Shown: piece after piece, positions 1-64,000 of the stretch | How positions within the stretch are numbered: the stretch's first letter is position 1 | How the letters are laid out: each line of letters starts with the position of its first letter | Sequence record: PZ445437.1 | Direction: 5' to 3' (one strand) | From: a phage | Length of the DNA stretch: 64,000 nucleotides | Position numbers and translations under genes: made by a program | The notes under the pieces: model-generated | Seen by the model: only the letters and a program-made list of their open reading frames with translations | Databases searched by the model: none | Told to the model about the DNA's origin: nothing

Positions 1-2
1 GA

Positions 3-233
3 GGTGGCGCAGCGGCAGCATCCGCTGGTACAATTTCTGCTCCTGGTAAAGGTACTGTTTCTGGGGTTCACTATGGAGGAAATGGTGGAGATTTGGGAGC
101 TGCTGGCAAATCTTCATATATTAAAGGTGGTACTGGAGGAACTGTTCACTCGGGTGGTGCAGCAGGTAAAGCTGTTACTGGTAATGCTCCAACTTGGACT
201 AAAGTTGGCACAATATATGGTTCAAGAGTATAA
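3..233 (+). CDS. 38: Partial (5'-truncated at window edge) C-terminus of tail-fibre adhesin gp38, glycine-rich receptor-recognition region
   Basis: Frame 3 is open from the window edge to TAA at 231-233 and encodes Gly-rich motifs (GGAAAASAG...GGNGG...GGTGG...); sits immediately upstream of holin t as in T-even phages. The frame-1 ORF in the track (4..240) looks like a shadow. Confidence 0.55.
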   Translation, partial: GGAAAASAGTISAPGKGTVSGVHYGGNGGDLGAAGKSSYIKGGTGGTVHSGGAAGKAVTGNAPTWTKVGTIYGSRV

Positions 234-265
234 TTTTTGAATAAATATCCTTAAAAGGAGGGTCT

Positions 266-922
266 ATGGCAGCACCTAGAATATCATTTTCGCCCTCTGA
301 TATTCTATTTGGTGTTCTAGATCGCTTGTTCAAAGATAACGCTACCGGGAAGGTTCTTGCCTCCCGGGTAGCTGTCGTAATTCTTTTATTTATGATGGCG
401 ATTGTTTGGTATAGGGGAGATAGTTTCTTTGAGTACTATAAGCAATCAAAGTATGAAACATACAGTGAAATTATTGAAAAGGAAAGAAATGCACGCTTTG
501 AATCTGTCGCCCTGGAACAACTCCAGATAGTTCATATATCATCTGAGGCAGACTTTAGTGCGGTGTATTCTTTCCGCCCTAAAAACTTAAACTATTTTGT
601 TGATATTATAGCATATGAAGGAAGATTACCTTCAACAATAACTGAAAAATCACTTGGAGGATATCCTGTTGATAAAACTATGGATGAATATACAGTTCAT
701 TTAAATGGACGTCATTATTATTCCAATTCAAAATTTGCTTTTTTACCAACTAAAAAGCCTACTCCCGAAATAAACTACATGTACAGTTGTCCATATTTCA
801 ATTTGGATAATATCTATGCTGGAACAATAACCATGTACTGGTATAGAAATGATCATATAAGTAATGACCGCCTTGAATCAATATGTGCTCAGGCGGCCAG
901 AATATTAGGAAGGGCTAAATAA
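266..922 (+). CDS. t: Holin T (lysis / lysis-inhibition holin)
   Basis: 218 aa, the length of T4 gpt; N-terminal transmembrane segment then large periplasmic domain; SD GGAGGG upstream; position after gene 38. Confidence 0.85.
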   Translation: MAAPRISFSPSDILFGVLDRLFKDNATGKVLASRVAVVILLFMMAIVWYRGDSFFEYYKQSKYETYSEIIEKERNARFESVALEQLQIVHISSEADFSAVYSFRPKNLNYFVDIIAYEGRLPSTITEKSLGGYPVDKTMDEYTVHLNGRHYYSNSKFAFLPTKKPTPEINYMYSCPYFNLDNIYAGTITMYWYRNDHISNDRLESICAQAARILGRAK

Positions 923-1195
923 TTATTTGTTCGTATACATCTCTAGATATCGATATACACCCTCAAAACCCTCGTTGAATTCGTCGATGAGGGTTTTCTT
1001 ATCTTCTTGAGTTAATTCAGAAACAATTTTACGGAATGAATTCTGATTTAATTTTCTACCTTCATGCGTTACTCCAATCTCATTCAGAAATGCAATAAAA
1101 TTAGCACGATTTTCAACAATATCTTCTCTGGAAAATTTAATCAAAATAGACGCAACAGTAATAATTTCACGAACTGTATTAATGTTTTTATTCAT
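923..1195 (-). CDS. asiA: AsiA anti-sigma70 factor
   Basis: 90 aa; sequence MNKNINTVREIITVASILIKFSREDIVENRANFIAF... matches my recollection of T4 AsiA; position next to t. Confidence 0.88.
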   Translation of the reverse strand: MNKNINTVREIITVASILIKFSREDIVENRANFIAFLNEIGVTHEGRKLNQNSFRKIVSELTQEDKKTLIDEFNEGFEGVYRYLEMYTNK

Positions 1196-1207
1196 TAACT
1201 ATACCAC

Positions 1208-1360
1208 TCAATTAGTTGACTTTGTTATAATATCATCAGACGTTTGATTTGTAAACTGGTCTGTGTTATTTTCTTCAAAAATTTTTTCTACGAATTCTTT
1301 GAACGACTCACGTTCCTGAGCTACATTATGCTCGATTACCATTTCAAGATTATGACTCAT
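1208..1360 (-). CDS. Small hypothetical protein (50 aa)
   Basis: ATG overlaps the upstream stop (ATGA); acidic 50-aa ORF not in the track because it is under 60 aa. Confidence 0.3.
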   Translation of the reverse strand: MSHNLEMVIEHNVAQERESFKEFVEKIFEENNTDQFTNQTSDDIITKSTN

Positions 1361-1635
1361 TCGAAATAATCTTCAATTTCGTAATCATGGACATAAATCA
1401 TTATAGTTTTTAATACATCATCGATACTTTTTCCCGGAGCTGGAATTACGTAAAAATATCCTGCTTTTGAGAGGTCTTTATAAGTTCCAACCAAGAAATC
1501 ATTATTCTCAAGATGCAGTTCTTCAACTAATTCATTAACAATTGAACGGTATAAATTTGGTAAAAACTTATATAGCTTTTCTAGAATATCAATTTTGATT
1601 GTATATTGAACCACGGACTGAGAATCAATAATCAT
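1357..1635 (-). CDS. arn: Arn-like small acidic protein (candidate anti-restriction DNA mimic)
   Basis: 92 aa, the length of T4 Arn, in the arn position between asiA and motA; acidic C-terminus. Assignment by synteny and length only. Confidence 0.45.
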   Translation of the reverse strand: MIIDSQSVVQYTIKIDILEKLYKFLPNLYRSIVNELVEELHLENNDFLVGTYKDLSKAGYFYVIPAPGKSIDDVLKTIMIYVHDYEIEDYFE

Positions 1636-1718
1636 AGACCTTCCCCTTATGTTTCTGTTTGCGATTAGATTCTTTAAACGCTTTCTTCTTATCCTTATGA
1701 ACAGAAGCTTTATTAAAA

Positions 1719-1937
1719 TTATGTTTTGCGACTAAATTGTTCATAGTGCTGAATTACCTCTCTTAAACATTTGCATGTGAATGAAAACTTTTTAGCTACA
1801 CCACATTCAAATATATGTTCTCTTAAATCGCGTGTATCGGTATATCCCATCTCAACAATAAAATGCCGTATTAGATTTTTATCTTTATCATTGAGAGAAT
1901 TAAAATAATCAGATTTTGAATTAATTTCCCTGGCCAA
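1719..1937 (-). CDS. Hypothetical protein (72 aa)
   Basis: ORF in the arn-motA accessory block; no recognisable motif. Confidence 0.4.
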   Translation of the reverse strand: MAREINSKSDYFNSLNDKDKNLIRHFIVEMGYTDTRDLREHIFECGVAKKFSFTCKCLREVIQHYEQFSRKT

Positions 1938-2217
1938 ATTGAATCACCTTCAGTTGACGTTTTAATTCTTTTATCATTTCTTCGTTCATCGCAATATAAA
2001 GATCGCGTAAAGCAGGTTTTAGCATTCCATTTACCGGAGAACTAAATGGGCATACATAATCTTTTCCTACGAGCTTTTTAGTGAATTCCATATCACAGAA
2101 CTTAAATCCCGGCTCATTGGTATAAATTCCCCAATTAGTTGACATCATTTTATTGGCATATTCTAGTGCCTGGATTTGATTCATAATTCCATCAATTTGA
2201 AACTTTTTAATATTCAT
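1921..2217 (-). CDS. Hypothetical protein (98 aa)
   Basis: ORF with coupled start/stop to neighbours. Confidence 0.45.
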   Translation of the reverse strand: MNIKKFQIDGIMNQIQALEYANKMMSTNWGIYTNEPGFKFCDMEFTKKLVGKDYVCPFSSPVNGMLKPALRDLYIAMNEEMIKELKRQLKVIQFGQGN

Positions 2218-2678
2218 TAGTAAAGGTCCTCAGAGTAAAGTTCTTTTTCACTACCACCACGTTCAATACGTACTTGTCCGGCATAAGTTGCAATAATCAT
2301 TGCTTCTTCACGTGTCCAATAATTACTATATTGGTCAATAAATCCTTGGTCATCATCACAAACTTGCTGAGTAACTAATTGAGGTTTAACTACATCTAAA
2401 ACTTCTGCCATATCTTTAGAATAATGACGAGCACCTGGAATAATAAGAGTTCGTCCATCTTTTAATTTAAAGCGATTTGCTGCACAGACAATTCGTCGTT
2501 GATACTTTTGGTTTTCATCCCAATATGCAGTCTGCCAACAGATTTCAGGAACTTCTTTCAGAATATCTTCTTCTGTGCATTTATAACCATGCGCTTTAAA
2601 TTTTTGAACAAGACTCTCCGGAGTCTCACGAGATAAAGGAACATTCAGCATTTTTAAACGATTGATAAATGGGTTCAT
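2217..2678 (-). CDS. Hypothetical protein (153 aa)
   Basis: Long ORF, ATGA-type overlap with the downstream gene; no motif recognised. Confidence 0.5.
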
Positions 2679-3004
2679 TTAAACCATCCTTTAATACGCT
2701 GCCACAAAGTTTTCTGTTGAGCTTTGTTAACACCAATTGAGCGAATAACTGGTTGAGATTCCTGGAATTCTTTATAATCAGCAAGGTAAATTTCGTAAGC
2801 TGCATCCGTAAATGAACTTATCGCTGCCATAAAATTATTGCGAATACCTACTGGAGCATCTTTACTTTCACGAATAATCATGTATTTACCAGTCTTAATC
2901 TTTACGATAGTTCCAAGATAAGCTCCATGATACCAGATGTCCCACCCCTCTTGAGTGGGTTCTGCACAACGACGAAGTTCATTGACAATTTCTAACTTGT
3001 TCAT
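2675..3004 (-). CDS. Hypothetical protein (109 aa, motA.1 position)
   Basis: ORF immediately downstream of motA in the same operon. Confidence 0.5.
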
Positions 3005-3014
3005 TATTTATTCC

Positions 3015-3650
3015 TCACAGTTCAGATGCTACAGTGATTACAGCTTCAATGTTTTCTGCCGAGCGTTTAATGTCAAGATACACATTACCGTTTTTAGCGA
3101 TTTTACATGACATTCCGATATCAGTAAATTTCTGAATATGATGTTCCATCATTTTGTATCCAAAAATTCGCATATTTCCATTGTTGTTAATTTCAAAATT
3201 ACGAATTCCGTGAGTGCGTTTTTCTAAAATAGCGAGATAGTTACTGCGATAAGTTTCAACCTTTTTAAGAACAAATCCATTTTCATCTAAAAGTTTTAAC
3301 ATGAGGTCTTTATCTTCTTCCATATCGGAAGTAATCTCACGAGCTTTACGAGTTGCTCGTTTTTTCAGTAGTTCCGGAGCATTTTCCTGTGCGTATAAAG
3401 TTGCTGCATTTGAAATAATATCCTGAGCTTCACCTGTAATGATTAATCCATCACCAGATTTCTCCACCAGGCCTTTTTTAATCAATACCCCAATATTACT
3501 ATTAACTACTGCGTTACCTAAATCTGGATGCACCTCACGAACTTCTGCAGCTGTAATGAAATCTTTCTTAGCAATGGTAATTAAAATCGCAGCAGTTTTT
3601 TCATTCAGAACATCGTTAGAAGCTTTGATGATGTAAGTTACTTTAGACAT
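3015..3650 (-). CDS. motA: MotA middle-transcription activator
   Basis: 211 aa; MSKVTYIIKASNDVLNEKTAAILITIAKKDFITAAEVREVHPDLGNAVVNSNIGVLIKKGLVEKSGDGLIITGEA... matches my recollection of T4 MotA. Confidence 0.9.
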   Translation of the reverse strand: MSKVTYIIKASNDVLNEKTAAILITIAKKDFITAAEVREVHPDLGNAVVNSNIGVLIKKGLVEKSGDGLIITGEAQDIISNAATLYAQENAPELLKKRATRKAREITSDMEEDKDLMLKLLDENGFVLKKVETYRSNYLAILEKRTHGIRNFEINNNGNMRIFGYKMMEHHIQKFTDIGMSCKIAKNGNVYLDIKRSAENIEAVITVASEL

Positions 3651-3691
3651 TTTCTAATCTCCGTAATTCTGTATCAGTAGTTGATAGTTGT

Positions 3692-3721
3692 ATAGTACCA
3701 CAGTATGCTTTGGTTGTAAAC
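3692..3721 (-). promoter_or_regulatory. T4-type early promoter (-35 GTTTAC, -10 TACTAT) with A/T-rich UP region, upstream of motA
   Basis: Minus-strand reading gives GTTTAC, 18 nt, TACTAT, followed by conserved leader caactatcaactac..ggag; one copy of a repeated cassette. Confidence 0.5.
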
Positions 3722-3753
3722 CGTTTTGTGAAAAAAATTTTAAAATAAAAAAA

Positions 3754-3773
3754 GGGAGAGCCTCGGCTCTCCC
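3754..3773 (-). terminator. Rho-independent terminator hairpin (8-bp GC stem, tetraloop, U-tract)
   Basis: gggagagc-ctcg-gctctccc followed on the minus strand by a long U run. Confidence 0.55.
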
Positions 3774-3778
3774 TAAAA

Positions 3779-3928
3779 TTACTGCATGACTGTGATAACT
3801 GTCATGATAACACGTTGAATTCCGAACGCAAGAAGACCTCCTGCTACAGCTGGAACAACGCCTAAACCCGCCAGTAAAATGCTACCGGATACTAATGCAG
3901 CGCTTGTAATACCAATGAATGGACTCAT
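3779..3928 (-). CDS. Small hydrophobic membrane protein (49 aa)
   Basis: ATG overlaps the gene 52 stop (ATGA); translation MSPFIGITSAALVSGSILLAGLGVVPAVAGGLLAFGIQRVIMTVITVMQ is fully hydrophobic. Confidence 0.4.
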   Translation of the reverse strand: MSPFIGITSAALVSGSILLAGLGVVPAVAGGLLAFGIQRVIMTVITVMQ

Positions 3929-5253
3929 TTGATTTCCTCTAAATCTTTAGTGTATTCAGTAACTACATCAGTAGTTTTCCAATATTCGTTTTCTTCTTTT
4001 TTAGCTTTAGCTTCTTCAGCAAGTTTCTTTGCTTCGTCGGAAGTCATATGAAAAATATTCATTCCGACTAGTTTATCAACATAAGAAGAATACATCTCAA
4101 TTTTAGAAAGTTCTTCGGTCAGTTCTTTACGAGTTTTACCCTGCACAACGATTTCACCTGAAATTACTTTCTTAATGAAATGTGCCTTGGCAAAGGCTAA
4201 ACGAAAAGCTGACTCAGTTTCTTTAATTTTGTTATCAATTCGTTTTTGGACATAAGTTTTACGAACTTCAACGAAATCTTTAATTAAATCAACTACGTTA
4301 TCGTAAACTTGTAGTTTTCCTTTCTCATTAATAACCGTAATATTCTGAGAACGACGCTCAATCAACCCGAAGTCTTTCATAATTTTTGCATGACGTTCTT
4401 CTTCATTATCGCTCAAAGAATATTCTTTGCGGAATTTAACTTTGAATCCAAAACCATGCTCACCACAAGCATCATCCCATGCAATGAAGCCTTTATCTTC
4501 AAGCGGGTCTAAGATTTTACTCACATAAGTTTCACGATCATACTTATACGGAATCTCAGTGATATGCATTTGAGTTCGTGAAGTAAACTTATATGTTCCA
4601 CGAATTTCATATTGCCCATCAATTTCAACGACTTCACCACGAAATTCTGGGAATTCTACTTTCGGTTTAGTTACTTTCTTTCCTTGAAGAGCTTGTAGTA
4701 CAGCTTTCTTAACAGAAGAAACACTATGAGGAAGAATGTAAGTTGCATAACCAGTTGCAATACCGGAAACGCCATTAAGAAGAACAGTAGGAATAATAGG
4801 CAAATAGAAAGCAGGCGGAATGTGTTCTTTATCTTGATGTACCGGAGCATATTCAGTATCTTTATATACGTTATAGAAATTTTTACTTACACGAGCAAAA
4901 ATATAACGACTTGCTGCTGCTTTTTGGACGGTACGAGAACCAAAGTTTCCTTGACCATCTAACAGAGGAAAGTTATTATTCCAAGTGTTAGCCATCAAAG
5001 CACCTGCATCTTGTGCAGAGTTTTCGCCATGGTGATATCCAAGGTCCGCTACACCACCTGCAATAGAAGCGAGTTTGTGAAACTTATCTTTATTTCCTCG
5101 TGCCAAATCAAGAGCTCGAGCAATAACAAATCGTTGAACTGGCTTAAATCCGTCAATCATATTTGGGATAGCACGATTTTCAACCGTGTACATAGCATAA
5201 GCCAATGCTTCATTATCAATGATACTTTTTAAATCGCGATTATTCAGTTGCAT
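3925..5253 (-). CDS. 52: DNA topoisomerase II medium subunit gp52 (GyrA-like)
   Basis: 442 aa, the length of T4 gp52; GyrA-like N-terminal DNA breakage-reunion region. Confidence 0.9.
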   Translation of the reverse strand: MQLNNRDLKSIIDNEALAYAMYTVENRAIPNMIDGFKPVQRFVIARALDLARGNKDKFHKLASIAGGVADLGYHHGENSAQDAGALMANTWNNNFPLLDGQGNFGSRTVQKAAASRYIFARVSKNFYNVYKDTEYAPVHQDKEHIPPAFYLPIIPTVLLNGVSGIATGYATYILPHSVSSVKKAVLQALQGKKVTKPKVEFPEFRGEVVEIDGQYEIRGTYKFTSRTQMHITEIPYKYDRETYVSKILDPLEDKGFIAWDDACGEHGFGFKVKFRKEYSLSDNEEERHAKIMKDFGLIERRSQNITVINEKGKLQVYDNVVDLIKDFVEVRKTYVQKRIDNKIKETESAFRLAFAKAHFIKKVISGEIVVQGKTRKELTEELSKIEMYSSYVDKLVGMNIFHMTSDEAKKLAEEAKAKKEENEYWKTTDVVTEYTKDLEEIK

Positions 5254-5257
5254 AAAT

Positions 5258-5398
5258 TTACCATACTAGTGAATGTAGTGCCATAATAACATCAGAAATG
5301 AAAAGCACGACTTGAATTAATCCGAACATTACTCCATAATATAGTGCTACCAATAAAGTAGCAAGGGCTAGTGAATAGCCCAAGATTTTCTTAATCAT
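5258..5398 (-). CDS. Small hydrophobic protein (46 aa)
   Basis: ATG overlaps the upstream stop; hydrophobic peptide MIKKILGYSLALATLLVALYYGVMFGLIQVVLF... Confidence 0.35.
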   Translation of the reverse strand: MIKKILGYSLALATLLVALYYGVMFGLIQVVLFISDVIMALHSLVW

Positions 5399-5549
5399 TA
5401 GTAGATAACAACACAAATGTTAAATATGCACACATACCCTGGGCTAAAGCTTGTGAAAACACACTGCTAGCATCGATACAGATAGTTAAAACACATGCTA
5501 CTATCCAACAAATAAATGAAATAACTCCTAATAATTTTGCAATATTCAT
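5391..5549 (-). CDS. ac: Small membrane protein, ac-like (52 aa)
   Basis: 52 aa hydrophobic ORF with RBS GGAAAATATG, in the position and size of T4 ac; synteny-based. Confidence 0.4.
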   Translation of the reverse strand: MNIAKLLGVISFICWIVACVLTICIDASSVFSQALAQGMCAYLTFVLLSTND

Positions 5550-5556
5550 ATTTTCC

Positions 5557-5637
5557 TCACTGGCGTCCGAAGACGCCTTTAGTTTTAAGATTATTACGAT
5601 AGAACTGCATCACGTGTTCGTTGTGGAAATTACTCAT
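5557..5637 (-). CDS. stp: Stp peptide (26 aa; activator of host PrrC anticodon nuclease)
   Basis: Encodes [26 protein letters not shown], which matches my recollection of T4 Stp; sits between ndd and ac. Confidence 0.6.
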
Positions 5638-6095
5638 TAATATGCCTGCAAAACGAATTTAAAGTTATCAGCCAACATACGGTTCATTTCTTCAAGTGTT
5701 TGATACTCGGAATGATGATTACGGGTAAACGCCAAAGCTAACTGACCTTTACCAAATCCTGTCGTCAGAGGTTTCATCTTAGAAGCAGGCAGATAAAATA
5801 CTGTGTATACCATATTGTTATTTGCAATAGTACGTGCAAGCTGAGACCGACGTTGACGAATATGACTTAGAACTGCACTGAATCCTTGCTTAGAACGCTG
5901 ATTACCTACATAAAATCGTGCAGACACACATGGATTACTAAATGGACGACCATCTAATTTACTTACTAAAAAGTAAAATCCAGGTTTAGATAAAATATCT
6001 TTATGCGGAGTTCCCAAAAACCACTCACCACCCTTGATTGTACCAATAACAGTTGCGCCTGCATTATTCAGATCAGTAACAGTCATATATTTCAT
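5637..6095 (-). CDS. ndd: Ndd-like nucleoid disruption protein
   Basis: 152 aa from the internal ATG with RBS AGGAAA (T4 Ndd 151 aa); the track's longer ORF uses an upstream start. Synteny-based. Confidence 0.55.
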
Positions 6096-6155
6096 ATTAA
6101 TTTCCTCTAAATTATTTTCTACTCCAAGGTCGCATGAATACACGCGGCCATTAAA

Positions 6156-6371
6156 TTAATCGTCGCAGTCGACGCTCAATTCCCAAAACTCTTCTACGGT
6201 ATAAGTTTCAGTATCATTTTCAATACAAAAACGTTCATTACTGTTATTTGCTAAAGTAGCATTAACTGTCGGTTTCTCGCTAGTGCTCTTAAGAGGTGAA
6301 ATGCGAATTAACTGATCACCGTTATCTAAACAGAAAATTTCACCAACTTTTACATCTTTAAAACTTTTCAT
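6156..6371 (-). CDS. Hypothetical protein (71 aa)
   Basis: ORF in the ndd-denB accessory block. Confidence 0.45.
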   Translation of the reverse strand: MKSFKDVKVGEIFCLDNGDQLIRISPLKSTSEKPTVNATLANNSNERFCIENDTETYTVEEFWELSVDCDD

Positions 6372-6486
6372 AATTCACCTCAAGGAGTATAAAATCCAAA
6401 TGCAGTTGTTGACCATCCCATCCAATATGGAAAATTTGCACCAATGTAAAACATAAGAATATAAAACCAAATGTTTAGTAAATTCA

Positions 6487-6705
6487 TTATTTTACACCAT
6501 TCCAAATTGTTTCAACTACAGATTTTAAGCCATTTTGATGAATGTCCATTCCGACTACCGCCATCAAATAGATTCCAACTACAACTGAACCTAAGGCAAA
6601 AATCAGCATGAAAATGAATAAAGCCGGAAAAATATTATCGAAAAACCATTCAATAAATGTAAAAGCACTGCGTTTACGCTTCATATTTTCCTCACATAAA
6701 TCCAA
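6487..6705 (-). CDS. Small membrane protein (72 aa)
   Basis: Long hydrophobic segment (FPALFIFMLIFALGSVVVGIYLMAVVG). Confidence 0.45.
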   Translation of the reverse strand: MDLCEENMKRKRSAFTFIEWFFDNIFPALFIFMLIFALGSVVVGIYLMAVVGMDIHQNGLKSVVETIWNGVK

Positions 6706-6805
6706 AGTAAACGTTTAATACATCAATCATTAAAACGATTGGGAATATACTCAAAACTATTAGTATTATAACTACATTCCATATAGCTTTAACAATCTTT
6801 TTCAT
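6692..6805 (-). CDS. Small membrane peptide (37 aa)
   Basis: Internal ATG preceded by the GGAGGA leader of an early-promoter cassette; the track's N-terminal extension overlaps the promoter itself. Confidence 0.3.
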   Translation of the reverse strand: MKKIVKAIWNVVIILIVLSIFPIVLMIDVLNVYFGFM

Positions 6806-6833
6806 TTTCTGTTCCTCCGTAGTTGATAGGGTA

Positions 6834-6863
6834 ATAGTACCACGGAAGAACAGTCTTGTAAAC
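6834..6863 (-). promoter_or_regulatory. T4-type early promoter cassette
   Basis: GTTTAC, 18 nt, TACTAT and conserved leader on the minus strand. Confidence 0.45.
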
Positions 6864-7047
6864 AACTTTTTAAAAATATTCGTAATAAATGTGAATACCA
6901 ACTACTACCGCTGAAACCTGTGCAACCCACCACGCACAAGCAATAAGTACAGAATTCAAAATTTTCATAATAACCTCATCACAAAAGTAAATGTTAAACA
7001 AATTACTGGAATACTAATTAACCAAACAAAACACCACCATAATGAAC

Positions 7048-7311
7048 TCATAGTTCAATCTCAATGATTTCAAGATTATTTTCTTTAATAGCTTTCTTTA
7101 AATCATCGTAAATAAGAACTTCCCAAGAATTGTTTAAATCACCATTCAACAAACGCTCTTGTTGCAATTTATCAGTAAGATACGGTTGATCTGATTCATA
7201 TTTAGACAATCCCAATGAAATAAATGATGTTGCATCGTCAATTTCAGAATATTGTACATGAACAAATTCACCTGTGATTTTATGTTTAGCGTAATAAAAT
7301 TTAAATTTCAT
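7048..7311 (-). CDS. Hypothetical protein (87 aa)
   Basis: Start set at the internal ATG downstream of the promoter cassette and GGAGGA SD. Confidence 0.45.
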   Translation of the reverse strand: MKFKFYYAKHKITGEFVHVQYSEIDDATSFISLGLSKYESDQPYLTDKLQQERLLNGDLNNSWEVLIYDDLKKAIKENNLEIIEIEL

Positions 7312-7338
7312 TTTTACTCCTCCGTAGCTGATAGTTGT

Positions 7339-7368
7339 ATAGTACCACGGTCCTTGTGGTATGTAAAC
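7339..7368 (-). promoter_or_regulatory. T4-type early promoter cassette
   Basis: GTTTAC, 18 nt, TACTAT, leader caactatcagctacggagga. Confidence 0.5.
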
Positions 7369-7385
7369 CATTTTGTGAAATTTTT

Positions 7386-7943
7386 TTAAATGGAAAGATA
7401 CCATCCGTTGTAGTTGCTTTTTCTTACAACCTTACGAAGGTCTTCTCTGTCACCGATGAACTTCGGAGTGTACTGGATGACACCTGGATGAATTTCTTTA
7501 GTGTTGAATATAATTATACAGTCAGCGACTTGATGATTTAGAATGGGCCCTAGATTTATTCCAGAACCGTATGGATACTCTCCGCTGCATCCTGTTGTTA
7601 CAGAAATCCAACGTGAGTCAGTTTGGTGTGTCTTAACTTCTACACGAAGCCCGCAGTATCTTGGATGCGCCAATACATCCCATGCGTATGTATACGGGTC
7701 ATTAACATCTTCTTGACCTTTATTAACATATCCGCTTAGCCAATCTGCCACAAAAAACTCTGCGTACACAGCGATACGGCATCTTTCGATAACTTCTGCT
7801 TTATCCTGGTTCGGGTTTTGTTTTAAAGAGTATCTTGCTGTATCAGCAATTTTGACCTTCATTTCAGTAGTCAAGTCACTGTTCGATAGGGTAAATGTCG
7901 GAATCTGAAATAGTCTCTGTAAACCCGGATTCGTTTTCTGCAT
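7386..7943 (-). CDS. denB: DenB-like endonuclease IV
   Basis: 185 aa, the length of T4 DenB, between ndd and rIIB; RBS AAGGAA. Synteny and length only. Confidence 0.5.
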   Translation of the reverse strand: MQKTNPGLQRLFQIPTFTLSNSDLTTEMKVKIADTARYSLKQNPNQDKAEVIERCRIAVYAEFFVADWLSGYVNKGQEDVNDPYTYAWDVLAHPRYCGLRVEVKTHQTDSRWISVTTGCSGEYPYGSGINLGPILNHQVADCIIIFNTKEIHPGVIQYTPKFIGDREDLRKVVRKSNYNGWYLSI

Positions 7944-8205
7944 TTAAACTTTCCTTTTTACCGCTGAGATAAGCGTTATACACTTTAAGAGTACCGTAGT
8001 AAATTCGGTCATTTTCATCTAAAGACACACGGTCAAGTTCATCAAGTTCCTTTTTATCCATGACTATAACATCATTGCAATAAAGAAACCCAAGTTTTTC
8101 GTGACCAAACTCAAATTTATTACAGTACACAATATTAGCGTGATGATTTCCGTGCAGTTTAATCTCTTTTATGTCGGAATCACCGATATTCATACAATAA
8201 ATCAT
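7876..8205 (-). CDS. Hypothetical protein (109 aa), 3' end overlaps the denB start
   Basis: Good RBS (AAGGAAAAATTATG) directly after a terminator hairpin; 68-nt out-of-frame overlap with denB. Confidence 0.4.
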   Translation of the reverse strand: MIYCMNIGDSDIKEIKLHGNHHANIVYCNKFEFGHEKLGFLYCNDVIVMDKKELDELDRVSLDENDRIYYGTLKVYNAYLSGKKESLNAENESGFTETISDSDIYPIEQ

Positions 8206-8225
8206 AATTTTTCCTTAAAACAAAA

Positions 8226-8237
8226 GGGCCGAAGCCC
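8226..8237 (-). terminator. GC-rich tetraloop hairpin with U-tract (terminator)
   Basis: GGGC-UUCG-GCCC then UUUUGUUUU on the minus-strand transcript. Confidence 0.5.
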
Positions 8238-8243
8238 TTTATT

Positions 8244-8438
8244 TTACTTGAATTGTGCAATTCTTTTCTCTAGACATTCAGCATAAGATTTCATTGAGAT
8301 GAACTGTGAAAGCAGCAGTTCTTGCTCAACTGCACTAACCGTTAGAAACTTTGTGCTTTCTAAAAATTTGCTCAGTGCATTAATTTTGAGCATTAATTGA
8401 TCGTATTCTTCTTTTACTCGTGCTTGATAACCTAACAT
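8244..8438 (-). CDS. Hypothetical protein (64 aa)
   Basis: ORF between rIIB and the denB region, flanked by hairpins. Confidence 0.45.
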   Translation of the reverse strand: MLGYQARVKEEYDQLMLKINALSKFLESTKFLTVSAVEQELLLSQFISMKSYAECLEKRIAQFK

Positions 8439-8454
8439 AATTTTCCTTAGTTAA

Positions 8455-8466
8455 GGGCCGAAGCCC
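8455..8466 (-). terminator. GC-rich tetraloop hairpin just after the rIIB stop (weak terminator or RNA stabiliser)
   Basis: gggccgaagccc palindrome; weak U-tail. Confidence 0.4.
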
Positions 8467-9405
8467 TTATTTAAATTGCTCAGTAACGTCTTCAACTACT
8501 TCGTATTGGCAAGTACGCATTTTAGCATCGTTGTAATCAATCGGAATTGATACTACATCACGCGGATGTACTTTAACTTTTACGACTCGGCTGGTTGAAC
8601 TGCCAAAGTGACGAATATAAGATTTAGAACACACATGCAGACCACGAGAACAAGTTTGTGTATCATCGTCATTCACACGAGTACGCGGCATTTTAACTAC
8701 TTTACCAGGACTGTTATCAAAGGTGTTTGAGTGACAGTCAAAGTAGTTGTCACGAACTACTTTCCAAGCATAGAAGTAACCATCTTCTGTAATTTCAATA
8801 TCGTTTGCTACCAAGAAATCAAAGAGTCGAGATACCGCTTTTTGGCTTGGGTTTTCCAACAGATTTTCCAAGAACGGAAAATAAAATTCAAAGTTTTCGC
8901 CTTTTTCCATCGAGTCAAGAATACGATCAACCAAACCAGACCGCAATTCAATATTTTGATAGAACAAGCTTCCACCTTCAATTCGAACATCGCCGGAAAT
9001 ATATTTTTCAACAGCACGACGAACATTAATTTTTTGTGCCGCTTCTTCCAGCTTATCTGCTACAAGCAGATTAAGAATTTCCTGGAAGTTTGAATGAGTA
9101 TTAGGAGTTGCGTTATAAGTTACACCGTCAACAGTAATTGAAATGAATTTTTTAGATGCATTCCAAATAATGTCAGATTTAGCAACTGGAGCAATAACTG
9201 CATCGCTATTAACTTTAATTGTAATATCACCGCTAATAGTAACTTTAGAGCGTTTAGCTTCTTCAGCATTTTTCAAAACACGACGAATTGTGTCAACCGA
9301 TACACCTTGCCAATCAGCCAATTCCTGTTGGGTGTAATTACCACTTGAATACAGCTTAACAATTTCAGCTTGTTCGTTTTTGGTCAGGCATTTAATATTG
9401 TACAT
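8467..9405 (-). CDS. rIIB: rIIB
   Basis: 312 aa, the length of T4 rIIB, immediately downstream of rIIA. Confidence 0.8.
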   Translation of the reverse strand: MYNIKCLTKNEQAEIVKLYSSGNYTQQELADWQGVSVDTIRRVLKNAEEAKRSKVTISGDITIKVNSDAVIAPVAKSDIIWNASKKFISITVDGVTYNATPNTHSNFQEILNLLVADKLEEAAQKINVRRAVEKYISGDVRIEGGSLFYQNIELRSGLVDRILDSMEKGENFEFYFPFLENLLENPSQKAVSRLFDFLVANDIEITEDGYFYAWKVVRDNYFDCHSNTFDNSPGKVVKMPRTRVNDDDTQTCSRGLHVCSKSYIRHFGSSTSRVVKVKVHPRDVVSIPIDYNDAKMRTCQYEVVEDVTEQFK

Positions 9406-9416
9406 AATTTTCCTTA

Positions 9417-11594
9417 TTAGGCCGCAAGGGCCTTCATAGTTTTAGCGATTTGGGAAACTTCATCATCACTTAAAGAGTTGCGATAACCGATGAAGTCGGA
9501 AACAATACGGAATTTCTTGGTAAACTCAGCAACCATTTTATCACTGTTTTTTGAAGCATTATTTGATAGTACATCAAAAAGATTAGTTACTGTCCAGATG
9601 TCATGACCGATGGTATCTTTTCCACCATTAAAATATACGCCGCGCAATGAACTAACTATATTAGCGAGTCGTGTATATTCTTCAGAAACTTCATCTGTAC
9701 TGAAGTACTTCATCATAAAATCTAGTTCAGGATACTTGATAATTTTATCAATATATCGTTGAGCTGAACTTGAATAACCTACATACTTATCATAATCTAC
9801 ATCATCAAAAGCATCTACATATAAATCACGCAAAGCTTCAAAAATACATTGGCACTGACCGAGTTCTTTTACCTTTTTCTGTAAAAGCGGACGAATAACA
9901 TAAAATTCATTAATGCCAATAAGATTAGCCATACGAATCAAAATATTCATAGATGGATGACAAAGCGATGTAGTACCATCCATAGAGAAAATATCAGAAC
10001 GATGCATATACGCTACATAACCAGTAATTTCATCTGCTTCTGACGTGAGTGTAAATAGTTCCTCTTTTTCCCATCGCCCATCTTTAATTTCAAATTTAAA
10101 TGCTGTAGCAGCTTTAGGACGAGGAGCTTTACTTTTAACTACCTTTGGAATATAGCTTTTAACTAAAGCTTCAATTTCTGACAAATAATGAATGTTAACT
10201 TCATCACTTTCAAACATTGCCATAATATCAGGTAGTAAATCAATCTGCGATTCTACTTCCGGATTAATAAACAGAAGACGCTCATTGTGATGAATATTTA
10301 AGGTGTTATTAAATTCACTATCATCTAATGCACGTGCTAATCCACGGACAATATTAACACGATTTTTAATATTATCAATAACAATATTAATTTTTGTCGT
10401 ATTAATACCAAACAGACGATAACTTGATGCAACGGCTGAAGTTTCATGACTTTGCTTAATACGCTTCAGTCGAGGGTCAAGATTTACTTCATACACAACT
10501 CCTGCATTGCATAACTTACTGTCAGGTTCAAACATGCTCTGCATCTTCTTATATGACAGATTTTTAGTCGTGAATTTGACTGAATTACTAATCATATAAT
10601 CTCGAGCAGAATACCCCATCTTCATCAATTCACGATATGTATGACGAGGAGATGTAGATTCTTTAAATCGTTTTACATCTTCATTAAATGCTTTCTCACT
10701 GAGTTCTTTAACTCGTTCAATAATATTTTTACGAGTACGATCATCTAGTGAAAGAGCCTCACGAGATGGAGCAATATCAAGTGAACCCATTGGAAACTTA
10801 ATGTAATTCACTTCATTGCGGATGCTTAGCCAGTTACGGTCTCTAATAACACCATCGATAGGATAAACAATACCGCCATAGATAGCATATAATCCACCAC
10901 GATCTGGCCAGTATCTTTCTGGATTTACGCCATAATAATCATCAAAATCCGGAAAATAATCAATTTCGCGGTCAAGACCATTAATGATAGCCAAATCTTT
11001 GAACGGTCGCATGATATAAGAAACTTCATAAGCAAAGTTTCTAAAGTCTTTTTCTTCAACTGGAACTACGATTTCAATACCAGTTTTATCATCTGGACCC
11101 ATTTCTTTTACGAATGTAGGTTTAATCTGTGGGCCATCACCATCCATGTAAGCTACATAACCACGAATTTCACCTTTATGATACGAAGTAATACTAAACG
11201 TATCAGTATAACTAAACGGAGATTTAGAACCTAAACCAAATCCGCCAATGAAATCGTTAGATTCAGCCTTAGATGAACTGAAGTATGAATTATACAGTCC
11301 AGGAGAATTATCATCACCCTGAATATCAAAATCACTCATACCCGGACCAAAATCTCGGCAAACAAATCGCGGGTCTAATCGTCCTGGAACTTGAATGATA
11401 AATTTTTCAGGATTTCCATTGAGAGCATGGGCATCAATCATGTTAGTAATCAATTCACGAACTACTGCGCGAATCTTGTTTGTATACAAATCAGATGACA
11501 GAATTTTAAATACTTTAGGAGACGCTGTGATGCTAAATGCTTTTGATTTAGAACCATTACCAAGAATTGTTTCTTTTTCAGTGGTGATAATCAT
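9417..11594 (-). CDS. rIIA: rIIA (GHKL-type ATPase domain protein)
   Basis: 725 aa, the length of T4 rIIA; N-terminal GHKL/Bergerat ATPase motifs ([24 protein letters not shown]). Confidence 0.85.
9419..9433 (-). terminator. Intergenic hairpin between rIIA and rIIB
   Basis: aggccgcaagggcct palindrome. Confidence 0.35.
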
Positions 11595-11604
11595 AATTTC
11601 CTCA

Positions 11605-11808
11605 TTAATTCATATTACGCTTAATAACTTCAGCAACTTCTAGTAGTTCATCTTTAGTTGCGGTGTCGGATTGAATTTTATCTCTAATATCTTTAAAGCG
11701 GTTTTTAAATTCTTCGGCTTCTCCCATATCGAAAAAGCGTTGAATGATTCTATATTCTCGATGAACTGCTTTATCAAAAAGCTCTAAATTTACTTTATAT
11801 GATTTCAT
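11605..11808 (-). CDS. Hypothetical protein (67 aa, rIIA.1 position)
   Basis: ORF between gene 39 and rIIA; charged helical protein. Confidence 0.5.
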
Positions 11809-11862
11809 TTCAATATCCTCATTTGCCCAATTAATTATACCACATCCTTGTGGTAAAGTAAA

Positions 11863-13683
11863 CTACTGGCTCATCCATTCTTTACGAAGGTCAGCATTAT
11901 CTCCCATGAGCATTTCAAAAAGCTCTTTCCAGTTCTCAGGAAGTTTAACAACATCATATACTGGGTTTTGAATCATCTCACGATATTCAGATTTTTCCAA
12001 AGAGCCAAGTCCCTTAATATAACGGATGCTATGTTTAGGTAGAGCATCTTTGGCACTCTCATATTCAGCGACTGTATAAAACCATTCTTGTTTTTTACCG
12101 ACCTGAGCGATGATTACAGGAGTTTTGACAAAGCGAATTCGTCCTTGCTCAAACAATTCTGGCCAATTACTAAAAAACCCGAGCAGAGAAGGATAAATGC
12201 TTCCTAGACCATCATGGTCAGCATCAGTCATAATAGCAATATTATGATAATTCAAGTTTTCAGCTTTTTCACCAAGAACTAATCCAGTGATTGCGCAAAT
12301 ATCAAATAGTTCTTTATTTTTAAGCATATCAGCATATGACATACCCCAACTGTTGAGAACTTTACCACGCAATGGATAACCACCATGAAGTTCTTTATCA
12401 CGAACATCAATAAGATATCCGATAGCAGAATCACCCTCAGTCAAGAAAAGAGTAGTATCAGCATCTTTACCGCAAAGATTCGCTTTGATATGTTTATGAA
12501 CCTTAGCTTTAGAAGCCTTTTTAGCTGCTTTAGTTTCTGCTGCTTTTTCTGCCGCCAATTTACGAGCCAAAGCAGCTTCAATAATCGGCATTAGAATTGC
12601 TTCATTATTTAGAATAGCACGTGAAATCTTTTTAGCATCAAGTTGAATATGACTACGGATTTCACCAAATGGAGAAGTCAAACGCTCTTTAGTTTGAGAA
12701 TCAAATCGCATGTTTTTCATATCACGGACAAACATAACGATAGTCAAACATTCTTTGACACGTGCTTTAGTTACATCAATTTTGAACTTACGTTTGATTT
12801 GTGGAATAAGGTCTTCACAAATATCATCCATAACACAGTCAATGTGATGGCCACCATTCTTAGTATGAATGTTATTGACGTATGTTAATTGACGAAAACC
12901 ATCTGGTGAACGACCAACCGCAATAGAACAATTTTCTTGTTCTTGAACGATAGCATGTTCATCATACTGTCGTGCGTATTTCTTAAAATTACCCTGAACC
13001 TTTTTACCATTAAAGGTAAATTGAATATCAGGATAAACAACAGCAAGTGTCTGGAGACGATCCAGTGTAATGTCAAGATAAACTTGGGACAGCTCATTAG
13101 TTTCAAATGACATAAAATCTGGAATGAAAGTAACACGAGTTCCTTTCCATTTTCCAGGAATAGTTTCCCAGGATTTATTTTCCATGCCATTTGAACAACG
13201 AACTACAATATTATTTTGACCATCGCCAGTTTCACCGACAAACATCACAGAAAAAATGTTAGTTAAACTAGAACCAACACCATTCATACCACCGGTGACA
13301 CGTTCTTTATCATCACCAAAGTTACCACCCGCTTTTGGAATAGTCCAAGCAGCAACTGGACCAGGAATTTCTTCACCGGTAGGTGTTTTAACCATCGCTT
13401 GTGGAATACCACGACCGTTATCTTCAACTGTTACTTGATTGTTTTTGATAGTAACATTAATTTTATTTGCGAATTTAAACTTAGTACGAATACCTTCATC
13501 TACTGAGTTATCGATAATTTCATCAATAAGCTTAACAAGACCAGGTACATACTGAACACTTTCCCATTTACCAAACAGAAAGCGCTCATGCATTTCATTA
13601 GCAGAAGAGCCAATATACATGCCGCTACGCTTTTTGATATGTTCAATATCGCTCAGAATTTTAATTTCATTCTTAATCATCAC
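11863..13683 (-). CDS. 39: DNA topoisomerase II large subunit gp39 (GyrB-like), unsplit (gene 60 portion fused)
   Basis: 606 aa continuous ORF; GHKL ATPase motifs (EIIDNSVDEG, DNGRGIP, GGMNGVGSS) plus TOPRIM (LTEGDSA, DADHDG). Confidence 0.9.
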   Translation of the reverse strand: MMIKNEIKILSDIEHIKKRSGMYIGSSANEMHERFLFGKWESVQYVPGLVKLIDEIIDNSVDEGIRTKFKFANKINVTIKNNQVTVEDNGRGIPQAMVKTPTGEEIPGPVAAWTIPKAGGNFGDDKERVTGGMNGVGSSLTNIFSVMFVGETGDGQNNIVVRCSNGMENKSWETIPGKWKGTRVTFIPDFMSFETNELSQVYLDITLDRLQTLAVVYPDIQFTFNGKKVQGNFKKYARQYDEHAIVQEQENCSIAVGRSPDGFRQLTYVNNIHTKNGGHHIDCVMDDICEDLIPQIKRKFKIDVTKARVKECLTIVMFVRDMKNMRFDSQTKERLTSPFGEIRSHIQLDAKKISRAILNNEAILMPIIEAALARKLAAEKAAETKAAKKASKAKVHKHIKANLCGKDADTTLFLTEGDSAIGYLIDVRDKELHGGYPLRGKVLNSWGMSYADMLKNKELFDICAITGLVLGEKAENLNYHNIAIMTDADHDGLGSIYPSLLGFFSNWPELFEQGRIRFVKTPVIIAQVGKKQEWFYTVAEYESAKDALPKHSIRYIKGLGSLEKSEYREMIQNPVYDVVKLPENWKELFEMLMGDNADLRKEWMSQ

Positions 13684-13707
13684 TTATCCTCGTTTGGTTT
13701 CGGGAAT

Positions 13708-13734
13708 ATTATACTCCGGTAATCATAAAGCTAA
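13708..13734 (-). promoter_or_regulatory. Candidate MotA-dependent middle promoter upstream of gene 39
   Basis: Minus strand reads TTAGCTTTA (MotA-box-like, one mismatch to TGCTT), 12 nt, TATAAT. Confidence 0.45.
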
Positions 13735-13750
13735 AGGCCCGAAGGCCTTT
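13733..13750 (-). terminator. GC-rich tetraloop hairpin
   Basis: aaaggcc-cgaa-ggccttt immediately after the upstream stop. Confidence 0.45.
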
Positions 13751-14019
13751 TATTTAAAACGAATAGTTGAATCCTTAAAGAACAGCCCAGAACATACTGT
13801 TCCTTCTACTTTCTGCCCAGTAGGTCCAACAGCACGAAATCCAGTATGTTGGAAATCATTTTCAGAGCAACCGAACCAGTTATATCCAGTGATTTCAATA
13901 TTCGTAAAACCACTTGATGATAAAATTTTAGTTGCATTATCAGCATCAGTGCATCCTACTAAAGATACTGCTAATACTAATGCTGCGATAGAACGATTAA
14001 CATATTTCATAATTTTCAC
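13750..14019 (-). CDS. Putative lipoprotein (89 aa)
   Basis: Signal peptide with lipobox (AALVLAVSLVGC). Confidence 0.55.
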   Translation of the reverse strand: MKIMKYVNRSIAALVLAVSLVGCTDADNATKILSSSGFTNIEITGYNWFGCSENDFQHTGFRAVGPTGQKVEGTVCSGLFFKDSTIRFK

Positions 14020-14387
14020 TTAAATTTAATGGCTTGAAGGAGACTAATAATTCTTAAACGGCTTCTTTCATCTTTAACTGTAAAAGAAAGAGGGTCGCCA
14101 GATTTCATAGTAATAGTGCATTCAAAATCAAAATCTTCTGTGACTTCTTCGAAGAAGTCAAATTCTTCATCATAAATTAGAACACTACTTTGCAGACTGT
14201 GGAGAGTTTTTCCAGCATTTCCAGATGCTGTACCAATCATTGTAACATTATGACCTTTCATATCTTCAACGATAAATTCGTTTGTCAATATTACAGCATT
14301 AATAGAACTATTCCTATTACTAACAGAAAGTAGAAATTTCTGTTCTTCACCTTCACGAATACGATATTTCTTACCAATTTTAAACAT
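14016..14387 (-). CDS. Hypothetical protein (123 aa)
   Basis: ORF coupled to neighbours. Confidence 0.5.
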   Translation of the reverse strand: MFKIGKKYRIREGEEQKFLLSVSNRNSSINAVILTNEFIVEDMKGHNVTMIGTASGNAGKTLHSLQSSVLIYDEEFDFFEEVTEDFDFECTITMKSGDPLSFTVKDERSRLRIISLLQAIKFK

Positions 14388-14389
14388 AA

Positions 14390-14566
14390 TTACCCTTTAA
14401 GTAAGTCGTAAAAACCACCATTCACATGCTTAGGAGCAGAAGGCCGACGAGTAGACAGACGATGACATTTAGGGCAAACATCATTTTCTCGTTCAGAAAT
14501 CTTTTTAATTTTTTCATATTCATGCCCGCAATCTTCGGATTGGCATTTATAATCATACATTGGCAT
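14390..14566 (-). CDS. Small zinc-ribbon protein, FmdB-like (58 aa)
   Basis: MPMYDYKCQSEDCGHEYE...CPKCH: the Cys-x-x-Cys pair arrangement typical of FmdB-type zinc ribbons; under 60 aa so absent from the track. Confidence 0.5.
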   Translation of the reverse strand: MPMYDYKCQSEDCGHEYEKIKKISERENDVCPKCHRLSTRRPSAPKHVNGGFYDLLKG

Positions 14567-14568
14567 AA

Positions 14569-14994
14569 TTATTCCTTAAAATGTGCTTTCAACATCTGAT
14601 ACAAGGACCATGCATGTTCATTATTTTCAATAGTAACTTTCATGACCGGGAATTCTGTGAAATCTTCTATTTGTTCTTGCTCTTTCTCTTCCTGCTCTTG
14701 CTCTTCGGCTGCCTGGTATGGATTTTCCACTTCATCAAAGAATACAGCTTCGCTCGTTGAAAGCCAGATAAAATCTTCATCCAAAATATCTTTACCAGAA
14801 GATAACGCCAATTTTCCACTAGATGTCACAAGTTTAGTAGGACGACCAAGATAGTCAATATCTGTAACTCTAAAAGGTTCCATACCAAGACGACGTGCAT
14901 AAATTCCGTTTTCAGTATGGTCCTTGATAAAATCTTCTTGAGCTTGTTTATTTTTAAATTGATACCATTTATTAACTTCAAATTTAATAGCCAT
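14569..14994 (-). CDS. goF: GoF-like protein
   Basis: 141 aa, the length of T4 GoF, in the same position; acidic [12 protein letters not shown] stretch. Synteny-based. Confidence 0.45.
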
Positions 14995-15209
14995 TAATAA
15001 GTTTCCTTCCAGTAAGTTGTGCCATCTTCAGTAATTTCACGAAATACACCGTAAATTGGTTGTTTATCACCAACCTTTTCATACACATAAACCGAAGTCA
15101 AGTGAGTAAACTTAACGGTATGTTCTTTTTGAACTACTACCAAATCTGGATCGAATAGTACATCTTCAAATTCGTCATTAGTGCAATTCTGAACAATTTT
15201 ACGTTTCAT
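14994..15209 (-). CDS. cef: Cef-like protein
   Basis: 71 aa, the length of T4 Cef, downstream of goF. Synteny-based. Confidence 0.4.
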
Positions 15210-15222
15210 TACAATTTCCTCA

Positions 15223-15504
15223 TTAATTGAACAGTGGAGCGATGCGTTTCAGAAGAGTAGCAGCACCTTTAGCGAATTTTACATCATGAAAAACAGTTTC
15301 TTCTTCCGTTACAACACGAGCTTTAATGTTTTCACAATCCCAATTTTTGCGAACAATCTTCAAAAGCTGCAGTAAATCTTTACATTCAGCAATATCGATA
15401 ACACATCCACGAGAATCTTCCATTATCGCACGATAACCGTAAGCCATACCATAATCATTGAAAGATTGCTCGATGATAATTAAATTTTCCATTTTATTCT
15501 CCAA
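15223..15504 (-). CDS. Hypothetical protein (93 aa)
   Basis: ORF preceded by a variant promoter cassette. Confidence 0.45.
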   Translation of the reverse strand: MENKMENLIIIEQSFNDYGMAYGYRAIMEDSRGCVIDIAECKDLLQLLKIVRKNWDCENIKARVVTEEETVFHDVKFAKGAATLLKRIAPLFN

Positions 15505-15589
15505 GTTGTTTTCTGTATCAGTAGTTGATATTGATATAGTACCATAATCAACTACTGATGTATATAGTTTTATGAAAAAATTTTAAACT

Positions 15590-16081
15590 TTATGCATAGC
15601 GAGCTTTGCTATAGTGTTTAATCCAACTTTCAGGAATGACTTTGTATGTTCCTAAAAATACCGCGTTGTATAACTTAACGCCATCTTCTACCCATTGATC
15701 AGTAATGTATGCACACATAGCGCGAGTACGGTTAACAACACCTTCCTCACCTTCAGTAAATTCAAACTCATAAGGAGCAACGAACTTAATAGCCTGACCG
15801 AGTTTCCACTTAAAGTCTACACCTACATGCGAAGTATCAATCGTTTCAATTCCTTTAGCAGGAACAGCTTTCAAAAACGCAGATTCAAGAAATTTCGCAC
15901 GAACATAGCCAAACTGAGGTTTAGACTTTCCATCTTTAGGAATGATACGCACTTTTACTTCAGAATCTTCATCTTTAACACCGTGTTTAAGCTGAATGCT
16001 TACAACTTCGACCAATTTTCCTGCCGCTTTAGAGCGGGATTTATCAGATACACGAGCTAATTCACCAATATTAATAATCAT
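15590..16081 (-). CDS. motB: MotB-like protein
   Basis: 163 aa (T4 MotB 162 aa) in the expected position; shares a C-terminal domain with the next ORF. Confidence 0.5.
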   Translation of the reverse strand: MIINIGELARVSDKSRSKAAGKLVEVVSIQLKHGVKDEDSEVKVRIIPKDGKSKPQFGYVRAKFLESAFLKAVPAKGIETIDTSHVGVDFKWKLGQAIKFVAPYEFEFTEGEEGVVNRTRAMCAYITDQWVEDGVKLYNAVFLGTYKVIPESWIKHYSKARYA

Positions 16082-16154
16082 AGTTATCTCTCACTTGTTA
16101 AAAAGATTTTATACTCCACGGGACCATTATACTCTGGTCCCAAGAGTTTGTAAA

Positions 16155-16592
16155 CTAGCTTACACGAACATTAATCACTGCGCTGCGAGGAACTACAGAG
16201 TACTCTCCAGCATGAACTACGTTCAGAAGTTCAACACCATCTTCAATCCACTGATCAGTCACCCATCCACCCACAGGATTCGCGAATGGACGACGAATAT
16301 AAACTGCCTTACACAGTAGATCAGTTGGATCTTCAGGTTTTTCAATTTCTGTCAATAGACTAAAATCTTTTTCATAAATAATAAGCGGTGATACCATTCC
16401 ATAATAGTTTCTAATTTCAATATACATCATACCGATAAGAATTCCGCTATTAACACTAATAACAGTAAAAGGATATCCGCCAGTTAAACCAAGAAGTTCA
16501 CAAAACTTATTATGAGCTGTATTAGACAGTACCGAAAAATTCTTAATTTCATCAAATTTTTTCAATTGATAAACAGCATTATTTTTAATCAT
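16155..16592 (-). CDS. Hypothetical protein, MotB C-terminal-domain paralog (145 aa)
   Basis: C-terminus VTDQWIEDGVELLNVVHAGEYSVVPRS parallels MotB-like ITDQWVEDGVKLYNAVFLGTYKVIPES. Confidence 0.45.
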   Translation of the reverse strand: MIKNNAVYQLKKFDEIKNFSVLSNTAHNKFCELLGLTGGYPFTVISVNSGILIGMMYIEIRNYYGMVSPLIIYEKDFSLLTEIEKPEDPTDLLCKAVYIRRPFANPVGGWVTDQWIEDGVELLNVVHAGEYSVVPRSAVINVRVS

Positions 16593-16602
16593 AATTTTCT
16601 CT

Positions 16603-17115
16603 TTAATCTAAGGTAATAAAGCCTTTTAATTCGGCATGTGACTTGCGGAACATTACTTGATGCCCACCAATGATAACTTGGTCATCTGGCACTTCATAAA
16701 TCGCAATGTACATTCCACGTTCTTTTAAGTCTTCACGCTCTTCTCGAGTGAACCATCTCATCATATCATATTCGCTAGCGAAAGCAAAATGATATAATGC
16801 AATAAACCACAATGGAATATAATTTTCAATTCGTGAATAATCTTTATTCCATTTAGTTTTAATAACATCATTAGCATTTTCAACTAATAACTTATCATCG
16901 TGTGGAATAGGAATACTTTCATGGCTTTCATAATTATCGCTATGATGATGAAATGACGATGAATTAATACCGCAAAATTTTAGCCAAGTTCGAGTTTTCA
17001 TAGAATCAAATCCACGATAAGGAGTTGATTGAACGCATAACTCTTGCCTAATTTTGACTATACCACTATCATCATTTAATGCGCTAAACGATGATTCAAC
17101 ACGATAAATTTTCAT
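16603..17115 (-). CDS. Hypothetical protein (start at MKIYRV...)
   Basis: Internal ATG with SD GAGGA downstream of a promoter cassette; the track ORF is N-terminally extended. Confidence 0.45.
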   Translation of the reverse strand: MKIYRVESSFSALNDDSGIVKIRQELCVQSTPYRGFDSMKTRTWLKFCGINSSSFHHHSDNYESHESIPIPHDDKLLVENANDVIKTKWNKDYSRIENYIPLWFIALYHFAFASEYDMMRWFTREEREDLKERGMYIAIYEVPDDQVIIGGHQVMFRKSHAELKGFITLD

Positions 17116-17178
17116 TTTATTATCCTCAGTAGCTATGGTGTTATAATACCACAACTAACCGAGGAAGTAAACAACTTT

Positions 17179-17862
17179 TTATCGTTTTGTTGGAAGAGAT
17201 AGAGGATCGCACTCTTCCTCTGACGGAGCATCTTCAAGACCCATAGCATAGCGCAAAGCATACTTCATCATCAGGATGTCTTTCGCACAGTCATGAATAG
17301 AATCATGTGCAACGAATCCATCTAAAGTTCCCTTTGGAAGAGGACATGTGGTCATATCACGAACAAGCAGAAGTGCTTCAATTCTGGTACGAATATCACG
17401 CTGATTCCAGAATTTACAAGGTTCTAACTTAAACGTATCAAGCTCATTCTCGGAAACGCCGTTAAGACGTTGAATATCGCGAATGAGATCGACTAAAATT
17501 GGAAAATCAAACGACATTCCACGGCACCAACCTTGAGATTTCCAAGGATCGATATTATGTGCATTGATGTAATCATTAAATTTTGCAATACCATCGATAG
17601 TGCTTACATCTTCATCGGATGGTGCAATATTTTTTCGAGCTTCAGGAGACTGATTTTTCCACCATTCGATAGTGCTTTTAGTAAAAAGACGGTGTCCTTT
17701 TTGACTTTTTAAGTCAAATTTAATTTTAATGCCACGTGAAACTAATTCATCAAATGTTTCAACGACTTCTGGATTAGGGTCAAAAGCAATTACAGCCAAA
17801 TCAATAACAGCTGCTTTTTCACCGCTTCCCATTGTTTCAAAATCTATAATAAAATCAAACAT
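17179..17862 (-). CDS. dexA: Exonuclease A (DnaQ-like 3'-5' exonuclease)
   Basis: 227 aa, the length of T4 DexA; DEDDh-type exonuclease motifs (FDFETMG... HDSIHDC). Confidence 0.8.
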   Translation of the reverse strand: MFDFIIDFETMGSGEKAAVIDLAVIAFDPNPEVVETFDELVSRGIKIKFDLKSQKGHRLFTKSTIEWWKNQSPEARKNIAPSDEDVSTIDGIAKFNDYINAHNIDPWKSQGWCRGMSFDFPILVDLIRDIQRLNGVSENELDTFKLEPCKFWNQRDIRTRIEALLLVRDMTTCPLPKGTLDGFVAHDSIHDCAKDILMMKYALRYAMGLEDAPSEEECDPLSLPTKR

Positions 17863-18119
17863 TAAACTTTCCTCGCTAAATCGCGAATTTGGCCTACAGT
17901 ATAGTCTTGAATATAAACTTTATTAATAGGCTCATCAATAAATTTTGCCATAGATTCAATATCTTTTTGTATCTCTTTAAGACTGTATACTATCTTTGAA
18001 GCTTTTTCGCGAATAGTAATATTTTCAGGACCTGGATTTTCTTCAATGACAGCTTTAACATTTGTCATAAGAGATTTAAACTGGTACCAACTCAACTCAA
18101 TCATTAATAATCGCCTCAT
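17862..18119 (-). CDS. Hypothetical protein (85 aa)
   Basis: Similar in size and pattern to the next 86-aa ORF (probable paralogs). Confidence 0.4.
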   Translation of the reverse strand: MRRLLMIELSWYQFKSLMTNVKAVIEENPGPENITIREKASKIVYSLKEIQKDIESMAKFIDEPINKVYIQDYTVGQIRDLARKV

Positions 18120-18357
18120 AAAGATAGCTAATTTCGCCTAAAACGTAATCATTGATTGTAACAGTTTTCACTTCACCGCAAAAGAATTCTAACGCAATTA
18201 AATCTCGTTCAATTTCTTCTAATTGAAGCATCAACTTATTAGATTCAATTTTTACAGTTTCACGATTTTTACCATGAGCAATTTCATAAATTTCGCTAAC
18301 TTTATCCTGAAGAAGATAAAACTGATCTTTAGTTATTTCCACGAATAGCTTCCTCAA
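18097..18357 (-). CDS. Hypothetical protein (86 aa)
   Basis: ORF; paralog-like to 17862..18119. Confidence 0.4.
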   Translation of the reverse strand: MRKLFVEITKDQFYLLQDKVSEIYEIAHGKNRETVKIESNKLMLQLEEIERDLIALEFFCGEVKTVTINDYVLGEISYLYEAIIND

Positions 18358-18589
18358 ATTTAATTAGTAATTTACAGACACTTTCATCTAGTGTAATTAC
18401 CGTATCTGTATTACTGTGATATGATTGTTTTTCAATTCGTTTAATTGCTAATATAGTATCACTTATAAGATAAAGCTTATGAAGGAGCTCAGCTCCTGTT
18501 ACCATAACATTAAGATTATCTTGCTTATTAGTATGCTTCCTTATACCATCTATTAGACGATTTAAATATTTTGAATTGATGTTAATCAT
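18329..18589 (-). CDS. Hypothetical protein (86 aa)
   Basis: ORF immediately downstream of dda. Confidence 0.4.
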   Translation of the reverse strand: MININSKYLNRLIDGIRKHTNKQDNLNVMVTGAELLHKLYLISDTILAIKRIEKQSYHSNTDTVITLDESVCKLLIKFEEAIRGNN

Positions 18590-18595
18590 ATAACC

Positions 18596-19915
18596 TCACA
18601 CATAAAACACATCATAACGACCACGGGTAACACCAACATAAAGAAGTTGTTGGGCCAATTCAGCATCTGCATAATGAATACAAGGCGTATAAATGAAAGC
18701 ACGGTCTACAGACATACCCTGAGCTTTATGGAATGTTGATGCAGGAAGTGCTTTCACTTTACTAAACTGTGATTTAGCATCCCAAAAATCACTCCACGGA
18801 GCTTTTCCGCCTTTGTTCCAATTTTTATAAGTTTCTGCCGTTTTACCTAAAAATAGGTTAAACTTATACAATTCTTCATCGGATGAAATTATTTTAATCT
18901 TTTCACGATAATATTCATCATCGCCGTAAGTTTCTACTGTTAAATCCCAATGACGAATTAGATATTCTCCAGGAACACCACGAGCTTTAACAAACGTCGA
19001 TGTATACTCTGCTTCTATAATACGAACTAATTGTCCGTTATTAAAAATAATTTCTGACACAGGCTTTCCATCAATTTTATATGTTTTAATTAATGGTTCC
19101 TGCATTACAATAATTTCACCGACAATAAAATCTTTATCAGTTTCAAAAATCTTTTTACGAATAATGCTATTTAACTTGTCAACAGATTTATTCGTAAATG
19201 CCATTACGCGATTTTCAAACAAATCATCTAAAGATTTGACGATTGAAAAATAATTTACCATAAAATCGCGTAAAGCGGTATCACCAGTAAATCCACGTAC
19301 TCCATGCCCGTCAACAACTTTATCATAAATCCACTTACCGTTACGAACGTCAGTAGCTACATCAATAATAGGAGCATTACTGCGTTTAACTTCAGTGAGT
19401 TCACACTGATAAAAATCTTTGTGTGTAAAGAACGGACTGATATAAGCAGTGTTTTCTCCTGGGTCAACAGGTCTAATTTGCTTATTATCGCCTATTCCAA
19501 TTATAGTACACCATGGTGGAATAGTTGAAAGCAGAATTTTAAATAGCTTTCTATCATACATTGACACTTCGTCGCAGATTAATACCCTGCATTTAGCTAA
19601 ATCTGGTACTTCCTTCTGCTCAAAAAGAACATTTTCTTCATATGTTACTGGGTTAATTTTAAGAATACTATGAATAGTACTTGCTTCTTTCCCTGATAGT
19701 TTTGAAAGAATCTTTTTAGCTGCATGAGTAGGAGCTGCTAAAATAATACCAGTTTCACCCGTAGATATTAAAGCTTCAATGATGAACTTAGTAAGAGTAG
19801 TCTTACCGGTACCGGCAGGTCCATTAATAGTTACATGGTGTTTCTTTTCTTTAATAGCCTTCATAACAATGTTAAAGGCATTTTTCTGGCCTTCGGTCAA
19901 ATCATCAAATGTCAT
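18596..19915 (-). CDS. dda: Dda DNA helicase (SF1)
   Basis: 439 aa, the length of T4 Dda; Walker A GPAGTGKTT, Walker B LICDEVSM. Confidence 0.9.
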   Translation of the reverse strand: MTFDDLTEGQKNAFNIVMKAIKEKKHHVTINGPAGTGKTTLTKFIIEALISTGETGIILAAPTHAAKKILSKLSGKEASTIHSILKINPVTYEENVLFEQKEVPDLAKCRVLICDEVSMYDRKLFKILLSTIPPWCTIIGIGDNKQIRPVDPGENTAYISPFFTHKDFYQCELTEVKRSNAPIIDVATDVRNGKWIYDKVVDGHGVRGFTGDTALRDFMVNYFSIVKSLDDLFENRVMAFTNKSVDKLNSIIRKKIFETDKDFIVGEIIVMQEPLIKTYKIDGKPVSEIIFNNGQLVRIIEAEYTSTFVKARGVPGEYLIRHWDLTVETYGDDEYYREKIKIISSDEELYKFNLFLGKTAETYKNWNKGGKAPWSDFWDAKSQFSKVKALPASTFHKAQGMSVDRAFIYTPCIHYADAELAQQLLYVGVTRGRYDVFYV

Positions 19916-20223
19916 CGTAAATTCCCTGCAATTGGTATACTAACAATACGCCCAGTATCTAAAATTCGCTGATATAATCTTTGCGTGTCTACATCAGGCT
20001 TAACATGTTTAACTTCTATTTTATTAAACCAAAATTTACGTGGGGTCTCAACTAATCTCGGAATTCCCTTACCTAAAGCTAGTCGATACTGCTCTTTAAG
20101 AGTAGTAAATACTTTATCAGCAATCTCCCTTTCAAAAAATACAGCAGGACGATGTTCATCAAGTGGAACTGGCGCTGTAAATCCGTCTTTGTCTCGGTAA
20201 ACTATCGCATATACATAAACCAT
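19912..20223 (-). CDS. Hypothetical protein (103 aa)
   Basis: ORF with ATGA-type overlap with dda. Confidence 0.45.
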   Translation of the reverse strand: MVYVYAIVYRDKDGFTAPVPLDEHRPAVFFEREIADKVFTTLKEQYRLALGKGIPRLVETPRKFWFNKIEVKHVKPDVDTQRLYQRILDTGRIVSIPIAGNLR

Positions 20224-20224
20224 A

Positions 20225-20971
20225 TTATCCTCGGATAAGTTTAAAAATTGAACAATTTAGCGGATATCCTCTTTTCAGTTTAAGTTTATCAATAAAAGAC
20301 AAGTTTTGATACCGCTCTACACCTTGAATAATTTTATCACACATATCATATTGCATTTCTGCTTCTGACAACTTTTTCACAGTTTTCCAATCCGAGCCTT
20401 TAAGAAGAACGTTCAATTTAACAACTTCAGCGCCTTCAGCTATGCGAGAACCATCAATACGAGCTTTAAGTGCTATAATCCTCAGCTTAATGTCAGAGGT
20501 CTGTTTTGATTTAGAAAGCTGAGAAATGTGTTCAATTCGGTTTTCACGTTTTTTCTGTATAGCTTTAATTTGATTATAAGTCTTTTTTATTTTAGCCCAT
20601 TTCTTTTCATCTAAATTTAGTTTATGAACTTTTTTCGCAGATGAACGACCAATTCGCAAAGCAAATAAATCACGCTTTTCAATCAACTCTTCTAAAGTAT
20701 AATCAGAACGAAATGTATTATACTTTTTCTTTACTGCAATAACATTCCCTTTAATGTATCCAACGTTATTATCAAAACGTTCTAATGATAATTTCTCTCC
20801 TTCAACACGATTATCAAAAGGTTCTCCTGAGTAAGCACAAACTTTCTGATCTAAAATGTTCTTAATGTAATTGAAGTCTAAGTTAAAATCTTTAGAACGT
20901 CTTTTTGCAGATGCCTGGGTATGCTCTAGACGACGTTTAATTTTACGAATTTGGTTATTAGACAGCTTCAT
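20225..20971 (-). CDS. srd: Srd-position protein (248 aa) with HNH-like segment
   Basis: Position and length fit T4 Srd; contains CAYSGEPF...SLERFDNNVGYIKGNVIAV, which resembles HNH-type nuclease signatures, so identity is uncertain. Confidence 0.4.
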   Translation of the reverse strand: MKLSNNQIRKIKRRLEHTQASAKRRSKDFNLDFNYIKNILDQKVCAYSGEPFDNRVEGEKLSLERFDNNVGYIKGNVIAVKKKYNTFRSDYTLEELIEKRDLFALRIGRSSAKKVHKLNLDEKKWAKIKKTYNQIKAIQKKRENRIEHISQLSKSKQTSDIKLRIIALKARIDGSRIAEGAEVVKLNVLLKGSDWKTVKKLSEAEMQYDMCDKIIQGVERYQNLSFIDKLKLKRGYPLNCSIFKLIRG

Positions 20972-21093
20972 ATTTTTCTCACATCTTACGGACGGTTAAC
21001 TACTTATACTATAACATTTTTACTTTAACTTGTAAACAACTTTATGAAAAATGCTTTAAAACTTTCATGGTATAATGAATCTAAGTCCTTCCA

Positions 21094-21696
21094 TTATAGA
21101 TTAAATCCTTCAAAATCAAGAGTATAGATAGTGTATGTTGAATACTTTTTGTATTCATATCTATCTGCAATTCTAAATACACTTCCAGCTGGTATCATTA
21201 CTTCTTGTTCATCTGAAACTAATTCCATATTACGATAACGATGACTATCCGGAAACTTAAAGTTTGGATTGTATTCTTTACAGCGCAGAGCTTTTATAGC
21301 ATACTCCTGGAAATTGAATACCATAGGAGCTTTGAATTCAAAAATAACCTGTGTGTTATACTCTAAACCAGAAGCAAAATGTAGAGCTATATTTTTATCA
21401 TATGAAGCTGATACGACTTTATCAAATGTAATAATATCAATTCCTTGATTTAACACCTGCTTAGTCTCAGCTGGAACACCTCTCCAAAGAGGTTTATCGT
21501 TTGGAACCAAACGAGATTTGATTATTTCATTTAACCAAGTATGGTCATCTGGCTTATTAGTAATACAATGAATTAAAAGTTCAATTTCAGATAAATTAAA
21601 CCCTTCAGAAAGCAATTCTTCACGAATAGAAGCACGCACCGATGCATCCATTGATTTTATTTTAAAATCTTTTAGTTGCATTACTGAGTATTTCAT
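21094..21696 (-). CDS. modA: ModA-like ADP-ribosyltransferase
   Basis: 200 aa, the length of T4 ModA; R-S-E ART triad candidates (WRG, SAS, EQEVMIP). Confidence 0.6.
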   Translation of the reverse strand: MKYSVMQLKDFKIKSMDASVRASIREELLSEGFNLSEIELLIHCITNKPDDHTWLNEIIKSRLVPNDKPLWRGVPAETKQVLNQGIDIITFDKVVSASYDKNIALHFASGLEYNTQVIFEFKAPMVFNFQEYAIKALRCKEYNPNFKFPDSHRYRNMELVSDEQEVMIPAGSVFRIADRYEYKKYSTYTIYTLDFEGFNL

Positions 21697-22316
21697 TCAA
21701 CTACCTCAATATCATAAACTTTAAATGTTCCAAATGAATCGTGTAATTTTTCTTTTGAAATAGAAGTTATTTTATACTTTCCAATTGGAATCATCCATTC
21801 TTGTTCATGCACAATCATCATTAAGTTATCAGTACGCTCTGAATCTAATCCATCAGTATCTTCATATGTATACTTAAACTCAGTATTAGGAGAAGAAAGT
21901 ATAATATCGCTGATATGGTCAGAATAATTAAAAGCTTTATCAGTTTTTAAACGAAGTATTGTTTCAGTGAAATATTCAGCATAAGAAAAAGAACACGCTG
22001 TGTGTAAACTAGTAGTAAATGAATCTACCCTGTTCGTTGAAAACACTTCTCCAACCTGTAAATCTTTAATAAGTTCTTTTGTCGATTTTGATATACCACG
22101 ATATAATTGATAAGGCGATTTAGTTAAATGCTTTTTAATGATTTTATTCAACTGTCTGTGAAGAGCTTCATTCTTTTTGGCTTCCATACATTGCCAAAGA
22201 ACAGACTGCTCGAAGTCAGTAAATTTTTCACAGACTTTTTTATACATATCATATTGAAAATCAACGCTTTCAGCTTTTATAGATAACTGTTCAACATCTG
22301 CAGGATTAATAATCAT
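21693..22316 (-). CDS. modB: ModB-like ADP-ribosyltransferase
   Basis: 207 aa, the length of T4 ModB; paralog of the previous gene (YRG, STN, HEQEWMIP). Confidence 0.6.
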   Translation of the reverse strand: MIINPADVEQLSIKAESVDFQYDMYKKVCEKFTDFEQSVLWQCMEAKKNEALHRQLNKIIKKHLTKSPYQLYRGISKSTKELIKDLQVGEVFSTNRVDSFTTSLHTACSFSYAEYFTETILRLKTDKAFNYSDHISDIILSSPNTEFKYTYEDTDGLDSERTDNLMMIVHEQEWMIPIGKYKITSISKEKLHDSFGTFKVYDIEVVE

Positions 22317-22383
22317 GATAGCCTCCGTATACTTCAGAAGCTATCATATCATCGTTAGAAAGGAAAGTAAACAACTTTTTGAA

Positions 22384-22566
22384 TTATTTTGCCCAGGGAG
22401 CCCAAGGCGGAGGGTCAAGATGGTATGAAGCTAGTTCTTCTAGAAGAGCATCTGGGGCTTCAATTCCATAATTCTGTAATACTATACGGTATTCTTTCTT
22501 ATAATCACTAGAATCATTCTGGATATTCGTAGAATGATTATCTTCTAACATCTCAAATAAATCCAT
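22384..22566 (-). CDS. Hypothetical protein (60 aa)
   Basis: ORF. Confidence 0.4.
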   Translation of the reverse strand: MDLFEMLEDNHSTNIQNDSSDYKKEYRIVLQNYGIEAPDALLEELASYHLDPPPWAPWAK

Positions 22567-22574
22567 ACTAATTC

Positions 22575-23045
22575 CTAGCGATAAAAACCAAATTGACGAT
22601 TAGCTTCAATAATCTTTCTTTCTTCTTCGGACATTCTCCAGCGTAGTCCAACATCAAAATGAGCCCAGACCATCTTAACAAATGCATTTATATCTTTAAT
22701 ATCTTCAATAATGAATGTTTTACTTTTAGAAGGTTGACTCGCTAATTTAACTTTATCGTCTTCAAACATGTCAAAAAGACCATATTCATGAGCTCTTTTA
22801 TAGCCTTTAATAGTTAAAGCTTCGGAAGAAGAAAACGGTGAATCAGTATTCTGCAAAATATCTTCAGTATGCTTTATAATTAGAATAACATTTTCTGGAT
22901 ATTTTCTTTCTTTTATATCTTTAATTAAAATATCCGGATTTTCTGCTAAAGGAATAATTAACGAGCATTTTTTATCAAGTGTATTTACTGATTTACCTTC
23001 TTTAGACATAAATTCTATTGAATAGTGTTTTGCTACTTCAATCAT
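22575..23045 (-). CDS. Hypothetical protein (156 aa)
   Basis: ORF. Confidence 0.45.
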
Positions 23046-23198
23046 GTGATTTCCTTTTGCCTACTAATGGACCGTCAGGAATTTTGTTTTCCTGAATGTA
23101 TTTCTCATTTTCTTCCATCATTTTACTGCCAATTTTAAGAAGCAAATCCATTGCTTCATTTGCTTTAGCTTTAGCCTCTTCTAACGTCATATCTCTGT

Positions 23199-23402
23199 TC
23201 ACGATTTATCCCCATAGATGTCTCTCATTAATTTAAGCGCTGAGCGTTCTAATTTCTTTTCTTTCTCAGCACTAATCATTGATTTCATCCATTCTTCTGA
23301 TTCGTTCTGCATTTCTTTATTTGCTTGTTCAACCCAACCATCATCAATATACATTGAGTTTGGTCTATTGAACCATTCAAGCATCTTCTTCAGAACTTTC
23401 AT
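23199..23402 (-). CDS. Hypothetical protein (67 aa)
   Basis: ORF. Confidence 0.4.
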
Positions 23403-23874
23403 CTGTTTTACCTAAAACAACAGTAGGAGCATCATCAAACTCATGAATTTTTAGCAAATTTGGATGTAAACTATTCCATACAGAAGAAATAAAGTATGAT
23501 AAAGCATCTTCGTCCACAATTATAAATTTATTTCCTTTATCTATTTTCCAACTATATACTGAATCGTACGAATAAAAAGATAAAGGTTCATCATTATATT
23601 TTTCTGTGTTAACATTAATGTATTCTGATTTAGTAAATGCTTCAATTGCTCTAAATGGAATATTTGGCACAGTTTCAATAATACCAATCTTTTTAAGTTT
23701 TATTTCAGCATCTTCTGGAACTGGCATTGAAACGAAATTTTCTACGAGATACATTGGGTCACAATAACCCTTATCAATCATTACCGCTACGGTAATTGGA
23801 ACATCTTTAGCAAACGACAAACTATTACTGCTAATATACATTTCAAACAAAATCGCTTCCATAATTTTCCTCAA
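23377..23874 (-). CDS. Hypothetical protein (165 aa)
   Basis: ORF. Confidence 0.45.
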
Positions 23875-24104
23875 TCACAAGATGTAGATGAACAACTAGA
23901 ATCACAAGAACTTCCGCATGAATCGCCCGTCCATACATGAACAGGAACATTAGTATCATATGAATCAGAACTAGACTGTGTATTCTGCGTATTAGATGAT
24001 GTAGGTGTTGACCAACGCCAAGGATTTTTATAATATTCCTGGGCTTCTTCATAAGTCATAGTAACTGCTTCTACTGTTCCATCTCCCATATAAACCATAT
24101 TCAA
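23871..24104 (-). CDS. Hypothetical protein with Cys/Ser-rich C-terminus (77 aa)
   Basis: C-terminal [18 protein letters not shown] low-complexity tail. Confidence 0.4.
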
Positions 24105-24209
24105 CTACAGTTAAAGGAAGGTAGTCATTTGAAATAGGAACTACACCTTCTCCGGGAGTTGTAGAGAAAAAATCCGTAAAGAAACTTTTAAACCAATTAA
24201 AGATAAACA

Positions 24210-24416
24210 TTACAAAAAGCCTCTTTTGAATTCGACTTGCTTTTCGCCATAATCATATCGAATCTCTGCATTAAATTCGACAGAACCATCTGCGTACATC
24301 ATAAATGAATGCACAACAACTTCTGTAGACCATGGCTGTAGTTCATATTTCTTCATTACATGCCGTGAAATGATAATATCTAAATCTTCATTTGGTTTAA
24401 TCCAGCGATTTAACAT
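24210..24416 (-). CDS. Hypothetical protein (68 aa)
   Basis: ORF with SD GGAGAG downstream of a promoter cassette. Confidence 0.45.
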   Translation of the reverse strand: MLNRWIKPNEDLDIIISRHVMKKYELQPWSTEVVVHSFMMYADGSVEFNAEIRYDYGEKQVEFKRGFL

Positions 24417-24485
24417 AGTGCTCTCCTCTATAAGATAATTCTATTATACCATACTCATTTTGGAAAGTAAACCATTTAAATGAAA

Positions 24486-24507
24486 AAGGACTCCCGAAGG
24501 AGTCCTT
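24486..24507 (-). terminator. Rho-independent terminator after soc
   Basis: aaggactcc-cgaa-ggagtcctt with U-tract on the minus transcript. Confidence 0.55.
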
Positions 24508-24513
24508 GAATTA

Positions 24514-24750
24514 TTAACCACCTATTTCTGTAGGTGTAAACATTGCAGCATTCTTAGTTTTCCAAGTTGCTGCATCGGAAACTACATCAGAATAAGCTGC
24601 TTTTTCTGACGGAAAGATTTGATAATGAGAATCTGCAATACGGTGTTCATTTGAATATACATCAAATGCTACAGAAACTTCCATACCTTTAACTTCTTTG
24701 CCTTCACCTGCTGGATGAGTAAAGGTCTTGATGTTAACGAAACCACCCAT
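24514..24750 (-). CDS. soc: Small outer capsid protein Soc
   Basis: 78 aa; VNIKTF...VSVAF...YQIFPSEKAAYS resembles my recollection of T4 Soc, with clear divergence elsewhere. Confidence 0.65.
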   Translation of the reverse strand: MGGFVNIKTFTHPAGEGKEVKGMEVSVAFDVYSNEHRIADSHYQIFPSEKAAYSDVVSDAATWKTKNAAMFTPTEIGG

Positions 24751-24934
24751 AATAAACTCCTTTATTGTTTAATTACAGGTGTATTTATATCAGTCTTCAA
24801 TGAAAACTTGTGCCAGGAATTCGTGTTCATCTTGAATTTGTTTATATAAAGCCATTACAGCATTTATATTAGAGCTATCTACTTTAAGTTGATAGGCATA
24901 CCACTCGTGTAAATTAATTAAAGCTTTTTGTCGT

Positions 24935-25159
24935 CTAATAAATTCTTCTTTGGATATTTTCATTTGAATGCTCTATAATTAATTTTAAGGCTTCTTTACT
25001 GACAAAAATTTCATCAAGACCTTCTTCTACACCCCAATCAACTGCACGAAGCTGATTAGATAAGAGCTCGTATGTGAGCTCTTTGTCATAATTTTTAAAT
25101 AGCTGGTCAATACGTTTCTTGTGGGCTTTCTTAAGCTGGCGTTTATTTAAACGAGCCAT
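24935..25159 (-). CDS. Hypothetical protein (74 aa)
   Basis: Basic/helical ORF coupled to gene 56. Confidence 0.45.
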   Translation of the reverse strand: MARLNKRQLKKAHKKRIDQLFKNYDKELTYELLSNQLRAVDWGVEEGLDEIFVSKEALKLIIEHSNENIQRRIY

Positions 25160-25677
25160 TAATAACCTCGGTCTTGACGAGCGAAGTTTTCAGCATTTTT
25201 CAAATAATAAAGTTTAAAGATTTCTTCAGCCGTAAGACCGAGACCTTGGAACATGTTCAGAACGAAATGAAGAATATCAATCATTTCGAATTTAATTTCC
25301 AACTGGTCTTGTGGAGACAAATCAGTAATCAGAGTTTCACGTCGTTCACCATGTTGAGCTTTCCAAGGCTTCCATACAGCAGATGCATCTTTTTCACCAT
25401 TGCTCATACCACCAAGAGAAGTCAATAGTTCGCGGAATTCATCATCAATATAATCTTTCTGATTACGCAACCAATCAACAACTTCGCCTGCGGTAGCCAA
25501 ATCATCAGGATGACGGTTATATTCAGGTTTATCTTTAGCTAAACGAACCTGAAGAGATTTCTGCATATCAAGCATAACTTGCAGCGGGTCTTTTTCATCA
25601 CCGAGAATATCCCAGTATTCATTTTGAGCTTTATCAGCGCCTTCAATCAGTTGTGAACATTCATTAAAGTATGCCAT
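25159..25677 (-). CDS. 56: dCTP pyrophosphatase gp56 (MazG-like)
   Basis: 172 aa from the internal ATG with SD AAAGGA (T4 gp56 171 aa); the track's 203-aa version uses an upstream start with no RBS. Confidence 0.7.
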   Translation of the reverse strand: MAYFNECSQLIEGADKAQNEYWDILGDEKDPLQVMLDMQKSLQVRLAKDKPEYNRHPDDLATAGEVVDWLRNQKDYIDDEFRELLTSLGGMSNGEKDASAVWKPWKAQHGERRETLITDLSPQDQLEIKFEMIDILHFVLNMFQGLGLTAEEIFKLYYLKNAENFARQDRGY

Positions 25678-25748
25678 TATTTTTCCTTTCAATTCATGGG
25701 TTAGTAGATTAATTATACAATAAATATATAAAGCAATAAGGAGGACAT

Positions 25749-25949
25749 ATGGTACAAAAATTAATGGCACTTGTTAATGCCATAAAAGGTAATAAAAAAC
25801 GTATAGCTTTTACTATTTCTGCTACGGTAGGAATTTTACTCTGGAATTTTGTTTTATCACCAATTGCTATTGCTCATGGTGTTAATATTCCAGTAATTAC
25901 TCTTGATACATTCGTAGATTTATCATTTGCTTTGGTTGGGTTAATTTAA
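25749..25949 (+). CDS. Small hydrophobic protein (66 aa) on the opposite strand
   Basis: Strong SD AAGGAGG 4 nt before the ATG; two hydrophobic segments; occupies the otherwise gene-free gap between 56 and 61. Confidence 0.45.
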   Translation: MVQKLMALVNAIKGNKKRIAFTISATVGILLWNFVLSPIAIAHGVNIPVITLDTFVDLSFALVGLI

Positions 25950-26974
25950 ATCTTAGCATATTTAGATAGCCGCATTTTAGCCATCAACCCTTGGGCAATA
26001 TTATTTTTCATATATTCCATAATTTGTTCAGGGGTTGCACCTTCCTTTCTAATCATATCATTAACATCTTTTGATTTCCAGGGAGATTTGTCCCAAAACA
26101 TAACCCTTTCTCCTGCATCAACCAATTTAGTCATTCGTTTAATAGTGTCAGGATGACGAGGTTCATTATCTAAAACCCATACACGTCTATCTTTAAATGG
26201 AACAATTTCTAGGTCTAATTGACCACCCGTAATAGCTATACCATTTTCAATAAAAAGTGAATCTATAGGTCCTTCTAGAACATATACATCACCATCTTTG
26301 ACTCGTTCGACTCCATAGATTTTTGTTGCCTCAGGATAAGCTTTGATGGTGATATATTTTTGAGGAGCATCTTTCTTTAATGCACGTCCTTGAAAAGACT
26401 CAGCTTTTCCATTAGCATTATAAATTGGAATAACAAGACGAGGCTCAGAAATTTCCTTTTTGTATGTTCCCGGTGCTATGCTATTAACTAATTTAGGCCA
26501 TTCGGTTGTAAACCAAAGATATTTCCATTTATCCTTTGGAATACAACGAGCTTTTACATATTTTATAATTGGATGGTCTTCCGCCAGTTTATCTAATCTA
26601 ACACATGACGGAAGAGATTTAATTATTTTCTTCTCAGGTTGCTTAGGAAGTTCTTTAGGTTTTTCTACTGGACGACTTTTACCTTTTTCTTTTCTTATTT
26701 CAAAGATATACTCACGATATAAATCAGGTTCAAACTCCTTTAAATATATTCCGATTGGTGCATGATAATTACAGTTATAACAATGAATATTTCCTTCATT
26801 ATTATCACCATAATACCATCCACGAGCTTTATTCTGGTCGGTTTTTGAATCTCCACAAACAGGACATCTAAACCGCAATTTAAAAGTTGAACTATTATTT
26901 ACTTGTGTGAATTTAGGTAAATGAGCTAATGCACGGTATGCAAACTCATTATCAATCCAAGGTATTGATGACAT
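25946..26974 (-). CDS. 61: DNA primase gp61
   Basis: 342 aa, the length of T4 gp61; zinc ribbon CPVCGDSK...CYNC and TOPRIM-like core. Confidence 0.9.
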   Translation of the reverse strand: MSSIPWIDNEFAYRALAHLPKFTQVNNSSTFKLRFRCPVCGDSKTDQNKARGWYYGDNNEGNIHCYNCNYHAPIGIYLKEFEPDLYREYIFEIRKEKGKSRPVEKPKELPKQPEKKIIKSLPSCVRLDKLAEDHPIIKYVKARCIPKDKWKYLWFTTEWPKLVNSIAPGTYKKEISEPRLVIPIYNANGKAESFQGRALKKDAPQKYITIKAYPEATKIYGVERVKDGDVYVLEGPIDSLFIENGIAITGGQLDLEIVPFKDRRVWVLDNEPRHPDTIKRMTKLVDAGERVMFWDKSPWKSKDVNDMIRKEGATPEQIMEYMKNNIAQGLMAKMRLSKYAKI

Positions 26975-26976
26975 TT

Positions 26977-27141
26977 TTACTCTTCTTTTTCTTTAGATTC
27001 CTCTTTTTTCTTTTTAGGAATCTGTTCAGGACCTTTATTTACTACAGCGCCTGATGTTATTCCAGTAGAGATATTTTCAGGATTACCACCTGAATCTCCA
27101 GCGACCATATCTTCTTTGATAAATTCTTTATATGTTTTCAT
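26977..27141 (-). CDS. Small hypothetical protein (54 aa, 61.1 position)
   Basis: ORF MKTYKEFIKEDMVAGDSGGNPENI...KKKKEESKEKEE; under 60 aa so absent from the track. Confidence 0.4.
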   Translation of the reverse strand: MKTYKEFIKEDMVAGDSGGNPENISTGITSGAVVNKGPEQIPKKKKEESKEKEE

Positions 27142-27142
27142 A

Positions 27143-27499
27143 TTAACCTCTATTCATAAAAGCATTAAAAATTTGGTCATCAATAGATGGTGCAGTAATA
27201 TTTTCTGCATCATTTAGCAAATCATTAATTTCATCAGATAGCATAACACATGTACCTTTATTTCCTGTAATTGTTACTGCGCAATTACGAACGTTTTCTT
27301 TATTAAATTTTAGGTTAATATTTTCGTAATGAAAATCCTTTAATGCCGAATATATCTTTAAAATGAAATTGTCTTTTACTACAATAAACCCAACCTCACT
27401 ATTAAAACGTGGTTCATGGAAACTGTAATAAACCTTTTCATCTATAAAATCGTATGAAATTTTTTCCATTTTTAAATATGAAAATTCAGAACTATACAT
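27143..27499 (-). CDS. Hypothetical protein (118 aa, 61.2 position)
   Basis: ORF in the primase-helicase intergenic block. Confidence 0.45.
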   Translation of the reverse strand: MYSSEFSYLKMEKISYDFIDEKVYYSFHEPRFNSEVGFIVVKDNFILKIYSALKDFHYENINLKFNKENVRNCAVTITGNKGTCVMLSDEINDLLNDAENITAPSIDDQIFNAFMNRG

Positions 27500-27511
27500 A
27501 CTAACCTCTAA

Positions 27512-27805
27512 TTACTCACCTACCACTTCAGCGATGATATTTTTATTATTAAAGTTTTTATCACAATACAGAACATAATTATACTGCATTACACCACCAG
27601 ACTTAAGCTGTTTTTGCACTTCAGCTTTCATTTCAGGGCGATCGCGCTCAACGATATTCATAATATCTGCTTCAATTTGAGTTTCAACCTCAGTCTGATC
27701 TGCCGTCATAGACCATTCGCACAAATCTTTATCATAACCTGCCATAGCAGGCTGAGCAGCACAAGAAGCTAAAGCAAAAATTGCGGCAAAGATAAATTTT
27801 TTCAT
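27512..27805 (-). CDS. sp: Spackle periplasmic protein
   Basis: 97 aa, the length of T4 Sp; cleavable signal peptide MKKFIFAAIFALASCAAQPAMA. Confidence 0.7.
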   Translation of the reverse strand: MKKFIFAAIFALASCAAQPAMAGYDKDLCEWSMTADQTEVETQIEADIMNIVERDRPEMKAEVQKQLKSGGVMQYNYVLYCDKNFNNKNIIAEVVGE

Positions 27806-27865
27806 GATAATCTCCTCAGTAGTTTATGTTTATATAGTATCTCAATTTCCAACAAAAGTAAACAG

Positions 27866-28123
27866 TTATTTTAAAACTTCTGCGTAATCACATGTTACAA
27901 ACTGTTTCTCTAGCTTGACGATTTTACGAAAGTATCTTTTACATTGACGAATCTGCCTCTTCGTAGGGCGAACAGCAAACTTAATAAATTCCACTCGACC
28001 AAATGGAGGGCTTTCTTCTGCTGGAATATCTAACACCAATTCCCACGTATCTGCAATAAGTGCTTTGAATTGCGTATTTTTCCTGACGTTATACGGAGTA
28101 GGTTTAAATAAAACAATATGCAT
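27866..28123 (-). CDS. Hypothetical protein (85 aa, 61.4 position)
   Basis: ORF adjacent to dmd. Confidence 0.45.
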   Translation of the reverse strand: MHIVLFKPTPYNVRKNTQFKALIADTWELVLDIPAEESPPFGRVEFIKFAVRPTKRQIRQCKRYFRKIVKLEKQFVTCDYAEVLK

Positions 28124-28124
28124 A

Positions 28125-28307
28125 TTATCCTCGGCAATCTACTTCACATACTTTCTTGTCATCAATGAAAGCTTTAACTAATGCTTTATTAACTTCAGCA
28201 TATTGAGTAGTAGCCCATTGAACGTCATCTTTCATCATTGTGGTTTCTTTAGTAAACATGCTTTCATTCTTAAACCACCCCATAAAAACTACCTTTACCA
28301 ATTCCAT
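28125..28307 (-). CDS. dmd: Dmd (antitoxin against host RnlA/LsoA-type RNases)
   Basis: 60 aa, the length of T4 Dmd, directly upstream of gene 41; MELVKVVFMGWFKNESMFTKE... fits my recollection. Confidence 0.65.
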   Translation of the reverse strand: MELVKVVFMGWFKNESMFTKETTMMKDDVQWATTQYAEVNKALVKAFIDDKKVCEVDCRG

Positions 28308-28365
28308 AACAATCTCCTCATTTAACCAACAAGACTACTATACCATAGTCTTGTCAGCTTGTAAA

Positions 28366-29793
28366 CTAAAATTTTAATTCATTTGCCAAAGCATCTAACT
28401 GAGCTCGAGTGGATTCATTTCTTTGATAGCGATTCTGCTCAGCCTGAATCTGTTGTGAACCTGCTACTTCACTCACTTCAGTTGGAGTAGAATCTTGTTC
28501 AATTTCTACCCATTTTTGATTTCCTTTTTGAACACCCATCAAAAACTTATTCCATTTGTTCTTATCACCATATCGTGATTTGATTTGCTTAATGAGTTGT
28601 TGTTCAGCAGCTGCTAGCTCCTCGGTTTCAATGACCGCAAGCATAAAATCGGCTGTTGCTGGAAGACCAGCAGATTCTGCAATATCGCTCATGTTAACAT
28701 CAGAAGAATCCCAAGCCTGTTTACCAACCTGTGCTGCAGTCCAAAGAACAGTTTCGGTTTCAACAGCAAGAGCACGCAATTCCTCTGCAATAGCTTTAAC
28801 AGTTGTGTAACTATTTTCTGAATAAACTCTGATGCGGCAAGATTTACAAATACCTAGATAGTCGACAATAATGATTGTTGGAACAAAATTTTTCTTGAGC
28901 TTCAATTCATTCAAGAGAGACCTGAATGTGTTAGCATCTGCCCCACCAGTAGGATACTGTTTAACGATTAAACGACCGAGAGTAGATTTCTCACGCCATT
29001 TTTCCATTTTTCCTTTATACTCAGCGTAAGAAATATGCCCATCATCAATGTCATCAAGAGAAACATCAAGCATATTAGCATCAATACGCTTAGCACAGAC
29101 TTCTTCTGCCATTTCCATGGAGATGTAAAGAACATTATGTCCGAGCTGCAAATAATCTGCTGCCAATGAACACAATCCTAATGACTTACCAACGTTAACG
29201 CCAGCCATTAAAACGTTCAGTGTTCCAGTCTCAGCTCCGCCTTTAGTAATTTTGTTCAGAATTCTGAGTTTAAATGGAACCTTACGAGCTTTATTCATAT
29301 AAGATAGCCAACGTGCTTCGTAGTCATCCATCCAATCATGACCAACGTAGCTATCAAATGAAATTGATAATGCTTGACGCATAATGTCAGGAATAGCACC
29401 AACATCCGGCATTTTCTTATTTCGTTTTTCCGGAGGAAGCTCAGCATTAGTTTGAATTTCGATTATTTTAGACGTAGCATTAAACATCGCCCTTTGCTGA
29501 ACATATTTTTCTGTTTCTTTTATTAACCAGCTGTGGTCTTCTGGAGAATCAGCCAGTTTTGAAATAAGTGTTTTTACACCAGAATATTCTGTTTCAGTAA
29601 ATGAACTATTTTCTAATGCAACATTTAACGCATTAATAGATGGAACGCTATGATACTCATTAACATGAGATTTAATTAATTTGAACGTATTTTTAGCTGG
29701 ACCACTTTCAAAATATTCTGAATCCATATATGGCCAAACTTTTGAAAAATAAGCTTGATCAAATATAAGATGAGAAAGAATAATTTCTACCAC
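28366..29793 (-). CDS. 41: Replicative DNA helicase gp41 (DnaB-like)
   Basis: 475 aa, the length of T4 gp41; Walker A GVNVGKSLG. Confidence 0.9.
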   Translation of the reverse strand: MVEIILSHLIFDQAYFSKVWPYMDSEYFESGPAKNTFKLIKSHVNEYHSVPSINALNVALENSSFTETEYSGVKTLISKLADSPEDHSWLIKETEKYVQQRAMFNATSKIIEIQTNAELPPEKRNKKMPDVGAIPDIMRQALSISFDSYVGHDWMDDYEARWLSYMNKARKVPFKLRILNKITKGGAETGTLNVLMAGVNVGKSLGLCSLAADYLQLGHNVLYISMEMAEEVCAKRIDANMLDVSLDDIDDGHISYAEYKGKMEKWREKSTLGRLIVKQYPTGGADANTFRSLLNELKLKKNFVPTIIIVDYLGICKSCRIRVYSENSYTTVKAIAEELRALAVETETVLWTAAQVGKQAWDSSDVNMSDIAESAGLPATADFMLAVIETEELAAAEQQLIKQIKSRYGDKNKWNKFLMGVQKGNQKWVEIEQDSTPTEVSEVAGSQQIQAEQNRYQRNESTRAQLDALANELKF

Positions 29794-29802
29794 ACTTACT
29801 CC

Positions 29803-30147
29803 TTAAAAGAATTTAAACTTTTTCTTTGATCTTTTATTAAATGCATCTTGTAGTTGCATTGTAATACATTTTTCTACATGAGGAGCTAACTCAGCTTTTC
29901 TTTCTTGGTCAAGAACAGCAAAGTCCATTACAACCTTTCCATCAACCCAATCCAGTTTAGTTACATACACTATATGCGTAGAACCATCTTCTAGTTTAAT
30001 GACAATCTCCTGGATAACATTTTCCATAGCAGATTTAATTATCTTAAGAGACTCATTAAAAAGACGTTCTTTTCTTTCTTCTTCCCCCTCCGAAGAGGGG
30101 GATTCATCGATAATTTCTAGATCTAAATCTAAATCATCTTTATTCAT
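29803..30147 (-). CDS. 40: gp40-like protein
   Basis: Between uvsX and 41; start placed at the ATG with SD GGAAG (the track start is GTG and overlaps uvsX). Synteny-based. Confidence 0.45.
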   Translation of the reverse strand: MNKDDLDLDLEIIDESPSSEGEEERKERLFNESLKIIKSAMENVIQEIVIKLEDGSTHIVYVTKLDWVDGKVVMDFAVLDQERKAELAPHVEKCITMQLQDAFNKRSKKKFKFF

Positions 30148-31321
30148 TAAATTCTTCCATATCACTTAACTGTTCGAGGTCAGTTTCTAAATCAGCAGCT
30201 GATTTACTTTTACTTTCTGGAGATTTAAATTTTTCAACCTTTGAGTTAATCAATTCATCAACTTCAGCTTCAACAATTTCATTACTATCAATAGCACCTA
30301 ACTGATAAGCACGTTTAATAGCATCTCGGAATGGTTGATGCTTAAATAAAGGACCCCAGAATGTAGTGCAGTTGGTATCTTTTGCACGCCAAGATTTTTC
30401 TTCGCGAATCATCTCACCGGTTTCTTCATCAAGAAATTCACGGGCATACCAGCCATTTTTAGGTTTTACTACAAATCCTAATTCTAGAGCCATATCTAAC
30501 AATCCAGAATAAGGATCGATACCACCGTCAAATTTAACATCAATAAAGAATTTACTTTTTTCTTTAACGGTACGAGATTTTTCTACATTTAGAACAAATT
30601 GATACCCCTGAAGATCAGAACCATCTTTAATCTGGCGTTTACCGATAATGAATACAGTATCAGCCGAATACATTACGCCTGTACCACCTGTCATCACGGT
30701 TTTACTAAACATTTCAATTGTTTCAATTGTATGGTTAACCGCAACACATGGAATATTTTTAATGCTAAAATAAGGAGTAACAATACGGAATAATGACTTC
30801 AGTGATTTAGCACGAGTCATATCTGCCACAGATTTTTCATTCAAGGCGTCTTCCGTTTCTTTCTTAGAAGCCATATTACCAATTGAGTCGATGAATACAA
30901 TAACCTTTTCACCGCGCTCAATAGCTTCAAGCTGGTTCACCATATCAATTTTCAGCTGTTCAACTGACTGAATTGGCGTATGAATTACTCGTTCTGGGTC
31001 AACTCCCATGGATCGTAAATAAGCTGGAGTAATACCAAATTCACTATCATAGAATAGACAAACCGCGTCAGGATATTTGTTCAAATATGCCGCAACCATA
31101 GTCAAAGACATATTTGATTTAAAGTGTTTAGAAGGCCCTGCGAAAATAGTTAAACCAGACTGCATGCCGCCATCAATCGCACCAGAAATAGCAATATTAA
31201 GCATTGGGATTTTTGTACGGATTACATCCTTTTCATTAAAGAATTTAGATGTAGTCAGTTCAGCAGTCATTTTAGAAGTGGAAGCTTTAATCAAACGGGA
31301 TTTTAAATCTGCAATAGACAT
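30140..31321 (-). CDS. uvsX: UvsX recombinase (RecA-like)
   Basis: 393 aa (T4 UvsX 391 aa); Walker A GPSKHFKS and RecA core. Confidence 0.9.
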   Translation of the reverse strand: MSIADLKSRLIKASTSKMTAELTTSKFFNEKDVIRTKIPMLNIAISGAIDGGMQSGLTIFAGPSKHFKSNMSLTMVAAYLNKYPDAVCLFYDSEFGITPAYLRSMGVDPERVIHTPIQSVEQLKIDMVNQLEAIERGEKVIVFIDSIGNMASKKETEDALNEKSVADMTRAKSLKSLFRIVTPYFSIKNIPCVAVNHTIETIEMFSKTVMTGGTGVMYSADTVFIIGKRQIKDGSDLQGYQFVLNVEKSRTVKEKSKFFIDVKFDGGIDPYSGLLDMALELGFVVKPKNGWYAREFLDEETGEMIREEKSWRAKDTNCTTFWGPLFKHQPFRDAIKRAYQLGAIDSNEIVEAEVDELINSKVEKFKSPESKSKSAADLETDLEQLSDMEEFNE

Positions 31322-31398
31322 TCATTTTTTCCATAGGCATCATTATATTTTCCTCACTGGTTAAAGATAGAGTAATTATAACACAATAAATTTAGGCA

Positions 31399-32247
31399 TT
31401 AATCAACTGCTATTGGATGAATAGCATTAAACTTATGAAATGCTTCTGATTTTTCTTTGCGCGAAACACACATGCGAAGAACCTTTAATGGCTCGTCTTC
31501 TTCACCCAACGATTTTCGTTTTTCAATATTAGAAGTTTTCCAACGAGCTTGCTCTGGAAACTCTATATTGATTTGCTCAAGCGCTCTATTATGTTTAGAA
31601 TTACTGCGAATTGAACTGCACCCGCCAGGAGCTTGTGCTTTTCCAGATACAACTAGATATTTGAACAAGGCCAAATGCGGATAACCTTGATTAATTAAAT
31701 TGAGAAATGCATACATATCTTCGCATAAATCAATTTTTCCATACCCAATTTGTTCTGTAGTAAGTTTTCCAAGGTCATACCATGTATTCGTGAATCCATA
31801 TGAATTTTCACGATAATTACCCCAAGATGAAGTAATTTTAAAAATAGGTAGACGAGCATGGCCATGATAATACCCACAATCCATGGCATCCTCAACATAT
31901 TGAATCAATTCATAGAACTGTTCACGAGTCAATTGATTGACTTTATCTACGCAACGACGATCATCTCTTTTTCGCATTGAACTCATACGAATAGTAGTAT
32001 CATCGTCAATCATCCAGATTCGTTGACCTGCATACATATCAGTAATTGCTTTACGAGTACCGGCAATTCCGTTTACATCATCAGGAATAGTTACAATTTT
32101 AGCTCTAGACCCGTAAGCGTCATAATAAGCTTTTTCTTCGTGTTCACGCACTACAATATGGGGTTCATAATCAGTCGGAAACATATCAAGGGCAGAAACT
32201 GCCCCGACACGCTGATAACTTGGAATTACGAATTGAATCATTTCCAC
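31399..32247 (-). CDS. Glycosyltransferase, GT-A-like with DxD motif (candidate hydroxymethylcytosine-DNA glucosyl transferase)
   Basis: 282 aa with IWMIDDDTTI (DxD) motif; occupies the slot between uvsX and 42 where T4 carries beta-gt. Confidence 0.5.
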   Translation of the reverse strand: MEMIQFVIPSYQRVGAVSALDMFPTDYEPHIVVREHEEKAYYDAYGSRAKIVTIPDDVNGIAGTRKAITDMYAGQRIWMIDDDTTIRMSSMRKRDDRRCVDKVNQLTREQFYELIQYVEDAMDCGYYHGHARLPIFKITSSWGNYRENSYGFTNTWYDLGKLTTEQIGYGKIDLCEDMYAFLNLINQGYPHLALFKYLVVSGKAQAPGGCSSIRSNSKHNRALEQINIEFPEQARWKTSNIEKRKSLGEEDEPLKVLRMCVSRKEKSEAFHKFNAIHPIAVD

Positions 32248-32978
32248 TCACCTTTATAGTCTTTTTTCACAATATGAGTTTCGCCAGTATTCCACCAATG
32301 ATCAACCAAGTAAAAATGACGAGAATATACATGAAGACTTCCGACATTCCATATAATAGAACCTGCTTTATACTGACGAGTTGAATCGCCTGCATTCAAA
32401 TCAGATACTAATTTATCTAATACGTATTTTTGCCATGCATAATCATTACGGAATCCGAAGACCACGTCATTTGAGCGCATGCTTACTACTGCATTGACTT
32501 TCTTATCACGAATCAGGTACTGCACTGTATTAGTACACATGAAATCTGACATACCATCTTTATTGTAGTCAAATTGCATGGATGGACGAGTATAAATCAT
32601 GATACCACGTCGAGAATCAGGATTTTGACCAAGTTCAGCTAAACACATATCATACTGGGCATAGTTATCTTCTGACCAAATAGCCCAACCATAATTCGAG
32701 TTAATTTCGCCTTTAGAAGATGCTACTTGTTGCCAAATCTTTGGTGTTTCACCTGGAATATCTTTAACAAACAGACTTTGAGACTTGTACCATTCAAGTT
32801 CACGCTGAATGTATTCATCATTAAGAGCGCCAAAAATAAACGGTTCATCTGCTACAAATGATGCGCCAATAATTTCAATAGTTTTAACACCGGTTTTATC
32901 AACTACGAAATCTTTTTCTTTTAATGCAAGCCCCAAATGAAGACGGATTTCTTCAACTGTCATAGAGTCACTAATCAT
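32238..32978 (-). CDS. 42: dCMP hydroxymethylase gp42
   Basis: 246 aa, the length of T4 gp42; thymidylate-synthase-like fold signatures. Confidence 0.88.
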   Translation of the reverse strand: MISDSMTVEEIRLHLGLALKEKDFVVDKTGVKTIEIIGASFVADEPFIFGALNDEYIQRELEWYKSQSLFVKDIPGETPKIWQQVASSKGEINSNYGWAIWSEDNYAQYDMCLAELGQNPDSRRGIMIYTRPSMQFDYNKDGMSDFMCTNTVQYLIRDKKVNAVVSMRSNDVVFGFRNDYAWQKYVLDKLVSDLNAGDSTRQYKAGSIIWNVGSLHVYSRHFYLVDHWWNTGETHIVKKDYKGEWK

Positions 32979-32985
32979 TTAAACC

Positions 32986-33135
32986 TCAATTGATACATTC
33001 ATATTTAACTTGTAACAGTAATAAACCCCAACCTAAAATAATAGTTGGAATCATAAGAGGAACCGTTACACTATAGTATATACTTATTATAATCATCAAG
33101 ATTAAAAGCAACACTGCTATAATTTTGCTTTTCAT
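32986..33135 (-). CDS. Small hydrophobic membrane peptide (49 aa)
   Basis: ATG overlaps the imm stop (ATGA); MKSKIIAVLLLILMIIISIYYSVTVPLMIPTIILGWGLLL... Confidence 0.35.
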   Translation of the reverse strand: MKSKIIAVLLLILMIIISIYYSVTVPLMIPTIILGWGLLLLQVKYECIN

Positions 33136-33383
33136 TCCTTCTCTCTGATGATAATTACCTGATTTGGTTGTGCAGACTTTTTAGTTTCACCCGCAATTGA
33201 CCAAATAAATGTAATAAACCAACCAATAATTGACCAGTTAAACAGTAAAGATGTGAAAAAGATTCCTACTGTCGATTTTGACCCACGCATCAAGGCGATA
33301 AACCATGGAAGCATGTATATAATAATAGCCAACACACCTGAAACTAAAACCATAAAAATTGAACCTGCTACTAAAGTTTCCAT
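33132..33383 (-). CDS. imm: Imm superinfection-immunity membrane protein
   Basis: 83 aa, the length of T4 Imm; two transmembrane segments. Confidence 0.7.
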   Translation of the reverse strand: METLVAGSIFMVLVSGVLAIIIYMLPWFIALMRGSKSTVGIFFTSLLFNWSIIGWFITFIWSIAGETKKSAQPNQVIIIREKE

Positions 33384-33390
33384 GTTTTCC

Positions 33391-33771
33391 TCACTTAGTC
33401 AAATTTTTTACACATGAATTATAAGAATTCACTACATACTCCATCGGAGCATTTTTACCAGTACGCCATTGGTAATTATTAGCCCAATTAGCCCAAATTT
33501 CGGCGCAGTAGTTTTCAATTTTTTCTTCGCGTGTAATTACATCCGAATTACGATATGCTTGAGCAGATTCATCTGGACGAATAGCTTCGTCAAAATTCGC
33601 CTGCATTTGTTCTACTGTTTGCTTTGGAGCTTCTTTATAACACTTGACATTAGGATTATAAAACTTGCTTGAACAGTTTACAATTTTTCCTACATCAGAC
33701 TGATTTACTACCGGTCCTTGAGCCACACAACCAGTAAGACCTAATGCAATAACCAAAATAGCGATTTTCAT
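33391..33771 (-). CDS. Putative lipoprotein (126 aa)
   Basis: Signal peptide and lipobox (LVIALGLTGC). Confidence 0.5.
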   Translation of the reverse strand: MKIAILVIALGLTGCVAQGPVVNQSDVGKIVNCSSKFYNPNVKCYKEAPKQTVEQMQANFDEAIRPDESAQAYRNSDVITREEKIENYCAEIWANWANNYQWRTGKNAPMEYVVNSYNSCVKNLTK

Positions 33772-33783
33772 AATAATTTCCTC

Positions 33784-34035
33784 TTAAAACTTAACAAATA
33801 ACTTTAAAGCATCTTCAGTTTTAATTCCTTTTCTTACACCCATAACAGAAATTGGCTGTGACTGAAATTTTCCTTTACCATTATAAATTTCTAATCCAGT
33901 AACCATTCCATTTTGTTCTATAATACCGTAAGTGTTACCTTCATTTTCAAATTCTTTAACTTTAAAGAGTTTATTAGCTTTTTCTGCGTTAACAACTTTT
34001 AAATTTTGAATAAAATTAGTTTGAATATTTTTCAT
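33784..34035 (-). CDS. Hypothetical protein (83 aa)
   Basis: ORF with GGAGGA SD downstream of a promoter cassette. Confidence 0.5.
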   Translation of the reverse strand: MKNIQTNFIQNLKVVNAEKANKLFKVKEFENEGNTYGIIEQNGMVTGLEIYNGKGKFQSQPISVMGVRKGIKTEDALKLFVKF

Positions 34036-34063
34036 TTTGTGTTCCTCCGTAGTTGATAGTTGT

Positions 34064-34093
34064 ATAGTACCATGGAAGAACAGTCTTGTAAAC
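34064..34093 (-). promoter_or_regulatory. T4-type early promoter cassette
   Basis: GTTTAC, 18 nt, TACTAT, leader caactatcaactacggaggaac; near-identical to the copy at 57814..57843. Confidence 0.55.
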
Positions 34094-34180
34094 AGTTTTG
34101 TGAAATTTTTTTAGGGAATTCTAAAGGTCCAGAATCATCTGTTTTTCATAAGTATAGATTTATATTACTTGTATGAAAAA

Positions 34181-34196
34181 GGGACCCGGAGGTCCC
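34181..34196 (-). terminator. Rho-independent terminator after gene 43
   Basis: gggacc-cgga-ggtccc followed by a U-tract on the minus transcript. Confidence 0.55.
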
Positions 34197-34209
34197 TAGA
34201 TTTATTCTA

Positions 34210-36906
34210 TCAGCCAAACAGGAAGTCTAACGAAGCTTTTTCTTCATAGTCCATACCAGCCGATTCACACATGCCTGCAAGCGGTTTAACAAACGATTTT
34301 TGGAACAAAGTTGAGTAGTCAATCCAAGACAGTACGTCAGAACGAATTTCTTTTGGAAGTTCTGTGCCCGACGGCCAAGCAATGCACTTTTCACCAAATG
34401 GATTTCCTTCACGCAATGGAAGAACCATTACTTTATTTCCATCCAAAATTGGAGCTACACCTAAACCGCTAACAGCTCGACGATAAGTTAGCACCCCACG
34501 AATATGGAACGGGCATTTAAATCCTGGCCAACCTTTATCATCATATTTCGCTATATCGTTCGCAGTTTTTACTTCAGCAATAACTTTATAGTCAAGTTGA
34601 CGATATTCTTTCTCGAAGTTCTTGTAATATTCTTGGACAGACTCTTCACCTTCCTGAAGAATACGACGAATACTTTCTTCGAGAGCTTCTTGGACCGCTT
34701 TAGGCGTTGAACTCTGCTGAGTTTCCATACCCATGATTTTTAGATGCGGTTCAGCAAATCGCTTATCTTCCATATCATAAACGTTCAGAGCATAACGCTT
34801 TTTCGCTTTCCAAAATCCACCGACGCCCTTTGAACCAAGTGGAGGGCAAGAAATAGCTTCACGGTCCATATGCATCAGATGCTCGCGGTTATTCATATAA
34901 TCACATAACTCACGATATGCAACATCAATCATAGGTTCCATCTTTTTCTTACCGAACTGATTCATGAATTCAACTAAATCGTTCTGCTCTTTGAATCGGT
35001 CAAGACCAACTTTTTCAATAACTTTATCTACACAAACATATACCGAATCAGTATCACCTGCTGCAATGAAATCTTCGCCATTAGTTCCGCATACTTTATT
35101 CAGATATTCATTAATTTTACGAGCAATCCACTGAATACCAACTTGGCCGAAAATTGTGATAGCAGTAGCATTTCGCAAATCATAGTAACGGAAATGAATA
35201 TTACCAAGAGCACCATAAAGACTGTTAATAAGAATTTTACGGTTCAGCTGATTTGTGTTAGCAAGTGTAGCTGCTTTTTCACATTCTTCAATCAAACTAT
35301 TGAGAACAGATTCAGTATAATTCGATAGTTCATTTAAGAAATCATCACTGAACTTAACATATCGTTCAACTTCTGGTTTAGTTGAACAAGACCCTGCGCC
35401 TTTCATAATAATCTTTTTAATAGCTTCGGCATTCATTTCTTCAGCGAACATTTTCTTTTTCCAATCTTTACGCTGGAAAAATACTTTAGCGATTTCCTTT
35501 GGAATGATACCTTCTTGATGCTTATCATACATCCATCCATTCGGAGAACAAGAATATTCATCACTTGGTTTAGGAGCTGTTCCTGCGATATATTCATGAA
35601 TTGGATGAACTTTAAACTGACCACGAATAGTCTCAGGACTAATGTTAACCTGACGAATAATGCTCGGATACAGAGACGTCAAGTCAAAACTCATAATATA
35701 TCGACGAGCAATTGGTTTAGGTTCAAACACAAATGCACCCGGAAAACTCTGTTTAACATGCGAACCTTGTTGAGGAATAACCTTATGTTCACCTTTCAAT
35801 GAGTTAAAAATAATGGCATCCCAGGTTTTAATAGGACTCATTACACCGGAAAAAGGCATTTTAGCGTAATAAGACATACTTAAAACTAGATCGATAAACC
35901 CGCGAATTTTATCAATTGCTTGAACTGATTCTACGTCAATGATGTTATAACTAATGTATCGTTGATGATTAGTCTCACGAAGTTTATTAATAGGACCGTC
36001 GTATGGTAATTTACCTTTTTTGGTTTCATGTTGAGCAACTGATTCCAAAGAGAATGACGGCAAATTAGTAAAAGCAAATTTCTTGTACAAATCTAAATAA
36101 TCAAGAATAGATACACCATCAATAGAATAAATTTCTTTGCTGCCGTACATATTTTGAATTAGTTTAGATTTTACTCGACCGATTGGAGAGAAGCGTTTCA
36201 TACTACGTTCACCGAGAACCATTTTAACGCGATTCATGATATACGGAACGTCAAATCCCTCAATATTCCAACCAGTAAAAATAGCAGGTCGTTTCTGTTC
36301 CCAGAGATTGATATATTCCATGAGCATATCACGCTCATTATCGAATGGCATATAAATTACTCGGTCAAGAATTTCTTGAGGAACTTCATCACCACCTTCA
36401 CAGTCAAGCTTAGCAGCTAACTTTGCATCCCATTTTGATACTGAACCATACATTGAATTCAAAAGGTCGAAAACATAAAAACGATCATCAATTGAATCGT
36501 AATGAGTGATAGCATCAATTTCATATTCAGCTTTCATTGGGTCAGGAAATTTATCACCAGTAACCTCAATGTCACAGTTAGCTACACGAACAAATTTTCG
36601 GTCATAAACAATTTCTGAACCGTATGTATCACTGATATAAGCGAGTTTAAAATCGTTCATACCGAGAGCTTCGAGACCGATGTCTTCCATTCGTTTCATC
36701 CAATCTCGAGCATCTTTCATTGATGGAAATTTTTGAGGAGCGCAGTTTTTACCATAGATGTCTTTGTACTTTGACTCTTCCTTACAATGCCTAAACATAG
36801 TTGGAAGATATTCTACTTCACGAGTACGTTCCTTTCCATTTTCATCAATATAACGTTCAACAATATTATTTCCGACTGTTTCAATAGAGATATAAAATTC
36901 TTTCAT
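34210..36906 (-). CDS. 43: DNA polymerase gp43 (family B)
   Basis: 898 aa, the length of T4 gp43; exonuclease motif DIE and polymerase motif DTDS. Confidence 0.95.
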   Translation of the reverse strand: MKEFYISIETVGNNIVERYIDENGKERTREVEYLPTMFRHCKEESKYKDIYGKNCAPQKFPSMKDARDWMKRMEDIGLEALGMNDFKLAYISDTYGSEIVYDRKFVRVANCDIEVTGDKFPDPMKAEYEIDAITHYDSIDDRFYVFDLLNSMYGSVSKWDAKLAAKLDCEGGDEVPQEILDRVIYMPFDNERDMLMEYINLWEQKRPAIFTGWNIEGFDVPYIMNRVKMVLGERSMKRFSPIGRVKSKLIQNMYGSKEIYSIDGVSILDYLDLYKKFAFTNLPSFSLESVAQHETKKGKLPYDGPINKLRETNHQRYISYNIIDVESVQAIDKIRGFIDLVLSMSYYAKMPFSGVMSPIKTWDAIIFNSLKGEHKVIPQQGSHVKQSFPGAFVFEPKPIARRYIMSFDLTSLYPSIIRQVNISPETIRGQFKVHPIHEYIAGTAPKPSDEYSCSPNGWMYDKHQEGIIPKEIAKVFFQRKDWKKKMFAEEMNAEAIKKIIMKGAGSCSTKPEVERYVKFSDDFLNELSNYTESVLNSLIEECEKAATLANTNQLNRKILINSLYGALGNIHFRYYDLRNATAITIFGQVGIQWIARKINEYLNKVCGTNGEDFIAAGDTDSVYVCVDKVIEKVGLDRFKEQNDLVEFMNQFGKKKMEPMIDVAYRELCDYMNNREHLMHMDREAISCPPLGSKGVGGFWKAKKRYALNVYDMEDKRFAEPHLKIMGMETQQSSTPKAVQEALEESIRRILQEGEESVQEYYKNFEKEYRQLDYKVIAEVKTANDIAKYDDKGWPGFKCPFHIRGVLTYRRAVSGLGVAPILDGNKVMVLPLREGNPFGEKCIAWPSGTELPKEIRSDVLSWIDYSTLFQKSFVKPLAGMCESAGMDYEEKASLDFLFG

Positions 36907-36923
36907 AGATATTCCTTAGTTTA

Positions 36924-36944
36924 TAGCCCGAGTTATTAGGCTCT
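36924..36944 (-). promoter_or_regulatory. Gene 43 translational operator hairpin (loop AAUAACUC)
   Basis: Minus transcript reads AGAGCCUAAUAACUCGGGCUA just 5' of the SD AAGGAA; the 8-nt loop matches the recalled T4 gp43 autoregulatory operator. Confidence 0.6.
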
Positions 36945-36966
36945 TGATATATTATACTCCAAATAA

Positions 36967-36980
36967 GGGGCCGAAGCCCC
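36967..36980 (-). terminator. GC-rich tetraloop hairpin terminator
   Basis: ggggc-cgaa-gcccc followed by UUAUUU; directly after the stop at 36987. Confidence 0.5.
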
Positions 36981-36986
36981 TTTGCT

Positions 36987-37224
36987 TTAAATTTCTATTG
37001 TACGACGCGATATAACGGACTTGCCATCTGTATTTGTGGTTTTGATAATCGCATGAAATGCGCGTTGGCGTGGGTAAACTAATCGTTGGAATTCTTTTTG
37101 GAATTCTATTTGTTTATCTTCCGGGAGGTCAAAAACCAGTTGGGTAGAAGACAGACCATATGTTTGTTTTTAGATTTTCGAATATTAGAAAAGCTTCGGT
37201 AAACTGAATCTCTGATTGTGTCAT
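36987..37224 (-). other. Split ORF: 31-codon frame ending UUU-UGA-C continued in the +1 frame for 48 codons (candidate programmed +1 frameshift or pseudogene)
   Basis: ATG at 37224 with SD AAGGT; stop UGA at 37129-37131 sits on GGUUUUUGAC; the +1 frame has no start codon but runs to TAA at 36987, right before the terminator. Confidence 0.3.
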
Positions 37225-37234
37225 ATAATTTACC

Positions 37235-37603
37235 TTAATTACCAATCGTATATTTAGGAACGAGTTTCCATTCATGTTTTTGTTTAAAAGAAATAACTCG
37301 GAAGTTATTAGTTAAATCTTTCATAAAAGTTCTTTGACCAGGAACGATTTCAATCAGTCCCCAATCTTCTAATAGCCATGCAATCGAATCACGACGAACT
37401 TCATCTTCTTCTGTCATTTCAACTTGACGGCCATCCATACGAAGCATTTCTTTAAAATGAACGATATAGTATAGTCCTTTTTTCTGAAGAATATGACAGG
37501 ACTGATACAGAACTTTATCTTTATTATTAGCAATTCCCATACGAGTCAAAGTTTCTTTTACTTTCAGAAAATCTTCAGGTTTTTTAAGAGTAATTTCAAT
37601 CAT
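37235..37603 (-). CDS. regA: RegA translational repressor
   Basis: 122 aa, the length of T4 RegA, between 62 and 43. Confidence 0.85.
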   Translation of the reverse strand: MIEITLKKPEDFLKVKETLTRMGIANNKDKVLYQSCHILQKKGLYYIVHFKEMLRMDGRQVEMTEEDEVRRDSIAWLLEDWGLIEIVPGQRTFMKDLTNNFRVISFKQKHEWKLVPKYTIGN

Positions 37604-37604
37604 T

Positions 37605-38168
37605 TTACCATTCCAATGCTAGTTTTTTGAGTTGTTTCTGTTCTTTTACGTTCTTAGTCACTTCTTTCAAAAAATCATCCGTGACTAATCCTTTAAGTTC
37701 TTTTAATACTAAAGGTAGTTTTCCATTTTTAGTAAGAATTGATTTATAGTTAATTGCATCATTTGTATTAACTTGATACCGCTTAGCAAGTAACTTAATA
37801 ATCAATACTTCGGTGGAATCTTCAACTAGTTTTGCCCATTTACCATATCTTTTACCACGAGGAACTGCAGCCATTAGATAATTAAAATGAGCTTCATCAC
37901 TTAAGCCTGATCCAATTAAATTCATAGCATATACAGCTGGCATGCACTCTGGAAATTGTGATAATGCATTTTCAACCATGAATTTTGAATAATCTTTTTG
38001 AGCAATAGAGCATTTAGTTTTATTATTAATAGCTCCAATTATTTCAAAAAATTCATTTTCAGCTTTTTCTTTAAAAGAATCAGCAGCAGATTGGACAGCT
38101 GTCCAATCTTTTGAATACCAAGCAACTTGATGCTCGTTTAATTGAATATCATCTTCAAATAAGCTCAT
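37605..38168 (-). CDS. 62: Clamp loader small subunit gp62
   Basis: 187 aa, the length of T4 gp62, coupled to gene 44. Confidence 0.8.
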
Positions 38169-38169
38169 A

Positions 38170-39144
38170 TCACTTCCACTGCATTTCGCATGCTAATTGA
38201 ATGAAAAGATAAGCTAGATGCAATTCAGTATTAGCTGCAATACCATGATACTGATTATTTTCGCCGACAATTTCGTACATACGAATAATACTCTGTGGAG
38301 TTACACGTGAATAGATTTCTTCGGCAAGTTTACCTACGAACCACGAATAATCGGCTGCATATTTTGGTGCTAAAGCTCTGAGTTGTTTAACATCTTTATT
38401 TTTGAGAGACTCAAGAACATCATCAATAGCACCACGATCATTAGTAACCAGTGATAAAATACCAGCATCCAAAACACCTTTAGATGAATAACTATCGAGC
38501 TCGCCAATAGTTTTACGAAAATCAGGAAAATTCTTTTTAACCAAAGCTGCTACAACTTTCATATCAGCTATAGCAATACCTTCATGTTTACAGATTTCGG
38601 TCAACCGACGAATCATCTGCTTCATCATTTCAATTTTATCTTCATCGGTCGGTTGACCGAATGTGATAACTCGGCAGCGTGACTGAAGCGGTTTAATAAT
38701 ACCATCAATATTGTTAGCAGTAATAATAATACTACAGTTTGAGCTGTAAGCTTCCATAAAGGAACGAAGATGTCGCTGAGATTCTGCTAAACCTGAACGG
38801 TCAAATTCATCAATAACGATTACTTTTTGACGACCATCAAATGAAGCGGCGCTGGCAAAATTAGTCAAAGGACCACGAACGAAATCAATTTTACAATCTG
38901 ACCCATTCACAAACATCATATCAGCATTTACATCATGACACAATGCTTTTGCTACAGTTGTTTTACCTGTTCCTGGAGAAGGAGAATGAAGAATAATATG
39001 TGGAATCTTACCTTTACTTGTAATAGATTTAAAGGTTTCTTTATCAAAGGCGGGAAGAATACATTCATCGATAGTAGATGGACGATATTTCTGTTCAAGA
39101 ATGTGTTCTTTTTCATTTACGGTAATCATAATTTCCTCATTCAA
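38170..39144 (-). CDS. 44: Clamp loader ATPase gp44 (AAA+)
   Basis: 324 aa; Walker [11 protein letters not shown], Walker B VIVIDEFD. Confidence 0.9.
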
Positions 39145-39164
39145 GTTTTAGTGTAAATTATAAA

Positions 39165-39176
39165 GGGCCGAAGCCC
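39165..39176 (-). terminator. GC-rich tetraloop hairpin between 45 and 44
   Basis: gggccgaagccc palindrome. Confidence 0.4.
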
Positions 39177-39180
39177 TCTA

Positions 39181-39867
39181 TTAAAAATCGTGGGTAGAAT
39201 CAGCTTCAAGAGCTACTACATAATTCGCATGTTCACCTTCAAATTTAGCAGCGCCTTGTTTACCTTTTGCCCAGAGCAGAAGTTTATAATTTCCTGGTTG
39301 CATTTTCATATTTGCCATATTGATAATGAAATTAAATGTGTTTTCACCATCATAATCACCAAGAGTCAAAGAATATTTAACACGGGTCAGAGCAGAATCT
39401 TCTACTTTATTAAAACCGTTAATTACGATTTTACCTTCTTTTACTGTGATAGCAATTGTATCAATTTGCAGACCACGAGATACACGCAACAGTTGTTGAA
39501 GGTCTTCAGCTTTAATTTCAGTAACAACAGATGCTACCGGGAATGGAATTGGTTTATTAGGAGCAACTACTGTGCTCGGATCGGCTGCTGGCCAAAAAAT
39601 TGTTGAGCGGGCATCAGCAATTTTAATATTTCCATCTTCTGACTGGGAAATTTCTGCATCATCATTAACTAGAGACAGAATGCCGAGAAAACCGTTCAAA
39701 TCGTAAATTGCTACATCAAAATCAATAACGTCAGAAATATTTGCTTCCGCGTAAGTTGTACCATTAACTGCGCGAGTCATAATAAATTGACCGGATTTAA
39801 GCATAATGCCAGAGTTAATAGTAGCGAAATTTTTAAGCAGAGCAGTAGTATCTTTAGACAGTTTCAT
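39181..39867 (-). CDS. 45: Sliding clamp gp45
   Basis: 228 aa, the length of T4 gp45, upstream of 44/62. Confidence 0.85.
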   Translation of the reverse strand: MKLSKDTTALLKNFATINSGIMLKSGQFIMTRAVNGTTYAEANISDVIDFDVAIYDLNGFLGILSLVNDDAEISQSEDGNIKIADARSTIFWPAADPSTVVAPNKPIPFPVASVVTEIKAEDLQQLLRVSRGLQIDTIAITVKEGKIVINGFNKVEDSALTRVKYSLTLGDYDGENTFNFIINMANMKMQPGNYKLLLWAKGKQGAAKFEGEHANYVVALEADSTHDF

Positions 39868-39922
39868 GTAATTTCCTTCAATTCAAATGGGATTTAATTT
39901 TATAACTAATTAAATAAAGCAA

Positions 39923-40312
39923 TTAACGATTAAAATCAGCTGCGATTGTTTCGGCAACAATTTGAGCAGCAACAATCAGACGTTCATCTGCATTACCGCA
40001 ATAATCATCTTCAAGGCGTTCACCGCATGAAGTCATAATAAATTTAGCACCGGCGTTTAGGGATTCTGTAGTATGTTTGCGCATTAGTTCAATCCATTTA
40101 TTACTTACTTCACGATCGATAGCTTCATAATACGCATGACGAGCAGGTGCAGATTTAATTTTGTTCTGAATAACTTCCATCGCGTTATCAGAAAGAGACA
40201 AAACCCACGCTCGACGAATTTTATTTTGGTTTTGTGGATTTGATTCAGAACGCACATGTTTTGGCTGAATATCTTTTACATCAACAGTATAATTCACAGT
40301 AATTTTAGTCAT
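39923..40312 (-). CDS. rpbA: RpbA-like RNA polymerase-binding protein
   Basis: 129 aa, the length of T4 RpbA, in the same position. Synteny-based. Confidence 0.55.
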
Positions 40313-40321
40313 AATACACCT

Positions 40322-40510
40322 TTAGTCATAATAATCAGTAACAGTCCAAGCTTCATTTCTATTGGACATTATTTTTGTATATTCTGCTTTAAATGCATTC
40401 TTAAGCATAGATTCAGTAACTATATGCTCTTCATTAGAAAAATTATTTCTCAGAATATATCGTTTTATTTCAGGAATAGTTAATAGATGCTGTCCAGTTG
40501 AATATTCCAT
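40322..40510 (-). CDS. Hypothetical protein (62 aa)
   Basis: ORF between 46 and rpbA. Confidence 0.45.
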   Translation of the reverse strand: MEYSTGQHLLTIPEIKRYILRNNFSNEEHIVTESMLKNAFKAEYTKIMSNRNEAWTVTDYYD

Positions 40511-40565
40511 GTTTTTCCTCCATAGAGATTATACTCTAATAAATTAAAGCATAATCTCTTATAAA

Positions 40566-42248
40566 TTAAACCATTACAGTAAATCGACCAACTTTCTTCA
40601 TTTGAAGATGCTGACCGTATGCTTGCGGGTCATGGTCTCTATGCGAAATAACAAAAACGTTAGTATTTTTTAAACTATCTAAAATAGTTGAAATAGCTTT
40701 TACACCTTCAACGTCGGTCGCTGAATCAAAAACTTCGTCAAGAATTAACGTGTTTATTTTAACACCTGAAACTTTTTCAGCAATATCACGCCAAGTAAAT
40801 AAAAGAGCAATATCAATTCGTGCTTTTTCACCTTGACTGAATGAAGCATAACTAAAATCTTCGCGACCACGGGATTTAATTGTCTCATTAAATTCTTCAT
40901 CTAATGTAAACACATAATCCGCTTCCATTATTTTAAGATAATGGTTAATCTGCTTATTAAATAATGGAATGTACTTTTTAATAATAGCACCTTTAATACC
41001 AGAATCTTTGAGCATATCAGTCAAAATTCCTCGGTGGTATTTTTCCATTACTAAATTAGTTTTTGTCTTAACAATTTTATCAAGTTCTTCTTGAAGCAGT
41101 GCTATTTCATCAGCATGGTCAATAAACTCAGAAGATGCTTTTTCTATAGCCGCTTTAACTTTTTTAGCTTTATCTACCGTTGTGATTAGAGATTGTTTTT
41201 TATTGCGAATATCATTTGCCAACGACTGCTGGGTTTTAATATTATCTCGGTATTCATCAACAAGAACTTTTAAATTATCACGATGCGTTGAAAGCTGTTC
41301 AAACGAATGCGTGCATTCAGAAACTTTATCTTTAATTTTAGAAACAACTTTATCACCGGAACTCAATTGTGACAAACAGGTTGGACATAATCCACCTTCG
41401 TGATACATATTAATGACTTTATTATACGAGTCAATTTTTGATTTAATTAAAACTGCTTCTTGACCGATTTTATTAAATGCATCAGTCGGGTCTTCATCCA
41501 AAACAATATTAACTAATCTTTCGTTAGCTTCTTCTATTTCCGATTTTAGCGTTCTAGCTTCTTTTGCCAAATCATCATACATATTTTGCAGACGAGTAAG
41601 GTTGTCACCTGTTAATTTTTTCTGGCGTTCAACGTTATCATTATATATTTTAATTTGTTGGATAATACTATCTTTTTTAACATCAAGCACTTGGTTCTGC
41701 GAATTTAATTCACGTATTAGTGCTTTATTAAGCTTATCCATTTCAGCTAATGTTCCTACCTCAAGCAGGTCTTCCACAAGCTTTCTTCGCGCAGGGGTCG
41801 ACAAACCCATGAAAGGGGTATACCCTGCTGTACCAAGGACAACAATCTGCTTGAAACTGGCATATGACATTCCGATAAGCTGTTCAAATTCTGCTTGGAA
41901 ATCTTTACTGCTGGCAGATTCATTAAGACGTGTACCGTTAACGGTGATTTCAAAAACGTTCGGTTTTTGTCCTCTTTTGATATAGTACTTTTTCTCATCA
42001 TATTCCATCCACAGTTCAACTAAAAGTTCTTTCTTATTTGTGCTGTTTATTAATTGACCTTTCTTTACATCACGGAATGGCTTGCCAAAAAGCCCAAATG
42101 TGATGGCTTCTAACATAGTAGACTTACCACCGCCATTTCGTCCAGTAATAAGAGTTTTTTGAACCTTATCTAATTGAATGTCAATAGGATTTCCACCTAC
42201 TGACATTATATTTTGATACCTAACTCGGTTTAGTTTAAAATTCTTCAC
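40566..42248 (-). CDS. 46: Recombination nuclease subunit gp46 (Rad50/SbcC-like ABC ATPase)
   Basis: 560 aa, the length of T4 gp46; Walker A GRNGGGKST, coiled-coil middle, C-terminal LILDEVFD. Confidence 0.9.
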   Translation of the reverse strand: MKNFKLNRVRYQNIMSVGGNPIDIQLDKVQKTLITGRNGGGKSTMLEAITFGLFGKPFRDVKKGQLINSTNKKELLVELWMEYDEKKYYIKRGQKPNVFEITVNGTRLNESASSKDFQAEFEQLIGMSYASFKQIVVLGTAGYTPFMGLSTPARRKLVEDLLEVGTLAEMDKLNKALIRELNSQNQVLDVKKDSIIQQIKIYNDNVERQKKLTGDNLTRLQNMYDDLAKEARTLKSEIEEANERLVNIVLDEDPTDAFNKIGQEAVLIKSKIDSYNKVINMYHEGGLCPTCLSQLSSGDKVVSKIKDKVSECTHSFEQLSTHRDNLKVLVDEYRDNIKTQQSLANDIRNKKQSLITTVDKAKKVKAAIEKASSEFIDHADEIALLQEELDKIVKTKTNLVMEKYHRGILTDMLKDSGIKGAIIKKYIPLFNKQINHYLKIMEADYVFTLDEEFNETIKSRGREDFSYASFSQGEKARIDIALLFTWRDIAEKVSGVKINTLILDEVFDSATDVEGVKAISTILDSLKNTNVFVISHRDHDPQAYGQHLQMKKVGRFTVMV

Positions 42249-42463
42249 AAAAGATTCCTTTTAATGTATCTTTTAGACCATTCTATCATATCATCATAAT
42301 CTAAAAAGTATTCATCAAATTCAGCCATGCAAACAACACCTTGTGCTGCTTTTGATGTGATATAAATTATTCCAACATATCTAGAATCTTCTTCGGTGTA
42401 ATCAATATTTGCTATGAATTCATCATTAATGTCAAATGTCGAAAACTTCACAGTATGCATCCT
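42245..42463 (-). CDS. Hypothetical protein (about 72 aa)
   Basis: Start placed at the internal ATG with SD TAAGG; the track ORF is longer. Confidence 0.4.
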   Translation of the reverse strand, partial: RMHTVKFSTFDINDEFIANIDYTEEDSRYVGIIYITSKAAQGVVCMAEFDEYFLDYDDMIEWSKRYIKRNLL

Positions 42464-42695
42464 TAATACAAGATACAGCCATATCTTGTAATGATTTAGG
42501 TGTGTCATTATCTAAAATGTTGAAGTTAAAAGATACAGCCCAGTCAGTGCAGACTGTAACCTTTTTAATACAATTATCTTCAACCTCTAGCGGTTCAAAC
42601 CAATATTCAATAATTTCTTTATGCCCAATATCATCTTTTACTTCGCATTCAAAATGCTGACTCATCATAACATTTTTAAATTCATCAAAAGTCAT
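42432..42695 (-). CDS. Hypothetical protein (87 aa)
   Basis: ORF coupled to the gene 47 stop. Confidence 0.45.
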   Translation of the reverse strand: MTFDEFKNVMMSQHFECEVKDDIGHKEIIEYWFEPLEVEDNCIKKVTVCTDWAVSFNFNILDNDTPKSLQDMAVSCIKDAYCEVFDI

Positions 42696-43711
42696 TGTGT
42701 TGCCTCTACATATAGCTGGTTTGCATATTGAATAAGTGCTTCACGGTCAGAATCAGTGATGTCTGGAATTGCATTAATGTATTCTTCCATCAACGTCTGA
42801 AGAGATTGAACTTCAACTTCTTCACTGTCATCTGACTCGACAGAGTTATCAATTTTTGACACAACTCGTAATGAATGCACAACTTTTTCTAGTTCAGATT
42901 CGAACTTCGTTAGATTTTTGTCTACTTCAGTTACTATAACACGTACTGATAGATTTGTAAAATCTTTATAGTCAATTTTTCCTTTAAATGGATAATGAAT
43001 TCTACGATGCCAGGTAGTGTTGTTTGGAATAAATTCCATTCGTTCTGTTTCTGTATCAAACATCCAGAACCCACGAGGGTCATTCTCGTCACCTGCAGTT
43101 AGTGTCCATGGTGTCCCAATATATCTGACGTTAGCAGCCTCAGAGATAGTATGGAAGTGACCAGACCACACTTCTTTATAAGTCTTAAGGAAATCAGGTT
43201 CAAGACCATGAGATTTCATTCCTTTATAAAAATAAAATCCGTTCAGTTCCCAGTGACCAACGCAAAAAGAAGCAGATGAAGTTTTGATGTGTTCAAGAAT
43301 TTCACCAGTATTTTCTTCACACATCCAAGGAATTAAATCAATTAAACATCCGTCAAAATCTACTGTAGTAGGCTTATCATATACTTTAACATTAGGATAT
43401 TTAGCCAAAAGCTCAGTAGAGGCATTTGGATGCATTACATTTTTATAGTGGAGATCGTGATTTCCTACAATAGTGTGTAATGTAATTCCAGCATCATCAA
43501 GCGTTTGAACTATTTCACGGGCAAACTCCATAGTTTTATGTGTGATCGCTTTTCTCACATCAAAAATATCACCATATTGAATCCAGGTAGTAATTCCATT
43601 TTTCTTAGAATATTCTATTGCTTGTTTAATTCCATCAATTTGAATACCGCGAATCCACTCATCATCAGCTTTAACGCCTAAATGCCAATCACCCAAGTTT
43701 AGTATTTTCAT
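42692..43711 (-). CDS. 47: Recombination nuclease subunit gp47 (Mre11/SbcD-like)
   Basis: 339 aa, the length of T4 gp47; phosphoesterase motifs GDWHLG, GDIFD, GNHD. Confidence 0.9.
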   Translation of the reverse strand: MKILNLGDWHLGVKADDEWIRGIQIDGIKQAIEYSKKNGITTWIQYGDIFDVRKAITHKTMEFAREIVQTLDDAGITLHTIVGNHDLHYKNVMHPNASTELLAKYPNVKVYDKPTTVDFDGCLIDLIPWMCEENTGEILEHIKTSSASFCVGHWELNGFYFYKGMKSHGLEPDFLKTYKEVWSGHFHTISEAANVRYIGTPWTLTAGDENDPRGFWMFDTETERMEFIPNNTTWHRRIHYPFKGKIDYKDFTNLSVRVIVTEVDKNLTKFESELEKVVHSLRVVSKIDNSVESDDSEEVEVQSLQTLMEEYINAIPDITDSDREALIQYANQLYVEATQ

Positions 43712-44312
43712 GGTGTCTTTTCCATCCTAATTTAGCTGCTTTTGAAACTAGTTCTTTAATTTTTCCTTTTGTCCATTCAGGACCAGGAGGTTCATGACAT
43801 AACATTTGCTTAACTCCGTTATTATACCATTTTTTACCTTTATTATGTGATGAAGCTTTAAATTTATTTGACCTTCCTTTTACATAACCTTCTGGAATAT
43901 AAGGCAAAAAGGCAGATTTTCCTGTTAATGGATCATGTGAATGTATATTTCCTTTACAATTATGAGAACCATATAATGGATGATTTTGTCCTTTATTATC
44001 TCTTCCAAATGAACCTTTTGGAGCAGCATATGACATATTAAAGAATAATGGATTTTTAACTGCATCATGCAATCGTTGATAATATAACTCGCATTTAATA
44101 GCTTCTTCACGCGTATCAAATTCAGCTAAAATGCATGAATCAAATAAGTGAGGATTATCTGAAAGCTCTTTATTATAAATTTTCTTATACTTTTTAGATA
44201 AAACTGAACCATGATATCCAGCTAAATGCCTATCTAAAGACGTAGATCCAATATAAAAAGGAGGAAGTTTATCTCCACTATATATTGTTAAATAAGTTAT
44301 ATATTTTTTCAT
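43689..44312 (-). mobile_element. GIY-YIG-type homing endonuclease-like gene (Seg-like, 207 aa)
   Basis: N-terminal YLTIYSGDKLPPFYIGSTS...R...E pattern (GIY-YIG-like) followed by Gly/His/Lys-rich NUMOD-like repeats (HPLYGSHNCKG, SHNKGKKWYNNG); 3' end overlaps gene 47. Confidence 0.5.
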
Positions 44313-44475
44313 ATATCAAGAACCGTCATTGAAATGCAAAATAAAATTATTGAAATAAATCCATCTGGAGTGCTAAAGAACCCAATCCAACATGCTCTAG
44401 TGAATAGATAAAATGCAAGAAAAAGTATCACATATCCAAGAAATATCATTATATCAAACTCCGTATAAAGCTAAA

Positions 44476-44487
44476 GGGCCGAAGCCC
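44476..44487 (-). terminator. GC-rich tetraloop hairpin after a-gt
   Basis: gggccgaagccc with flanking A/T runs. Confidence 0.45.
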
Positions 44488-44488
44488 T

Positions 44489-45691
44489 TTATTTTGTAAT
44501 AATGTCAAACTGTTCTTTAAAGCAGAAGCTTGAATCTTGATGCTGATACAAAAATTCATATGCTTTTTCTCGCTCACGGTCATAAAGAGCTCGGTCAGAT
44601 GACAGTTCTTTAATACGTTCAAATGTTGATTCCATATCATTTTCATCAAACCAAATGATACCGCTATCATGCGAGGTCAAAGGAGTATTATCAACACGGA
44701 ATTTTAAATTTTCGCCAGTAGATTTCCAAAATACCGGAATTGTTCCACATGCACCAAGCTCGAGATGAGTATATTCTAAAGAACGTTGTAGATATTTTTT
44801 ATCCAACTTACTCAACTGATAACCAAAACCGGATTTACTCATACGCTCAAGCATTTCGCTATTTACATAACGATCGAGAATTTGCGTTGGCAAATTAGGA
44901 GCAATTTTAATTTGGTCTACTTGATGAAGACGATAATACTCGTATTGAATTCCTTTTTCTTTAATAGGAATGAACGCTGGAGAACGTTCCAGACCTTCCA
45001 TAATAGTACTTAGTCCTGCAGGTTTAAGATGTTTTTCATGAAAATCAAACATCTGATAAAAACCTTTCCATGTAGTCGTACGACCAATCCAACGGTTGAT
45101 ATTCATGTTAATTTCAGAAACATCTTTCCAGTAGGTTGACCGAACCTTCGCAATATCCATAGGAGGCTGAAAGTTATATACTGTCGGTGCTTCTTCAATA
45201 TCATCAAACAGAGAAACAGTTTCTGGATACCATTCTTTCATCAGAACTTTATTAAAATCACCATTATCAGAATGGCTAAAAATAACATCAGCTCGACGAA
45301 CAGTTTCTTCTAATCCCAAATTTCGACGCAAAGAAAGAGAAGAATGGTCATGCTGATAAACTACAACACGAACCGAAGGTTTAATGTTATCAATAATTTT
45401 TTTATAGTTATTAATAGTGTCTTCTTCAACCGAAGTAGCAGGAACTGAATTGATAATTAGAATATCACAATCATTTACCAGCTTAAGTGTTTTATCATAT
45501 TCTTTTGCCAATAAAACCGGAATTGAAAATGATTTATAATCATGCGCGCAATTACGAGTAAATGATTTATCTTTAGCATAAACCAAAGTCACTTCATGAC
45601 CATTTTTAATAAACCAATCACGTTGCTCGAGTGAGAATTTTGTTACACCACAACCTTCAAGACCTCGAGCCATAAAAATACATACTTTCAT
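44489..45691 (-). CDS. a-gt: Alpha-glucosyltransferase-like protein
   Basis: 400 aa, the length of T4 alpha-gt, in the expected position between 47 and 55. Synteny and length. Confidence 0.65.
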   Translation of the reverse strand: MKVCIFMARGLEGCGVTKFSLEQRDWFIKNGHEVTLVYAKDKSFTRNCAHDYKSFSIPVLLAKEYDKTLKLVNDCDILIINSVPATSVEEDTINNYKKIIDNIKPSVRVVVYQHDHSSLSLRRNLGLEETVRRADVIFSHSDNGDFNKVLMKEWYPETVSLFDDIEEAPTVYNFQPPMDIAKVRSTYWKDVSEINMNINRWIGRTTTWKGFYQMFDFHEKHLKPAGLSTIMEGLERSPAFIPIKEKGIQYEYYRLHQVDQIKIAPNLPTQILDRYVNSEMLERMSKSGFGYQLSKLDKKYLQRSLEYTHLELGACGTIPVFWKSTGENLKFRVDNTPLTSHDSGIIWFDENDMESTFERIKELSSDRALYDREREKAYEFLYQHQDSSFCFKEQFDIITK

Positions 45692-45934
45692 TTAATATCC
45701 TCTTTGTTTTGGTTTATTTTACCAAAAATTTATAAAGCAATATAGGAGCCGAAGCTCCTATCCGCATAATACGCCATACAGAGGCTCGTTAGAACTTTTA
45801 AATTTTATGCGCTTATATTTTATAGTTCCTTCTGCTTTAGCTTTATCATGAGACTCTTTAAAGCGTCTCATCATTTCCTCTTTAGAGGAACGAATTTTAT
45901 TATAATCTATTTCAGAAGTCTGGGTGTTCATCTT

Positions 45935-46141
45935 TCATAGTTGCCACCATTTTTTGACTTGATAGGAATCAACCCACACTTTCATATTAGGGTCTGCTCT
46001 TACAATAGGAGGATTAACTTCTTTAATTGAACTATCATGGTATTCTTTTTCAGAAATTTTCACACAAAGATGACCATTCAAAGATTCAGTAAATCCTGCA
46101 TTAATTTTAAGACGCTTGAATTTTACGTGTGTAAGCATCAA
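45935..46141 (-). CDS. Hypothetical protein (68 aa)
   Basis: ORF. Confidence 0.4.
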   Translation of the reverse strand: MMLTHVKFKRLKINAGFTESLNGHLCVKISEKEYHDSSIKEVNPPIVRADPNMKVWVDSYQVKKWWQL

Positions 46142-46424
46142 TCATATCCTCAATTTGCGATCTAGTAGTCTTCCAAAGAATACTGATGAGTTCATCGTTA
46201 TATGGCTGTTTTAGAATATCCCGACTTTTCTTGATAGCATATTCGTATTGAGCAAAATTATTGTTTTCAGCTGCGATCTGAGCGTGCTTATAAAGACGAT
46301 TCAGTTCGCGTTTGTTTTTAGACAATAACTTATTTGCTTTTCTTTCTGCTTCAAGACGGTTCTTTTCTTCAATAGAAGAAATAAGCTTTTCCACTTCATC
46401 ATTAATTTCGGGTTTATCAGTCAT
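46107..46424 (-). CDS. Hypothetical protein (105 aa)
   Basis: ORF; helical, charged. Confidence 0.45.
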   Translation of the reverse strand: MTDKPEINDEVEKLISSIEEKNRLEAERKANKLLSKNKRELNRLYKHAQIAAENNNFAQYEYAIKKSRDILKQPYNDELISILWKTTRSQIEDMIDAYTRKIQAS

Positions 46425-46425
46425 A

Positions 46426-46644
46426 TTATTTCTCTAATATAAAATAAAAATCATCATCTGTTAAATGATACCGATAGTTTAATTCTACACCATTAGATTT
46501 AAAAGCGGTATCATACGGATTTTCTGGATCAATATCAATGTCAAGAGCTAAAACTTCCCTGAGATACATTTTAAGTAAATAGGGAATAGCTTCAACTTCA
46601 GGTATTTCTTCCAAGAATCCGGAGAGGTTAATCGTTAGCCTCAT
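46426..46644 (-). CDS. Hypothetical protein (72 aa)
   Basis: ORF coupled to gene 55. Confidence 0.45.
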
Positions 46645-47191
46645 ATAAAAAATCCAAACTAGGAGAATCGTCTACAACACTTTTCTTTTCAGCCCCCGGT
46701 GTTCTATAGGTTGATTCTTCGTAATGCGTCATTTTATCGTAGATGTCTTGAATAAAAGTTTCATCTACTAACGCAACCATATCGTCGTCACGACTGTCAT
46801 AGACATTGTGAACGAAGTAACTATATTTCTTTGCAACTTCCTTACGTTCTTTTTTAATACGCTGGACGAATGCATTAAAACAAGCTTGAGTTATATACGC
46901 ATGTGGGTTTTTATATTTCGTTTCATCAAAATTATGAAGCCCCTTAATAGAAGCTTCTATACCATCTGCAATCATTTCTTGTTTCCAAGACTGGGTGTAT
47001 CCTGAAAAGTTGAAACGTTTAGATAAGCCTTCTGCAATAAGCATAATGGCTAATCCAATAGTATCATTTTGACGAACTACTTTATTTGGGTCTTTATTAT
47101 TTGCTAATTCTGTTTTCCAATCAATAATAGCTTGTAAAAGCTCTTTATTGTTTACGTAATTATATTTAGGCTTAGTTTCTGACATTTTCAC
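46628..47191 (-). CDS. 55: Late-transcription sigma factor gp55
   Basis: 187 aa (T4 gp55 185 aa) in the expected position. Confidence 0.8.
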
Positions 47192-47263
47192 CTCTTAGCT
47201 CAATTCATAGATCTATTATATCATAATATTTGAAGATCTATCTTAAAGCATAGAGGATATCAG

Positions 47264-47533
47264 TTATCTAAGTAAACAGTATGCTTGGAATACTTTTTCC
47301 ATCATCTTTTTAAATTCATGAATATCTATATAATGACTAGTTAAATCAGCATGATATAAAAAGTCTAAAAACTTTTCATGTGTACTAACATATTCACTTT
47401 CATTTAATTCAGAAACATGGCTTTCCCAATATCCAACACCAGTTTTATTTGGGAAAAATGAAATTTTCATGTATTGGTCAACATAGAAAATGCCATAATT
47501 TTCAATAGTAATAGAAATATTAATAAATTTCAT
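47264..47533 (-). CDS. Hypothetical protein (89 aa)
   Basis: ORF. Confidence 0.4.
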   Translation of the reverse strand: MKFINISITIENYGIFYVDQYMKISFFPNKTGVGYWESHVSELNESEYVSTHEKFLDFLYHADLTSHYIDIHEFKKMMEKVFQAYCLLR

Positions 47534-47745
47534 ACATTCATCAACTTAGCCGCTTCAAGAGCTGCATCTAGTGAATCAAATTGGTCAACATATTCAATCA
47601 ATTCGCCATAATTGGCATATAACCACCATTGGCTAAATTCATACTCAAGGATGAATCCATTTCCTTCAATTTGAGTTAAACCATTGCCGTTTGTATTTAC
47701 TTCATATCCGGCAAGACGCAAATCGTTAATAAGAGCTTCGTTCAT
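47530..47745 (-). CDS. Hypothetical protein (71 aa)
   Basis: ORF with ATGA overlap. Confidence 0.45.
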   Translation of the reverse strand: MNEALINDLRLAGYEVNTNGNGLTQIEGNGFILEYEFSQWWLYANYGELIEYVDQFDSLDAALEAAKLMNV

Positions 47746-47747
47746 AA

Positions 47748-48074
47748 TTATACCTTAGTAATTTTCAGGTCTGCAAATTTTTTCTTGCGTTGATTTTTCA
47801 TGCGACGAATAGTTTTATCGGAAATTTCATGCTTTTGATAAGCTTTAGATTCTACACCAAAAGCTTTAACATCAAATTCTGACAAGATATATTGAACCAA
47901 CAATTCACGGACAGTATTGCGTCCAATCTTCTGATCATTCTGTTTCATCGTCTGATGAAGCTCTTTTTCCCATTTATCCAAAATTTGAGGAGTTACAATA
48001 TCGCCTTTTTCTAGCAAAGAAACTACTTTATCATATGCGTAAGAATTAATGACGTTTTTAATTTGAATAGTCAT
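47748..48074 (-). CDS. Hypothetical protein (108 aa)
   Basis: ORF. Confidence 0.45.
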   Translation of the reverse strand: MTIQIKNVINSYAYDKVVSLLEKGDIVTPQILDKWEKELHQTMKQNDQKIGRNTVRELLVQYILSEFDVKAFGVESKAYQKHEISDKTIRRMKNQRKKKFADLKITKV

Positions 48075-48114
48075 ACATTATCCTCAATTACGTTAAAATT
48101 TTATTATCCAAAAA

Positions 48115-48126
48115 GGGCCGAAGCCC
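48115..48126 (-). terminator. GC-rich tetraloop hairpin
   Basis: gggccgaagccc palindrome. Confidence 0.4.
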
Positions 48127-48327
48127 TTAGCTAAACTTTTTGGCACCCTTCCAGCCTTCATACATCATTGCGGCTGATATTAATATTGCTCCTGAGCAAC
48201 TTGAATATTTGTGATTCCAAAACCAGTTTAGAAAAACTTCATCATCAATACCTTGGGCTATCATATTTTCAAAGAACTGACGACGAGATTCGGCAATTCG
48301 TTGTGATAATTTAGATTCAGGATTCAT
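48127..48327 (-). CDS. Hypothetical protein (66 aa)
   Basis: ORF. Confidence 0.4.
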   Translation of the reverse strand: MNPESKLSQRIAESRRQFFENMIAQGIDDEVFLNWFWNHKYSSCSGAILISAAMMYEGWKGAKKFS

Positions 48328-48459
48328 TTAAATTTTCCAGTTACCGTTTTCATCAATAAATTTAATCCAGTCATTTACTGACCACTTAGTTGTATCACCT
48401 TTTGGAGTAACATTTAAAGTGTATAACCCCTGCTTAAAAAGCATTCGTTTGATATTCAT
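48328..48459 (-). CDS. Hypothetical protein (about 43 aa)
   Basis: Start at the internal ATG with SD GAGGA just after the upstream stop. Confidence 0.35.
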   Translation of the reverse strand: MNIKRMLFKQGLYTLNVTPKGDTTKWSVNDWIKFIDENGNWKI

Positions 48460-48466
48460 AATTTCC

Positions 48467-48760
48467 TCAGCTGTAACGATAACACTCGTTTGATTTACGT
48501 TTAGCAACTCGTTGAGAAGTATTATAATCAAAATCATCGTCAATGTAAACTGATTTTTTCAACTTTCTTACTTCACCACGTAATTGGCGATTTAGCTCAT
48601 CTTTAACTTCTGAATCAATACCTTTCATTCTACGCCATTTATCTGAGCGAAAAATGTTTTCAACCATATCTTTATGACTTACCCCATCAGGAGCTTTACG
48701 CTTTCCGAAATAGTCATAATCACGCACTTTTAAGTCTTTACGACGATACGTTTTACCCAT
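48467..48760 (-). CDS. Hypothetical basic protein (about 97 aa)
   Basis: Start at the internal ATG; Lys/Arg-rich. Confidence 0.4.
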   Translation of the reverse strand: MGKTYRRKDLKVRDYDYFGKRKAPDGVSHKDMVENIFRSDKWRRMKGIDSEVKDELNRQLRGEVRKLKKSVYIDDDFDYNTSQRVAKRKSNECYRYS

Positions 48761-48935
48761 GGAGTTTAATTTCCTTAGCAACTGAACTAAATGCAGCACG
48801 ATCGCAAATCATGCGTTTATGTAACTTGAGTATAATATAGCAAACTTCAAAACTATTTACATGAGTAACACGAACAGCATTACCATTAATGAGATAATAC
48901 TGTCCCTTTTTAATTTCTTTATCAACCATAACCAT
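48753..48935 (-). CDS. Hypothetical protein (60 aa)
   Basis: SD GAGGA; downstream of a promoter cassette. Confidence 0.45.
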   Translation of the reverse strand: MVMVDKEIKKGQYYLINGNAVRVTHVNSFEVCYIILKLHKRMICDRAAFSSVAKEIKLHG

Positions 48936-49093
48936 ATCAATTCCTCAAAGGTAATTCATATGTTAATAATACCACGGTTTGAACTTGTTGTAAACAACTT
49001 TGTGAAAAATATTTCAGGGAATGATAAGAAAGGAACGATAGCTTAGAATGGTAATATACAGAATGTAAGAAAGAAAGGCCCAGAGGGCCCATC

Positions 49094-49417
49094 TTAGTCT
49101 TCTATGATATCTCTATTATATCCAAGTGAAATGAGAGTTTCTTTGAAGTGTTTAATGTTCTTTTGTCTGGAATCATTAATGAAAATGACTGGATAACGAA
49201 TGTTAAGAGATGTGAATCCAGCGCGTTTAGCAAGAGATACAATCAGTTGACGATCATACTCAATCTTACCATTATTAGTAAGAACTTTATAAAAAGTAAA
49301 AGGAACATTGAGCTCCTTTAGAAGTTTTGTAACTGATTGACATCCAGGACAACAACCTACTTCATCTGGAATTCCATAGACTTCAATCTTATTCTTTAAG
49401 TTCGAGTTTTGTTCCAC
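49094..49417 (-). CDS. nrdH: Glutaredoxin/NrdH-like redoxin (CPGC active site)
   Basis: KIEVYGIPDEVGCCPGCQ...VPFTFYKV fits a thioredoxin-fold beta1-CxxC-helix pattern; start tentatively GTG with AAGGA upstream. Confidence 0.5.
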   Translation of the reverse strand: MEQNSNLKNKIEVYGIPDEVGCCPGCQSVTKLLKELNVPFTFYKVLTNNGKIEYDRQLIVSLAKRAGFTSLNIRYPVIFINDSRQKNIKHFKETLISLGYNRDIIED

Positions 49418-49700
49418 GAGAAATAATTCCTTGGTAAGCCCAATAAGGAGGATTAACAGAATCCTCACCAGAGTTTTCTTCAGGAAAATAAACCTGGATA
49501 ACGAAGCCGGATTCATCAAAGGTAAAATAAACCGTAGGCAGTTCACCTAACAAATCGGCACGAGCGTTGATTTCTTCGAGGTCTTGTTCACGTCCAGCCC
49601 AGAAGCTTGGGTTCAGACTACATTCATAGAAATAATAGTCATTACCGAACATATCAAAACCATTCCAACTCTCTACTACATACCGCTCAAAACTAATCAT
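49389..49700 (-). CDS. Hypothetical protein (103 aa)
   Basis: ORF. Confidence 0.45.
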   Translation of the reverse strand: MISFERYVVESWNGFDMFGNDYYFYECSLNPSFWAGREQDLEEINARADLLGELPTVYFTFDESGFVIQVYFPEENSGEDSVNPPYWAYQGIISRGTKLELKE

Positions 49701-49702
49701 AA

Positions 49703-49918
49703 TTAATCCTTTTTATCAAGAACCGCATTCAGCTTGTTAGTAATTTTATCCAGACGCTCATTGAACTCACTAGAAGATAAGCCCTTTTCTGGAGAAATTA
49801 AACTAATCACGAAAAATATAGCAATAAAAGGAATAAGGAAAATAGCTCCAACTGCCATAAACAGAAAGAATGTTACAGTTGTAAGAAAATCAGCTAAACC
49901 TTTACGAAATTTATACAT
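49703..49918 (-). CDS. Small membrane protein (71 aa)
   Basis: Hydrophobic segment TVTFFLFMAVGAIFLIPFIAIFFVISL. Confidence 0.45.
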   Translation of the reverse strand: MYKFRKGLADFLTTVTFFLFMAVGAIFLIPFIAIFFVISLISPEKGLSSSEFNERLDKITNKLNAVLDKKD

Positions 49919-50033
49919 ATTTTACCCTTAATTGATTAACCAAGCATTGATAAGCACTAAACTATATTGCGAATAAAATTCTGGACCAAAATGAAAAATC
50001 ATATCATTTATAGTATCCATAATGTAATTCAAT

Positions 50034-50504
50034 TTAATCATGTGTCCACACCCCATCGGTATTTGACCAAAGTCGCTGATTATCTGATCCTCGCCACAGC
50101 TTTTTAGTCGGAAGATTTTTCTCATACTTCCCATCAATAATAACATCAACATATTTAAGCATTTCTAGTTGTTTAATATCTTCAAACTTATATCCTGTCC
50201 ACAACCAAATGCTTTTATTGGGATAAAGATTTTTAATAGTTTGAACCACAGAGTGAATCACGTCTCTGTTATCAGGATAAAGAGGGTCACCTCCGGTTAT
50301 AGTCAATCCTTCTATATAATCATTATTCAAACATTCAATTAATTGTTCTAGTGTTTCACCAGTGAATGGAACACCATTTCTAGCATTCCATGTTGATTTA
50401 TTATAACACCCTTCGCATTTATGCAAACAACCTGTAACGAAAAGAACTGTCCTGCATCCAGGACCATTAACAAAGCAGCACGGGTATATTCTGTCATAAT
50501 TCAT
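50034..50504 (-). CDS. nrdG: Anaerobic ribonucleotide reductase activase NrdG (radical SAM)
   Basis: 156 aa, the length of T4 NrdG; Cys cluster CLHKCEGC. Confidence 0.88.
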   Translation of the reverse strand: MNYDRIYPCCFVNGPGCRTVLFVTGCLHKCEGCYNKSTWNARNGVPFTGETLEQLIECLNNDYIEGLTITGGDPLYPDNRDVIHSVVQTIKNLYPNKSIWLWTGYKFEDIKQLEMLKYVDVIIDGKYEKNLPTKKLWRGSDNQRLWSNTDGVWTHD

Positions 50505-51333
50505 TTATATATTTCCAATTATAGCCTTCAACACTTTTACGTTCGCCATTTAAACATTTTAAAATATTTCCTTTGCTAGAAATATTAAAATATTTTGCTG
50601 CGTCTGGTATATAATTAAATGTTTTTAAAAGAACACCATCTTTATATGCGCCAAATAAATTAAGAGTATATTTTTCTCGAAGACGCTGATGTTTCCTTTT
50701 CATAACCTCAGGATTTGCATACGCCAACTTCAATGAATTTCTGTGTTTTTCTTTTACTTCAGGTTTTTGCATTGCTAACTTAGTTAGCCTGGAAATTTTA
50801 TTTCTAACTTCGTCAGTTTTCATTGCATTTGACAAATTTAATAAAGTTTTATTTCTAACTTCAGGTTTTTGCATTGCTAGCTTAGTTAGTTCTCTATGTC
50901 TTTTTCTAAAATCGTCATCCTTCCATATATTTTTCGATAATTTTGACATAGAGCGGTGAAATAATTCCTTTTCACTGGAATACAATTTAAAAATTTCATC
51001 CAATTCATCCGCATTAAATCTATCGGTATTCGAGTTTATCATTCTATGAAAGGCATAACACATTTTACTATTGCTTGTTTTAGCTAAATAGTAATGAGCT
51101 AACGCATGGTCATAATATGACAAATTAACAATATTCCATTTATCTGTTTTATATTCAGGAAATATAGATTTGGGAAGCACGTGATGTGCTTCCGTTTTTC
51201 CTTTTATTTTAGGATTATTATAATTTTTTGTTATCAAATCAACATATGACAATAGTAAATCATTATTTTCTTCAAATATTAAAGATAATTTATCATTCAC
51301 AAAATCGCAAGGATAAAATCTATCATAATTCAT
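50494..51333 (-). mobile_element. mobE: HNH homing endonuclease gene (MobE-like) inserted between nrdD and nrdG
   Basis: 279 aa with HNH motif (EAHHVLPKS...NIVNLSYYDHALAH); position matches T4 mobE; first 14 codons nearly duplicate the nrdG 5' end. Confidence 0.7.
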
Positions 51334-53147
51334 TGGTGTTTAACCCTATGCATGATTTCTTTATTTTTACCGAGATTAAATCCGCGTTCGTTCGGATTTC
51401 CCAAATAACCACATGTTCTTCTTATTGTGTTCATCTTTTTAGGATCAGTTTCTCCACAAATAGAACAAACAAATCCGTTTTCAGTAGGAGTCATTTCATG
51501 GGTACTTCCACATGTAAAACATTTATCTACTGGCATATTAACACCAAAATAATCTAAATGTTGTGCAGCATAATCCCATACGGCCTCAAGACCCTTTAAG
51601 TTATTTTTCATATCAGGAAGTTCAACATAAGAAATGTGACCACCTGTCGCAATGAAATGATATGGCGCTTCACGAGAAATCTTTTCAAACGGAGTAATAT
51701 TTTCTTCTACTGAAACGTGGAAACTGTTAGTGTACCAGCCTTTATCGGTAACATCTTTTACACTTCCATATTTTTCTGTATCAAGTTTACAGAAGCGATA
51801 ACAAAGGTTTTCAGCAGGAGTAGAATACAAACTAAAAGCAAACCCAGTTCTTTCAGTCCACTGTTTAAGACGAGCATTCATTTTAGTTAAAATTTCTCGT
51901 CCAATATCACGACCTACAAGAATATTCAATTCGTGAATACCAATGTATCCTAGAGACACTGAACTTCTGCCATTTTTAAATAACTCAATTATATCGTCAT
52001 CAGGTTTAAGACGAACCCCGAATGCACCTTCTTGGTAAAGAATAGGAGCAACAGTTGCTTTAACTCCTTTTAAGGAACTAATTCTACACATCAAAGCTTC
52101 AAAACACAAATCCATTCGCTCATTGAACAATTCGATAAATTTCTGTTCATTGAACTGTGTTCCAATATAAGAATCTAATGCGATACGAGGAAGATTCAGT
52201 GTTACAACACCAAGATTATTACGTCCATCAAGAATTTCATTACCAGTCGAATCTTTCCATACGCTCAAGAAACTACGGCAACCCATCGGAGAAACAGGAA
52301 CAGATGAACCAGTGATAGCTTTATTGTTCTTAGCTGAAATAATATCAGGATACATCCTTTTGCTTGCGCACTCTAGAGCAAGCTGTTTAATATCATAGTT
52401 CGGATCGTCTTTATAAAGATTAACACCTTCTTCAACAAACATAACAAGCTTAGGGAAAATAGGAGTTATCCCATCACGACCAAGACCTTTAATACGATTT
52501 TTCAGAATTGCTTTCTGAATCATTCGTTCAGTCCAGTCAGTTCCCGTACCAAATGTAATTGTTACAAAAGGCGTTTGTCCGTTTGAACTAAAGAGAGTAT
52601 TTACTTCATATTCATAAGCTTGGAATGCATCGTATACATCTTTTTCTGTTTTAGATTGAGCATAATTCAGTGCATCGGCGATTTGCCATTTTTCTGCATC
52701 CTCAATATGTTTTGCATAGGTGCGTTTAACATAAGGAGAAAGTACTTTATCTACATTAGCAAAAGTCGTTCCGCCGTATTGATGGGAAGCAACCTGTGCA
52801 GTAATTTGTGCCATAATTGCAGTAGCAACTCCAATTGATTTAGGAGTTTCAATCTGCGCATTACCAAGCTTAAATCCGTTCTCAAGCATTCCTTTTAAAT
52901 CTACTAAACAGCAATTAGTAAAAGGCAATGATATACTGTAATCTAAATCATGAAAATGAATTAATCCAACATTATGGGCATTTACAATATGACTTGGAAG
53001 AATACGACAAGCGATATGTTTAGAAACAATACCGGCCATTAAATCTCTTTTTGTTGGAAAGACGCGAGAATCTTTGTTGGCGTTTTCTGTATTTAATTCT
53101 TTATCTTTATTTGAAATAAAATTTAAAACATCTTTTTCTAAAGACAT
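51330..53147 (-). CDS. nrdD: Anaerobic ribonucleotide reductase NrdD (glycyl radical enzyme), uninterrupted
   Basis: 605 aa, the length of T4 NrdD; C-terminal glycyl-radical motif RRTCGYLG; no intron. Confidence 0.92.
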   Translation of the reverse strand: MSLEKDVLNFISNKDKELNTENANKDSRVFPTKRDLMAGIVSKHIACRILPSHIVNAHNVGLIHFHDLDYSISLPFTNCCLVDLKGMLENGFKLGNAQIETPKSIGVATAIMAQITAQVASHQYGGTTFANVDKVLSPYVKRTYAKHIEDAEKWQIADALNYAQSKTEKDVYDAFQAYEYEVNTLFSSNGQTPFVTITFGTGTDWTERMIQKAILKNRIKGLGRDGITPIFPKLVMFVEEGVNLYKDDPNYDIKQLALECASKRMYPDIISAKNNKAITGSSVPVSPMGCRSFLSVWKDSTGNEILDGRNNLGVVTLNLPRIALDSYIGTQFNEQKFIELFNERMDLCFEALMCRISSLKGVKATVAPILYQEGAFGVRLKPDDDIIELFKNGRSSVSLGYIGIHELNILVGRDIGREILTKMNARLKQWTERTGFAFSLYSTPAENLCYRFCKLDTEKYGSVKDVTDKGWYTNSFHVSVEENITPFEKISREAPYHFIATGGHISYVELPDMKNNLKGLEAVWDYAAQHLDYFGVNMPVDKCFTCGSTHEMTPTENGFVCSICGETDPKKMNTIRRTCGYLGNPNERGFNLGKNKEIMHRVKHQ

Positions 53148-53959
53148 AATTCTAATTTATCCTTTTGAAATTCTTCGTCTAAATATGGGTTCCAACCCAT
53201 TTTAAACCTTTTGATGAAATTATCAATTCTAAATTTCGGTAAGTTTAAATCCGCAAAAATAGATGATTTACTTTTAAAATCTGGACTTAAATAATCATAT
53301 AAAATTTCTGCGTATTTTAACCATAATATACAAGTACCAGATTTAATTGCTCTCGGAGTTTTCCAAGGTTTTACACCATACATCGGATTTCCGCTTCCTT
53401 TATGCCTGATAGAAGATGAAATTCCAATTTTAATTTTAGCTTCCTTTGTATGCGAAAATCCACGATGTGGATTTTCTTTCCAGTATTTTTTAGAAGCTTC
53501 TGATATTTTCTTTCTGGCTAAATTAGTATGATGCTTTCCATAAAATCCATGATTTTTGCCTTTATTACGATTTCTTTTAATCATGGTTATTGATTGCTTT
53601 TCTCTAGTTTCTTTAGAAGGAGAAATACCATATGTCGTAAATTTGCCATCAGCATATGCTAAATTAAAATACTCTTTATTCCATACATCTTTTTCTATAT
53701 TCTTTTGAAATTCAGCTTCAATGCTAGTTATTTGTTCATCTCCGACTAATTGAAAATATAATATTTCAACTTTCGGCGTTTCTTTCAATAAGGCTTTTTG
53801 AAATTCGGAAGATGACGAAGACGAATAATAAAATTTACCATTTTTATCAATAATATTCGTTCCATCAAAAGTGCAATTGGTTTTACTTCCAATGTAATAA
53901 TATGGTGGGGTTTTAGCATTAATTCTATTAATAAATGATAGTTTATATACTACATTCAT
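53138..53959 (-). mobile_element. GIY-YIG-type homing endonuclease-like gene (Seg-like, 273 aa)
   Basis: N-terminal VYKLSFINRINAKTPPYYYIGSKTN (GIY-YIG-like) and NUMOD-like repeats (GKNHGFYGKHHT, HRGFSHTKEAKIKIG, GSGNPMYG); 3' end overlaps the nrdD start. Confidence 0.55.
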
Positions 53960-54429
53960 TTTAAACTCTTTCTAAGCTGCTTCTTAAATGAAGCTATTAA
54001 TTGTGTTTTAGTGTCAGATTCATTATATTCAAATCCTCTTTGAAGCATCTCAGCCATCATTTCCTCTTTTCCTAAACGAGAAAATTCCTTTGATTTATCT
54101 CCAACGAAGTTAGGGTGAATATTATTTTGGGTGTAATCGGATTTTAAATAAGTAAGTAAATTTTCTAACCATTCAAGATAATCAACTCCTTGTCCCTTTA
54201 AGCCAGAACGATTAAATTTATGCTTCATTTGACCTTCTGCGGCATTGCAGAGATTACAAAGCAATCCACGTACCTTTCCTGCTTTTGGTCCATTTAATTC
54301 ATGGTCATGGTCGAGGTGATTAGCTTGAACATCAGGATTTAGTTCTCGTTGGCAAATTAAGCATTTACCATTTTGTGCATCATAAAATTTCTGTTTTTCT
54401 TCTTTATATAATTTGCCAGTCAATAACAT
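53956..54429 (-). CDS. 49: Endonuclease VII (Holliday junction resolvase) gp49
   Basis: 157 aa, the length of T4 gp49; zinc-binding Cys pairs and HLDHDH motif. Confidence 0.85.
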   Translation of the reverse strand: MLLTGKLYKEEKQKFYDAQNGKCLICQRELNPDVQANHLDHDHELNGPKAGKVRGLLCNLCNAAEGQMKHKFNRSGLKGQGVDYLEWLENLLTYLKSDYTQNNIHPNFVGDKSKEFSRLGKEEMMAEMLQRGFEYNESDTKTQLIASFKKQLRKSLK

Positions 54430-54471
54430 AATAAAACCCTTACCTTAAATAGATAAGGGTATTTATTATTT

Positions 54472-54975
54472 TCAAGTATTGTAAAACATTTGATTCAATC
54501 GCTTATATTGCCGAATCTTTTGGTCAGAAAAAGAAATTTGGGTTTCAAGCCATTCAATATATTCTGCCGCAGCTTGCATCAAATTTCCTTCATAGCCATC
54601 GTTATTTTCTTGTGCAGCTAATTTAGCTAATGCGTATGGAATACGTTCACCTTGAAAATCGGCTTTAGGCTTCTGAACAACTTGATTAGTTCTCTCTACA
54701 ACTTCTTCAATTTCGCCATTTTCTACTGATTCAGTATTCCACAAGCACCAATACGTAATTGGCTTATCGTAGATGTTAATAATCTTTCCGTCGGAAAGTT
54801 CAATTTCAACAATTCCAGTATCAGGTTCTATATCATCTTCACATTCTTTTGCAAGTTCACGAACTTTAAAGACAGTACCTGCGCTAAGTTCCGGCCAGTA
54901 ATTACATAGCCCTGTATCAGCACGATTAATTCTAAACCACTTATCTACTGTAATCATGTCCCATCTCCATATCAA
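54472..54975 (-). CDS. Hypothetical protein (167 aa, pin position)
   Basis: ORF between nrdC and 49. Confidence 0.4.
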   Translation of the reverse strand: MIWRWDMITVDKWFRINRADTGLCNYWPELSAGTVFKVRELAKECEDDIEPDTGIVEIELSDGKIINIYDKPITYWCLWNTESVENGEIEEVVERTNQVVQKPKADFQGERIPYALAKLAAQENNDGYEGNLMQAAAEYIEWLETQISFSDQKIRQYKRLNQMFYNT

Positions 54976-55079
54976 TTAAGTCATTTATCGTTGGTTCATT
55001 ATATACTGTTTCTTCATCAGTGTAAACCGGTTCTTCCGGCTCTGGTTCTACAGTTTCCCATCTAGACGCCCACCAAGGT

Positions 55080-55289
55080 TTAACCCCGAAGCTTATTAAG
55101 TTCTTCATAATCAATCCAGGATTCTAATCCTGATGGCAAATCAGATTCAATTTCCCAAAGAAGTTCTTCAATTTTATGAAGACGATCTAGTTCTTTAGCA
55201 GGAATAGTAACCATTGACGGAGCTCTTGCTACATTAATATCGTAAATCATATTTACCCCAGTTTGACCATACAATCGCCATATTTCCAC
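55080..55289 (-). CDS. Hypothetical protein (69 aa)
   Basis: ORF. Confidence 0.4.
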   Translation of the reverse strand: MEIWRLYGQTGVNMIYDINVARAPSMVTIPAKELDRLHKIEELLWEIESDLPSGLESWIDYEELNKLRG

Positions 55290-55468
55290 TTAGAAATAGA
55301 CTTTTCACCATTAGAATAATAAACTTCAAGTTTAGCACGATTATTTTTAATTTGAATAACCTTTGCTGTCATCAAAGTTCCATACCCATAATAAACTGCA
55401 ACTTCATCACCTACATATACCGCGCTTCCGCGGTAATCGTGAATATAGTCAGTTCCTTCGAGCATCAT
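55253..55468 (-). CDS. Hypothetical protein (71 aa)
   Basis: ORF coupled to nrdC. Confidence 0.4.
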   Translation of the reverse strand: MMLEGTDYIHDYRGSAVYVGDEVAVYYGYGTLMTAKVIQIKNNRAKLEVYYSNGEKSISKWKYGDCMVKLG

Positions 55469-55728
55469 TTAAAATATTCTCGCAGTTGGTCAAATCCACC
55501 AATATGACTTCCATCAGGAGCAAATACCTGGGGCATTGTCAAGCCGATTTGAGTATCACGACCTAGTTTAGTTAGAAGCTCAGCGATTTTCTCATCATCA
55601 AAAACACCTTTTTCCGGCATAATGTTGATAAATTCAAACGGCTGTTTCTTCACGGTCAAAAGACGTTTTGCATTATCACAATACACGCATTTATGAATGT
55701 TGCTATCATAACCATATACTTTAAACAT
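55465..55728 (-). CDS. nrdC: Glutaredoxin/thioredoxin NrdC
   Basis: 87 aa with CVYC active site; MFKVYGYDSNIHKCVYCDNAKRLL... matches my recollection of T4 NrdC. Confidence 0.85.
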   Translation of the reverse strand: MFKVYGYDSNIHKCVYCDNAKRLLTVKKQPFEFINIMPEKGVFDDEKIAELLTKLGRDTQIGLTMPQVFAPDGSHIGGFDQLREYFK

Positions 55729-55729
55729 A

Positions 55730-55987
55730 TTATTCCTTAATTCCTAGTACTTGTTTAAAAGTCTCGTCGTAATCAAGACTTTGGCCCGTTTGTTCTTTAT
55801 GTTTGTATATAATATCACTTACTTCTAATAGCATATTTTTATATGAACGAGTTAAAGCAGATTTAAGCACGCTGTATTTATCAGGAAATTTACCATGTTC
55901 ATTATAATAAGCTATTGCTAATTCACGGACTGCCTTTTCAGCAGTCTCCATATATTCTTTACGCTTGGCCATTTTCTTCTCTCTCAA
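55730..55987 (-). CDS. Hypothetical protein (85 aa)
   Basis: ORF. Confidence 0.45.
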
Positions 55988-56276
55988 ATCGGTGTTTGCA
56001 ATGACGGCATTTATAACGAAGAATACTAGTCTGCCAATGAACTAATTGTACCTGTTCAGTACCACATTTTGGGCAGTTCGGAACATTCTTAGAAGCCCTT
56101 TCGCGACGTTCAACCATAACCATAATGGCATCCAAAGCAGGAGGTTTAAAGTCTAAATCGTCACAACCATGAATCTTTCCACGCATTTCCAGATCGTCTT
56201 CTTCACCAGTCATAATAATTTTAATTAGACTAGAATTACTTGAAGCTGCAATGTCTTCTAATAGACGCTTTTTCAT
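55959..56276 (-). CDS. Zinc-ribbon protein (105 aa)
   Basis: CPKCG...CRHC four-Cys ribbon. Confidence 0.45.
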
Positions 56277-57202
56277 TTCAATACCTCAATAGCATTACGT
56301 AAACCATTTGCTTTTGCATTAAGAGCTTTTAACAGTTTGGTGTGTTCGGCAATCTGGGCTTCAACTTCAATCAAACGAGCATTGAGATATTCACGTTCTT
56401 CGCTCAGGTTATCAACCTTTTCTACTTTAGGTTCTTTTACAACTTGCTTATATGTATTAGGGTTCTTCAGTTTAATTAGAATGCGTGAACTGTACAGCAT
56501 TGAACCATTATCTTCGGTTTCGTCATACATTTCCACTACGTCCATCATCTCCACCATCGTGCAGAGTTTATAAGACAACGAACGAATAATTTTGTTGTGC
56601 TTATTAATTTCTCTAGCTGTCATGGTGCCGAGATTACGTGAGTAATAATAAGGAACCTGGATATTAATTAATACTGATAAACCACCTGGCTTGTGTGTTA
56701 CTTCATCAGCAATAACCCAATCCTTAACATGAACTGTATTTGTACGGTCATCGCCCGCGGTAAATAGTTTACGAGCATGCTTAAAAAGCATATTCACTTG
56801 GGTATTGAATTGACAAGCGAATTTATCAGCAAATTTAGTTTCGGGAATGGTAGATAACCAATCAGCTAAATGGGTCTTTTTAACATCGTTAACAATAGTA
56901 AATTCAACCAAATCGGTTATAGATGTCTCAGATTTAATGAAGCTCGGCTTCATAAAGTTTTTAATGTTATCACTAGCTACAGTAGAAGATAACAGACGAG
57001 AACGTTTAAACCATTGAAGCAAATTGCCTAACGAATGAGAATAAGCGTTTTGAGTATCTTTACAGATATGATTTTCCTGACCAACATATTGAAGGAAATC
57101 ACGAAGAATATTATTGATTACTGCTCTGTGCCCGATCTGATAATTACGGTGTTTAGTAATAAGACTGTCAAAATAATCAATATAATGTTTACGAGTTTTC
57201 AT
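56273..57202 (-). CDS. Hypothetical protein (309 aa) with C-terminal coiled coil
   Basis: Long ORF; no catalytic motif recognised. Confidence 0.5.
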   Translation of the reverse strand: MKTRKHYIDYFDSLITKHRNYQIGHRAVINNILRDFLQYVGQENHICKDTQNAYSHSLGNLLQWFKRSRLLSSTVASDNIKNFMKPSFIKSETSITDLVEFTIVNDVKKTHLADWLSTIPETKFADKFACQFNTQVNMLFKHARKLFTAGDDRTNTVHVKDWVIADEVTHKPGGLSVLINIQVPYYYSRNLGTMTAREINKHNKIIRSLSYKLCTMVEMMDVVEMYDETEDNGSMLYSSRILIKLKNPNTYKQVVKEPKVEKVDNLSEEREYLNARLIEVEAQIAEHTKLLKALNAKANGLRNAIEVLK

Positions 57203-57257
57203 ATTCTTCTCACTTGGTTAATGGTTTATACTCCGAGCCATCCTTGGTATAAAGCGG

Positions 57258-57785
57258 TTATGCGAGTACCGTCTTTAACCGTTCTTCAAACTTCCGAAGA
57301 GTATTCTGGCGTTCAGCTCTTTGCTTTTTGTAAGTTTCAATACGCTCTGAAATGAGAGTGTATCGTTCATTTACTGATTCTTTCATAAAATCAGGAATTT
57401 CACGAGAAGCTTTAATCTCATCAAATTTATCAATAACAGCTTGCTCTTCAGCAATTAAGTTATCATACATCAAAATATCTTTCTTGATGAACTCAATATC
57501 TTCTTGAGTTACACGAGATAATTTAGATGCTTTATCCTTTTTGTACTGTTCGTTAGTATCACGAGACCAGTGTAATGTACGATTTTTATTCGTATTCTTG
57601 TAAATTTCTACAATACCAATCTCATCGATAATAACGATCCAATTCCAACGAGATTTGTAAATTTGTCCTCCGTCAACCGTGATTTCACCTCCGATTGAGA
57701 TGTCATTAAAGAACTTGCTTTGTGCTTCTGATTTAAATTTACCATCGTTGTAATTTACCAGGTTGAAAATATCTTTAGCGTTCAT
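57258..57785 (-). CDS. Hypothetical protein (175 aa)
   Basis: ORF with GGAGGA SD downstream of a promoter cassette. Confidence 0.5.
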   Translation of the reverse strand: MNAKDIFNLVNYNDGKFKSEAQSKFFNDISIGGEITVDGGQIYKSRWNWIVIIDEIGIVEIYKNTNKNRTLHWSRDTNEQYKKDKASKLSRVTQEDIEFIKKDILMYDNLIAEEQAVIDKFDEIKASREIPDFMKESVNERYTLISERIETYKKQRAERQNTLRKFEERLKTVLA

Positions 57786-57813
57786 TTTGTGTTCCTCCGT
57801 AGTTGATAGTTGT

Positions 57814-57843
57814 ATAGTACCACAAAGGAACAGTCTTGTAAAC
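57814..57843 (-). promoter_or_regulatory. T4-type early promoter cassette
   Basis: Near-identical copy of the 34064..34093 cassette (GTTTAC, 18 nt, TACTAT, conserved leader). Confidence 0.55.
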
Positions 57844-57845
57844 CA

Positions 57846-58160
57846 CTAAAAGAAACTTCTTTCACAATTTTTTCCACTGAACCACGCGCTCACCGCTTTC
57901 TTAGTCTCAGGAGCAGTGTTATCCATAAACCATTCAAAGGCAGCCTTTTTATGATTCTGGAGGGCTTCTCGGGCTTTAATCTGCTCACGGTCTATTAACA
58001 CTAACATATGAGCCTTTCTTGTCACCATGGGCTTCTTATGATTTTTTGAATACTCCCAATCATTTGTCCATCGCATCGTTGTTGCGAACTGAAATACTGC
58101 TTCTTTAATTTTAGTTTCGTAAATTTCACGAGCCTTTGAGTATAACATCACTACCTCCAT
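57846..58160 (-). CDS. Hypothetical protein (104 aa)
   Basis: ORF. Confidence 0.45.
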   Translation of the reverse strand: MEVVMLYSKAREIYETKIKEAVFQFATTMRWTNDWEYSKNHKKPMVTRKAHMLVLIDREQIKAREALQNHKKAAFEWFMDNTAPETKKAVSAWFSGKNCERSFF

Positions 58161-58249
58161 TTACCAGTTTAATTCTAGTCATCTTTTTGATGGCAGTCCA
58201 TATAATCTATTTCTGAACTGCCTTTTTGTCATAGAAGGCCTCTTATGAA

Positions 58250-59218
58250 TTATTTCAGAAGAGTAACCTCAGCAATTTCTTCCCAACCATTTTTGTCGGT
58301 CATAATAAAGTCAGCAAGATAAAGAGCAGTACGCAGTGAAACATTGCGTAAACGATTAACATTGACTTTCATCCATGATAATGCTTTATAAGTTTCTTCA
58401 TCAGAAAGACCGCGCTTTTGCATCATATCAGTCGAAAGAATAACATCTTCAACCCTGACCATAATTTCTTCATTAGTGTGAACACCCAAATCCAAATAAA
58501 CTGAGCGGGACACTAATGCTTGTAAATGTGGAGCAAGTTTAGTACCACGGTCTAATTCGCGGTCAATGTCAACGTTTGTGATAAAAACAATCGTTCCTTT
58601 AAATTCAAACTCACGCTCAATGCCTTTTTCTTCTAAGTAAGAAGATGCAGTGCTCCAGCAGACTTTACGGGTCTCTCCAGTGTCCAGAGCAGCTTTCAGA
58701 AGATTAAGAATGTCCATATCAGAGAAAACATCCACATCATCAATCAAAAGGACAGAATTCTCTTCACGATTATTCCAAAGCTGTTCATAAAGACCGATAC
58801 CAGAGATTTTACCGTTAATGCTTTTATATTCAATGTATCCAATATCATTTGCTTTATTTAAAGCTTTATCTAAAGAATACGTTTTACCAATACCCGCCGC
58901 ACCAGAGATAATTAATGAACGAATATTTCCATTAATAATACCATTCGTCATCATTCCCATAACATTAAATCTTTTATTAATGCGGGTTTTCATATCTTCA
59001 TATGATTCTTTAACTTCTTCAACTTTTACACCATCATATGAAATGTCTGATTTATAAACCCAAACACCGCGACGTTTACCGTCAATTTCAACAAAAACTT
59101 TACCATCTCCTTGTGCATCTACCGGAGCATTATCTGGGAACCATTCGCCTAAGAGCTCAAAAGTTCCAGAGATTTCTTTACCGAAGTAGATACCCTTATT
59201 GATAGTTACAGTTTTCAT
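58250..59218 (-). CDS. P-loop NTPase, AAA+-like ATPase (322 aa)
   Basis: Walker A ISGAAGIGKTYS, Walker B VLLIDDVD, sensor-like IVFITN; N-terminal about 100-aa extra domain. Confidence 0.55.
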   Translation of the reverse strand: MKTVTINKGIYFGKEISGTFELLGEWFPDNAPVDAQGDGKVFVEIDGKRRGVWVYKSDISYDGVKVEEVKESYEDMKTRINKRFNVMGMMTNGIINGNIRSLIISGAAGIGKTYSLDKALNKANDIGYIEYKSINGKISGIGLYEQLWNNREENSVLLIDDVDVFSDMDILNLLKAALDTGETRKVCWSTASSYLEEKGIEREFEFKGTIVFITNVDIDRELDRGTKLAPHLQALVSRSVYLDLGVHTNEEIMVRVEDVILSTDMMQKRGLSDEETYKALSWMKVNVNRLRNVSLRTALYLADFIMTDKNGWEEIAEVTLLK

Positions 59219-59275
59219 TTTATTCTCCTTTGATTTGATAGGACTACTATAACATAGTCCTATCAGTTTGTATAC

Positions 59276-59476
59276 TTATTTTGACATTTCTTCGATGTCA
59301 CGACGATACCCGTCACGAACTTCACGAAGAGCTTCAAGGCCACACATAGGCTCGATACCTGTAATGTGAACTTGATTAATCTGATACTCTACATCTTCTA
59401 ACTGAGCGAAAACATAACGACGTTCAGCTGCACAACCAGATTTAGCTTTACCGAAACGTTTATTCAAAGTAGTCAT
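59276..59476 (-). CDS. Hypothetical protein (66 aa)
   Basis: ORF. Confidence 0.4.
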   Translation of the reverse strand: MTTLNKRFGKAKSGCAAERRYVFAQLEDVEYQINQVHITGIEPMCGLEALREVRDGYRRDIEEMSK

Positions 59477-59574
59477 TTTGTATCTCCAATTTACTCATTT
59501 GTTTTGATAGGTCTATAGTATCAACAACTACAGACCATGTAAACCGTTTTGTGAAAAATTTTTGAAATAAAAAA

Positions 59575-59592
59575 GGGAGCCCGAAGGCTCCC
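59575..59592 (-). terminator. Rho-independent terminator hairpin
   Basis: gggagcc-cgaa-ggctccc followed by a U-tract on the minus transcript. Confidence 0.55.
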
Positions 59593-59594
59593 TA

Positions 59595-60608
59595 TCATTT
59601 ATAATAACTTCGGTGGTTTTCAAGATAGACCTTCTCAAGGAAGTCATCCCAGAAACTCATGTCTACTGTTTTAGGCATACCGTTCTTAGAAGCTTCAGTA
59701 GATGCTGCTTCTACTTGATCGACCACATCTTCCAAAAACTCTTGAACTGTTTTAAATGGATGTTTACCCAACTTCACGTCGAGAATAAATGGAGCATCTT
59801 GAAGTGGATAGACTAAGTCACCAGTTTTGTAAATTTCCAATAGTTGGAGTCCACCACGACAAGCATGACTCAAAGCTTTCCAGTCAATACCTTCATTGGC
59901 TTCAGCCTTACGAGCACGTTCACCGTATTCAGCATCTAATTTGTTCAGTGACTGCTTAAGCTCAATAAGAGAAAGCGTTGTCTGATATTTACGACCCAAC
60001 ACTGTGTAAAACGTCTGTGGGCCTGTTTTCTCATGATTATGGAACACCCATTCACAGAATTCGTTTTCTGGAAGACGATGCTTAATATCTTCAACTTTAG
60101 TACGACGCTGCTTAATGGAACCGTCTTCTTGGTAATCAACCCATTGCTCAGGGATTTGATTAACTACTTTCAATACATCGCGTAATGCAGCCAAACGAGA
60201 ACCCTTGACACCGTATTTAGAAGCTTGCTTGCGGACATATCCTAAATAGGATTTCATGTTAGTCGTATAAAAACGAGAACGGTTGTCTTGAATAAACTTC
60301 CACACATCAGGCAAATCAGATTTAACCACTAGTTCAGGTGGAGTGTGAAGCATATCCAATGCTACAGTTTCACCATCTGCTGCTAATTTAAAGAAATATT
60401 TAAGACTGTATAGTTCATGGTCAATATCATCTTTAGTGTTTTTAGATGATGTGTTGTTAGTGTTTTTACTCATGTGCTCTTTGACATTTCCGATAAGAAT
60501 ATCACGAGCAGGAGGAACAAAAATTTCTTTAAAATCTACATCAGATTCTGGGGTAGAAGTTCCATAAAGATGACTACCAAAATAGCTTTTCATTACTGTT
60601 TTCATCAT
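59595..60608 (-). CDS. Pol-beta-superfamily nucleotidyltransferase-like protein (337 aa)
   Basis: N-terminal GS...DxD signature FGSHLYGTSTPESDVDF with a downstream acidic strand VALDMLH. Confidence 0.5.
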   Translation of the reverse strand: MMKTVMKSYFGSHLYGTSTPESDVDFKEIFVPPARDILIGNVKEHMSKNTNNTSSKNTKDDIDHELYSLKYFFKLAADGETVALDMLHTPPELVVKSDLPDVWKFIQDNRSRFYTTNMKSYLGYVRKQASKYGVKGSRLAALRDVLKVVNQIPEQWVDYQEDGSIKQRRTKVEDIKHRLPENEFCEWVFHNHEKTGPQTFYTVLGRKYQTTLSLIELKQSLNKLDAEYGERARKAEANEGIDWKALSHACRGGLQLLEIYKTGDLVYPLQDAPFILDVKLGKHPFKTVQEFLEDVVDQVEAASTEASKNGMPKTVDMSFWDDFLEKVYLENHRSYYK

Positions 60609-60716
60609 TCAGCCTTATATTCAATAACAGGACATACTTTAGCTTTACGAGCTTTTAAAAATTCAACGATAATCGATTTCTTGGGTTGAATAGGAGGTAA
60701 ACCTTTATACGCCCTA

Positions 60717-61067
60717 TCAATATTTTCTATGTGTAAAGCATAATCCTTTTTTCCATTTATAATCTTTATATTTTTCATGCAAATGTGCAGGAATAACAAA
60801 TGAACCGATAATAAGTAAAACAACCAAAAGCGCAAGTATAAATGCTGATGGAAGAAGAGTCCATAAACTACCGAAAATAAGCCAACGTTGTAGGCTTTCT
60901 GCACAAATAATTGTTAGCCCTACGAGTATAGCACATCCAAAAATAGAAACGAAAAATGTAGGAATGGCAATAGACCAAAAATATGCGCATAGTGTCTTAG
61001 GTCGTTGCCATTCATCGTTAAACAATTTGAATAATTTATAGTGCCAAGCGTTTTCATTAATAATCAT
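60717..61067 (-). CDS. Membrane protein (116 aa)
   Basis: Two or three hydrophobic segments (IAIPTFFVSIFGCAILVGLTIICA; FILALLVVLLIIGSFVIPA). Confidence 0.45.
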   Translation of the reverse strand: MIINENAWHYKLFKLFNDEWQRPKTLCAYFWSIAIPTFFVSIFGCAILVGLTIICAESLQRWLIFGSLWTLLPSAFILALLVVLLIIGSFVIPAHLHEKYKDYKWKKGLCFTHRKY

Positions 61068-61069
61068 AA

Positions 61070-61360
61070 TTATCCTTTCATTGAAGGCGTAACAGTTGTT
61101 AAATACTTAATCATAGCTTCAGCTTCTGATTTTGATAATGAAATTTCTCCATTGTTTTGACGAATAGAAATAAAATCCGGATGACGGTCACCACCAGCTT
61201 TTAAAACACACATATAAGTATCAACTTCATCACACATATTATAACGTTTCTTAAGAAGTTCTACAAGTTCTTCACTAGTAACTTCATCCATGTCGACGAA
61301 AAAATCACCATTAATGATGACGTAGATATTTCCTTCTTGATTGAGTGCTTCAATTTTCAT
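61070..61360 (-). CDS. Hypothetical protein (about 96 aa)
   Basis: Start placed at the internal ATG downstream of the promoter cassette. Confidence 0.45.
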
Positions 61361-61388
61361 GATGTTCTCCTCTTTATCTGATAGTTGT

Positions 61389-61418
61389 ATAGTACCACAG
61401 CTCAAACGGAAAGTAAAC
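61389..61418 (-). promoter_or_regulatory. T4-type early promoter cassette
   Basis: GTTTAC, 18 nt, TACTAT. Confidence 0.5.
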
Positions 61419-61434
61419 CGGTAAAATGAAAAAA

Positions 61435-61450
61435 GTCTCCCGAAGGAGAC
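61435..61450 (-). terminator. Terminator hairpin
   Basis: gtctcc-cgaa-ggagac with U-tract. Confidence 0.5.
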
Positions 61451-61455
61451 TAATG

Positions 61456-61842
61456 TTATTCGAGGGAAAGAAGATACTTACTCTGATAAAACATTCCAGT
61501 AATATCATCTATCGTGCTTTGGATGGCTGGAGGCATTTCTTTATAAATGCTGTTAGATTGGTCTAGTATGCGATCAATCATTTTAATTGTGTCGGTAGGA
61601 AGTTTACTGGCATCTGGAATTGAAGGTGTGTATTTTCTACCAGAATACCCCAAATATTGCTCACCAAATTTATCAATCAAATCTGGCAACTCGGAGAAAA
61701 TAAAATCGTATGCTTTGTGTCTAGCATAATTTTTAGTTTCAAAATGTGCAGAATGAAAATAAGCTTGTGCAGCCATTAATAAACCTAAGTATTCATCTGC
61801 CTTTGAAGGTTTTCCACTTTGTGAAAAGTCGCTGAATTTCAT
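61456..61842 (-). CDS. Hypothetical protein (128 aa)
   Basis: ORF coupled to rI. Confidence 0.45.
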
Positions 61843-62132
61843 TCAGTCTCCAATTTAATGTTCATAATTCTAGCGTATGATTGTGCCATCTCCGCGCCTC
61901 GTTCTATACATTCAAAATCAGAAGAGCACGGGTCATTTTTATAGGTCGTTCTCATAAAACTATAGAATTGTTCAGACGATTCTATAGTTTTATTTTCAAA
62001 AAGCATATAAACGTGCCTAATACCAGATTCCATAAATTTATCAAAATGAGGATCGACATTCGCTTCAATCGATGGAGATAAAACAAATGACAATCCTAGC
62101 ATGGCAAAAAGTGCCGTTGCTTTTAAGGCCAT
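61839..62132 (-). CDS. rI: RI lysis-inhibition regulator
   Basis: 97 aa, the length of T4 RI; N-terminal signal-anchor MALKATALFAMLGLSFVLSPSIEA; adjacent to tk. Confidence 0.7.
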   Translation of the reverse strand: MALKATALFAMLGLSFVLSPSIEANVDPHFDKFMESGIRHVYMLFENKTIESSEQFYSFMRTTYKNDPCSSDFECIERGAEMAQSYARIMNIKLETE

Positions 62133-62144
62133 AAAGGCCTCCTA

Positions 62145-62357
62145 TCATTTTTGTCCTGTATTTACTTTATGCCGATGCACGGCCTTAACTTTATCAAGGT
62201 ATTTTTCAAAATTTCGCAATCTAGTATAGTCTGCCGGAGATTGGTTGAGTGATACTTCTCGACGCAAAGCTGAAATGATATTTCCAACTTCCCTACGAAT
62301 TTCATCTAATTGAAGCACAGTAAGATTGCGAAGTTGCTTTTCAGTTAATTGTAGCAT
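62145..62357 (-). CDS. Hypothetical protein (70 aa)
   Basis: ORF. Confidence 0.45.
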
Positions 62358-62399
62358 ATATACCCCTTTAGTTAGATAAACCTATTTATAACTTTTACA

Positions 62400-62981
62400 C
62401 TAACCGAGCTTTTTAGTTAATTCATTCCAATGTTTTCTGCACAAAGAAACATAAATTTCATCACCAATACAGATTTGATTACCTTCTTTAACTGGTGTTC
62501 CATCTTCCATTAATCGAGCTGTCATAATCGCTTTTTTGCCGCAATGACAAACTGCCTTTAGTTCAATAAGTTTATCTGCAATCGCTAAAAGTTCTTTAGA
62601 ACCTTCAAACAATTTTCCAGCGAAATCAGTCCTTAATCCATAAGCCATAACAGGAACATTATATGTATCAACAATTCGACTTAATTGATGCACCTGTTCA
62701 GTTTTTAAAAACTGAGCTTCATCTACAAATACGCAATGAATATCTTTTTGTGCTTCAGCCCATTTATAGAACTCGAAAATATCCATATCATCTGTAATAA
62801 TATTCGCTTCCTGTTTAATTCCAATGCGAGAAACAACTTCACAGACAGAATCGCGAGTATCAATAGCAGGCTTAAGAACTAATACACTCATTCCACGTTC
62901 TTTATAATTATGTGCAGCAGTCAAAAGAGAAGCAGATTTTCCAGCATTCATTGCTGCATAAGTAAAAATTAAACTCGCCAT
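62400..62981 (-). CDS. tk: Thymidine kinase
   Basis: 193 aa, the length of T4 Tk; Walker A AAMNAGKSA and C-terminal zinc-binding Cys pairs. Confidence 0.9.
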   Translation of the reverse strand: MASLIFTYAAMNAGKSASLLTAAHNYKERGMSVLVLKPAIDTRDSVCEVVSRIGIKQEANIITDDMDIFEFYKWAEAQKDIHCVFVDEAQFLKTEQVHQLSRIVDTYNVPVMAYGLRTDFAGKLFEGSKELLAIADKLIELKAVCHCGKKAIMTARLMEDGTPVKEGNQICIGDEIYVSLCRKHWNELTKKLG

Positions 62982-62982
62982 C

Positions 62983-63171
62983 TTAGTCCTTAGTTAAATT
63001 TTCTAAATATGTTTCTAAATCATTTTCAGCTTTATCGATAGATTTTACTAATTCGTAATATGTTTCGGCATCTCCATATTCAGAAGATATTTCAAAAGAC
63101 AAATCCTTTTCTAAACTAATAATTTCACCAACTAAAAATAATATTTCGTTCTTTTGTTCGCGAGTAATCAT
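62983..63171 (-). CDS. Hypothetical protein (62 aa)
   Basis: ORF; paralog-like to the next ORF. Confidence 0.45.
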   Translation of the reverse strand: MITREQKNEILFLVGEIISLEKDLSFEISSEYGDAETYYELVKSIDKAENDLETYLENLTKD

Positions 63172-63353
63172 AAGGAATTTATATAATTAATAAGTTCTTG
63201 TTCTTTATTATCGAATTCTTTAGAAAGTTCTTCGTACTCGTTTGCACTAAAAGGACCGCATTCATTACAAACTTTTTCCAATTCGCTATTTTTATCCATA
63301 ACTTCGTGGATAAGAGAAAAGAGTTTGTCTTTTTGTTCTTTGCTTAGGCTCAT
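63168..63353 (-). CDS. Hypothetical protein (61 aa)
   Basis: ORF; shared EQK..L..L..E pattern with the previous ORF. Confidence 0.45.
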   Translation of the reverse strand: MSLSKEQKDKLFSLIHEVMDKNSELEKVCNECGPFSANEYEELSKEFDNKEQELINYINSL

Positions 63354-63519
63354 ATATTAATTTCCAGAAGTTTTAAAATAATTCGCTTTTGCTTAAATAT
63401 TTCCATAGTTAAATGATCAGTATCTTTTTGACCAATTCCAATGGCAAAACCTTTATTAGCAGCGAGTTCAATTAAATTATCAAGTTCACGTAACACTTCG
63501 TACTGTAACTCAGAACTAT

Positions 63520-63732
63520 TCATTTCGGTTTACCTTCTTTAACGAAATCTGGATAAGGATAAAATCCCGAATAAAATCCTTCACCTTTATGATTGACGCA
63601 TCCTTTATTAGAACAATAGCACCAATAATCGAAATCACAAGCCATTTCATCGTTGCATAAAGCAAAAACAACCGGCCACTTACACTTTTCACAATGGGCA
63701 TTTTTAAGAATACTAGTTTGGCTCATAACCAT
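63520..63732 (-). CDS. Cys-rich small protein (70 aa)
   Basis: Multiple Cys pairs (CEKCKWP...CYCSNKGC) suggest a zinc-binding fold. Confidence 0.45.
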   Translation of the reverse strand: MVMSQTSILKNAHCEKCKWPVVFALCNDEMACDFDYWCYCSNKGCVNHKGEGFYSGFYPYPDFVKEGKPK

Positions 63733-63935
63733 GTCACCTTTAAGCAGTATTCTTCTACATGCTGTTTACGACCTTTCTTATCAATAAAGGTATATTCAAC
63801 GAATGTTCCAATGTAGTCTTTATCTACATCATGTGGACTATTAATTGGACATTTAGTACGGCAAATGCGTTCCCATTGACGAATAATTACTGCCTTATTC
63901 TTTGGGTCATACGGATGTGGATAATGTATATTCAT
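63723..63935 (-). CDS. Hypothetical protein (70 aa from ATG)
   Basis: The track start is TTG; the ATG at 63933-63935 overlaps the upstream stop (ATGA). Confidence 0.45.
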   Translation of the reverse strand: MNIHYPHPYDPKNKAVIIRQWERICRTKCPINSPHDVDKDYIGTFVEYTFIDKKGRKQHVEEYCLKVTWL

Positions 63936-64000
63936 AATAACGGTTCCCAATCAACAATCACAATTTCTAATTTAGAGGAATATGTATCTAAAATCCCCTC
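63932..64000 (-). CDS. Partial CDS, 3' end only (gene continues beyond window end)
   Basis: Minus-strand frame open from the window edge to TGA at 63932-63934 (...EGILDTYSSKLEIVIVDWEPLL). Confidence 0.4.
   Translation of the reverse strand, partial: EGILDTYSSKLEIVIVDWEPLL

Follow-up and report, generated by a model that had tools for sequence, protein, structure and literature searches.

A 601-bp cassette set exactly at the start codon of gene 47 is a real, optional selfish gene in the DNA analysed here, a stretch of 64,000 nucleotides from a phage (sequence record PZ445437.1; hereafter the window). Taking the identity of its product together with the homing model set out below, we consider it likely that the cassette encodes a Seg-type GIY-YIG homing endonuclease: a free-standing enzyme that joins a GIY-YIG N-terminus to an extended C-terminal DNA-binding region. 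The open reading frame (ORF) for this putative enzyme lies on the minus strand (43689..44312) and its identification draws on the ORF listing, PHROG, 170 homologues, dN/dS and a family HMM.

In the ORF listing, the frame comprises 207 aa, with its ATG at 44312..44310 and its TGA at 43691..43689, and overlaps gene 47 by 23 nt at the start of that gene; an earlier note on this DNA had given the same length and the same 23-nt overlap. Gene 47 itself (42692..43711, minus strand), recognised from the Pfam Metallophos family and the T4T annotation, encodes an SbcD/Mre11-type metallophosphoesterase; it is the conserved gene beside which the element is found without exception, and its presumed target. 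At its other end, the endonuclease ORF shares four nucleotides (ATGA, its own ATG plus a TGA stop) with 47.1 (44309..44449, minus strand), which encodes a predicted membrane protein of 46 aa. Between 47.1 and a-gt stands a terminator-like hairpin, seen in the sequence as GGGC-TTCG-GCCC on the gene strand (44472..44491), which some related records annotate as ‘terminator’; a-gt (44489..45691; Pfam AGT, E 2e-236) lies further upstream, behind it. The hairpin marks the upstream boundary of a block consisting of 47.1, the endonuclease ORF and gene 47. The ORF had been described as sitting between 47 and a-gt and it does fall inside that interval, but its immediate upstream neighbour is 47.1 and not a-gt.

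No separate promoter was found between 47.1 and the endonuclease ORF, and the sequence upstream of the ORF shows neither a late promoter (TATAAATA) nor a full MotA box nor a sigma-70 promoter above background. In this respect the cassette looks similar to several seg and mob genes of T4 that have been described as lacking promoters, the Seg genes among them being placed beside their target gene (PMC2988022).

Junction alignments define the cassette as a 601-bp segment that is missing from T4, T2, T6 and about 455 other records. It occupies 43712..44312 or, equally, 43705..44305, owing to a 7-bp direct repeat, ATGAAAA, whose upstream copy (44306..44312, minus strand) begins the endonuclease ORF and whose downstream copy (43705..43711, minus strand) is the start of gene 47 in the window. 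The upstream copy has the same position and the same upstream sequence as the gene 47 start in T4. On the gene strand, T4 reads ...CTTGATAT ATGAAAA TTTTAAATTTAGGTGATTGG and the window reads ...CTTGATAT ATGAAAA AATATATAAC... (endonuclease) ...AAGACACC ATGAAAA TACTAAACTTGGGTGATTGG; the start of gene 47 is thus re-created within the last eight codons of the cassette’s endonuclease ORF.

Among about 523 Tequatrovirus-type records that match the flanks, 68 contain the ORF and about 455 are empty; the site measures 1401 bp when occupied and 800 bp when empty, and the element is 601 bp long in the four carriers measured. T4T, T2, T6, RB18, MLF4, RB14, RB3 and RB51 are all empty at the site, in agreement with the earlier note, which had put no seg gene of T4 at this position. 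The presence/absence comparison of the 47 to a-gt interval that it had proposed therefore returned a precise 601-bp indel, and this polymorphism, flanked by a 7-bp repeat, supports the suggestion of an optional mobile insertion. The BASEL phage PaulHMueller is a carrier. Exact-pattern scans of IMG/VR found six empty sites and no occupied site, numbers too small for statistics.

The N-terminal GIY-YIG catalytic domain is predicted to span residues 1-103 (44004..44312, minus strand) and includes Y11, Y20-I21-G22, R28, Y33-x-G35-S, E75 and N92. GIY-YIG (PF01541) was the sole Pfam family found, aligned to residues 4-84 with an E-value of 3e-4 and 21.4 bits against a gathering cut-off of 22.6. A database search returned 170 homologues of the 207-aa protein, many with NUMOD3 motifs in their C-terminal half; 14 of 41 family members match PF01541 (E up to 0.01) and 19 of the 41 contain NUMOD3. 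The PHROG match was phrog_10820 (E 1e-94), labelled ‘HNH endonuclease’, with a looser match to phrog_314 (5e-18), labelled ‘homing endonuclease’, and a search of NCBIfam yielded no family. An alignment of 41 homologues has eight invariant residues (Y33, G35, S39, L56, F57, A71, E75 and N92), and a further eleven, Y7, T9, Y11, G13, Y20, I21, G22, S23, K40, Y42 and R68, are at least 90% conserved. The hallmarks of the GIY-YIG motif—T9-I10-Y11, Y20-I21-G22, the glutamate E75 and the asparagine N92—are all present and conserved in the family, so the GIY-YIG-like N-terminus noticed in the earlier note is real. The profile searches called for there likewise led to nucleases: Pfam GIY-YIG, albeit under the cut-off, the homing endonucleases of phrog_314 and, as detailed below, T4 SegE.

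On alignment, both tyrosines, the glutamate and the asparagine are kept, while the arginine column is variable. At the position of the catalytic arginine of I-TevI (R27) the protein has R28, in a short helix after strand 2; its relatives mostly have lysine here and occasionally Q, S or E. The T4 enzymes SegA-E, most of which are listed as active (PMC2988022, Table 1), have D-G-Y-x-G-S-G in the stretch that follows YIG and also lack the arginine. Judged from these sequences, arginine variability would accordingly be a trait of the Seg type and not a sign of lost activity.

AlphaFold2 modelled residues 1-90 with a pLDDT of 94-98 and secondary structure in the order strand-strand-helix-helix-strand-helix. 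Fold comparison of the model gave GIY-YIG matches, the predicted three-stranded sheet being flanked by helices as in the catalytic domain of I-TevI. I-TevI was recovered by fold comparison only: searches of PDB sequences with the single sequence and with the family profile found nothing relevant, and hhalign against I-TevI, alone or with six close relatives, gave a probability of 0.2 while pairing E75 with E75 and N92 with N90. A homologue search with I-TevI, the sequence of which was checked against 1MK0/1LN0, gave only nine close relatives, too few for a useful profile.

The C-terminal half (residues 104-207; 43689..44003, minus strand), as delimited by AlphaFold2 models and by alignment with SegE and SegB, is the presumed DNA-binding region. 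It opens with a NUMOD3-like stretch (NHPLYGSH), at the same position as the NUMOD3 found in relatives, and continues through two predicted beta-hairpins and a K-W-Y-N-N-G ... P-E-W-x-K-G-K motif to a terminal helix. The motif aligns with the C-termini of T4 SegE (TFWVNNG...PDGFIKGR) and SegB (PEGWFKGR), and by analogy with these enzymes we infer that this half of the protein binds DNA. When it was modelled alone, no solved PDB structure matched its fold. The earlier note had also spoken of Gly/His/Lys-rich repeats, which stands in so far as the two beta-hairpin modules of the model share a SHN-KG ... P-EG-(Y/W)-x-KG-(R/K) pattern, but not as a repeat in the sequence itself, which was not significant (73 of 500 shuffles scored as well).

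To place the protein among known nucleases, the family profile was searched against a set of 12 sequences, with the T4 GIY-YIG genes taken from T4T genome regions; bit scores are the proper measure, as E-values refer to the 12-sequence set. SegE scored 39.2 bits over its full length, SegG 21.5 bits across the catalytic domain, SegC 18.7, SegB 12.5, I-TevII 11.5, I-TevI 4.7 and EndoII 0.8 bits. SegE is thus the best match of all T4 nucleases and aligns end to end with the family profile. The two share the motifs Y-I-G ... (D/K)-G-Y-x-G-S, the glutamate helix and the asparagine, together with a C-terminal W-x-N-N-G ... P-x-G-(F/W)-x-K-G-R module that also occurs in SegB, and they are of similar size (205 aa for SegE, 207 aa here). 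Their settings are alike too: segE lies between inh and uvsW, directly upstream of its listed target uvsW, and the new gene lies directly upstream of gene 47, its presumed target. However, the likeness holds at the profile level only (the single-sequence score is 13 bits, and T4 is absent from the tblastn matches at E 1e-5), and the spacing from GIY to YIG is two residues shorter in the new protein. Unlike segE, the new ORF overlaps its neighbour’s start and takes over its translation start; and whereas DNA cutting by SegE has been demonstrated, the new protein is a putative nuclease.

I-TevI is encoded in an intron, in the T4 td gene, whereas the gene-47 endonuclease does not lie in an intron and has no significant sequence match to I-TevI at 4.7 bits. 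Neither a zinc finger nor a helix-turn-helix was recognised in the new protein, the C-terminal half of which is without a solved-structure match, and the equivalent of I-TevI R27 is not conserved in the new family.

Comparison with the copy in phiC600P9 (96.5% identical) gave a dN of 0.006 and a dS of 0.150, a ratio of 0.04; against copies in other genera, dN/dS is about 0.2. The endonuclease gene is under purifying selection and, given the ratio of 0.04 and the 170 homologues, is not a chance reading frame. Four of six carriers inspected have intact copies; the GEP001 copy has a nonsense codon at position 184, and in ESh36, whose record is unverified, the reading frame shifts within an A-run. 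An apparent 124-bp deletion in KNP1 and KNP5 turned out to be a run of N and not decay.

The two interrupted copies, like the variable arginine position, would fit a former homing endonuclease that is decaying or domesticated and no longer cuts, kept since translation of gene 47 relies on read-through ribosomes at the 23-nt overlap and on the takeover of its start; gene 47 has indeed been parted from the sequence that once preceded it, and its start now falls within the endonuclease ORF. We nevertheless regard such domestication as unlikely. A dN/dS of 0.04 at a dS of 0.15 indicates that the amino-acid sequence is constrained, not merely that the frame is held open; the residues of the catalytic motifs vary little or not at all; in two genera the gene has a rare and patchy distribution, which one would expect if the element were still invading and being lost; and cassette-free phages express gene 47 normally.

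Sequence differences between carriers and empty genomes were sought in an alignment of six carriers, ten T4-type empty genomes and four others, covering 1400 nt upstream and 1700 nt downstream of the insertion. Between the six carriers and the ten T4-type empty genomes there are no fixed differences upstream and only four downstream, all within gene 47 (nt 9, 10, 15 and 18; 43694..43703, minus strand), which form a candidate signature of target-site immunity. These substitutions, in codons 3-6, are all silent (ATA CTA AAC TTG in the window against ATT TTA AAT TTA in T4), and in the overlapping endonuclease frame they turn the tail FKFR into TKLG. The four-base allele was present in all six inspected carriers and, by identity, in at least 61 of the 68 carriers.

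The idea that this allele is exclusive to carriers was rejected, as empty genomes with the same allele were found: at least eight empty-site records, from about seven phages, have the carrier allele. SHFML-26, BCPEco_001, BCPSen_003 and Ec_YwIITB1 are empty and have the four-base allele; EPIMAM01, PBM-1 and UGKSEcP1, also empty, have it together with other changes; and RB14, again empty, has one of the four changes. Empty genomes of this kind would be the expected remnant of a deletion between the two ATGAAAA repeats. The gene 47 sequence around the allele is not always the same: it resembles T4 in the window, whereas in EPIMAM01 it resembles T6 from nt 45 onwards. On its right side, the minimal cassette therefore ends somewhere from nt 18 to nt 45 of gene 47. 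Variable sites per 100 nt number 18, 18 and 27 in the first 300 nt of the gene (43412..43711) and 6-12 in the remainder, which makes the first part two to three times as variable. Linkage alone could account for the four-base association, given its closeness to the insertion; the substitutions adjoin the insertion, alter the endonuclease tail and occur in empty records, all of which weakens the association as evidence of immunity.

The cassette duplicates ATGAAAA, so that the endonuclease occupies what was formerly the translation start of gene 47, still coupled to 47.1, and the 3′ end of the cassette supplies a new gene 47 start region with the 23-nt overlap. If the protein is an active homing endonuclease, it would in a mixed infection cut the cassette-free allele at, or close to, the point where 47.1 meets gene 47 or the 5′ end of the latter, a region that adjoins the codons for the conserved GDWHLG phosphoesterase motif, where GATTGGCATTTAGG is common to several genera. 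The break would then be repaired from the carrier genome, copying in the cassette together with a stretch of gene 47 of varying length by intronless homing, and the carrier itself would be protected by an insertion that splits the site and by the four silent substitutions in codons 3-6. Our guess is an I-TevI-like geometry, in which the protein may bind the conserved codons and cut some 20-30 bp upstream, at the junction.

In phages that lack the cassette, the target is probably the junction of 47.1 and 47 or else the 5′ end of gene 47. SegF and SegG, which home into genes 56 and 32, are free-standing, promoter-less cassettes between conserved genes (PMC2988022), as is the new gene. According to a review, the cut made by free-standing endonucleases falls hundreds to thousands of bp away from the gene that encodes them, and for Seg enzymes a distance of hundreds of bp is common (PMC2988022). 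For the new cassette, by contrast, the sole carrier-specific differences are found no further than 18 nt from the insertion, a hint that the cut may be made at the junction. Given the distances typical of Seg enzymes, the junction model may nevertheless be wrong and the enzyme could cut at some other point in gene 47.

The association with gene 47 extends beyond the Tequatrovirus-type phages. In five other genera, gene 47 is directly preceded by full-length homologues that are 50-70% identical and in most cases overlap its start: in a Klebsiella phage (its empty-site relative, KpV477, is a Jiaodavirus), in Serratia phage LC53 (Winklervirus), in QL01 (Dhakavirus), in AV116 (Mosigvirus) and in Aeromonas phage L9-6 (Biquartavirus). 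The upstream neighbours of these homologues differ among the five groups, and the endonuclease frame across gene 47 ATGAAAAT reads H/N-E-N in three of the five genera. Relatives that have only the catalytic domain in common are located elsewhere; one in Yersinia phage TG1, with the same catalytic domain and a NUMOD3 C-terminus, adjoins a topoisomerase gene and not gene 47. Among Klebsiella phages the element is found in four of 162 matching records. Between gene 47 of a Klebsiella carrier and that of the empty KpV477, the first 261 nt differ at 51 positions and the following 159 nt are identical. This looks like a co-conversion tract and is the one indirect sign of homing in the data.

The recurrence of this link between endonuclease and gene 47 start in at least six genera could also mean something beyond repeated homing, namely that the element is a long-term partner of the recombination nuclease locus, a proposition that we consider improbable. 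In one version, cutting a competitor’s gene 47 would disable the gp46/47 exonuclease needed to process breaks, with the carrier supplying the exonuclease in trans; in another, the element may be part of the translational control of gene 47, since gene 47 now starts inside the endonuclease ORF.

That the protein is an active nuclease which serves chiefly to exclude competing phages, or to stimulate recombination or amplification of neighbouring genes, and not to spread itself, is to our minds very doubtful. Seg enzymes do contribute to the exclusion of T2 by T4 (PMC2993671), a 2026 paper reports SegB-driven amplification of anti-defence loci (PMC13096335), and gene 47 varies unusually in its first 300 nt. 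However, the data do not separate this reading from ordinary homing, exclusion is a by-product of the same cleavage, and no amplified or duplicated flanks occur in any locus examined.

The HNH endonuclease label given to the protein in RefSeq records and in PHROG 10820 is almost certainly mistaken, and we rejected that reading: it is favoured by database labels alone, no HNH family was found in Pfam at E up to 1, the fold and conserved motifs are those of GIY-YIG proteins, and, where SegE scored 39 bits, the HNH proteins T4 MobB and MobE reached 2.3 and 7.8 bits, with high compositional bias.

The catalogue of T4 seg and mob genes lists nothing at the gene 47 locus (PMC2988022, Table 1), and our literature search found no paper naming or characterising an endonuclease there. 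In public annotations the gene appears as ‘putative homing endonuclease’, as ‘homing endonuclease’ or, wrongly, as ‘HNH endonuclease’. It is an uncharacterised addition to a well-known class of phage mobile elements and not a new kind of system, and general understanding of homing endonucleases is unchanged. What a Seg-type homing endonuclease at this locus brings is an unnamed lineage of the Seg family linked to gene 47, the correction of a widespread ‘HNH endonuclease’ database label, and the prediction of a target at the 47.1/47 junction with immunity conferred by four silent bases. The endonuclease may also explain the mosaic hotspot in the first 300 nt of gene 47 in T-even genomes.

Many records, including RefSeq entries NC_054919, NC_054925 and NC_055723, as well as PHROG 10820, call the endonuclease protein an 'HNH endonuclease', yet neither its sequence nor its predicted fold has anything of HNH. 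GIY-YIG relatives from other T4-like phages bear this label too, among them that of the Yersinia phage TG1, where the accompanying annotation note reads GIY-YIG despite the product name.

Carriers of the cassette differ in detail. The endonuclease gene of Escherichia phage GEP001 has TGA instead of GGA at codon 184, with loss of the last 24 residues, which form the terminal helix; in this one lineage, the truncation may mark the beginning of decay. In the Klebsiella carrier SmallBear_ER8, the endonuclease gene is accompanied by an extra 53-aa ORF (1846-2007 of the fetched region L013), and together they stand where empty relatives have an a-gt/47 intergenic region with a hairpin (759-828 of L028 in the Jiaodavirus KpV477), so that the Klebsiella indel measures 762 bp rather than about 600 bp.

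The first 300 nt of gene 47 (window 43412-43711) are themselves variable among Tequatrovirus genomes, with variable sites two to three times commoner than in the remainder of the gene. At least two very different haplotypes occur in this stretch, T4-like and T6-like, and recombination between them takes place only tens of bases from the start codon.

Elsewhere in the window, a 277-aa reading frame at 53141-53971 on the minus strand contains a NUMOD3 motif (Pfam E-value 6.5e-7) and is weakly matched by the endonuclease family profile; it is probably a further free-standing homing-endonuclease-like gene. The HNH gene mobB, which in T4 sits between a-gt and a-gt.2, is absent from the window genome; at 45692-45931 its place is taken by just a 66-nt gap followed by a 57-aa ORF, a layout also seen in T2 and T6 and in the other phages that carry the gene-47 cassette.

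A short ORF lies directly 3' of 46.1 in T6 and T2 (1-449 of their fetched regions, L010 and L009) and in SHFML-26 and BCPEco_001 (3420-3916 of L021 and L022). It spans 855 bp in T6 and SHFML-26, where it is annotated as a 'homing endonuclease', and 615 bp in T2, whereas in the window and in T4 this position is occupied by the 5' end of gene 46. The 46/47 locus of other T-even phages therefore seems to host a second optional element, unlike the gene-47 cassette.

Follow-up and report, generated by a model that had tools for sequence, protein, structure and literature searches.

The nrdD-nrdG region

The window studied here is a 64-kb stretch of DNA of a T4-like phage in which the genes for the large subunit of the anaerobic ribonucleotide reductase (nrdD) and for the anaerobic RNR activase (nrdG) are separated by an ORF predicted to encode a homing endonuclease. 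A first-pass annotation of the region had given coordinates and sequence strings that proved exact, and to these we add that all of the genes lie on the minus strand. The features are:

51330..53147, minus strand: nrdD, anaerobic ribonucleotide reductase large subunit, 605 aa, without intron (Pfam NRDD, E=5e-171)
51330-51332, minus strand: TGA stop of nrdD, overlapping the endonuclease ATG (51331-51333) as ATGA
50494..51333, minus strand: endonuclease ORF, predicted 279-aa HNH/NUMOD-type homing endonuclease; codons 1-13 are nrdG-derived, codons 14-279 endonuclease-specific
51294..51333, minus strand: copy A, the resident nrdG ATG and codons 1-13, now the endonuclease N-terminus
51094..51192, minus strand: putative HNH catalytic motif region, residues 48-80 (E48, H50, H51, N67, H76, H80)
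50465..51293, minus strand: 829-nt segment missing from insert-less relatives, running from endonuclease codon 14 to the stop and including copy A'
50494-50496, minus strand: endonuclease stop, 8 nt 3' of the nrdG ATG (50502-50504), giving an ORF overlap of 11 nt
50034..50504, minus strand: nrdG, anaerobic RNR activase, 156 aa (Pfam Fer4_12, E=9e-49)
50465..50504, minus strand: copy A', the cassette-borne replacement nrdG start, MNYDRIYPCCFVN
50448..50493, minus strand: endonuclease-linked variant tract, nrdG nt 12-57

The endonuclease ORF begins ATGAATTATGATAGATTTTATCCTTGCGATTTTGTGAATG (copy A, peptide MNYDRFYPCDFVN) and nrdG begins ATGAATTATGACAGAATATACCCGTGCTGCTTTGTTAATG (copy A', peptide MNYDRIYPCCFVN). 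The two starts form a 40-nt block in which 31 of 40 nucleotides and 11 of 13 amino acids are identical, and the near-copy of the nrdG 5' end that had been pointed out at the start of the endonuclease gene is thus real. Identity begins precisely at both ATGs and stops abruptly at nt 40, with dissimilar flanks on either side. This pair is the only non-self match within the window; by itself it is modestly significant (tblastn E=0.004, blastn E=0.013), and it is the comparison with relatives that settles its reality.

A free-standing HNH-type homing endonuclease gene, as the first-pass annotation had described it, is present in a minority of the relatives (32 of ~900 phage records), and ~748 junctions are empty. 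Where the insert is missing, nrdG comes straight after nrdD, as had been supposed, and starts MNYDRFYPCDFVNGPGC (AugustSocin and 8 IMG/VR Tequatrovirus loci). These insert-less relatives hold a single copy of the block, and their nrdD stop overlaps the nrdG start (ATGA). The bounds of the 829-nt segment were taken from filled and empty sites compared (AugustSocin, L018 and L019). Between the window and AugustSocin, its nearest empty relative, the left flank is identical for 429 nt, and rightwards there is no difference until nt 684 (~630 nt), apart from those in nrdG nt 12-57. The element is a presence/absence polymorphism at one fixed site among collinear close relatives.

The insertion point is nrdG nt 40/41, the junction being ambiguous across the common TTTGTNAATG (nrdG nt 31-40). 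The site is therefore not the nrdD/nrdG junction, where the insertion had been placed, but lies within the nrdG coding sequence, 40 nt from its start. In its 829 nt the cassette holds the endonuclease frame from codon 14 to the stop, followed by a variant of the opening 40 nt of nrdG. This variant start restores nrdG as a complete ORF. The nrdG of the window is intact and full length (TIGR02491 NrdG, 197 bits against a cut-off of 126, with the match starting at residue 2), and a genes-in-pieces insertion of the Aeh1 nrdA type was rejected on this ground. A promoter and terminator scan of positions 49900-51800 found promoter-like sites at chance level (10 observed, 10.8 expected) and so supports no conclusion on embedded promoters.

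Origins of the two nrdG starts

Copy A is identical at 40 of 40 nt to the nrdG start of the insert-less Tequatroviruses L018 and L019. The homologous endonuclease of Klebsiella phages (Jiaodavirus) opens with a different 40-mer, which in turn agrees at all 40 nt with the insert-less nrdG of those phages (L031, L039). Copy A thus matches the local phage lineage in both genera, each genus having its own allele. These comparisons uphold the similarity between the two starts, and they bear out, in two genera, the proposal that the duplicate marks an insertion event. The first-pass annotation had the endonuclease gene carrying the duplicate; a duplicate does exist, but the roles are reversed, with copy A as the resident start and A' as the imported, divergent one.

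Copy A' encodes MNYDRIYPCCFVN in all nine endonuclease loci that were read (the window, PST, Paracelsus, Ec_MI-02, TB004, Roth04, SmallBear, UTI-K1 and KP01). These loci span two genera with synonymous differences only, and the peptide is kept although 6 synonymous sites differ between the genera. The A' allele is foreign to Jiaodavirus. When records were compared with a chimera of the endonuclease 3' end and a native nrdG start, all 31 that aligned across the endonuclease/nrdG junction had at least 9 mismatches, and none had a native nrdG start there. Since A' specifies the same peptide in two genera, it travels with the endonuclease; and since the left copy is local whereas the right copy is constant across genera, the two come from different parents. 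A transposon-style target-site duplication was rejected, the repeats being 40 nt long, only 77.5% identical and of different origins.

The variant tract has a dense patch at nrdG nt 12-30, which includes codon 6 ATA and a change of codon 10 from GAT to TGC (D10C), and further changes at nt 36, 42 and 55-57. The patch in A' amounts to eight substitutions, at nt 12, 16, 18, 21, 24, 28, 29 and 30. Across nrdG nt 1-40 there are 8-11 differences, whereas the rate over nt 41-471 is 0.9-6% (Fisher p 1e-3 to 4e-10). All 28 insert-less nrdG starts that were read have Asp at position 10, and the TGC codon of A' is a three-base change. The native alleles of the two recipient lineages differ mutually at ~9 of the first 30 nt, a divergence as large as that of A' from either of them, and the only nucleotides able to discriminate A' from both are 18, 24 and 28-29. 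Nucleotides 31-60 of nrdG are identical in both recipient lineages. Sliding identity between Tequatrovirus and Klebsiella loci is raised across the first ~100 nt of nrdG, a rise that is inseparable from protein conservation, so that a co-conversion tract is not deducible from it.

The endonuclease and its start codon

The endonuclease matches PHROG 655 'homing endonuclease' (E=5e-37) and phrog_12434 'HNH endonuclease' (E=7e-15). Residues E48, H50, H51, N67, H76 and H80 are invariant in an alignment with paralogs of 35-39% identity, and the HNH region aligns to the HNH core of T4 MobC (E=1e-7). An AlphaFold model (mean pLDDT 71.7) has strands at 47-51 and 68-72, followed by a helix at 73-84. 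A Pfam search gave no HNH model at threshold and NUMOD-like C-terminal matches below threshold; Foldseek, run with the whole model against the PDB, returned nothing at E<=0.001, and phmmer against PDB sequences returned no match. From its profile matches, the ORF product is predicted to be a nuclease of a recognized homing-endonuclease family.

The endonuclease appears to have no start codon of its own and to be translated from the ATG of the resident nrdG, by way of nrdG codons 1-13. The first in-frame methionine after codon 1 is M91, past the HNH motif, and paralogs of the same subfamily have unrelated N-termini (MKNFKLD..., MKDLLKSK...). From the ATG of copy A the predicted N-terminal peptide is MNYDRFYPCDFVNDK..., and because reading would start at the resident nrdG ATG, the endonuclease would inherit the ATGA overlap of nrdG with nrdD. 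The UTI-K1 endonuclease has been annotated as an NrdG activase, an annotation error that the fused nrdG start explains.

Between the Tequatrovirus and Jiaodavirus copies the endonuclease has a dN/dS of 0.08 and is under strong purifying selection. The corresponding dS is 0.83 for the endonuclease, 1.5-1.65 for nrdG and 1.9 for nrdD. The endonuclease is thus younger at these loci than its flanks, and its lower divergence between genera shows horizontal spread. These values also bear on the suggestion, which we regard as very improbable, that copy A is a dead nrdG remnant and that the endonuclease either starts at an internal non-ATG codon or is untranslated and decaying. The first five residues are of low confidence in the model and two in-frame TTG codons are available (L28, L33), but neither TTG is preceded by a purine-rich, Shine-Dalgarno-like run, and no in-frame ATG occurs before M91, which is already past the catalytic H50/H51. 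The frame from copy A into the body of the ORF is, moreover, open in 9 of 9 loci across that dS and under that dN/dS, and copy A bears the native ATGA coupling of nrdG to nrdD.

Scans of IMG/VR for the endonuclease found no locus, their sole matches being of the first 13 residues to nrdG of empty sites, and a scan of IMG/VR for the A' DNA pattern gave no match. A single metagenome match that was considered as an endonuclease locus was rejected, as it proved to be a SegH locus.

Occupants of the nrdD/nrdG hotspot and a proposed homing cassette

Three kinds of endonuclease gene occupy the nrdD/nrdG hotspot: T4 MobC (32 records), SegH (73) and the endonuclease described here (32), which is a third, unrelated occupant. 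The first-pass label 'mobE-like' does not hold. MobE is encoded between nrdA and nrdB (as in RB6), whereas this gene is at the mobC/segH site, and the best match to a gene labeled 'mobE' (RB43) is 42% over 30% of the query.

T4 mobC resembles the gene in several respects. It lies in the same hotspot and orientation, encodes an HNH endonuclease and is polymorphic for presence and absence; at its 5' end it shares bases with the nrdD stop, and at its 3' end it extends over the first 11 nt of nrdG. The two proteins also end alike, with ...WKYKDEL-stop in T4 MobC and ...WKYINEL-stop here. Orthology was rejected, the same neighbors nonetheless, because identity is 38% across a 60-aa HNH core only and the N-terminus is that of nrdG, while the N-terminus of T4 MobC (210 aa, compared with 279 aa) is the Mob family's own (MNYxxIYxxLI). 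T4 mobC sits between nrdD and nrdG, whereas the endonuclease here is inside nrdG, and the T4 nrdG start is not the CC allele. In a tblastn search with T4 MobC, its 32 records matched at 95% or more and all others at less than 60%; the endonuclease was absent among the matches listed. According to a 2010 review (PMC2988022), neither the activity nor the target of T4 mobC had been established, and details of SegH or MobC cleavage sites were not found in the literature searched. The homolog in Yersinia phage PST is annotated 'mobC', by position.

The start of T4 MobC raises the question of whether there is any duplication at all, or only the usual MNY..IY N-terminus of Mob-family HNH proteins with a chance likeness to NrdG. 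MobE (MNYQKIYNDLISRA), MobB (MNYLNIYNLLIEKG), the KP27 endonuclease (MNYQKIYDSLISKY) and T4 MobC (MNYDRIYSNLVNSA) do begin alike, and the resemblance of T4 MobC to NrdG is probably intrinsic to the Mob family. T4 MobC as a second nrdG fusion was rejected, since its MNYDRIY is the N-terminus that MobE, MobB and the KP27 endonuclease share. The match described here, however, spans 13 codons and agrees with the local nrdG at 40 of 40 nt in two genera with different alleles; the paralogs in its own subfamily start otherwise, and it has only the HNH core in common with T4 MobC. A chance likeness is therefore highly improbable.

The explanation that we favor for the locus as a whole, with a probability of about 0.7, is a mobile homing-endonuclease cassette inserted 40 nt inside nrdG at the nrdD/nrdG hotspot of T-even-like phages. 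The endonuclease would cut or nick insert-less nrdG at or beside nt 40, and a likely cut site would be the conserved stretch coding for D-F-V-N-G-P-G, which is identical in both recipient lineages; the 40-nt block may mark the homing target. In a mixed infection, the cassette would be copied in by repair off the insert-bearing genome. That genome would itself have a target split at the left junction and blunted at the right one by the A' substitutions at nt 18, 24 and 28-29 and by D10C. Translation of nrdG would now be coupled to that of the endonuclease, discouraging loss of the element. The two-copy structure would arise most simply by one unequal (microhomology) crossover between a parent with native nrdG and another with the endonuclease 5' of an A'-type nrdG. 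A literature search found no cleavage assays or mixed-infection crosses for this endonuclease.

SegH, a GIY-YIG endonuclease, reportedly replaces mobC in RB3, LZ2 and others (Sandegren et al. 2005, NAR 33:6203). Its cassette occupies the same junction, is followed in most copies by an identical A', and likewise brings diverged host-gene sequence, in its case the last ~75 nt of nrdD. It differs in that the nuclease family is unrelated, the insertion is 5' of the nrdG ATG, the gene has its own start and nrdG codons are not duplicated. The eight substitutions of A' follow ~64 of 73 SegH cassettes and one metagenomic SegH locus, the remaining nine SegH-positive records carry a native nrdG start, and A' is also found in 2 of ~748 empty junctions (U5 and ESh24). 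The idea that A' is unique to the endonuclease described here was rejected on these grounds.

A further reading, which we offer tentatively and at less than even odds, is that the locus is a natural 'home-and-rescue' cassette, in which a start-less HNH endonuclease hijacks the nrdG start and first 13 codons, the few discriminating changes of a recoded A' (nt 18, 24 and 28-29, with Asp10 turned to Cys) make the site uncuttable, and A' persists as a resistance scar. The scar would outlast endonuclease turnover, as beside SegH and in the rare empty sites of U5 and ESh24. Because A' also lies beside the majority of SegH cassettes and at two empty junctions, we infer, rather than observe, both its cleavage-resistant role and a target at the insertion point. 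For SegH and Hef, cleavage of their own genomes has been reported as well, so that immunity is not universally required of free-standing phage endonucleases. Copy A could stay local simply through left-flank recombination with empty phages and not through selection.

It is also possible, though in our judgment unlikely, that A' is irrelevant to endonuclease specificity and is a hitch-hiking flank from a SegH-type or foreign parent, the real target lying at another place, such as deeper in nrdG or within nrdD. Under such an account A' would be irreplaceable because the end of the endonuclease and nrdG nt 12 share no homology. Its presence beside most SegH cassettes means that A' may be the inherited flank of a SegH-type parent and not an immunity determinant of this endonuclease, and the nine SegH records with a native start show that at least one occupant of the hotspot can do without A'. 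MobE, whose gene lies between nrdA and nrdB and which cuts in nrdB, is a precedent for a target gene distinct from the insertion site (PMC2988022). Against this, linkage of A' is 31 of 31 with this endonuclease compared with ~64 of 73 with SegH, and the two empty junctions that carry A' are the only ones to do so. D10C, furthermore, alters all three bases of a codon that otherwise always encodes Asp, and conservation of the peptide despite 6 synonymous differences argues for long co-inheritance under selection. Such co-inheritance does not alone demonstrate immunity.

Insertions inside coding sequences are known for mobE in nrdA of the Aeromonas phage Aeh1 and for T4 mobA in the topoisomerase gene 39/60 (PMC3653736, PMC3045599, bioRxiv 10.1101/2022.08.31.505936). 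As here, a free-standing HNH endonuclease gene lies within a gene of nucleotide or DNA metabolism, and additional sequence brought by the element keeps the host gene functional. In those cases, however, the host gene yields two separate polypeptides or depends on translational bypassing, whereas at the present locus nrdG is rebuilt as one intact ORF from a duplicated, variant 5' end and the endonuclease takes the original start. Fungal mitogenome papers were searched for a precedent and no exact analog was found.

Synthetic 'home-and-rescue' gene drives carry a recoded copy of the gene that they disrupt, and in Allomyces atp6 a free-standing mitochondrial endonuclease ORF reportedly supplies a new terminal segment for the gene that it invades (work by Paquin et al. 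in 1994). Like the cassette proposed here, these elements enter a gene, carry a diverged replacement and leave the original part as a duplicate; they belong to another kingdom or are artificial, and usually affect the 3' end of the gene. In none of them is the displaced copy known to supply the endonuclease with its start codon and N-terminus.

In the usual description, a free-standing homing endonuclease of a phage is an intergenic cassette that has its own start. The present one lies within a coding sequence that it does not split, borrowing the host start and returning a variant one. This is a variation on a known endonuclease hotspot and not a new kind of system, and the general picture of homing is unchanged; the duplication itself may already have been described by Sandegren et al. 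(2005). The A' flank allele common to occupants of the hotspot may record the replacement of one endonuclease by another. The favored reading makes a precise prediction, of a target at nrdG nt ~24-60 and of the bases that would confer resistance, and the BASEL collection holds a nearly isogenic pair of phages, Paracelsus with the insert and AugustSocin without it.

The nrdD-endonuclease-nrdG region

The window includes a T4-like phage's nrdH-nrdG-nrdD-gene 49 block, in which every gene is on the minus strand. Between nrdD and nrdG lies a 279-aa ORF, absent from most related phages, and across this stretch the DNA is 99.6% identical to that of Escherichia phage Paracelsus. The TGA of nrdD overlaps the ATG of the ORF (ATGA), and the ORF's own stop falls 8 nt 3' of the nrdG ATG, giving an 11-nt overlap. 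In the insert-bearing Klebsiella phage KP01 a 2-nt insertion (L049, 2410..2425; ATATATATAA versus ATATATAA) shifts the endonuclease stop to a TAA directly 5' of the nrdG ATG. This abolishes the overlap, which is thus itself dispensable.

Genes of the nrdD-nrdG region in the window
51330..53147, minus strand: nrdD, 605 aa, intron-free (Pfam NRDD, E=5e-171)
50494..51333, minus strand: endonuclease ORF, 279 aa
50034..50504, minus strand: nrdG, 156 aa (TIGR02491 NrdG, 197 bits, match starting at residue 2)

Two PHROG families match the 279-aa protein: an HNH family (E=7e-15) and, with E=5e-37, PHROG 655, 'homing endonuclease'. Residues E48, H50, H51, N67, H76 and H80 are invariant in comparison with paralogues at 35-39% identity, and a model of the structure (pLDDT 71.7) places a beta-beta-alpha element at the HNH motif. 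A Pfam search gave NUMOD-like matches only, all below threshold, and neither Foldseek with the model nor a PDB sequence search found matches. Between the Tequatrovirus and Jiaodavirus copies the endonuclease has a dN/dS of 0.08 and a dS of 0.83, compared with dS values of 1.5-1.65 for nrdG and 1.9 for nrdD. These rates show that the gene is under purifying selection and moved between genera later than the genomes diverged. Within the gene, a 32-nt direct repeat (31/32 identical; 50756..50787 and 50858..50889, minus strand) encodes a helix unit, LTKLAMQKPEV, occurring twice; a database variant of 242 aa (P0003) is shorter by exactly one 37-aa repeat unit, which was presumably lost through recombination between the repeats.

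Two nrdG starts of separate origin

The first-pass annotation had noted that the endonuclease ORF begins with a near-copy of the nrdG 5' end. Both 40-nt strings, here termed A (endonuclease) and A' (nrdG), occur as stated, each in register with its start codon; they are identical at 31/40 nt and 11/13 aa, and the likeness ends sharply at nt 40. This is the sole such match inside the window (tblastn E=0.004; blastn E=0.013) and by itself is only modestly significant, but comparison with related phages leaves no doubt that the start is duplicated. As the annotation had anticipated, nrdD runs straight into nrdG, with the same ATGA overlap, in AugustSocin, the nearest insert-less relative, and in eight IMG/VR Tequatrovirus contigs. 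In all of these nrdG starts MNYDRFYPCDFVNGPGC.

Copy A is a 40/40 match to the nrdG start of two insert-less Tequatroviruses (L018 and L019), and the window's A' differs from the native Tequatrovirus alleles at nt 12, 16, 18, 21, 24, 28-30 and 36. The Klebsiella Jiaodaviruses Roth04, SmallBear, UTI-K1 and KP01 carry the same endonuclease (87% protein identity). There it starts MNFDRIYPSDFVN, a 40/40 match to the insert-less Jiaodavirus-type nrdG start (L031, L039), and the downstream nrdG starts MNYDRIYPCCFVN, as in the window. At each of the 9 loci read, A matches the local allele and A' is the CC allele, whose versions differ at synonymous sites only. A chance Mob-family motif is almost certainly not the source of a start that follows the local allele in this way. 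A BLAST chimera of the endonuclease 3' end, the native start and nrdG met at least 9 mismatches in 31/31 junction-spanning records, so in none of these is the endonuclease followed by a native nrdG start. All 28 insert-less nrdG starts read, distant Slopekvirus-type starts included, have Asp at codon 10; A' has TGC there, a three-base change from the native Asp codon.

Since A is local and A' constant across loci, the mobile unit is the 829 nt from endonuclease codon 14 to the stop, plus A' (50465..51293, minus strand). It sits at nrdG nt 40/41, the junction being ambiguous within the shared TTTGTNAATG. To its left, window and AugustSocin show 0 differences in 429 nt; to its right they differ at nrdG nt 42 and 55-57 and next at nt 684. 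There are 8-11 differences in nrdG nt 1-40 and 0.9-6% in nt 41-471 (Fisher p 1e-3 to 4e-10). The endonuclease lacks a start codon of its own, the N-termini of same-subfamily paralogues are unrelated to its own, and the next in-frame Met, M91, lies past the catalytic His pair. It is very unlikely that A is a dead remnant and that the endonuclease initiates internally or is never made. These comparisons establish how the cassette is built, that its start is borrowed and nrdG restored, and that A and A' differ in origin; we put the probability of this structural account of the cassette at about 0.9.

Three further features of these loci were observed. In Jiaodavirus-type Klebsiella phages a 77-aa ORF lies between nrdD and nrdG (L003/L004, 1853..2086; L031/L039, upstream of 3001). 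Its stop falls within nrdG codons 9-10 (TCTGAC), tying the unusual start MNFDRIYPSD to the overlapping reading frame, and the ORF is retained 5' of the endonuclease in insert-bearing phages of this type. The UTI-K1 record (L048, 1758..2594) names the endonuclease 'ribonucleotide reductase of class III activating protein' and so lists two NrdG genes, apparently an annotation artefact of the NrdG-derived N-terminus. Directly 3' of the insertion point (50449..50464, minus strand; nrdG nt 41-56) is a hairpin with a perfect 6-bp stem, GTCCTG-GATG-CAGGAC, followed by AGTTCTTTTC and picked up by a terminator scan. The stem owes its perfect pairing to changes linked to the endonuclease, at nt 42 and 55-57, the native alleles reading GCCCTG...CAGGGT.

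Other occupants of the site and the distribution of A'

It is textbook T4 biology that the nrdD/nrdG junction can hold a free-standing endonuclease gene. T4 has mobC there, a free-standing HNH gene listed in a 2010 review with activity "not determined" and target "unknown" (PMC2988022), and SegH, a GIY-YIG enzyme, takes the place of mobC in some phages (Sandegren et al. 2005). The label mobE-like given earlier to the 279-aa ORF does not hold, as mobE is located between nrdA and nrdB (PMC2988022).

State of the nrdD/nrdG junction in the phage collection
T4-type MobC: 32 records
SegH: 73 records
279-aa endonuclease: 32 records
Empty: about 748 records

The 279-aa endonuclease is a third occupant of this known hotspot. 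In the accessible literature we found no description of this lineage as such, of its position inside nrdG, of its use of the nrdG start plus 13 codons, or of a cassette-borne replacement nrdG start common to SegH. T4 MobC is 38% identical to it over 60 aa, and phage PST labels the endonuclease mobC by position only. T4 MobC itself, which starts MNYDRIY, was considered as a second nrdG fusion and rejected: MobE, MobB and the KP27 endonuclease also start MNYxxIYxxLI, so that the likeness of MobC to NrdG is probably intrinsic to the Mob family.

When metagenomes were searched with the A' pattern, one contig was returned, in which the gene upstream is SegH. The SegH cassette of phages RB3 (L053, 1430..2365) and PP01 (L054, 1450..2390) has three parts: an nrdD 3' end diverged over its last ~75 nt (C-terminus ...GTPSVVPWNLGKMKEMVKRVKHA versus ...GNPNERGFNLGKNKEIMHRVKHQ), segH, and an nrdG that bears in its first 30 nt precisely the eight substitutions of A'. 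The SegH ATG lies within ATGCATAGG, a 9-mer encoding M-H-R near the native nrdD end. A' is present in about 64/73 SegH records; nine (C2-3, moha, five Pu-Krd-SF isolates, LZ2 and TH58) have the native nrdG start. It also stands right behind the native nrdD end, as MNYDRIYPCC, in 2 of the about 748 empty junctions.

A' in empty junctions
2526..2565: phage U5 (L045, AY262145)
3061..3100: Shigella phage ESh24 (L046)

A' is thus an endonuclease-associated nrdG-start allele, not private to the 279-aa endonuclease. U5 and ESh24 could have lost the endonuclease through recombination within the shared ATGAATTATGA, and their junctions would be candidate resistant empty sites. Several histories are plausible: SegH ousted the 279-aa endonuclease and A' was kept; the 279-aa endonuclease arose beside an A'-type nrdG; or the endonuclease was lost through recombination within the opening 11 nt that A and A' share, an event that would give precisely the U5/ESh24 arrangement.

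A proposed model for homing and immunity

We propose that the endonuclease would cleave or nick insert-less nrdG at or near nt 40. The natural candidate target is nrdG nt 31-60 (TTTGTGAATGGCCCTGGATGCAGGGTCGTT, encoding FVNGPGCRVV), as it is identical between both recipient lineages. In mixed infection, double-strand-break repair would copy the cassette into the empty genome, and the occupied genome would be protected, its site being split on the left side of the insert and altered by A' on the right side. A' departs from both native alleles at nt 18, 24 and 28-29 only; any change to the GA of the Asp codon alters the amino acid, and this would account for D10C. We offer tentatively, at a little under even odds, that the target lies at the insertion point and that A' determines immunity; the alternative, that A' is only a hitch-hiking flank and the target lies elsewhere, we consider less likely. 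The endonuclease may take over nrdG's translational coupling to nrdD, and coupling of nrdG in turn to the endonuclease would favour retention of the element. The two-copy structure may stem from a single unequal crossover, mediated by microhomology, in which one parent genome was native and the other had the endonuclease upstream of an A'-type nrdG.

T4 nrdG (L005, 5447..5917, minus strand) is mosaic. Over nt ~31-330 it nearly matches the nrdG of Klebsiella Jiaodaviruses, with 0-4 differences from SmallBear in every 30 nt, and nt 331-471 are Tequatrovirus-type. A foreign tract of ~300 nt directly 3' of mobC is what endonuclease-driven co-conversion would be expected to leave.

Across nrdD, unlike Paracelsus, the window has a second endonuclease gene, a 273-aa GIY-YIG/NUMOD3 seg-like gene (53138..53959, minus strand; PHROG 7504) placed exactly at the gene 49/nrdD ATGA junction. 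It occurs in 49 phage records and is ~40% identical to SegG across the N-terminal half. Only 4 sites differ in the last 300 nt of gene 49 beside this insertion. On the other side the first ~225 nt of nrdD (52920..53147, minus strand) are strongly diverged, with about 85 differences and an N-terminus of MSLEKDVLNF... versus MTIEKEIEGL... in seg-less relatives. This nrdD 5' end looks like a co-converted, resistant flank on an A'-like principle.

Follow-up and report, generated by a model that had tools for sequence, protein, structure and literature searches.

A SegG-like homing endonuclease gene between gene 49 and nrdD travels with a recoded 5' segment of nrdD in T4-like phages

Introduction

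Located between gene 49 and nrdD in a 64,000-nt stretch of phage DNA (record PZ445437.1, here called the window) is an intact gene, referred to below as seg, which homology assigns to the SegG clade of free-standing GIY-YIG homing endonucleases. New here is that, as comparison of related loci indicates, seg moves together with the first ~240 nt of nrdD. The best explanation, to which a probability of roughly 0.65 can be given, is that seg encodes a free-standing Seg endonuclease engaged in intronless homing, which probably cuts the 5' end of nrdD in phages lacking the gene and whose own genome is protected by the recoded tract.

Much of the mosaicism of T-even genomes, and marker exclusion as well, is due to free-standing homing endonucleases, of which, to our knowledge, only a handful have mapped targets. 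The element type, a SegG-like homing endonuclease, is already well known; the gain is incremental and its interest modest. A search of the literature found no paper naming or characterising a seg gene at 49/nrdD.

Organisation of the 49/nrdD junction

The seg open reading frame spans positions 53138-53959 on the minus strand (273 codons) and matches PHROG 7504, annotated 'homing endonuclease' (2e-34). It is not a chance reading frame, because the gene recurs across phage records as 49 near-identical copies at the same site, with 97.6-99.5% nucleotide identity among the matches listed. At its upstream end the start codon (ATG at 53959) overlaps the TGA stop of gene 49 in an ATGA (53956-53959, minus strand), and T4 and the window do not differ in the sequence upstream of this ATG. 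Given that seg sits at the exact position of the T4 nrdD start, it would take over the nrdD ribosome-binding site behind gene 49. At its downstream end seg overlaps the start of nrdD by 10 nt (53138-53147, minus strand): nrdD begins with an ATG at 53147, and the seg TAG (53138-53140) falls 7 nt into it. The initial annotation had described a gene wedged between gene 49 and nrdD with its stop overlapping the nrdD start, and both points hold.

The two neighbours are themselves intact, which makes seg a free-standing gene outside any intron or intein. Gene 49 (53956-54429, minus strand) encodes endonuclease VII with 100% amino acid identity to T4 gp49 (Pfam Endonuclease_7, 1e-22; dimerisation domain, 1e-33). 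The nrdD gene (51330-53147, minus strand) is a single uninterrupted reading frame of 605 codons (Pfam NRDD, 5e-171), intron-less as first described, whereas the T4 annotation joins two nrdD exons flanking the I-TevII-encoding intron, inserted at nrdD nt 538.

A search for the T4 late-promoter consensus near seg found none, and gene 49 and seg therefore appear to be co-transcribed. Within the 3' end of seg, a scan for consensus elements only gave a sigma-70-like match (TTGATA-16-TAAAAT; 53199-53226, minus strand), a candidate promoter that precedes the nrdD start codon by about 50 nt.

Domain architecture and family assignment

The closest characterised relative of the seg protein is T4 SegG (gene 32.1, between genes 59 and 32), with 40% identity over the whole nuclease domain (128 aa; BLASTP E 4e-27, tblastn 2e-17). 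The two proteins have in common the clade motifs MN-VY...R...PPYYYIGSK-NC...SS...E...YFNL-YA and an aligned C-terminal GW-P--D-E tail. SegG is an active free-standing GIY-YIG endonuclease whose target is gene 32 (PMC2988022, Table 1); its gene forms a promoter-less cassette directly upstream of its own target gene and co-converts flanking sequence (PMC2988022). Like segG, seg is a promoter-less cassette, inserted at 49/nrdD instead of 59/32, and its product carries ~60 extra residues bearing NUMOD3 repeats, which are absent from SegG.

The catalytic domain is assigned to residues 1-105 (53645-53959, minus strand) and has the alpha/beta GIY-YIG fold. Its 'GIY' and 'YIG' strands correspond to V3-V4-Y5 and Y22-I23-G24, at the expected spacing of ~10-17 residues, and Y5, Y22 and G24 are invariant throughout the clade alignment. 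IEAEF (80-84) aligns with IEREN of I-TevI and YFN (97-99) with GYN, placing E83 and N99 at I-TevI E75 and N90, which are the metal-binding Glu and the Asn downstream of it. Within the clade, E81/E83 and N99 vary little or not at all, and every residue invariant in the SegG clade, including the Glu and the Asn, is kept in the seg protein. Alignment with MAFFT and hhalign gave no counterpart to the canonical Arg after the YIG strand (I-TevI R27), and the same is true of T4 SegG. In the seg protein the segment at this position is replaced by TNCTFDGTNIIDKNG, and in the structure model the I-TevI helix with R27 and H31 gives way to a beta-hairpin-like insertion. The clade-invariant R12 and K26 are candidates that might substitute for the missing Arg.

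The initial annotation had called the gene Seg-like, with a GIY-YIG domain and NUMOD-like repeats, and had suggested HMM searches with the corresponding profiles. Homology to SegG supports the first part, and the repeats are significant: Pfam NUMOD3 (PF07460) scores 29.7 bits against a gathering cut-off of 20.4 (E 6e-7) in two stretches, the best at residues 130-153. The GIY-YIG profiles gave no such support, since neither PF01541 nor PF19835 matched the seg protein at E values up to 10. In a control search T4 SegG also went unmatched, I-TevII fell below threshold and I-TevI scored 2e-18. The missing Pfam match is thus a limit of model sensitivity and not counter-evidence, because T4 SegG fails too. 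An NCBIfam search returned no usable GIY-YIG match, a single-sequence search of PDB sequences returned no match, and profile-profile comparison gave moderate support (probability 56%). The GIY-YIG assignment is based on homology to SegG together with the fold.

The NUMOD3 repeats (residues ~115-190; 53390-53617, minus strand) form a predicted minor-groove DNA-binding linker, and in this region a family profile finds the DNA-binding domain of I-TevI (1I3J) with a value of 3e-5. The protein and I-TevI, which is encoded in the td intron, are alike in combining nuclease, linker and DNA-binding modules. They differ in that seg is not intron-encoded, shares ~20% identity, and lacks both a zinc finger and a Pfam GIY-YIG match. 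The C-terminal region (residues ~195-273; 53141-53377, minus strand) is presumed to be a sequence-specific DNA-binding module. In the multiple alignment only, its tail (...F-x-x-GWNPYLDEEF) lines up with the C-terminal ends of SegG and of P0004, an orthologue of SegG; BLASTP of the region against SegG gave no significant match, and the structure model there is of low confidence (pLDDT 35-55).

Sporadic distribution and conservation

The junction was compared across relatives, as the initial annotation had proposed, and seg is far from universal. It occurs at 49/nrdD in 49 phage records belonging to Tequatrovirus and Mosigvirus, and the uninterrupted T4-type junction is present in 630 records. 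In Tevenvirinae an nrdD lying directly after gene 49 almost always begins at the gene 49 stop, and the empty site is conserved among the close relatives in which seg is sporadic. The carriers vary in their possession of the nrdD intron and of the HNH gene between nrdD and nrdG. A search of IMG/VR for further lineages of the seg module gave paralogues and the two carriers already known, and the one metagenome scan added a further copy at 97%. Close paralogues sit at gp5/5.1 (P0003), at 59/32 (P0004), near the DNA polymerase gene (P0005) and within denV (P0006); being located at other sites, they are uninformative on an nrdD target.

The reading frame is intact in seven of the eight carriers examined, full-length tblastn matches are found in 47 of the 49, and about half of the codon changes between carriers are synonymous, which suggests purifying selection. 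The protein is presumed to be an active nuclease. It could also be that seg is a decaying or inactive relic, no longer cutting, which persists since its deletion would remove the translation start or the promoter of nrdD. The nrdD ribosome-binding site and the promoter-like site do both lie within seg, the canonical catalytic Arg has no counterpart, decayed copies exist (frameshifts in Pu-Krd-SF3 and SF4, and in the distant metagenomic relative L049, where the reading frame is split), and in some pairs the numbers of nonsynonymous and synonymous changes are roughly equal. Set against these points are the intact frames and full-length matches in nearly all carriers, the retention of all clade-invariant residues, the sharing of the non-canonical features by active SegG, and the fact that the cassette is more uniform than the backbone in two genera, which implies recent spread. 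A relic is, on balance, unlikely.

Far less probable still is co-option of the seg protein for a host-beneficial or regulatory role instead of self-propagation, for instance in repressing the nrd operon by binding its DNA, or as a weapon against competing phages. There are precedents, in that I-TevI is also a transcriptional autorepressor (PMC2988022; PMC10448857) and SegB is reported to aid phage evasion of a bacterial defence (PMC13096335). However, no feature of the locus suggests such a role, and seg is missing from 93% of relatives.

A recoded nrdD segment linked to seg

The first 240 nt of nrdD (52908-53147, minus strand) are recoded wherever seg is present. Identity over nt 1-240 is 95-100% among seg-carrying loci and 64-65% to all seg-less loci compared; at nt 241 the identity between the two groups jumps abruptly to 95-100% (~96%). 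Loci L002, L005, L052 and L055 show no differences among themselves in this segment and 83-86 against every seg-less allele. The recoded variant, at an identity of at least 95%, is found in exactly 49 records. Outside the cassette, carriers are no nearer to the window than non-carriers, with nrdD nt 241-1818 being 95.0-96.1% identical to the window in the former and 96.6% in the latter. The domain identity of the protein, the linkage, the boundaries of the cassette and its sporadic distribution are directly observed. At the sequence level the mobile unit is more than the open reading frame, since it also takes in the initial ~240 nt (80 codons) of nrdD. The recoded segment had not featured in the initial annotation.

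A search for a donor phage of the tract was unsuccessful; among non-carriers, Klebsiella phages came nearest, at 72-75% identity. On the gene 49 side, an identity jump near nt ~400 in Mosigvirus carriers was considered as a left boundary of co-conversion and rejected, as the seg-less loci L014 and L015 share it.

The recoded tract is presumed to be a cleavage-immune form of the target. Alignments single out nrdD nt 91-105 (53043-53057, minus strand), which read CCAACAAAAAGAGAT (PTKRD) in the window and CC.AC.CA(A/G)CG.GA (PTQRD) in every seg-less allele. FPTQRD is found in all seg-less nrdD alleles, and FPTKRD in both seg-linked ones. The C97A change (Q33K; CAACG to AAAAG) is common to the window allele and the independent seg-linked allele of L049, and we infer that it is a candidate immunity change.

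Evidence for the seg module comes from two lineages, that of the 49 carrier records and that of L049. In L049 the order is gp49, a 55-codon remnant of the resident nrdD, a seg homologue and an nrdD of full length. Over its first ~240 nt this second nrdD is nearest to the window tract (70% identity, against 62-64% to other alleles), and from nt 238 onward the gene is 87% identical to that of its nearest relative, L035. The sharp 240-nt recoded stretch and the remnant of the resident allele in L049 together restrict the predicted target to codons 1-80 of nrdD.

Linkage to seg is not in itself proof of a target inside the tract, as the tract is too diverged for internal recombination and could hitch-hike. 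An active enzyme might instead recognise a site spanning the uninterrupted 49/nrdD junction, in the manner of intron-encoded enzymes, or one within gene 49; insertion would then destroy the site, and the 240-nt tract would be a passenger from the donor. The insertion of seg exactly at the ATGA junction speaks for this, as does the inability of a 64%-identical tract to cross over internally, which would keep it linked to seg with or without a target. Nevertheless, T4 free-standing endonucleases typically cut hundreds of bp from their own gene (PMC2988022), and the L049 module lies after codon 55 of the resident nrdD and not at the junction. Moreover, the two seg-linked nrdD segments have been kept with seg over ~30% divergence, and both carry Q33K in a block that is invariant among seg-less alleles. 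A target at the junction or in gene 49 is accordingly improbable, to much the same degree as a relic, and a target within the 5' end of nrdD is preferred.

Mobile nucleases at the nrd locus

The view of the nrd locus as a hotspot for mobile nucleases, put forward in the initial annotation, is upheld. Three different nuclease genes use it, depending on the phage: seg lies where nrdD begins, the I-TevII intron interrupts nrdD at nt 538, and the HNH gene or T4 mobC stands between nrdD and nrdG. The 'mobE-like' label given to the neighbour was mistaken. This Mob-type HNH gene (50494-51333, minus strand; 279 aa; PHROG 655, 5e-37) occupies the T4 mobC position and is not an orthologue of mobE, nor does it lie between nrdA and nrdB. 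Its identity to T4 MobC is 38% over 60 aa and to MobE 32% over 72 aa, in both cases within the HNH motif only; judged by these alignments it is equally distant from the two. It is unrelated to seg. Full-length copies occur in about 31 records.

The T4 nrdD intron encodes the GIY-YIG endonuclease I-TevII, which has the same target gene as that proposed for seg. Its carriers likewise have recoded target flanks, with some 8 synonymous changes immediately 3' of where the intron is inserted. I-TevII differs in being intron-encoded and absent from the window, and it is no close relative of the seg protein in sequence (25% identity in alignment). Two further nucleases, SegH of phage U5 and that of T4 mobC, belong to the nrdD-nrdG interval (Sandegren et al. 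2005, as cited in PMC2988022). Both are free-standing and target anaerobic ribonucleotide reductase genes. They lie on the 3' side of nrdD (nrdD-nrdG), in contrast to seg on the 5' side (49-nrdD), SegH being compared here from its description only.

Proposed mechanism and implications

Intronless homing of seg into nrdD could proceed as follows, on the model of SegF, SegG and SegE. The promoter-less cassette would be translated from the old nrdD ribosome-binding site behind gene 49, and translation of nrdD would restart from a site within the 3' end of seg. On mixed infection, the enzyme would bind a seg-less nrdD in its 5' region and cut it there. The seg-carrying genome would then serve as template for repair of the break, with gene 49 providing the homology on one side and nrdD beyond nt 240 providing it on the other. 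Repair would copy in seg together with the recoded, uncuttable 5' segment of nrdD and thereby render the carrier genome immune. Overall, a target near the start of nrdD and protection by the recoded tract are predictions drawn by analogy with these Seg enzymes.

A bolder reading, for which the odds as a whole fall a little short of even, would see one old endonuclease-plus-immunity module in seg together with nrdD codons 1-80, moving as a unit between T4-like lineages that share as little as 68% nucleotide identity. Each move would replace the N-terminal part of an essential enzyme by a sequence differing at ~35% of residues, the endonuclease would thus drive chimerism of the nrdD coding sequence, and Q33K would mark the site of cleavage or recognition.

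Finally, at the nrdD-nrdG locus each of three unrelated nuclease genes comes with its own recoded version of the sequence that it would attack. Recoded tracts of this kind may help in interpreting mosaic boundaries in phage genomes, which could otherwise be mistaken for ordinary divergence.

Organisation of the gene 49-nrdD region

The genes between 49.9 and 55.1 kb of the window, a region matched by many Tequatrovirus genomes at 95-98% identity, all lie on the minus strand. They comprise pin (54472-54975), gene 49 for endonuclease VII (53956-54429), the seg ORF (53138-53959, 273 aa), nrdD (51330-53147, 605 aa), an HNH nuclease gene (50494-51333, 279 aa) and nrdG (50034-50504). The gp49 protein is 100% identical to that of T4. 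The ATG of seg overlaps the gene 49 stop as ATGA, exactly as nrdD begins in T4, and the ribosome-binding sequence upstream is identical to that before T4 nrdD, while the seg TAG lies 7 nt inside nrdD. The nrdD of T4 is interrupted by the intron encoding I-TevII, whereas that of the window is uninterrupted at the corresponding nt 538. The initial annotation had described an ORF wedged between gene 49 and an intron-less nrdD with overlapping stop and start, and ORF calls and the junction comparison with T4 bear out every structural detail.

Around the intron site (52550-52650, minus strand; nrdD nt 500-600), the window has the allele of other intron-less phages; the intron-bearing alleles of T4 and G8 show about 8 synonymous changes within the 25 nt immediately following it on the 3' side. 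Given its intron-less allele at nt 538, the phage appears susceptible to invasion by the I-TevII intron.

A SegG-type protein with NUMOD3 repeats

The assignment of the product as a GIY-YIG protein with NUMOD repeats is supported: NUMOD3 scores above the Pfam threshold (29.7 versus 20.4 bits) in two stretches and the protein is homologous to SegG, but the Pfam GIY-YIG profile gives no match. Residues 1-125 fall into the PHROGs 'homing endonuclease' family (2e-34), and residues 1-126 share about 40% identity with T4 SegG (2e-17 by tblastn against phage genomes, 4e-27 pairwise), which is listed among the active free-standing GIY-YIG endonucleases with gene 32 as its target (PMC2988022). In the Pfam control, I-TevI was matched at 2e-18, I-TevII only below threshold and SegG not at all, and the missing GIY-YIG match is therefore a limit of sensitivity. 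When profiles of the SegG-clade domain and of canonical GIY-YIG sequences are compared (E 1e-4, probability 56%), YYIGS pairs with VYVGS, IEAEF with IEREN and FNL with YNI; the NUMOD3 region of the family profile matches the I-TevI DNA-binding domain (1I3J, 3e-5).

All clade-invariant residues (Y5, R12, P19, Y22, G24, K26, N28, S47, E81 and N99) are kept in Seg. No counterpart of the canonical Arg, R27 of I-TevI, could be aligned, and the structural model predicts a short beta-hairpin-like insertion in place of the helix that bears it; since SegG likewise has no counterpart, the feature characterises the clade rather than indicating decay. The model is poor for the last 80 residues; their tail can be matched to the tails of SegG and its orthologues in multiple alignments only, BLASTP giving no significant C-terminal match to SegG. 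Homology, architecture and distribution all place the element in the T4 Seg family. Its domain identity we count as established, whereas its catalysis we infer. SegG is the closest relative, from which Seg differs by the added NUMOD3 repeats and by its site.

Distribution among relatives

The 822-bp seg occurs in 49 phage records, invariably between gene 49 and nrdD, with copies 97.6-99.5% identical among the records listed. A 400-bp probe across the junction found the uninterrupted T4-type arrangement in 630 records; about 7% of relatives thus have the gene, well short of the near-universal presence that would have refuted the initial annotation. In an empty-site comparison of 44 Tevenvirinae loci retrieved through gp49, nrdD, where it is the next gene, starts at or a few codons from the gene 49 stop, with two carriers as the sole exceptions. 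This near-universal start makes the empty site ancestral. In L007-L011, L016, L017, L020, L022, L024, L027, L031, L032 and L039-L045, the 4 kb that follow gene 49 yielded no nrdD, and the adjacency is therefore not universal in Tevenvirinae.

Carriers span Tequatrovirus (MLP2, fPS-2, G8) and Mosigvirus (AV111, ST0, AV109); the nrdD intron is present in G8 and fPS-2 and absent from other carriers. None of 50,697 phage genomes combines seg with the window's 840-bp HNH gene (best coverage of a 5-kb query, 84%), the top matches each lacking one of the two, and the pairing of mobile nuclease genes is unique within this collection. Many GenBank records already label seg 'homing endonuclease'. Literature searches, whose coverage did not extend to the SegH paper, found no paper naming or characterising a seg gene at 49/nrdD; SegH lies on the opposite side of nrdD.

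It could be argued that seg is an inactive relic, kept since the start signals of nrdD lie within it. Intact ORFs, conservation of the clade residues and a recent spread over two genera make this improbable. About half of the changed codons in the carriers examined are synonymous, with fewer replacements than under neutrality. A 1-nt insertion truncates the ORF in Pu-Krd-SF3 and Pu-Krd-SF4, the other seven carriers examined being intact. The copy in Escherichia phage Pu-Krd-SF4 (L053, 2501-3323), annotated as 738 bp, has four in-frame stops in the window's frame and by its sequence is decaying; the SF3 insertion is identical.

A cassette that extends into nrdD

Over nrdD nt 1-240, the window is 100% identical to carriers L002, L005, L052 and L055 and 95-96% to four others, against 64-65% (83-86 differences) to all seg-less alleles, T4 and Mosigvirus-like loci without seg among them; from nt 241 onward, identity jumps back to 95-100%. 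This recoded tract alters about 35% of the first 80 NrdD residues. Database matches to it fall at 95% or above in 49 records, at 80-90% in one and at 60-80% in 928, and with exactly 49 records having the variant, it is completely linked to seg. Beyond nt 241 the window is 95.0-96.1% identical to carriers and 96.6% to non-carriers; carriers being no closer, the cassette is decoupled from the backbone. The mobile cassette exceeds the seg ORF, as its linkage and limits show.

A left co-conversion boundary was also considered at gene 49 nt ~400, where identity of the Mosigvirus carriers to the window rises from about 80% to about 96%. The same jump in the seg-less loci L014 and L015 shows that it is unrelated to seg, and the boundary was rejected.

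The closest non-identical homologue (P0002, 59% identity) comes from a 4.7-kb metagenomic contig, L049, of a phage that shares only about 68% identity with the window. There, gp49 is followed by a 55-codon ORF, the seg homologue, whose ATG overlaps the preceding TGA, and a complete nrdD. The short ORF is a remnant of the resident nrdD 5' end, its 72% identity to its nearest relative, locus L035, equalling the backbone divergence. Within 2188-3180, the GIY-YIG N-terminus (a 50-aa ORF, 2352-2504) stands apart from the rest (P0002, 222 aa), a split that a frameshift or a sequencing error may explain. The first ~240 nt of L049 nrdD are 70% identical to the window's tract, versus 62-64% to L035 and T4, while from nt 238 the gene is 87% identical to L035; it follows that seg and the nrdD 5' segment have been kept together over a long divergence.

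These data bear on what the enzyme would cut. One alternative places the target at the intact 49/nrdD junction and makes the recoded tract no more than a passenger, for the tract is too diverged for recombination within it and would remain linked to seg in any case. This appears unlikely, as the L049 module entered nrdD itself, around nt 165, rather than the boundary between the genes, and both seg-linked alleles share a Q33K change. The block encoding FPTQRD (CC.AC.CA[A/G]CG.GA) is invariant in all seg-less alleles, the L049 remnant included; in the two seg-linked alleles it encodes FPTKRD, the substitution falling on the first position of a CNNNG pentamer. The motif at which I-TevI cleaves is CNNNG. 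Pentamers of this kind turn up often by chance, and the change is no more than a pointer to a candidate cleavage site.

In the Tevenvirinae contig L035 (4468-7227), nrdD is broken after ...LPFTNC by ~900 bp that stay in frame as CFSRNTRFITTTG... and resemble an intein; the break falls at a conserved point, codon ~80, which is also the end of the recoded tract linked to seg.

Neighbouring and related nuclease genes

The first 39 nt of the HNH gene (50494-51333, minus strand) are identical (39/39) to the nrdG start of phages without this gene, indicating that it is fused to what is left of the resident nrdG start. Downstream, the genuine nrdG (50034-50504, minus strand) has a recoded 5' end in which 9 of 39 nt differ, D10C included. 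The pair shares with seg the architecture of a nuclease gene plus a rewritten target, and suggests the first ~40 nt of nrdG as the target of the HNH enzyme. Yersinia phage PST annotates this gene as mobC; the protein is only 38% identical to T4 MobC, in the HNH motif only.

Other paralogues occupy gp5/5.1 (P0003) and 59/32 (P0004, a SegG orthologue). In L067 (2175-3967), P0006, a SegG-clade protein of 255 aa with an I-HmuI NUMOD-like C-terminus, lies between two Pyr_excise (denV-like) ORFs and may split a denV-like gene.

Expression and mechanism

The former nrdD ribosome-binding site, by comparison with T4, now serves seg. No late-promoter consensus was found near seg, and the gene is apparently expressed from gene 49 transcripts. 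There are three weak candidate expression signals. A predicted RNA hairpin, AAUGAAUGUAGU...ACUAUCAUUUAU (53925-53965, minus strand), spans the seg AUG (81-nt fold, z = -2.9 versus shuffles) and recalls the RBS-sequestering hairpins of other T4 endonuclease genes. The other two are a sigma-70-like match in the seg 3' end, 50 nt before nrdD, and a new AAGGA for nrdD at 12 nt from the ATG.

The best-supported reading of seg, with a probability of roughly 65%, is intronless homing of the kind established for SegF, SegG and SegE (PMC2988022). Seg would cut seg-less nrdD within its first ~240 nt, the break would be repaired via homology in gene 49 and in nrdD past nt 240, and seg would be copied in together with the recoded, presumably uncuttable target. 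A co-opted regulatory or defensive role is far-fetched, as nothing at the locus supports it.

The Seg-family type of element is already known, and seg at 49/nrdD is a new member. What it adds is modest: a sharply defined module of an endonuclease and its putative recoded target, with a testable prediction of where the enzyme would cut.

Follow-up and report, generated by a model that had tools for sequence, protein, structure and literature searches.

Introduction

It is textbook knowledge that, only seconds after infection, the early promoters of T4-type phages capture the RNA polymerase of the host. Their organization into UP, -35 GTTTAC, TGn and -10 elements was reportedly described by Liebig and Rueger in 1989 and by Miller and co-workers in 2003, and Tuerk and co-workers are said to have found, in 1988, C(UUCG)G tetraloop hairpins in the intercistronic regions of T4. 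The UP/-35/TGn/-10 organization with GTTTAC as the -35 hexamer is likewise given by Hinton (2010; PMC2988021) and Nolan et al. (2006; PMC1524935). The RegB endoribonuclease of T4 cuts the GGAG within the translation initiation regions of early genes, with GGAGRAYARAA as the consensus of its strong sites (PMC3014915).

A closely related system is that of the promoter-early stem-loop (PeSL) cassettes of T4-like phages (Arbiol et al., 2010, PMC2839356; Comeau et al., 2014, PMC4122927). For RB49/phi1, the PeSL model is backed by experiments on promoters, terminators and mini-circles (PMC2839356), and it was extended to the T4/PST pair with the consensus TTTACW-N17-TAYWAT and with the ndd.4/.5 locus included (PMC4122927). 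The presence of a stem-loop is also variable in the published PST/T4 set (PMC4122927).

Here, we describe 15 copies of a 60-80-bp element, the well-known strong early promoter of T4-like coliphages together with its leader and ribosome-binding site, in a 64,000-nucleotide stretch of phage DNA from record PZ445437.1, hereafter referred to as the window. The feature is real, ordinary and already known; a role in the shuffling of accessory genes, proposed in papers of 2010 and 2014, is only partly supported in the window. The copies are useful for annotating the genome and do not amount to a discovery; what we add is a modest test whose control is sobering, in that breakpoints among five relatives were as frequent at other gene junctions as at those with a cassette.

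Genome setting and comparison panel

The window is a segment of a Tequatrovirus (T4-like) genome that extends from asiA/motA by way of rIIB-rIIA and gene 43 as far as nrdC, rI and tk, and its position 9417 corresponds to position 1 in conventionally numbered T4-like genomes. On the T4 map the gene order is t/asiA/motA/52/ndd/denB/rIIB to rIIA, 39, dexA, dda, modA/B, 56, 61 and 41, followed by uvsX, 42, 43, 45, 46, 47, 55, nrdD, 49 and the nrdC.x genes to rI and tk, with the minus strand being the transcribed strand for nearly the whole window. The region around the element that had been flagged for study, designated P(nrdC.8), matched approximately 730 phage records, mostly Tequatrovirus of Escherichia and Shigella, at 95-99% identity. 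For comparison, the homologous regions of T4, slur02, LYE-01, SP21535 and AndreasVesalius were scanned in the same manner as the window. Promoter features are not annotated in the T4 records NC_000866 and AF158101; therefore, a direct transfer of promoters from T4 was impossible.

Copy number and enrichment

A first-pass annotation had described a repeated element, GTTTAC...TACTAT plus a conserved leader, 5' of minus-strand ORFs, and a search of the window confirmed it. The pattern GTTTAC-N16-19-TACTAT gave eight matches where 0.05 were expected, all with N18 spacing and on the minus strand, and none of 100 shuffles reached eight. The -10 together with the leader core, GGTACTATACAACTATCA, matched seven times at up to three mismatches (0.05 expected), and the leader as originally written, CAACTATCAACTACGGAGGA, four times (0.00 expected). 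The seven copies listed at that time (3660-3721, 6811-6863, 7316-7368, 24417-24470, 34021-34093, 57781-57843 and 61361-61418) were all present on the minus strand. Inclusion of the -10 variants TATAAT, TATTAT and TATGAT and of one -35 variant brought the set to 15 copies, every one of them on the minus strand (Table 1; copies are named by the position of the G of the -35). A profile built from these copies and run over both strands of the window detected no additional strong one. In an unbiased repeat search of the window, the cassettes emerged as the largest direct-repeat families (D1-D3). A scan with the generic sigma-70 consensus yielded 89 versus 76.6±9.7, i.e., no enrichment in this A/T-rich window, so only the T4-specific pattern is informative.

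Table 1. Cassette copies in the window, from high to low coordinates.
Copy	Span	Strand	-35 to -10	Gene context	Remarks
61418	61361..61450	-	61418-61389	mobD.5-like ORF 61070-61360	UUCG-tetraloop terminator 61435-61450
59544	59477..59592	-	59544-59515	66-aa accessory ORF 59276-59476	UUCG terminator 59575-59592
	59231..59275	-		between 66-aa ORF and nrdC.10	degenerate second cassette, TATACA-N17-TATAGT; profile E=3.1, weak
57843	57781..57865	-	GTTTAC 57843-57838; TACTAT 57819-57814	P(nrdC.8), the flagged cassette; ATG at 57785	predicted +1 A ~57807; leader ATCAACTACGGAGGAACACAAA; present in 5/5 relatives
48995	48936..49017	-	48995-48966	5' of 55.6 homologue (48753-48935)	-10 TATTAT
34093	34036..34115	-	34093-34064	3' of gene 43; 83-aa ORF (33784-34035), then imm.1	
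27863	27806..27885	-	27863-27834	5' of sp (27512-27805)	no TGn
24472	24417..24505	-	24472-24443	5' of mrh.2 (24210-24416)	-10 TATAAT; UUCG terminator 24488-24505
22372	22317..22392	-	22372-22343	5' of modB (21693-22316)	-10 TATGAT
17172	17116..17191	-	17172-17143	between dexA and motB.2	-10 TATTAT
15565	15493..15587	-	15565-15536	5' of 89-aa ORF (15223-15492)	-35 variant ATATAC
11863	11809..11883	-	11863-11834	5' of rIIA.1 (11605-11808)	-10 TATAAT
7368	7312..7390	-	7368-7339	3' of denB; 87-aa ORF (7048-7311)	87-aa ORF missing from T4
6863	6806..6885	-	6863-6834	between ndd.5 and ndd.4	
3721	3651..3773	-	3721-3692	5' of motA (3015-3650)	GC-rich terminator 3754-3773; long leader
1256	1196..1277	-	1256-1227	5' of asiA (923-1195)	-10 TATTAT

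The copies differ in how closely they resemble one another. Near-identity over about 65 bp, which had been claimed for two pairs, was seen between copies 34093 and 57843 (59/63 identical from the -35 to ATGAA; 94% is the highest identity among the copies), and copy 6863 is close to this pair (55-57/63), but the claim did not hold for 61418 versus 57843 (45/63).

Sequence anatomy of the cassettes

Alignment of the 15 copies in register gave the consensus aAaaa..TTtcA.aaA...GTTTACat..c.........gTGgTAcTATA.aa.tATcAa.Ta..ga.g. The -35 reads GTTTAC, the hexamer of T4 early promoters (TTTAC[A/T]), in all copies except 15565, and lies exactly 18 nt from the -10 hexamer TA(C/T)(T/A/G)AT in 15/15; the 17-nt sigma-70 hexamer spacer and the -10 TAnnnT of T4 early promoters are thus present throughout. 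The -10 is TACTAT at nine of the sites. An extended -10 (TGn) was found in 14 copies, with AGA in its place in copy 27863. The 24 nt upstream of the -35 average 74% A+T, versus 66% for the window, and share the consensus aAaaa..TTtcA.aaA; overall this amounts to an UP-like region, with only 58% A+T in two of the copies.

Downstream, a minus-strand ORF starts 26-44 nt past the -10 in every case, and, as in PeSLs, each element has an SD and a start codon at its 3' end. Among the cassette genes, 11/15 have GGAG no more than 18 nt from the start, versus 10/113 of the other genes (p=1.4e-7). The usual geometry places the predicted +1 at the A of ATCAACTAC, some 7 nt past the -10; the "conserved leader" would then cover the discriminator together with the initial nucleotides of a very short 5' UTR. 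The strong-site consensus of RegB is matched exactly by GGAGAATAAAA at copy 15565, the long leader of which ends in ...ACTGATACAGAAAACAACTTGGAGAATAAAATG, and by the nrdC.10 ribosome-binding site; judging from these motifs, RegB may cleave the cassette leaders in this phage. The earlier reading of the element as early promoter, leader and SD is strongly supported, as it agrees with the published T4 consensus anatomy (PMC2988021, PMC1524935), with the orthologous sites in T4 and with the annotation of OL960580, the record of a relative.

Conservation among T4 relatives

Nearly every cassette was found at the same mapped position in T4, slur02, LYE-01, SP21535 and AndreasVesalius, 5' of early genes and co-oriented with them, indicating that the copies are first of all stable orthologous promoters. 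The positions shared with T4 early promoters are those of asiA, motA, ndd.4, denB/ndd.6, rIIA.1, motB.2, modB, mrh.2, imm.1, 55.6, nrdC.8, nrdC.10 and mobD.5. In addition to position, the hexamers, their spacing, the TGn motif, the A/T-rich upstream region and the orientation are the same. Nothing essential differs; the differences are confined to some spacers and leaders (the 59544 allele, the 34093 leader) and to a preference for TACTAT as the -10 in the window. The homologous sites in OL960580, including that of P(nrdC.8), are annotated as "similar to phage T4 early promoter", and rho-independent terminators are annotated just upstream of two of its early-promoter sites.

P(nrdC.8) sits between nrdC.9 (57846-58160) and nrdC.8 (57258-57785), with its A/T-rich upstream region overlapping the last codons of nrdC.9. 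In the Mosigvirus APCEc01 this promoter is retained as GTTTAC, TATTAT and the leader AGACCTATCAACTAC, with a diverged spacer. The nrdC.9 C-terminus, WFSGKN.E.SFF* (window 57846-57890), is kept in APCEc01 as well, where the nrdC.9 protein is only 35% identical. The overlap of this conserved 3' end with the region upstream of P(nrdC.8) suggests a dual constraint. A homology break approximately 40 bp upstream of P(nrdC.8) in Mosigvirus was considered as a gene-content breakpoint and rejected, given that it is a step in divergence, with nrdC.9 35% identical.

Terminator hairpins

Many of the cassettes had been said to be paired with a GC tetraloop hairpin. This was overstated: a GC-rich tetraloop hairpin with a T-run lies directly upstream of four copies (61418, 59544, 24472 and 3721), and the other 11 are without one. 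Three of the four hairpins, those of 61418, 59544 and 24472, have a CUUCGG loop on a GC stem followed by a T-run and are of the C(UUCG)G type long known from the intercistronic regions of T4. Approximately ten more GC-stem CUUCGG hairpins, many of which read GGGCTTCGGCCC in the minus-strand RNA, occur at gene ends away from cassettes, with their loops at 5567, 8229, 8458, 13739, 30090, 36971, 39168, 44479, 45749 and 48118. Because they are not beside any cassette, these stem-loops form a separate, second repeat family, which was recovered as D4/D6 in the unbiased repeat search.

Gene-content differences and the breakpoint test

The cassettes had been proposed to be portable and to act as substrates for recombination, with breakpoints of gene content coinciding with them. 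Chained blastn comparisons of the window with the five relatives (gaps of at least 40 bp; indel events counted without phylogeny) gave 84 events, which fell into 69 distinct boundary clusters. Seven of these clusters lie inside cassette zones, which make up 3.2% of the window (binomial p=0.006 versus a uniform null), and two more lie 8 bp from such zones; about 87% of the clusters are outside cassettes. Gene junctions are the fairer null, and against them there was no excess: indel boundaries were found at 6/15 cassette junctions and at 39/113 other gene junctions (Fisher p=0.44, permutation p=0.44). At P(nrdC.8) itself there was no indel in any of the five relatives. The outcome of the proposed breakpoint test is thus mixed, and the notion of a portable cassette is supported only at a subset of loci (27863, 59544, 34093 and 7368).

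The four loci show gene gain, loss or swap of the PeSL type. At 27863, LYE-01 has a cassette-ORF-cassette arrangement where the window has a single cassette, with the boundaries in the A/T-rich region and at the -35. At 59544, the window and AndreasVesalius carry the terminator, the cassette, the 66-aa ORF, the degenerate cassette and then nrdC.10, so that the intact and the degenerate copy together constitute a cassette-ORF-cassette arrangement; in T4, slur02 and LYE-01, from which the 66-aa ORF is missing, the terminator and cassette directly precede nrdC.10, and the allele of SP21535, a third one, comes with a promoter variant not shared by the others. The architecture at 27863 (LYE-01) and at 59544/59274 fits a cassette-to-cassette deletion or insertion of an ORF. 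The promoter-proximal slot at 34093 has three states, being empty in T4, LYE-01 and SP21535 and occupied by the 83-aa ORF in the window, while slur02 and AndreasVesalius have another ORF there, of 78 aa; on the 5' side, the crossover is in the leader, right after CAACTA(C). At 7368, the corresponding slot holds 0, 1 or 2 ORFs, again with the crossover in the leader.

The 34093 copy is chimeric, combining a spacer of the T4 imm.1 type with a leader identical to that of P(nrdC.8), and the spacer of copy 6863 is identical to its own at 14/14 positions. Within the 6863/34093/57843 subfamily the spacers, a region without any consensus requirement, are 79-100% identical, which argues for common descent or gene conversion and not for convergence alone. 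In T4, the cassette 3' of denB (8490-8593, upstream of ndd.6) carries the leader of imm.1 and its first four codons (ATGAAAATCGCT), joined to the terminal codons of the ORF of 87 aa seen in the window (7030-7375). Judged from this junction, the fusion looks like a trace of ectopic exchange in which one arm was the cassette and the other a short microhomology.

Several large differences were not mediated by cassettes, namely those at 57211-57247, 61211-61232 and 15284/15483 and the inserts of the homing-endonuclease or intron type. Compared with all five relatives, the window lacks nrdC.4-nrdC.7 (approximately 3.4 kb at 57211-57247), a gap not bounded by any cassette, and 1.6-2.1 kb of the mobD region at 61211-61232. 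The latter gap has a junction overlap of approximately 20 nt inside an ORF and yields a fused ORF, 61070-61360, the C-terminal part of which matches Pfam T4_y05I_C. Two boundaries were considered as cassette-associated and rejected: that at 61211-61232, inside an ORF and 130-180 bp from the 61389-61418 cassette, and that at 15483, which belongs to a 6-bp microhomology deletion (15284/15483) inside an ORF.

Interpretation and alternatives

We consider it about 90% probable that each element is a sigma-70-dependent, T4-like early promoter with a short leader and a ribosome-binding site, which occasionally serves as a homology arm for recombination. Host RNA polymerase would recognize the A/T-rich UP-like region, the -35 GTTTAC, the TGn and the -10 TAnnnT; the leader, of approximately 20-40 nt, would end in a GGAG-type SD and present a target for RegB in the switch-off of early mRNA. 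The four copies that directly follow an intrinsic terminator are the composite terminator/promoter units published as PeSLs. With 30-80 bp of near-identical sequence in common, the copies can act as one or both homology arms for phage recombination; a promoter-adjacent ORF would thereby be gained, lost or swapped from time to time and some copies homogenized, with the majority remaining as stable orthologous promoters.

Likeness to the PeSLs extends to the order of parts (an A/T-rich region and the early promoter, then SD and ATG, with a terminator stem-loop in front of some copies), to the fit of the PST/T4 consensus, to the ndd.4/.5 locus, which corresponds to the 6863/7368 pair here, and apparently to distribution: the cassettes seem to be concentrated in variable regions, some flank ORF indels, and none lies between 34.1 and 48.9 kb, the replication-gene core. 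The window differs from the PeSL description in having a stem-loop at only 4/15 copies and in showing no enrichment of indels at cassettes over gene junctions in the five-genome panel. The morons of lambdoid phages are similar in that accessory ORFs come with their own promoter and are sometimes insulated by a terminator; in contrast to morons, the cassettes have a genome-like G+C and promoters of the phage's own early class, and exchange appears to proceed via cassette homology and not via illegitimate insertion (PMC1524935).

How much of this calls for recombination can be debated, since the elements might be promoters only, their similarity reflecting selection for RNA-polymerase binding and translation and the indels falling at gene boundaries where they are tolerated. 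Positional orthology across the five relatives, the lack of indel enrichment over other gene junctions and the fact that, between genera, P(nrdC.8) keeps its consensus elements and leader core while the spacer diverges all agree with this account. We nevertheless find it doubtful, as promoter function leaves the spacer-identical subfamilies unexplained, as well as the chimeric 34093 cassette, with its T4 imm.1-type spacer and P(nrdC.8) leader, and the cassette-ORF-cassette versus single-cassette indels at 27863 and 59544; moreover, PeSL recombination mini-circles were demonstrated experimentally in RB49/phi1 (PMC2839356). At the other extreme, an autonomous or non-autonomous MITE- or IS-like element transposing together with ORFs was rejected as highly improbable. 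A multi-copy family with members up to 94% identical might be taken for one, and some ORFs do come equipped with a cassette of their own (examples are 59544 and the insert of LYE-01 and SP21535 at 25717-25738), but the cassettes have neither terminal inverted repeats, nor target-site duplications, nor an associated transposase. Their single orientation is fixed relative to the downstream ORF, their positions are orthologous across relatives, and the indel boundaries vary in place, lying in the UP region, the -35 or the leader, as would be expected of homologous exchange.

The assignment to the early class was also weighed against MotA-dependent middle promoters, which share the -10 TAnnnT and the extended -10 and would be plausible in a window containing motA and asiA. 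The GTTTAC -35 at 17-nt spacing contradicts such an assignment, a MotA box TGCTT centred at -30 was not found (PMC2988021, PMC1524935), and OL960580, in which the two classes are annotated separately, labels these sites as early; this possibility was likewise rejected, as there is hardly any room left for it. A further element within the leader deserves mention. The invariant core of most copies, CTATCAACTAC, comprises the near-tandem heptads CAACTAT-CAACTAC from -5 to +9 and is kept in the Mosigvirus orthologue despite the diverged spacer. That it might be a site for a phage factor directing promoter-proximal ORF insertion, recombination or early-promoter shut-off strikes us as a long shot, and an early promoter that doubles at times as a homology arm is the reading that we retain.

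Other differences in gene content

Additional differences from the relatives were observed elsewhere in the window. A segment of 868 bp between nrdD and gene 49 (53087-53956) is missing from 5/5 relatives; the product of the minus-strand ORF at 53138-53959, 273 aa in length, contains a NUMOD3 motif (E=6e-7), on account of which it is probably a free-standing homing endonuclease. Between nrdG and nrdD, in the mobC position, a 279-aa ORF (50494-51333, minus strand) that is replaced or absent in the relatives gave NUMOD1/I-HmuI-like matches that were weak and below threshold; it, too, is probably a homing endonuclease.

At 25717-25738 the window is empty, LYE-01 and SP21535 have approximately 1.4 kb, including an ORF with its own early-promoter cassette, and the T4 insert, of 899 bp, has the coordinates annotated for the dam methylase gene; since that insert is missing, the phage appears to be without dam. 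At 12198-12263, a 1.1-kb insert in T4 coincides with the annotated mobA/gene 60. The window has one 606-aa ORF here (11863-13683), and the topoisomerase genes 60 and 39 therefore appear to be fused; a "gp60plus39" fusion is annotated in several relatives.
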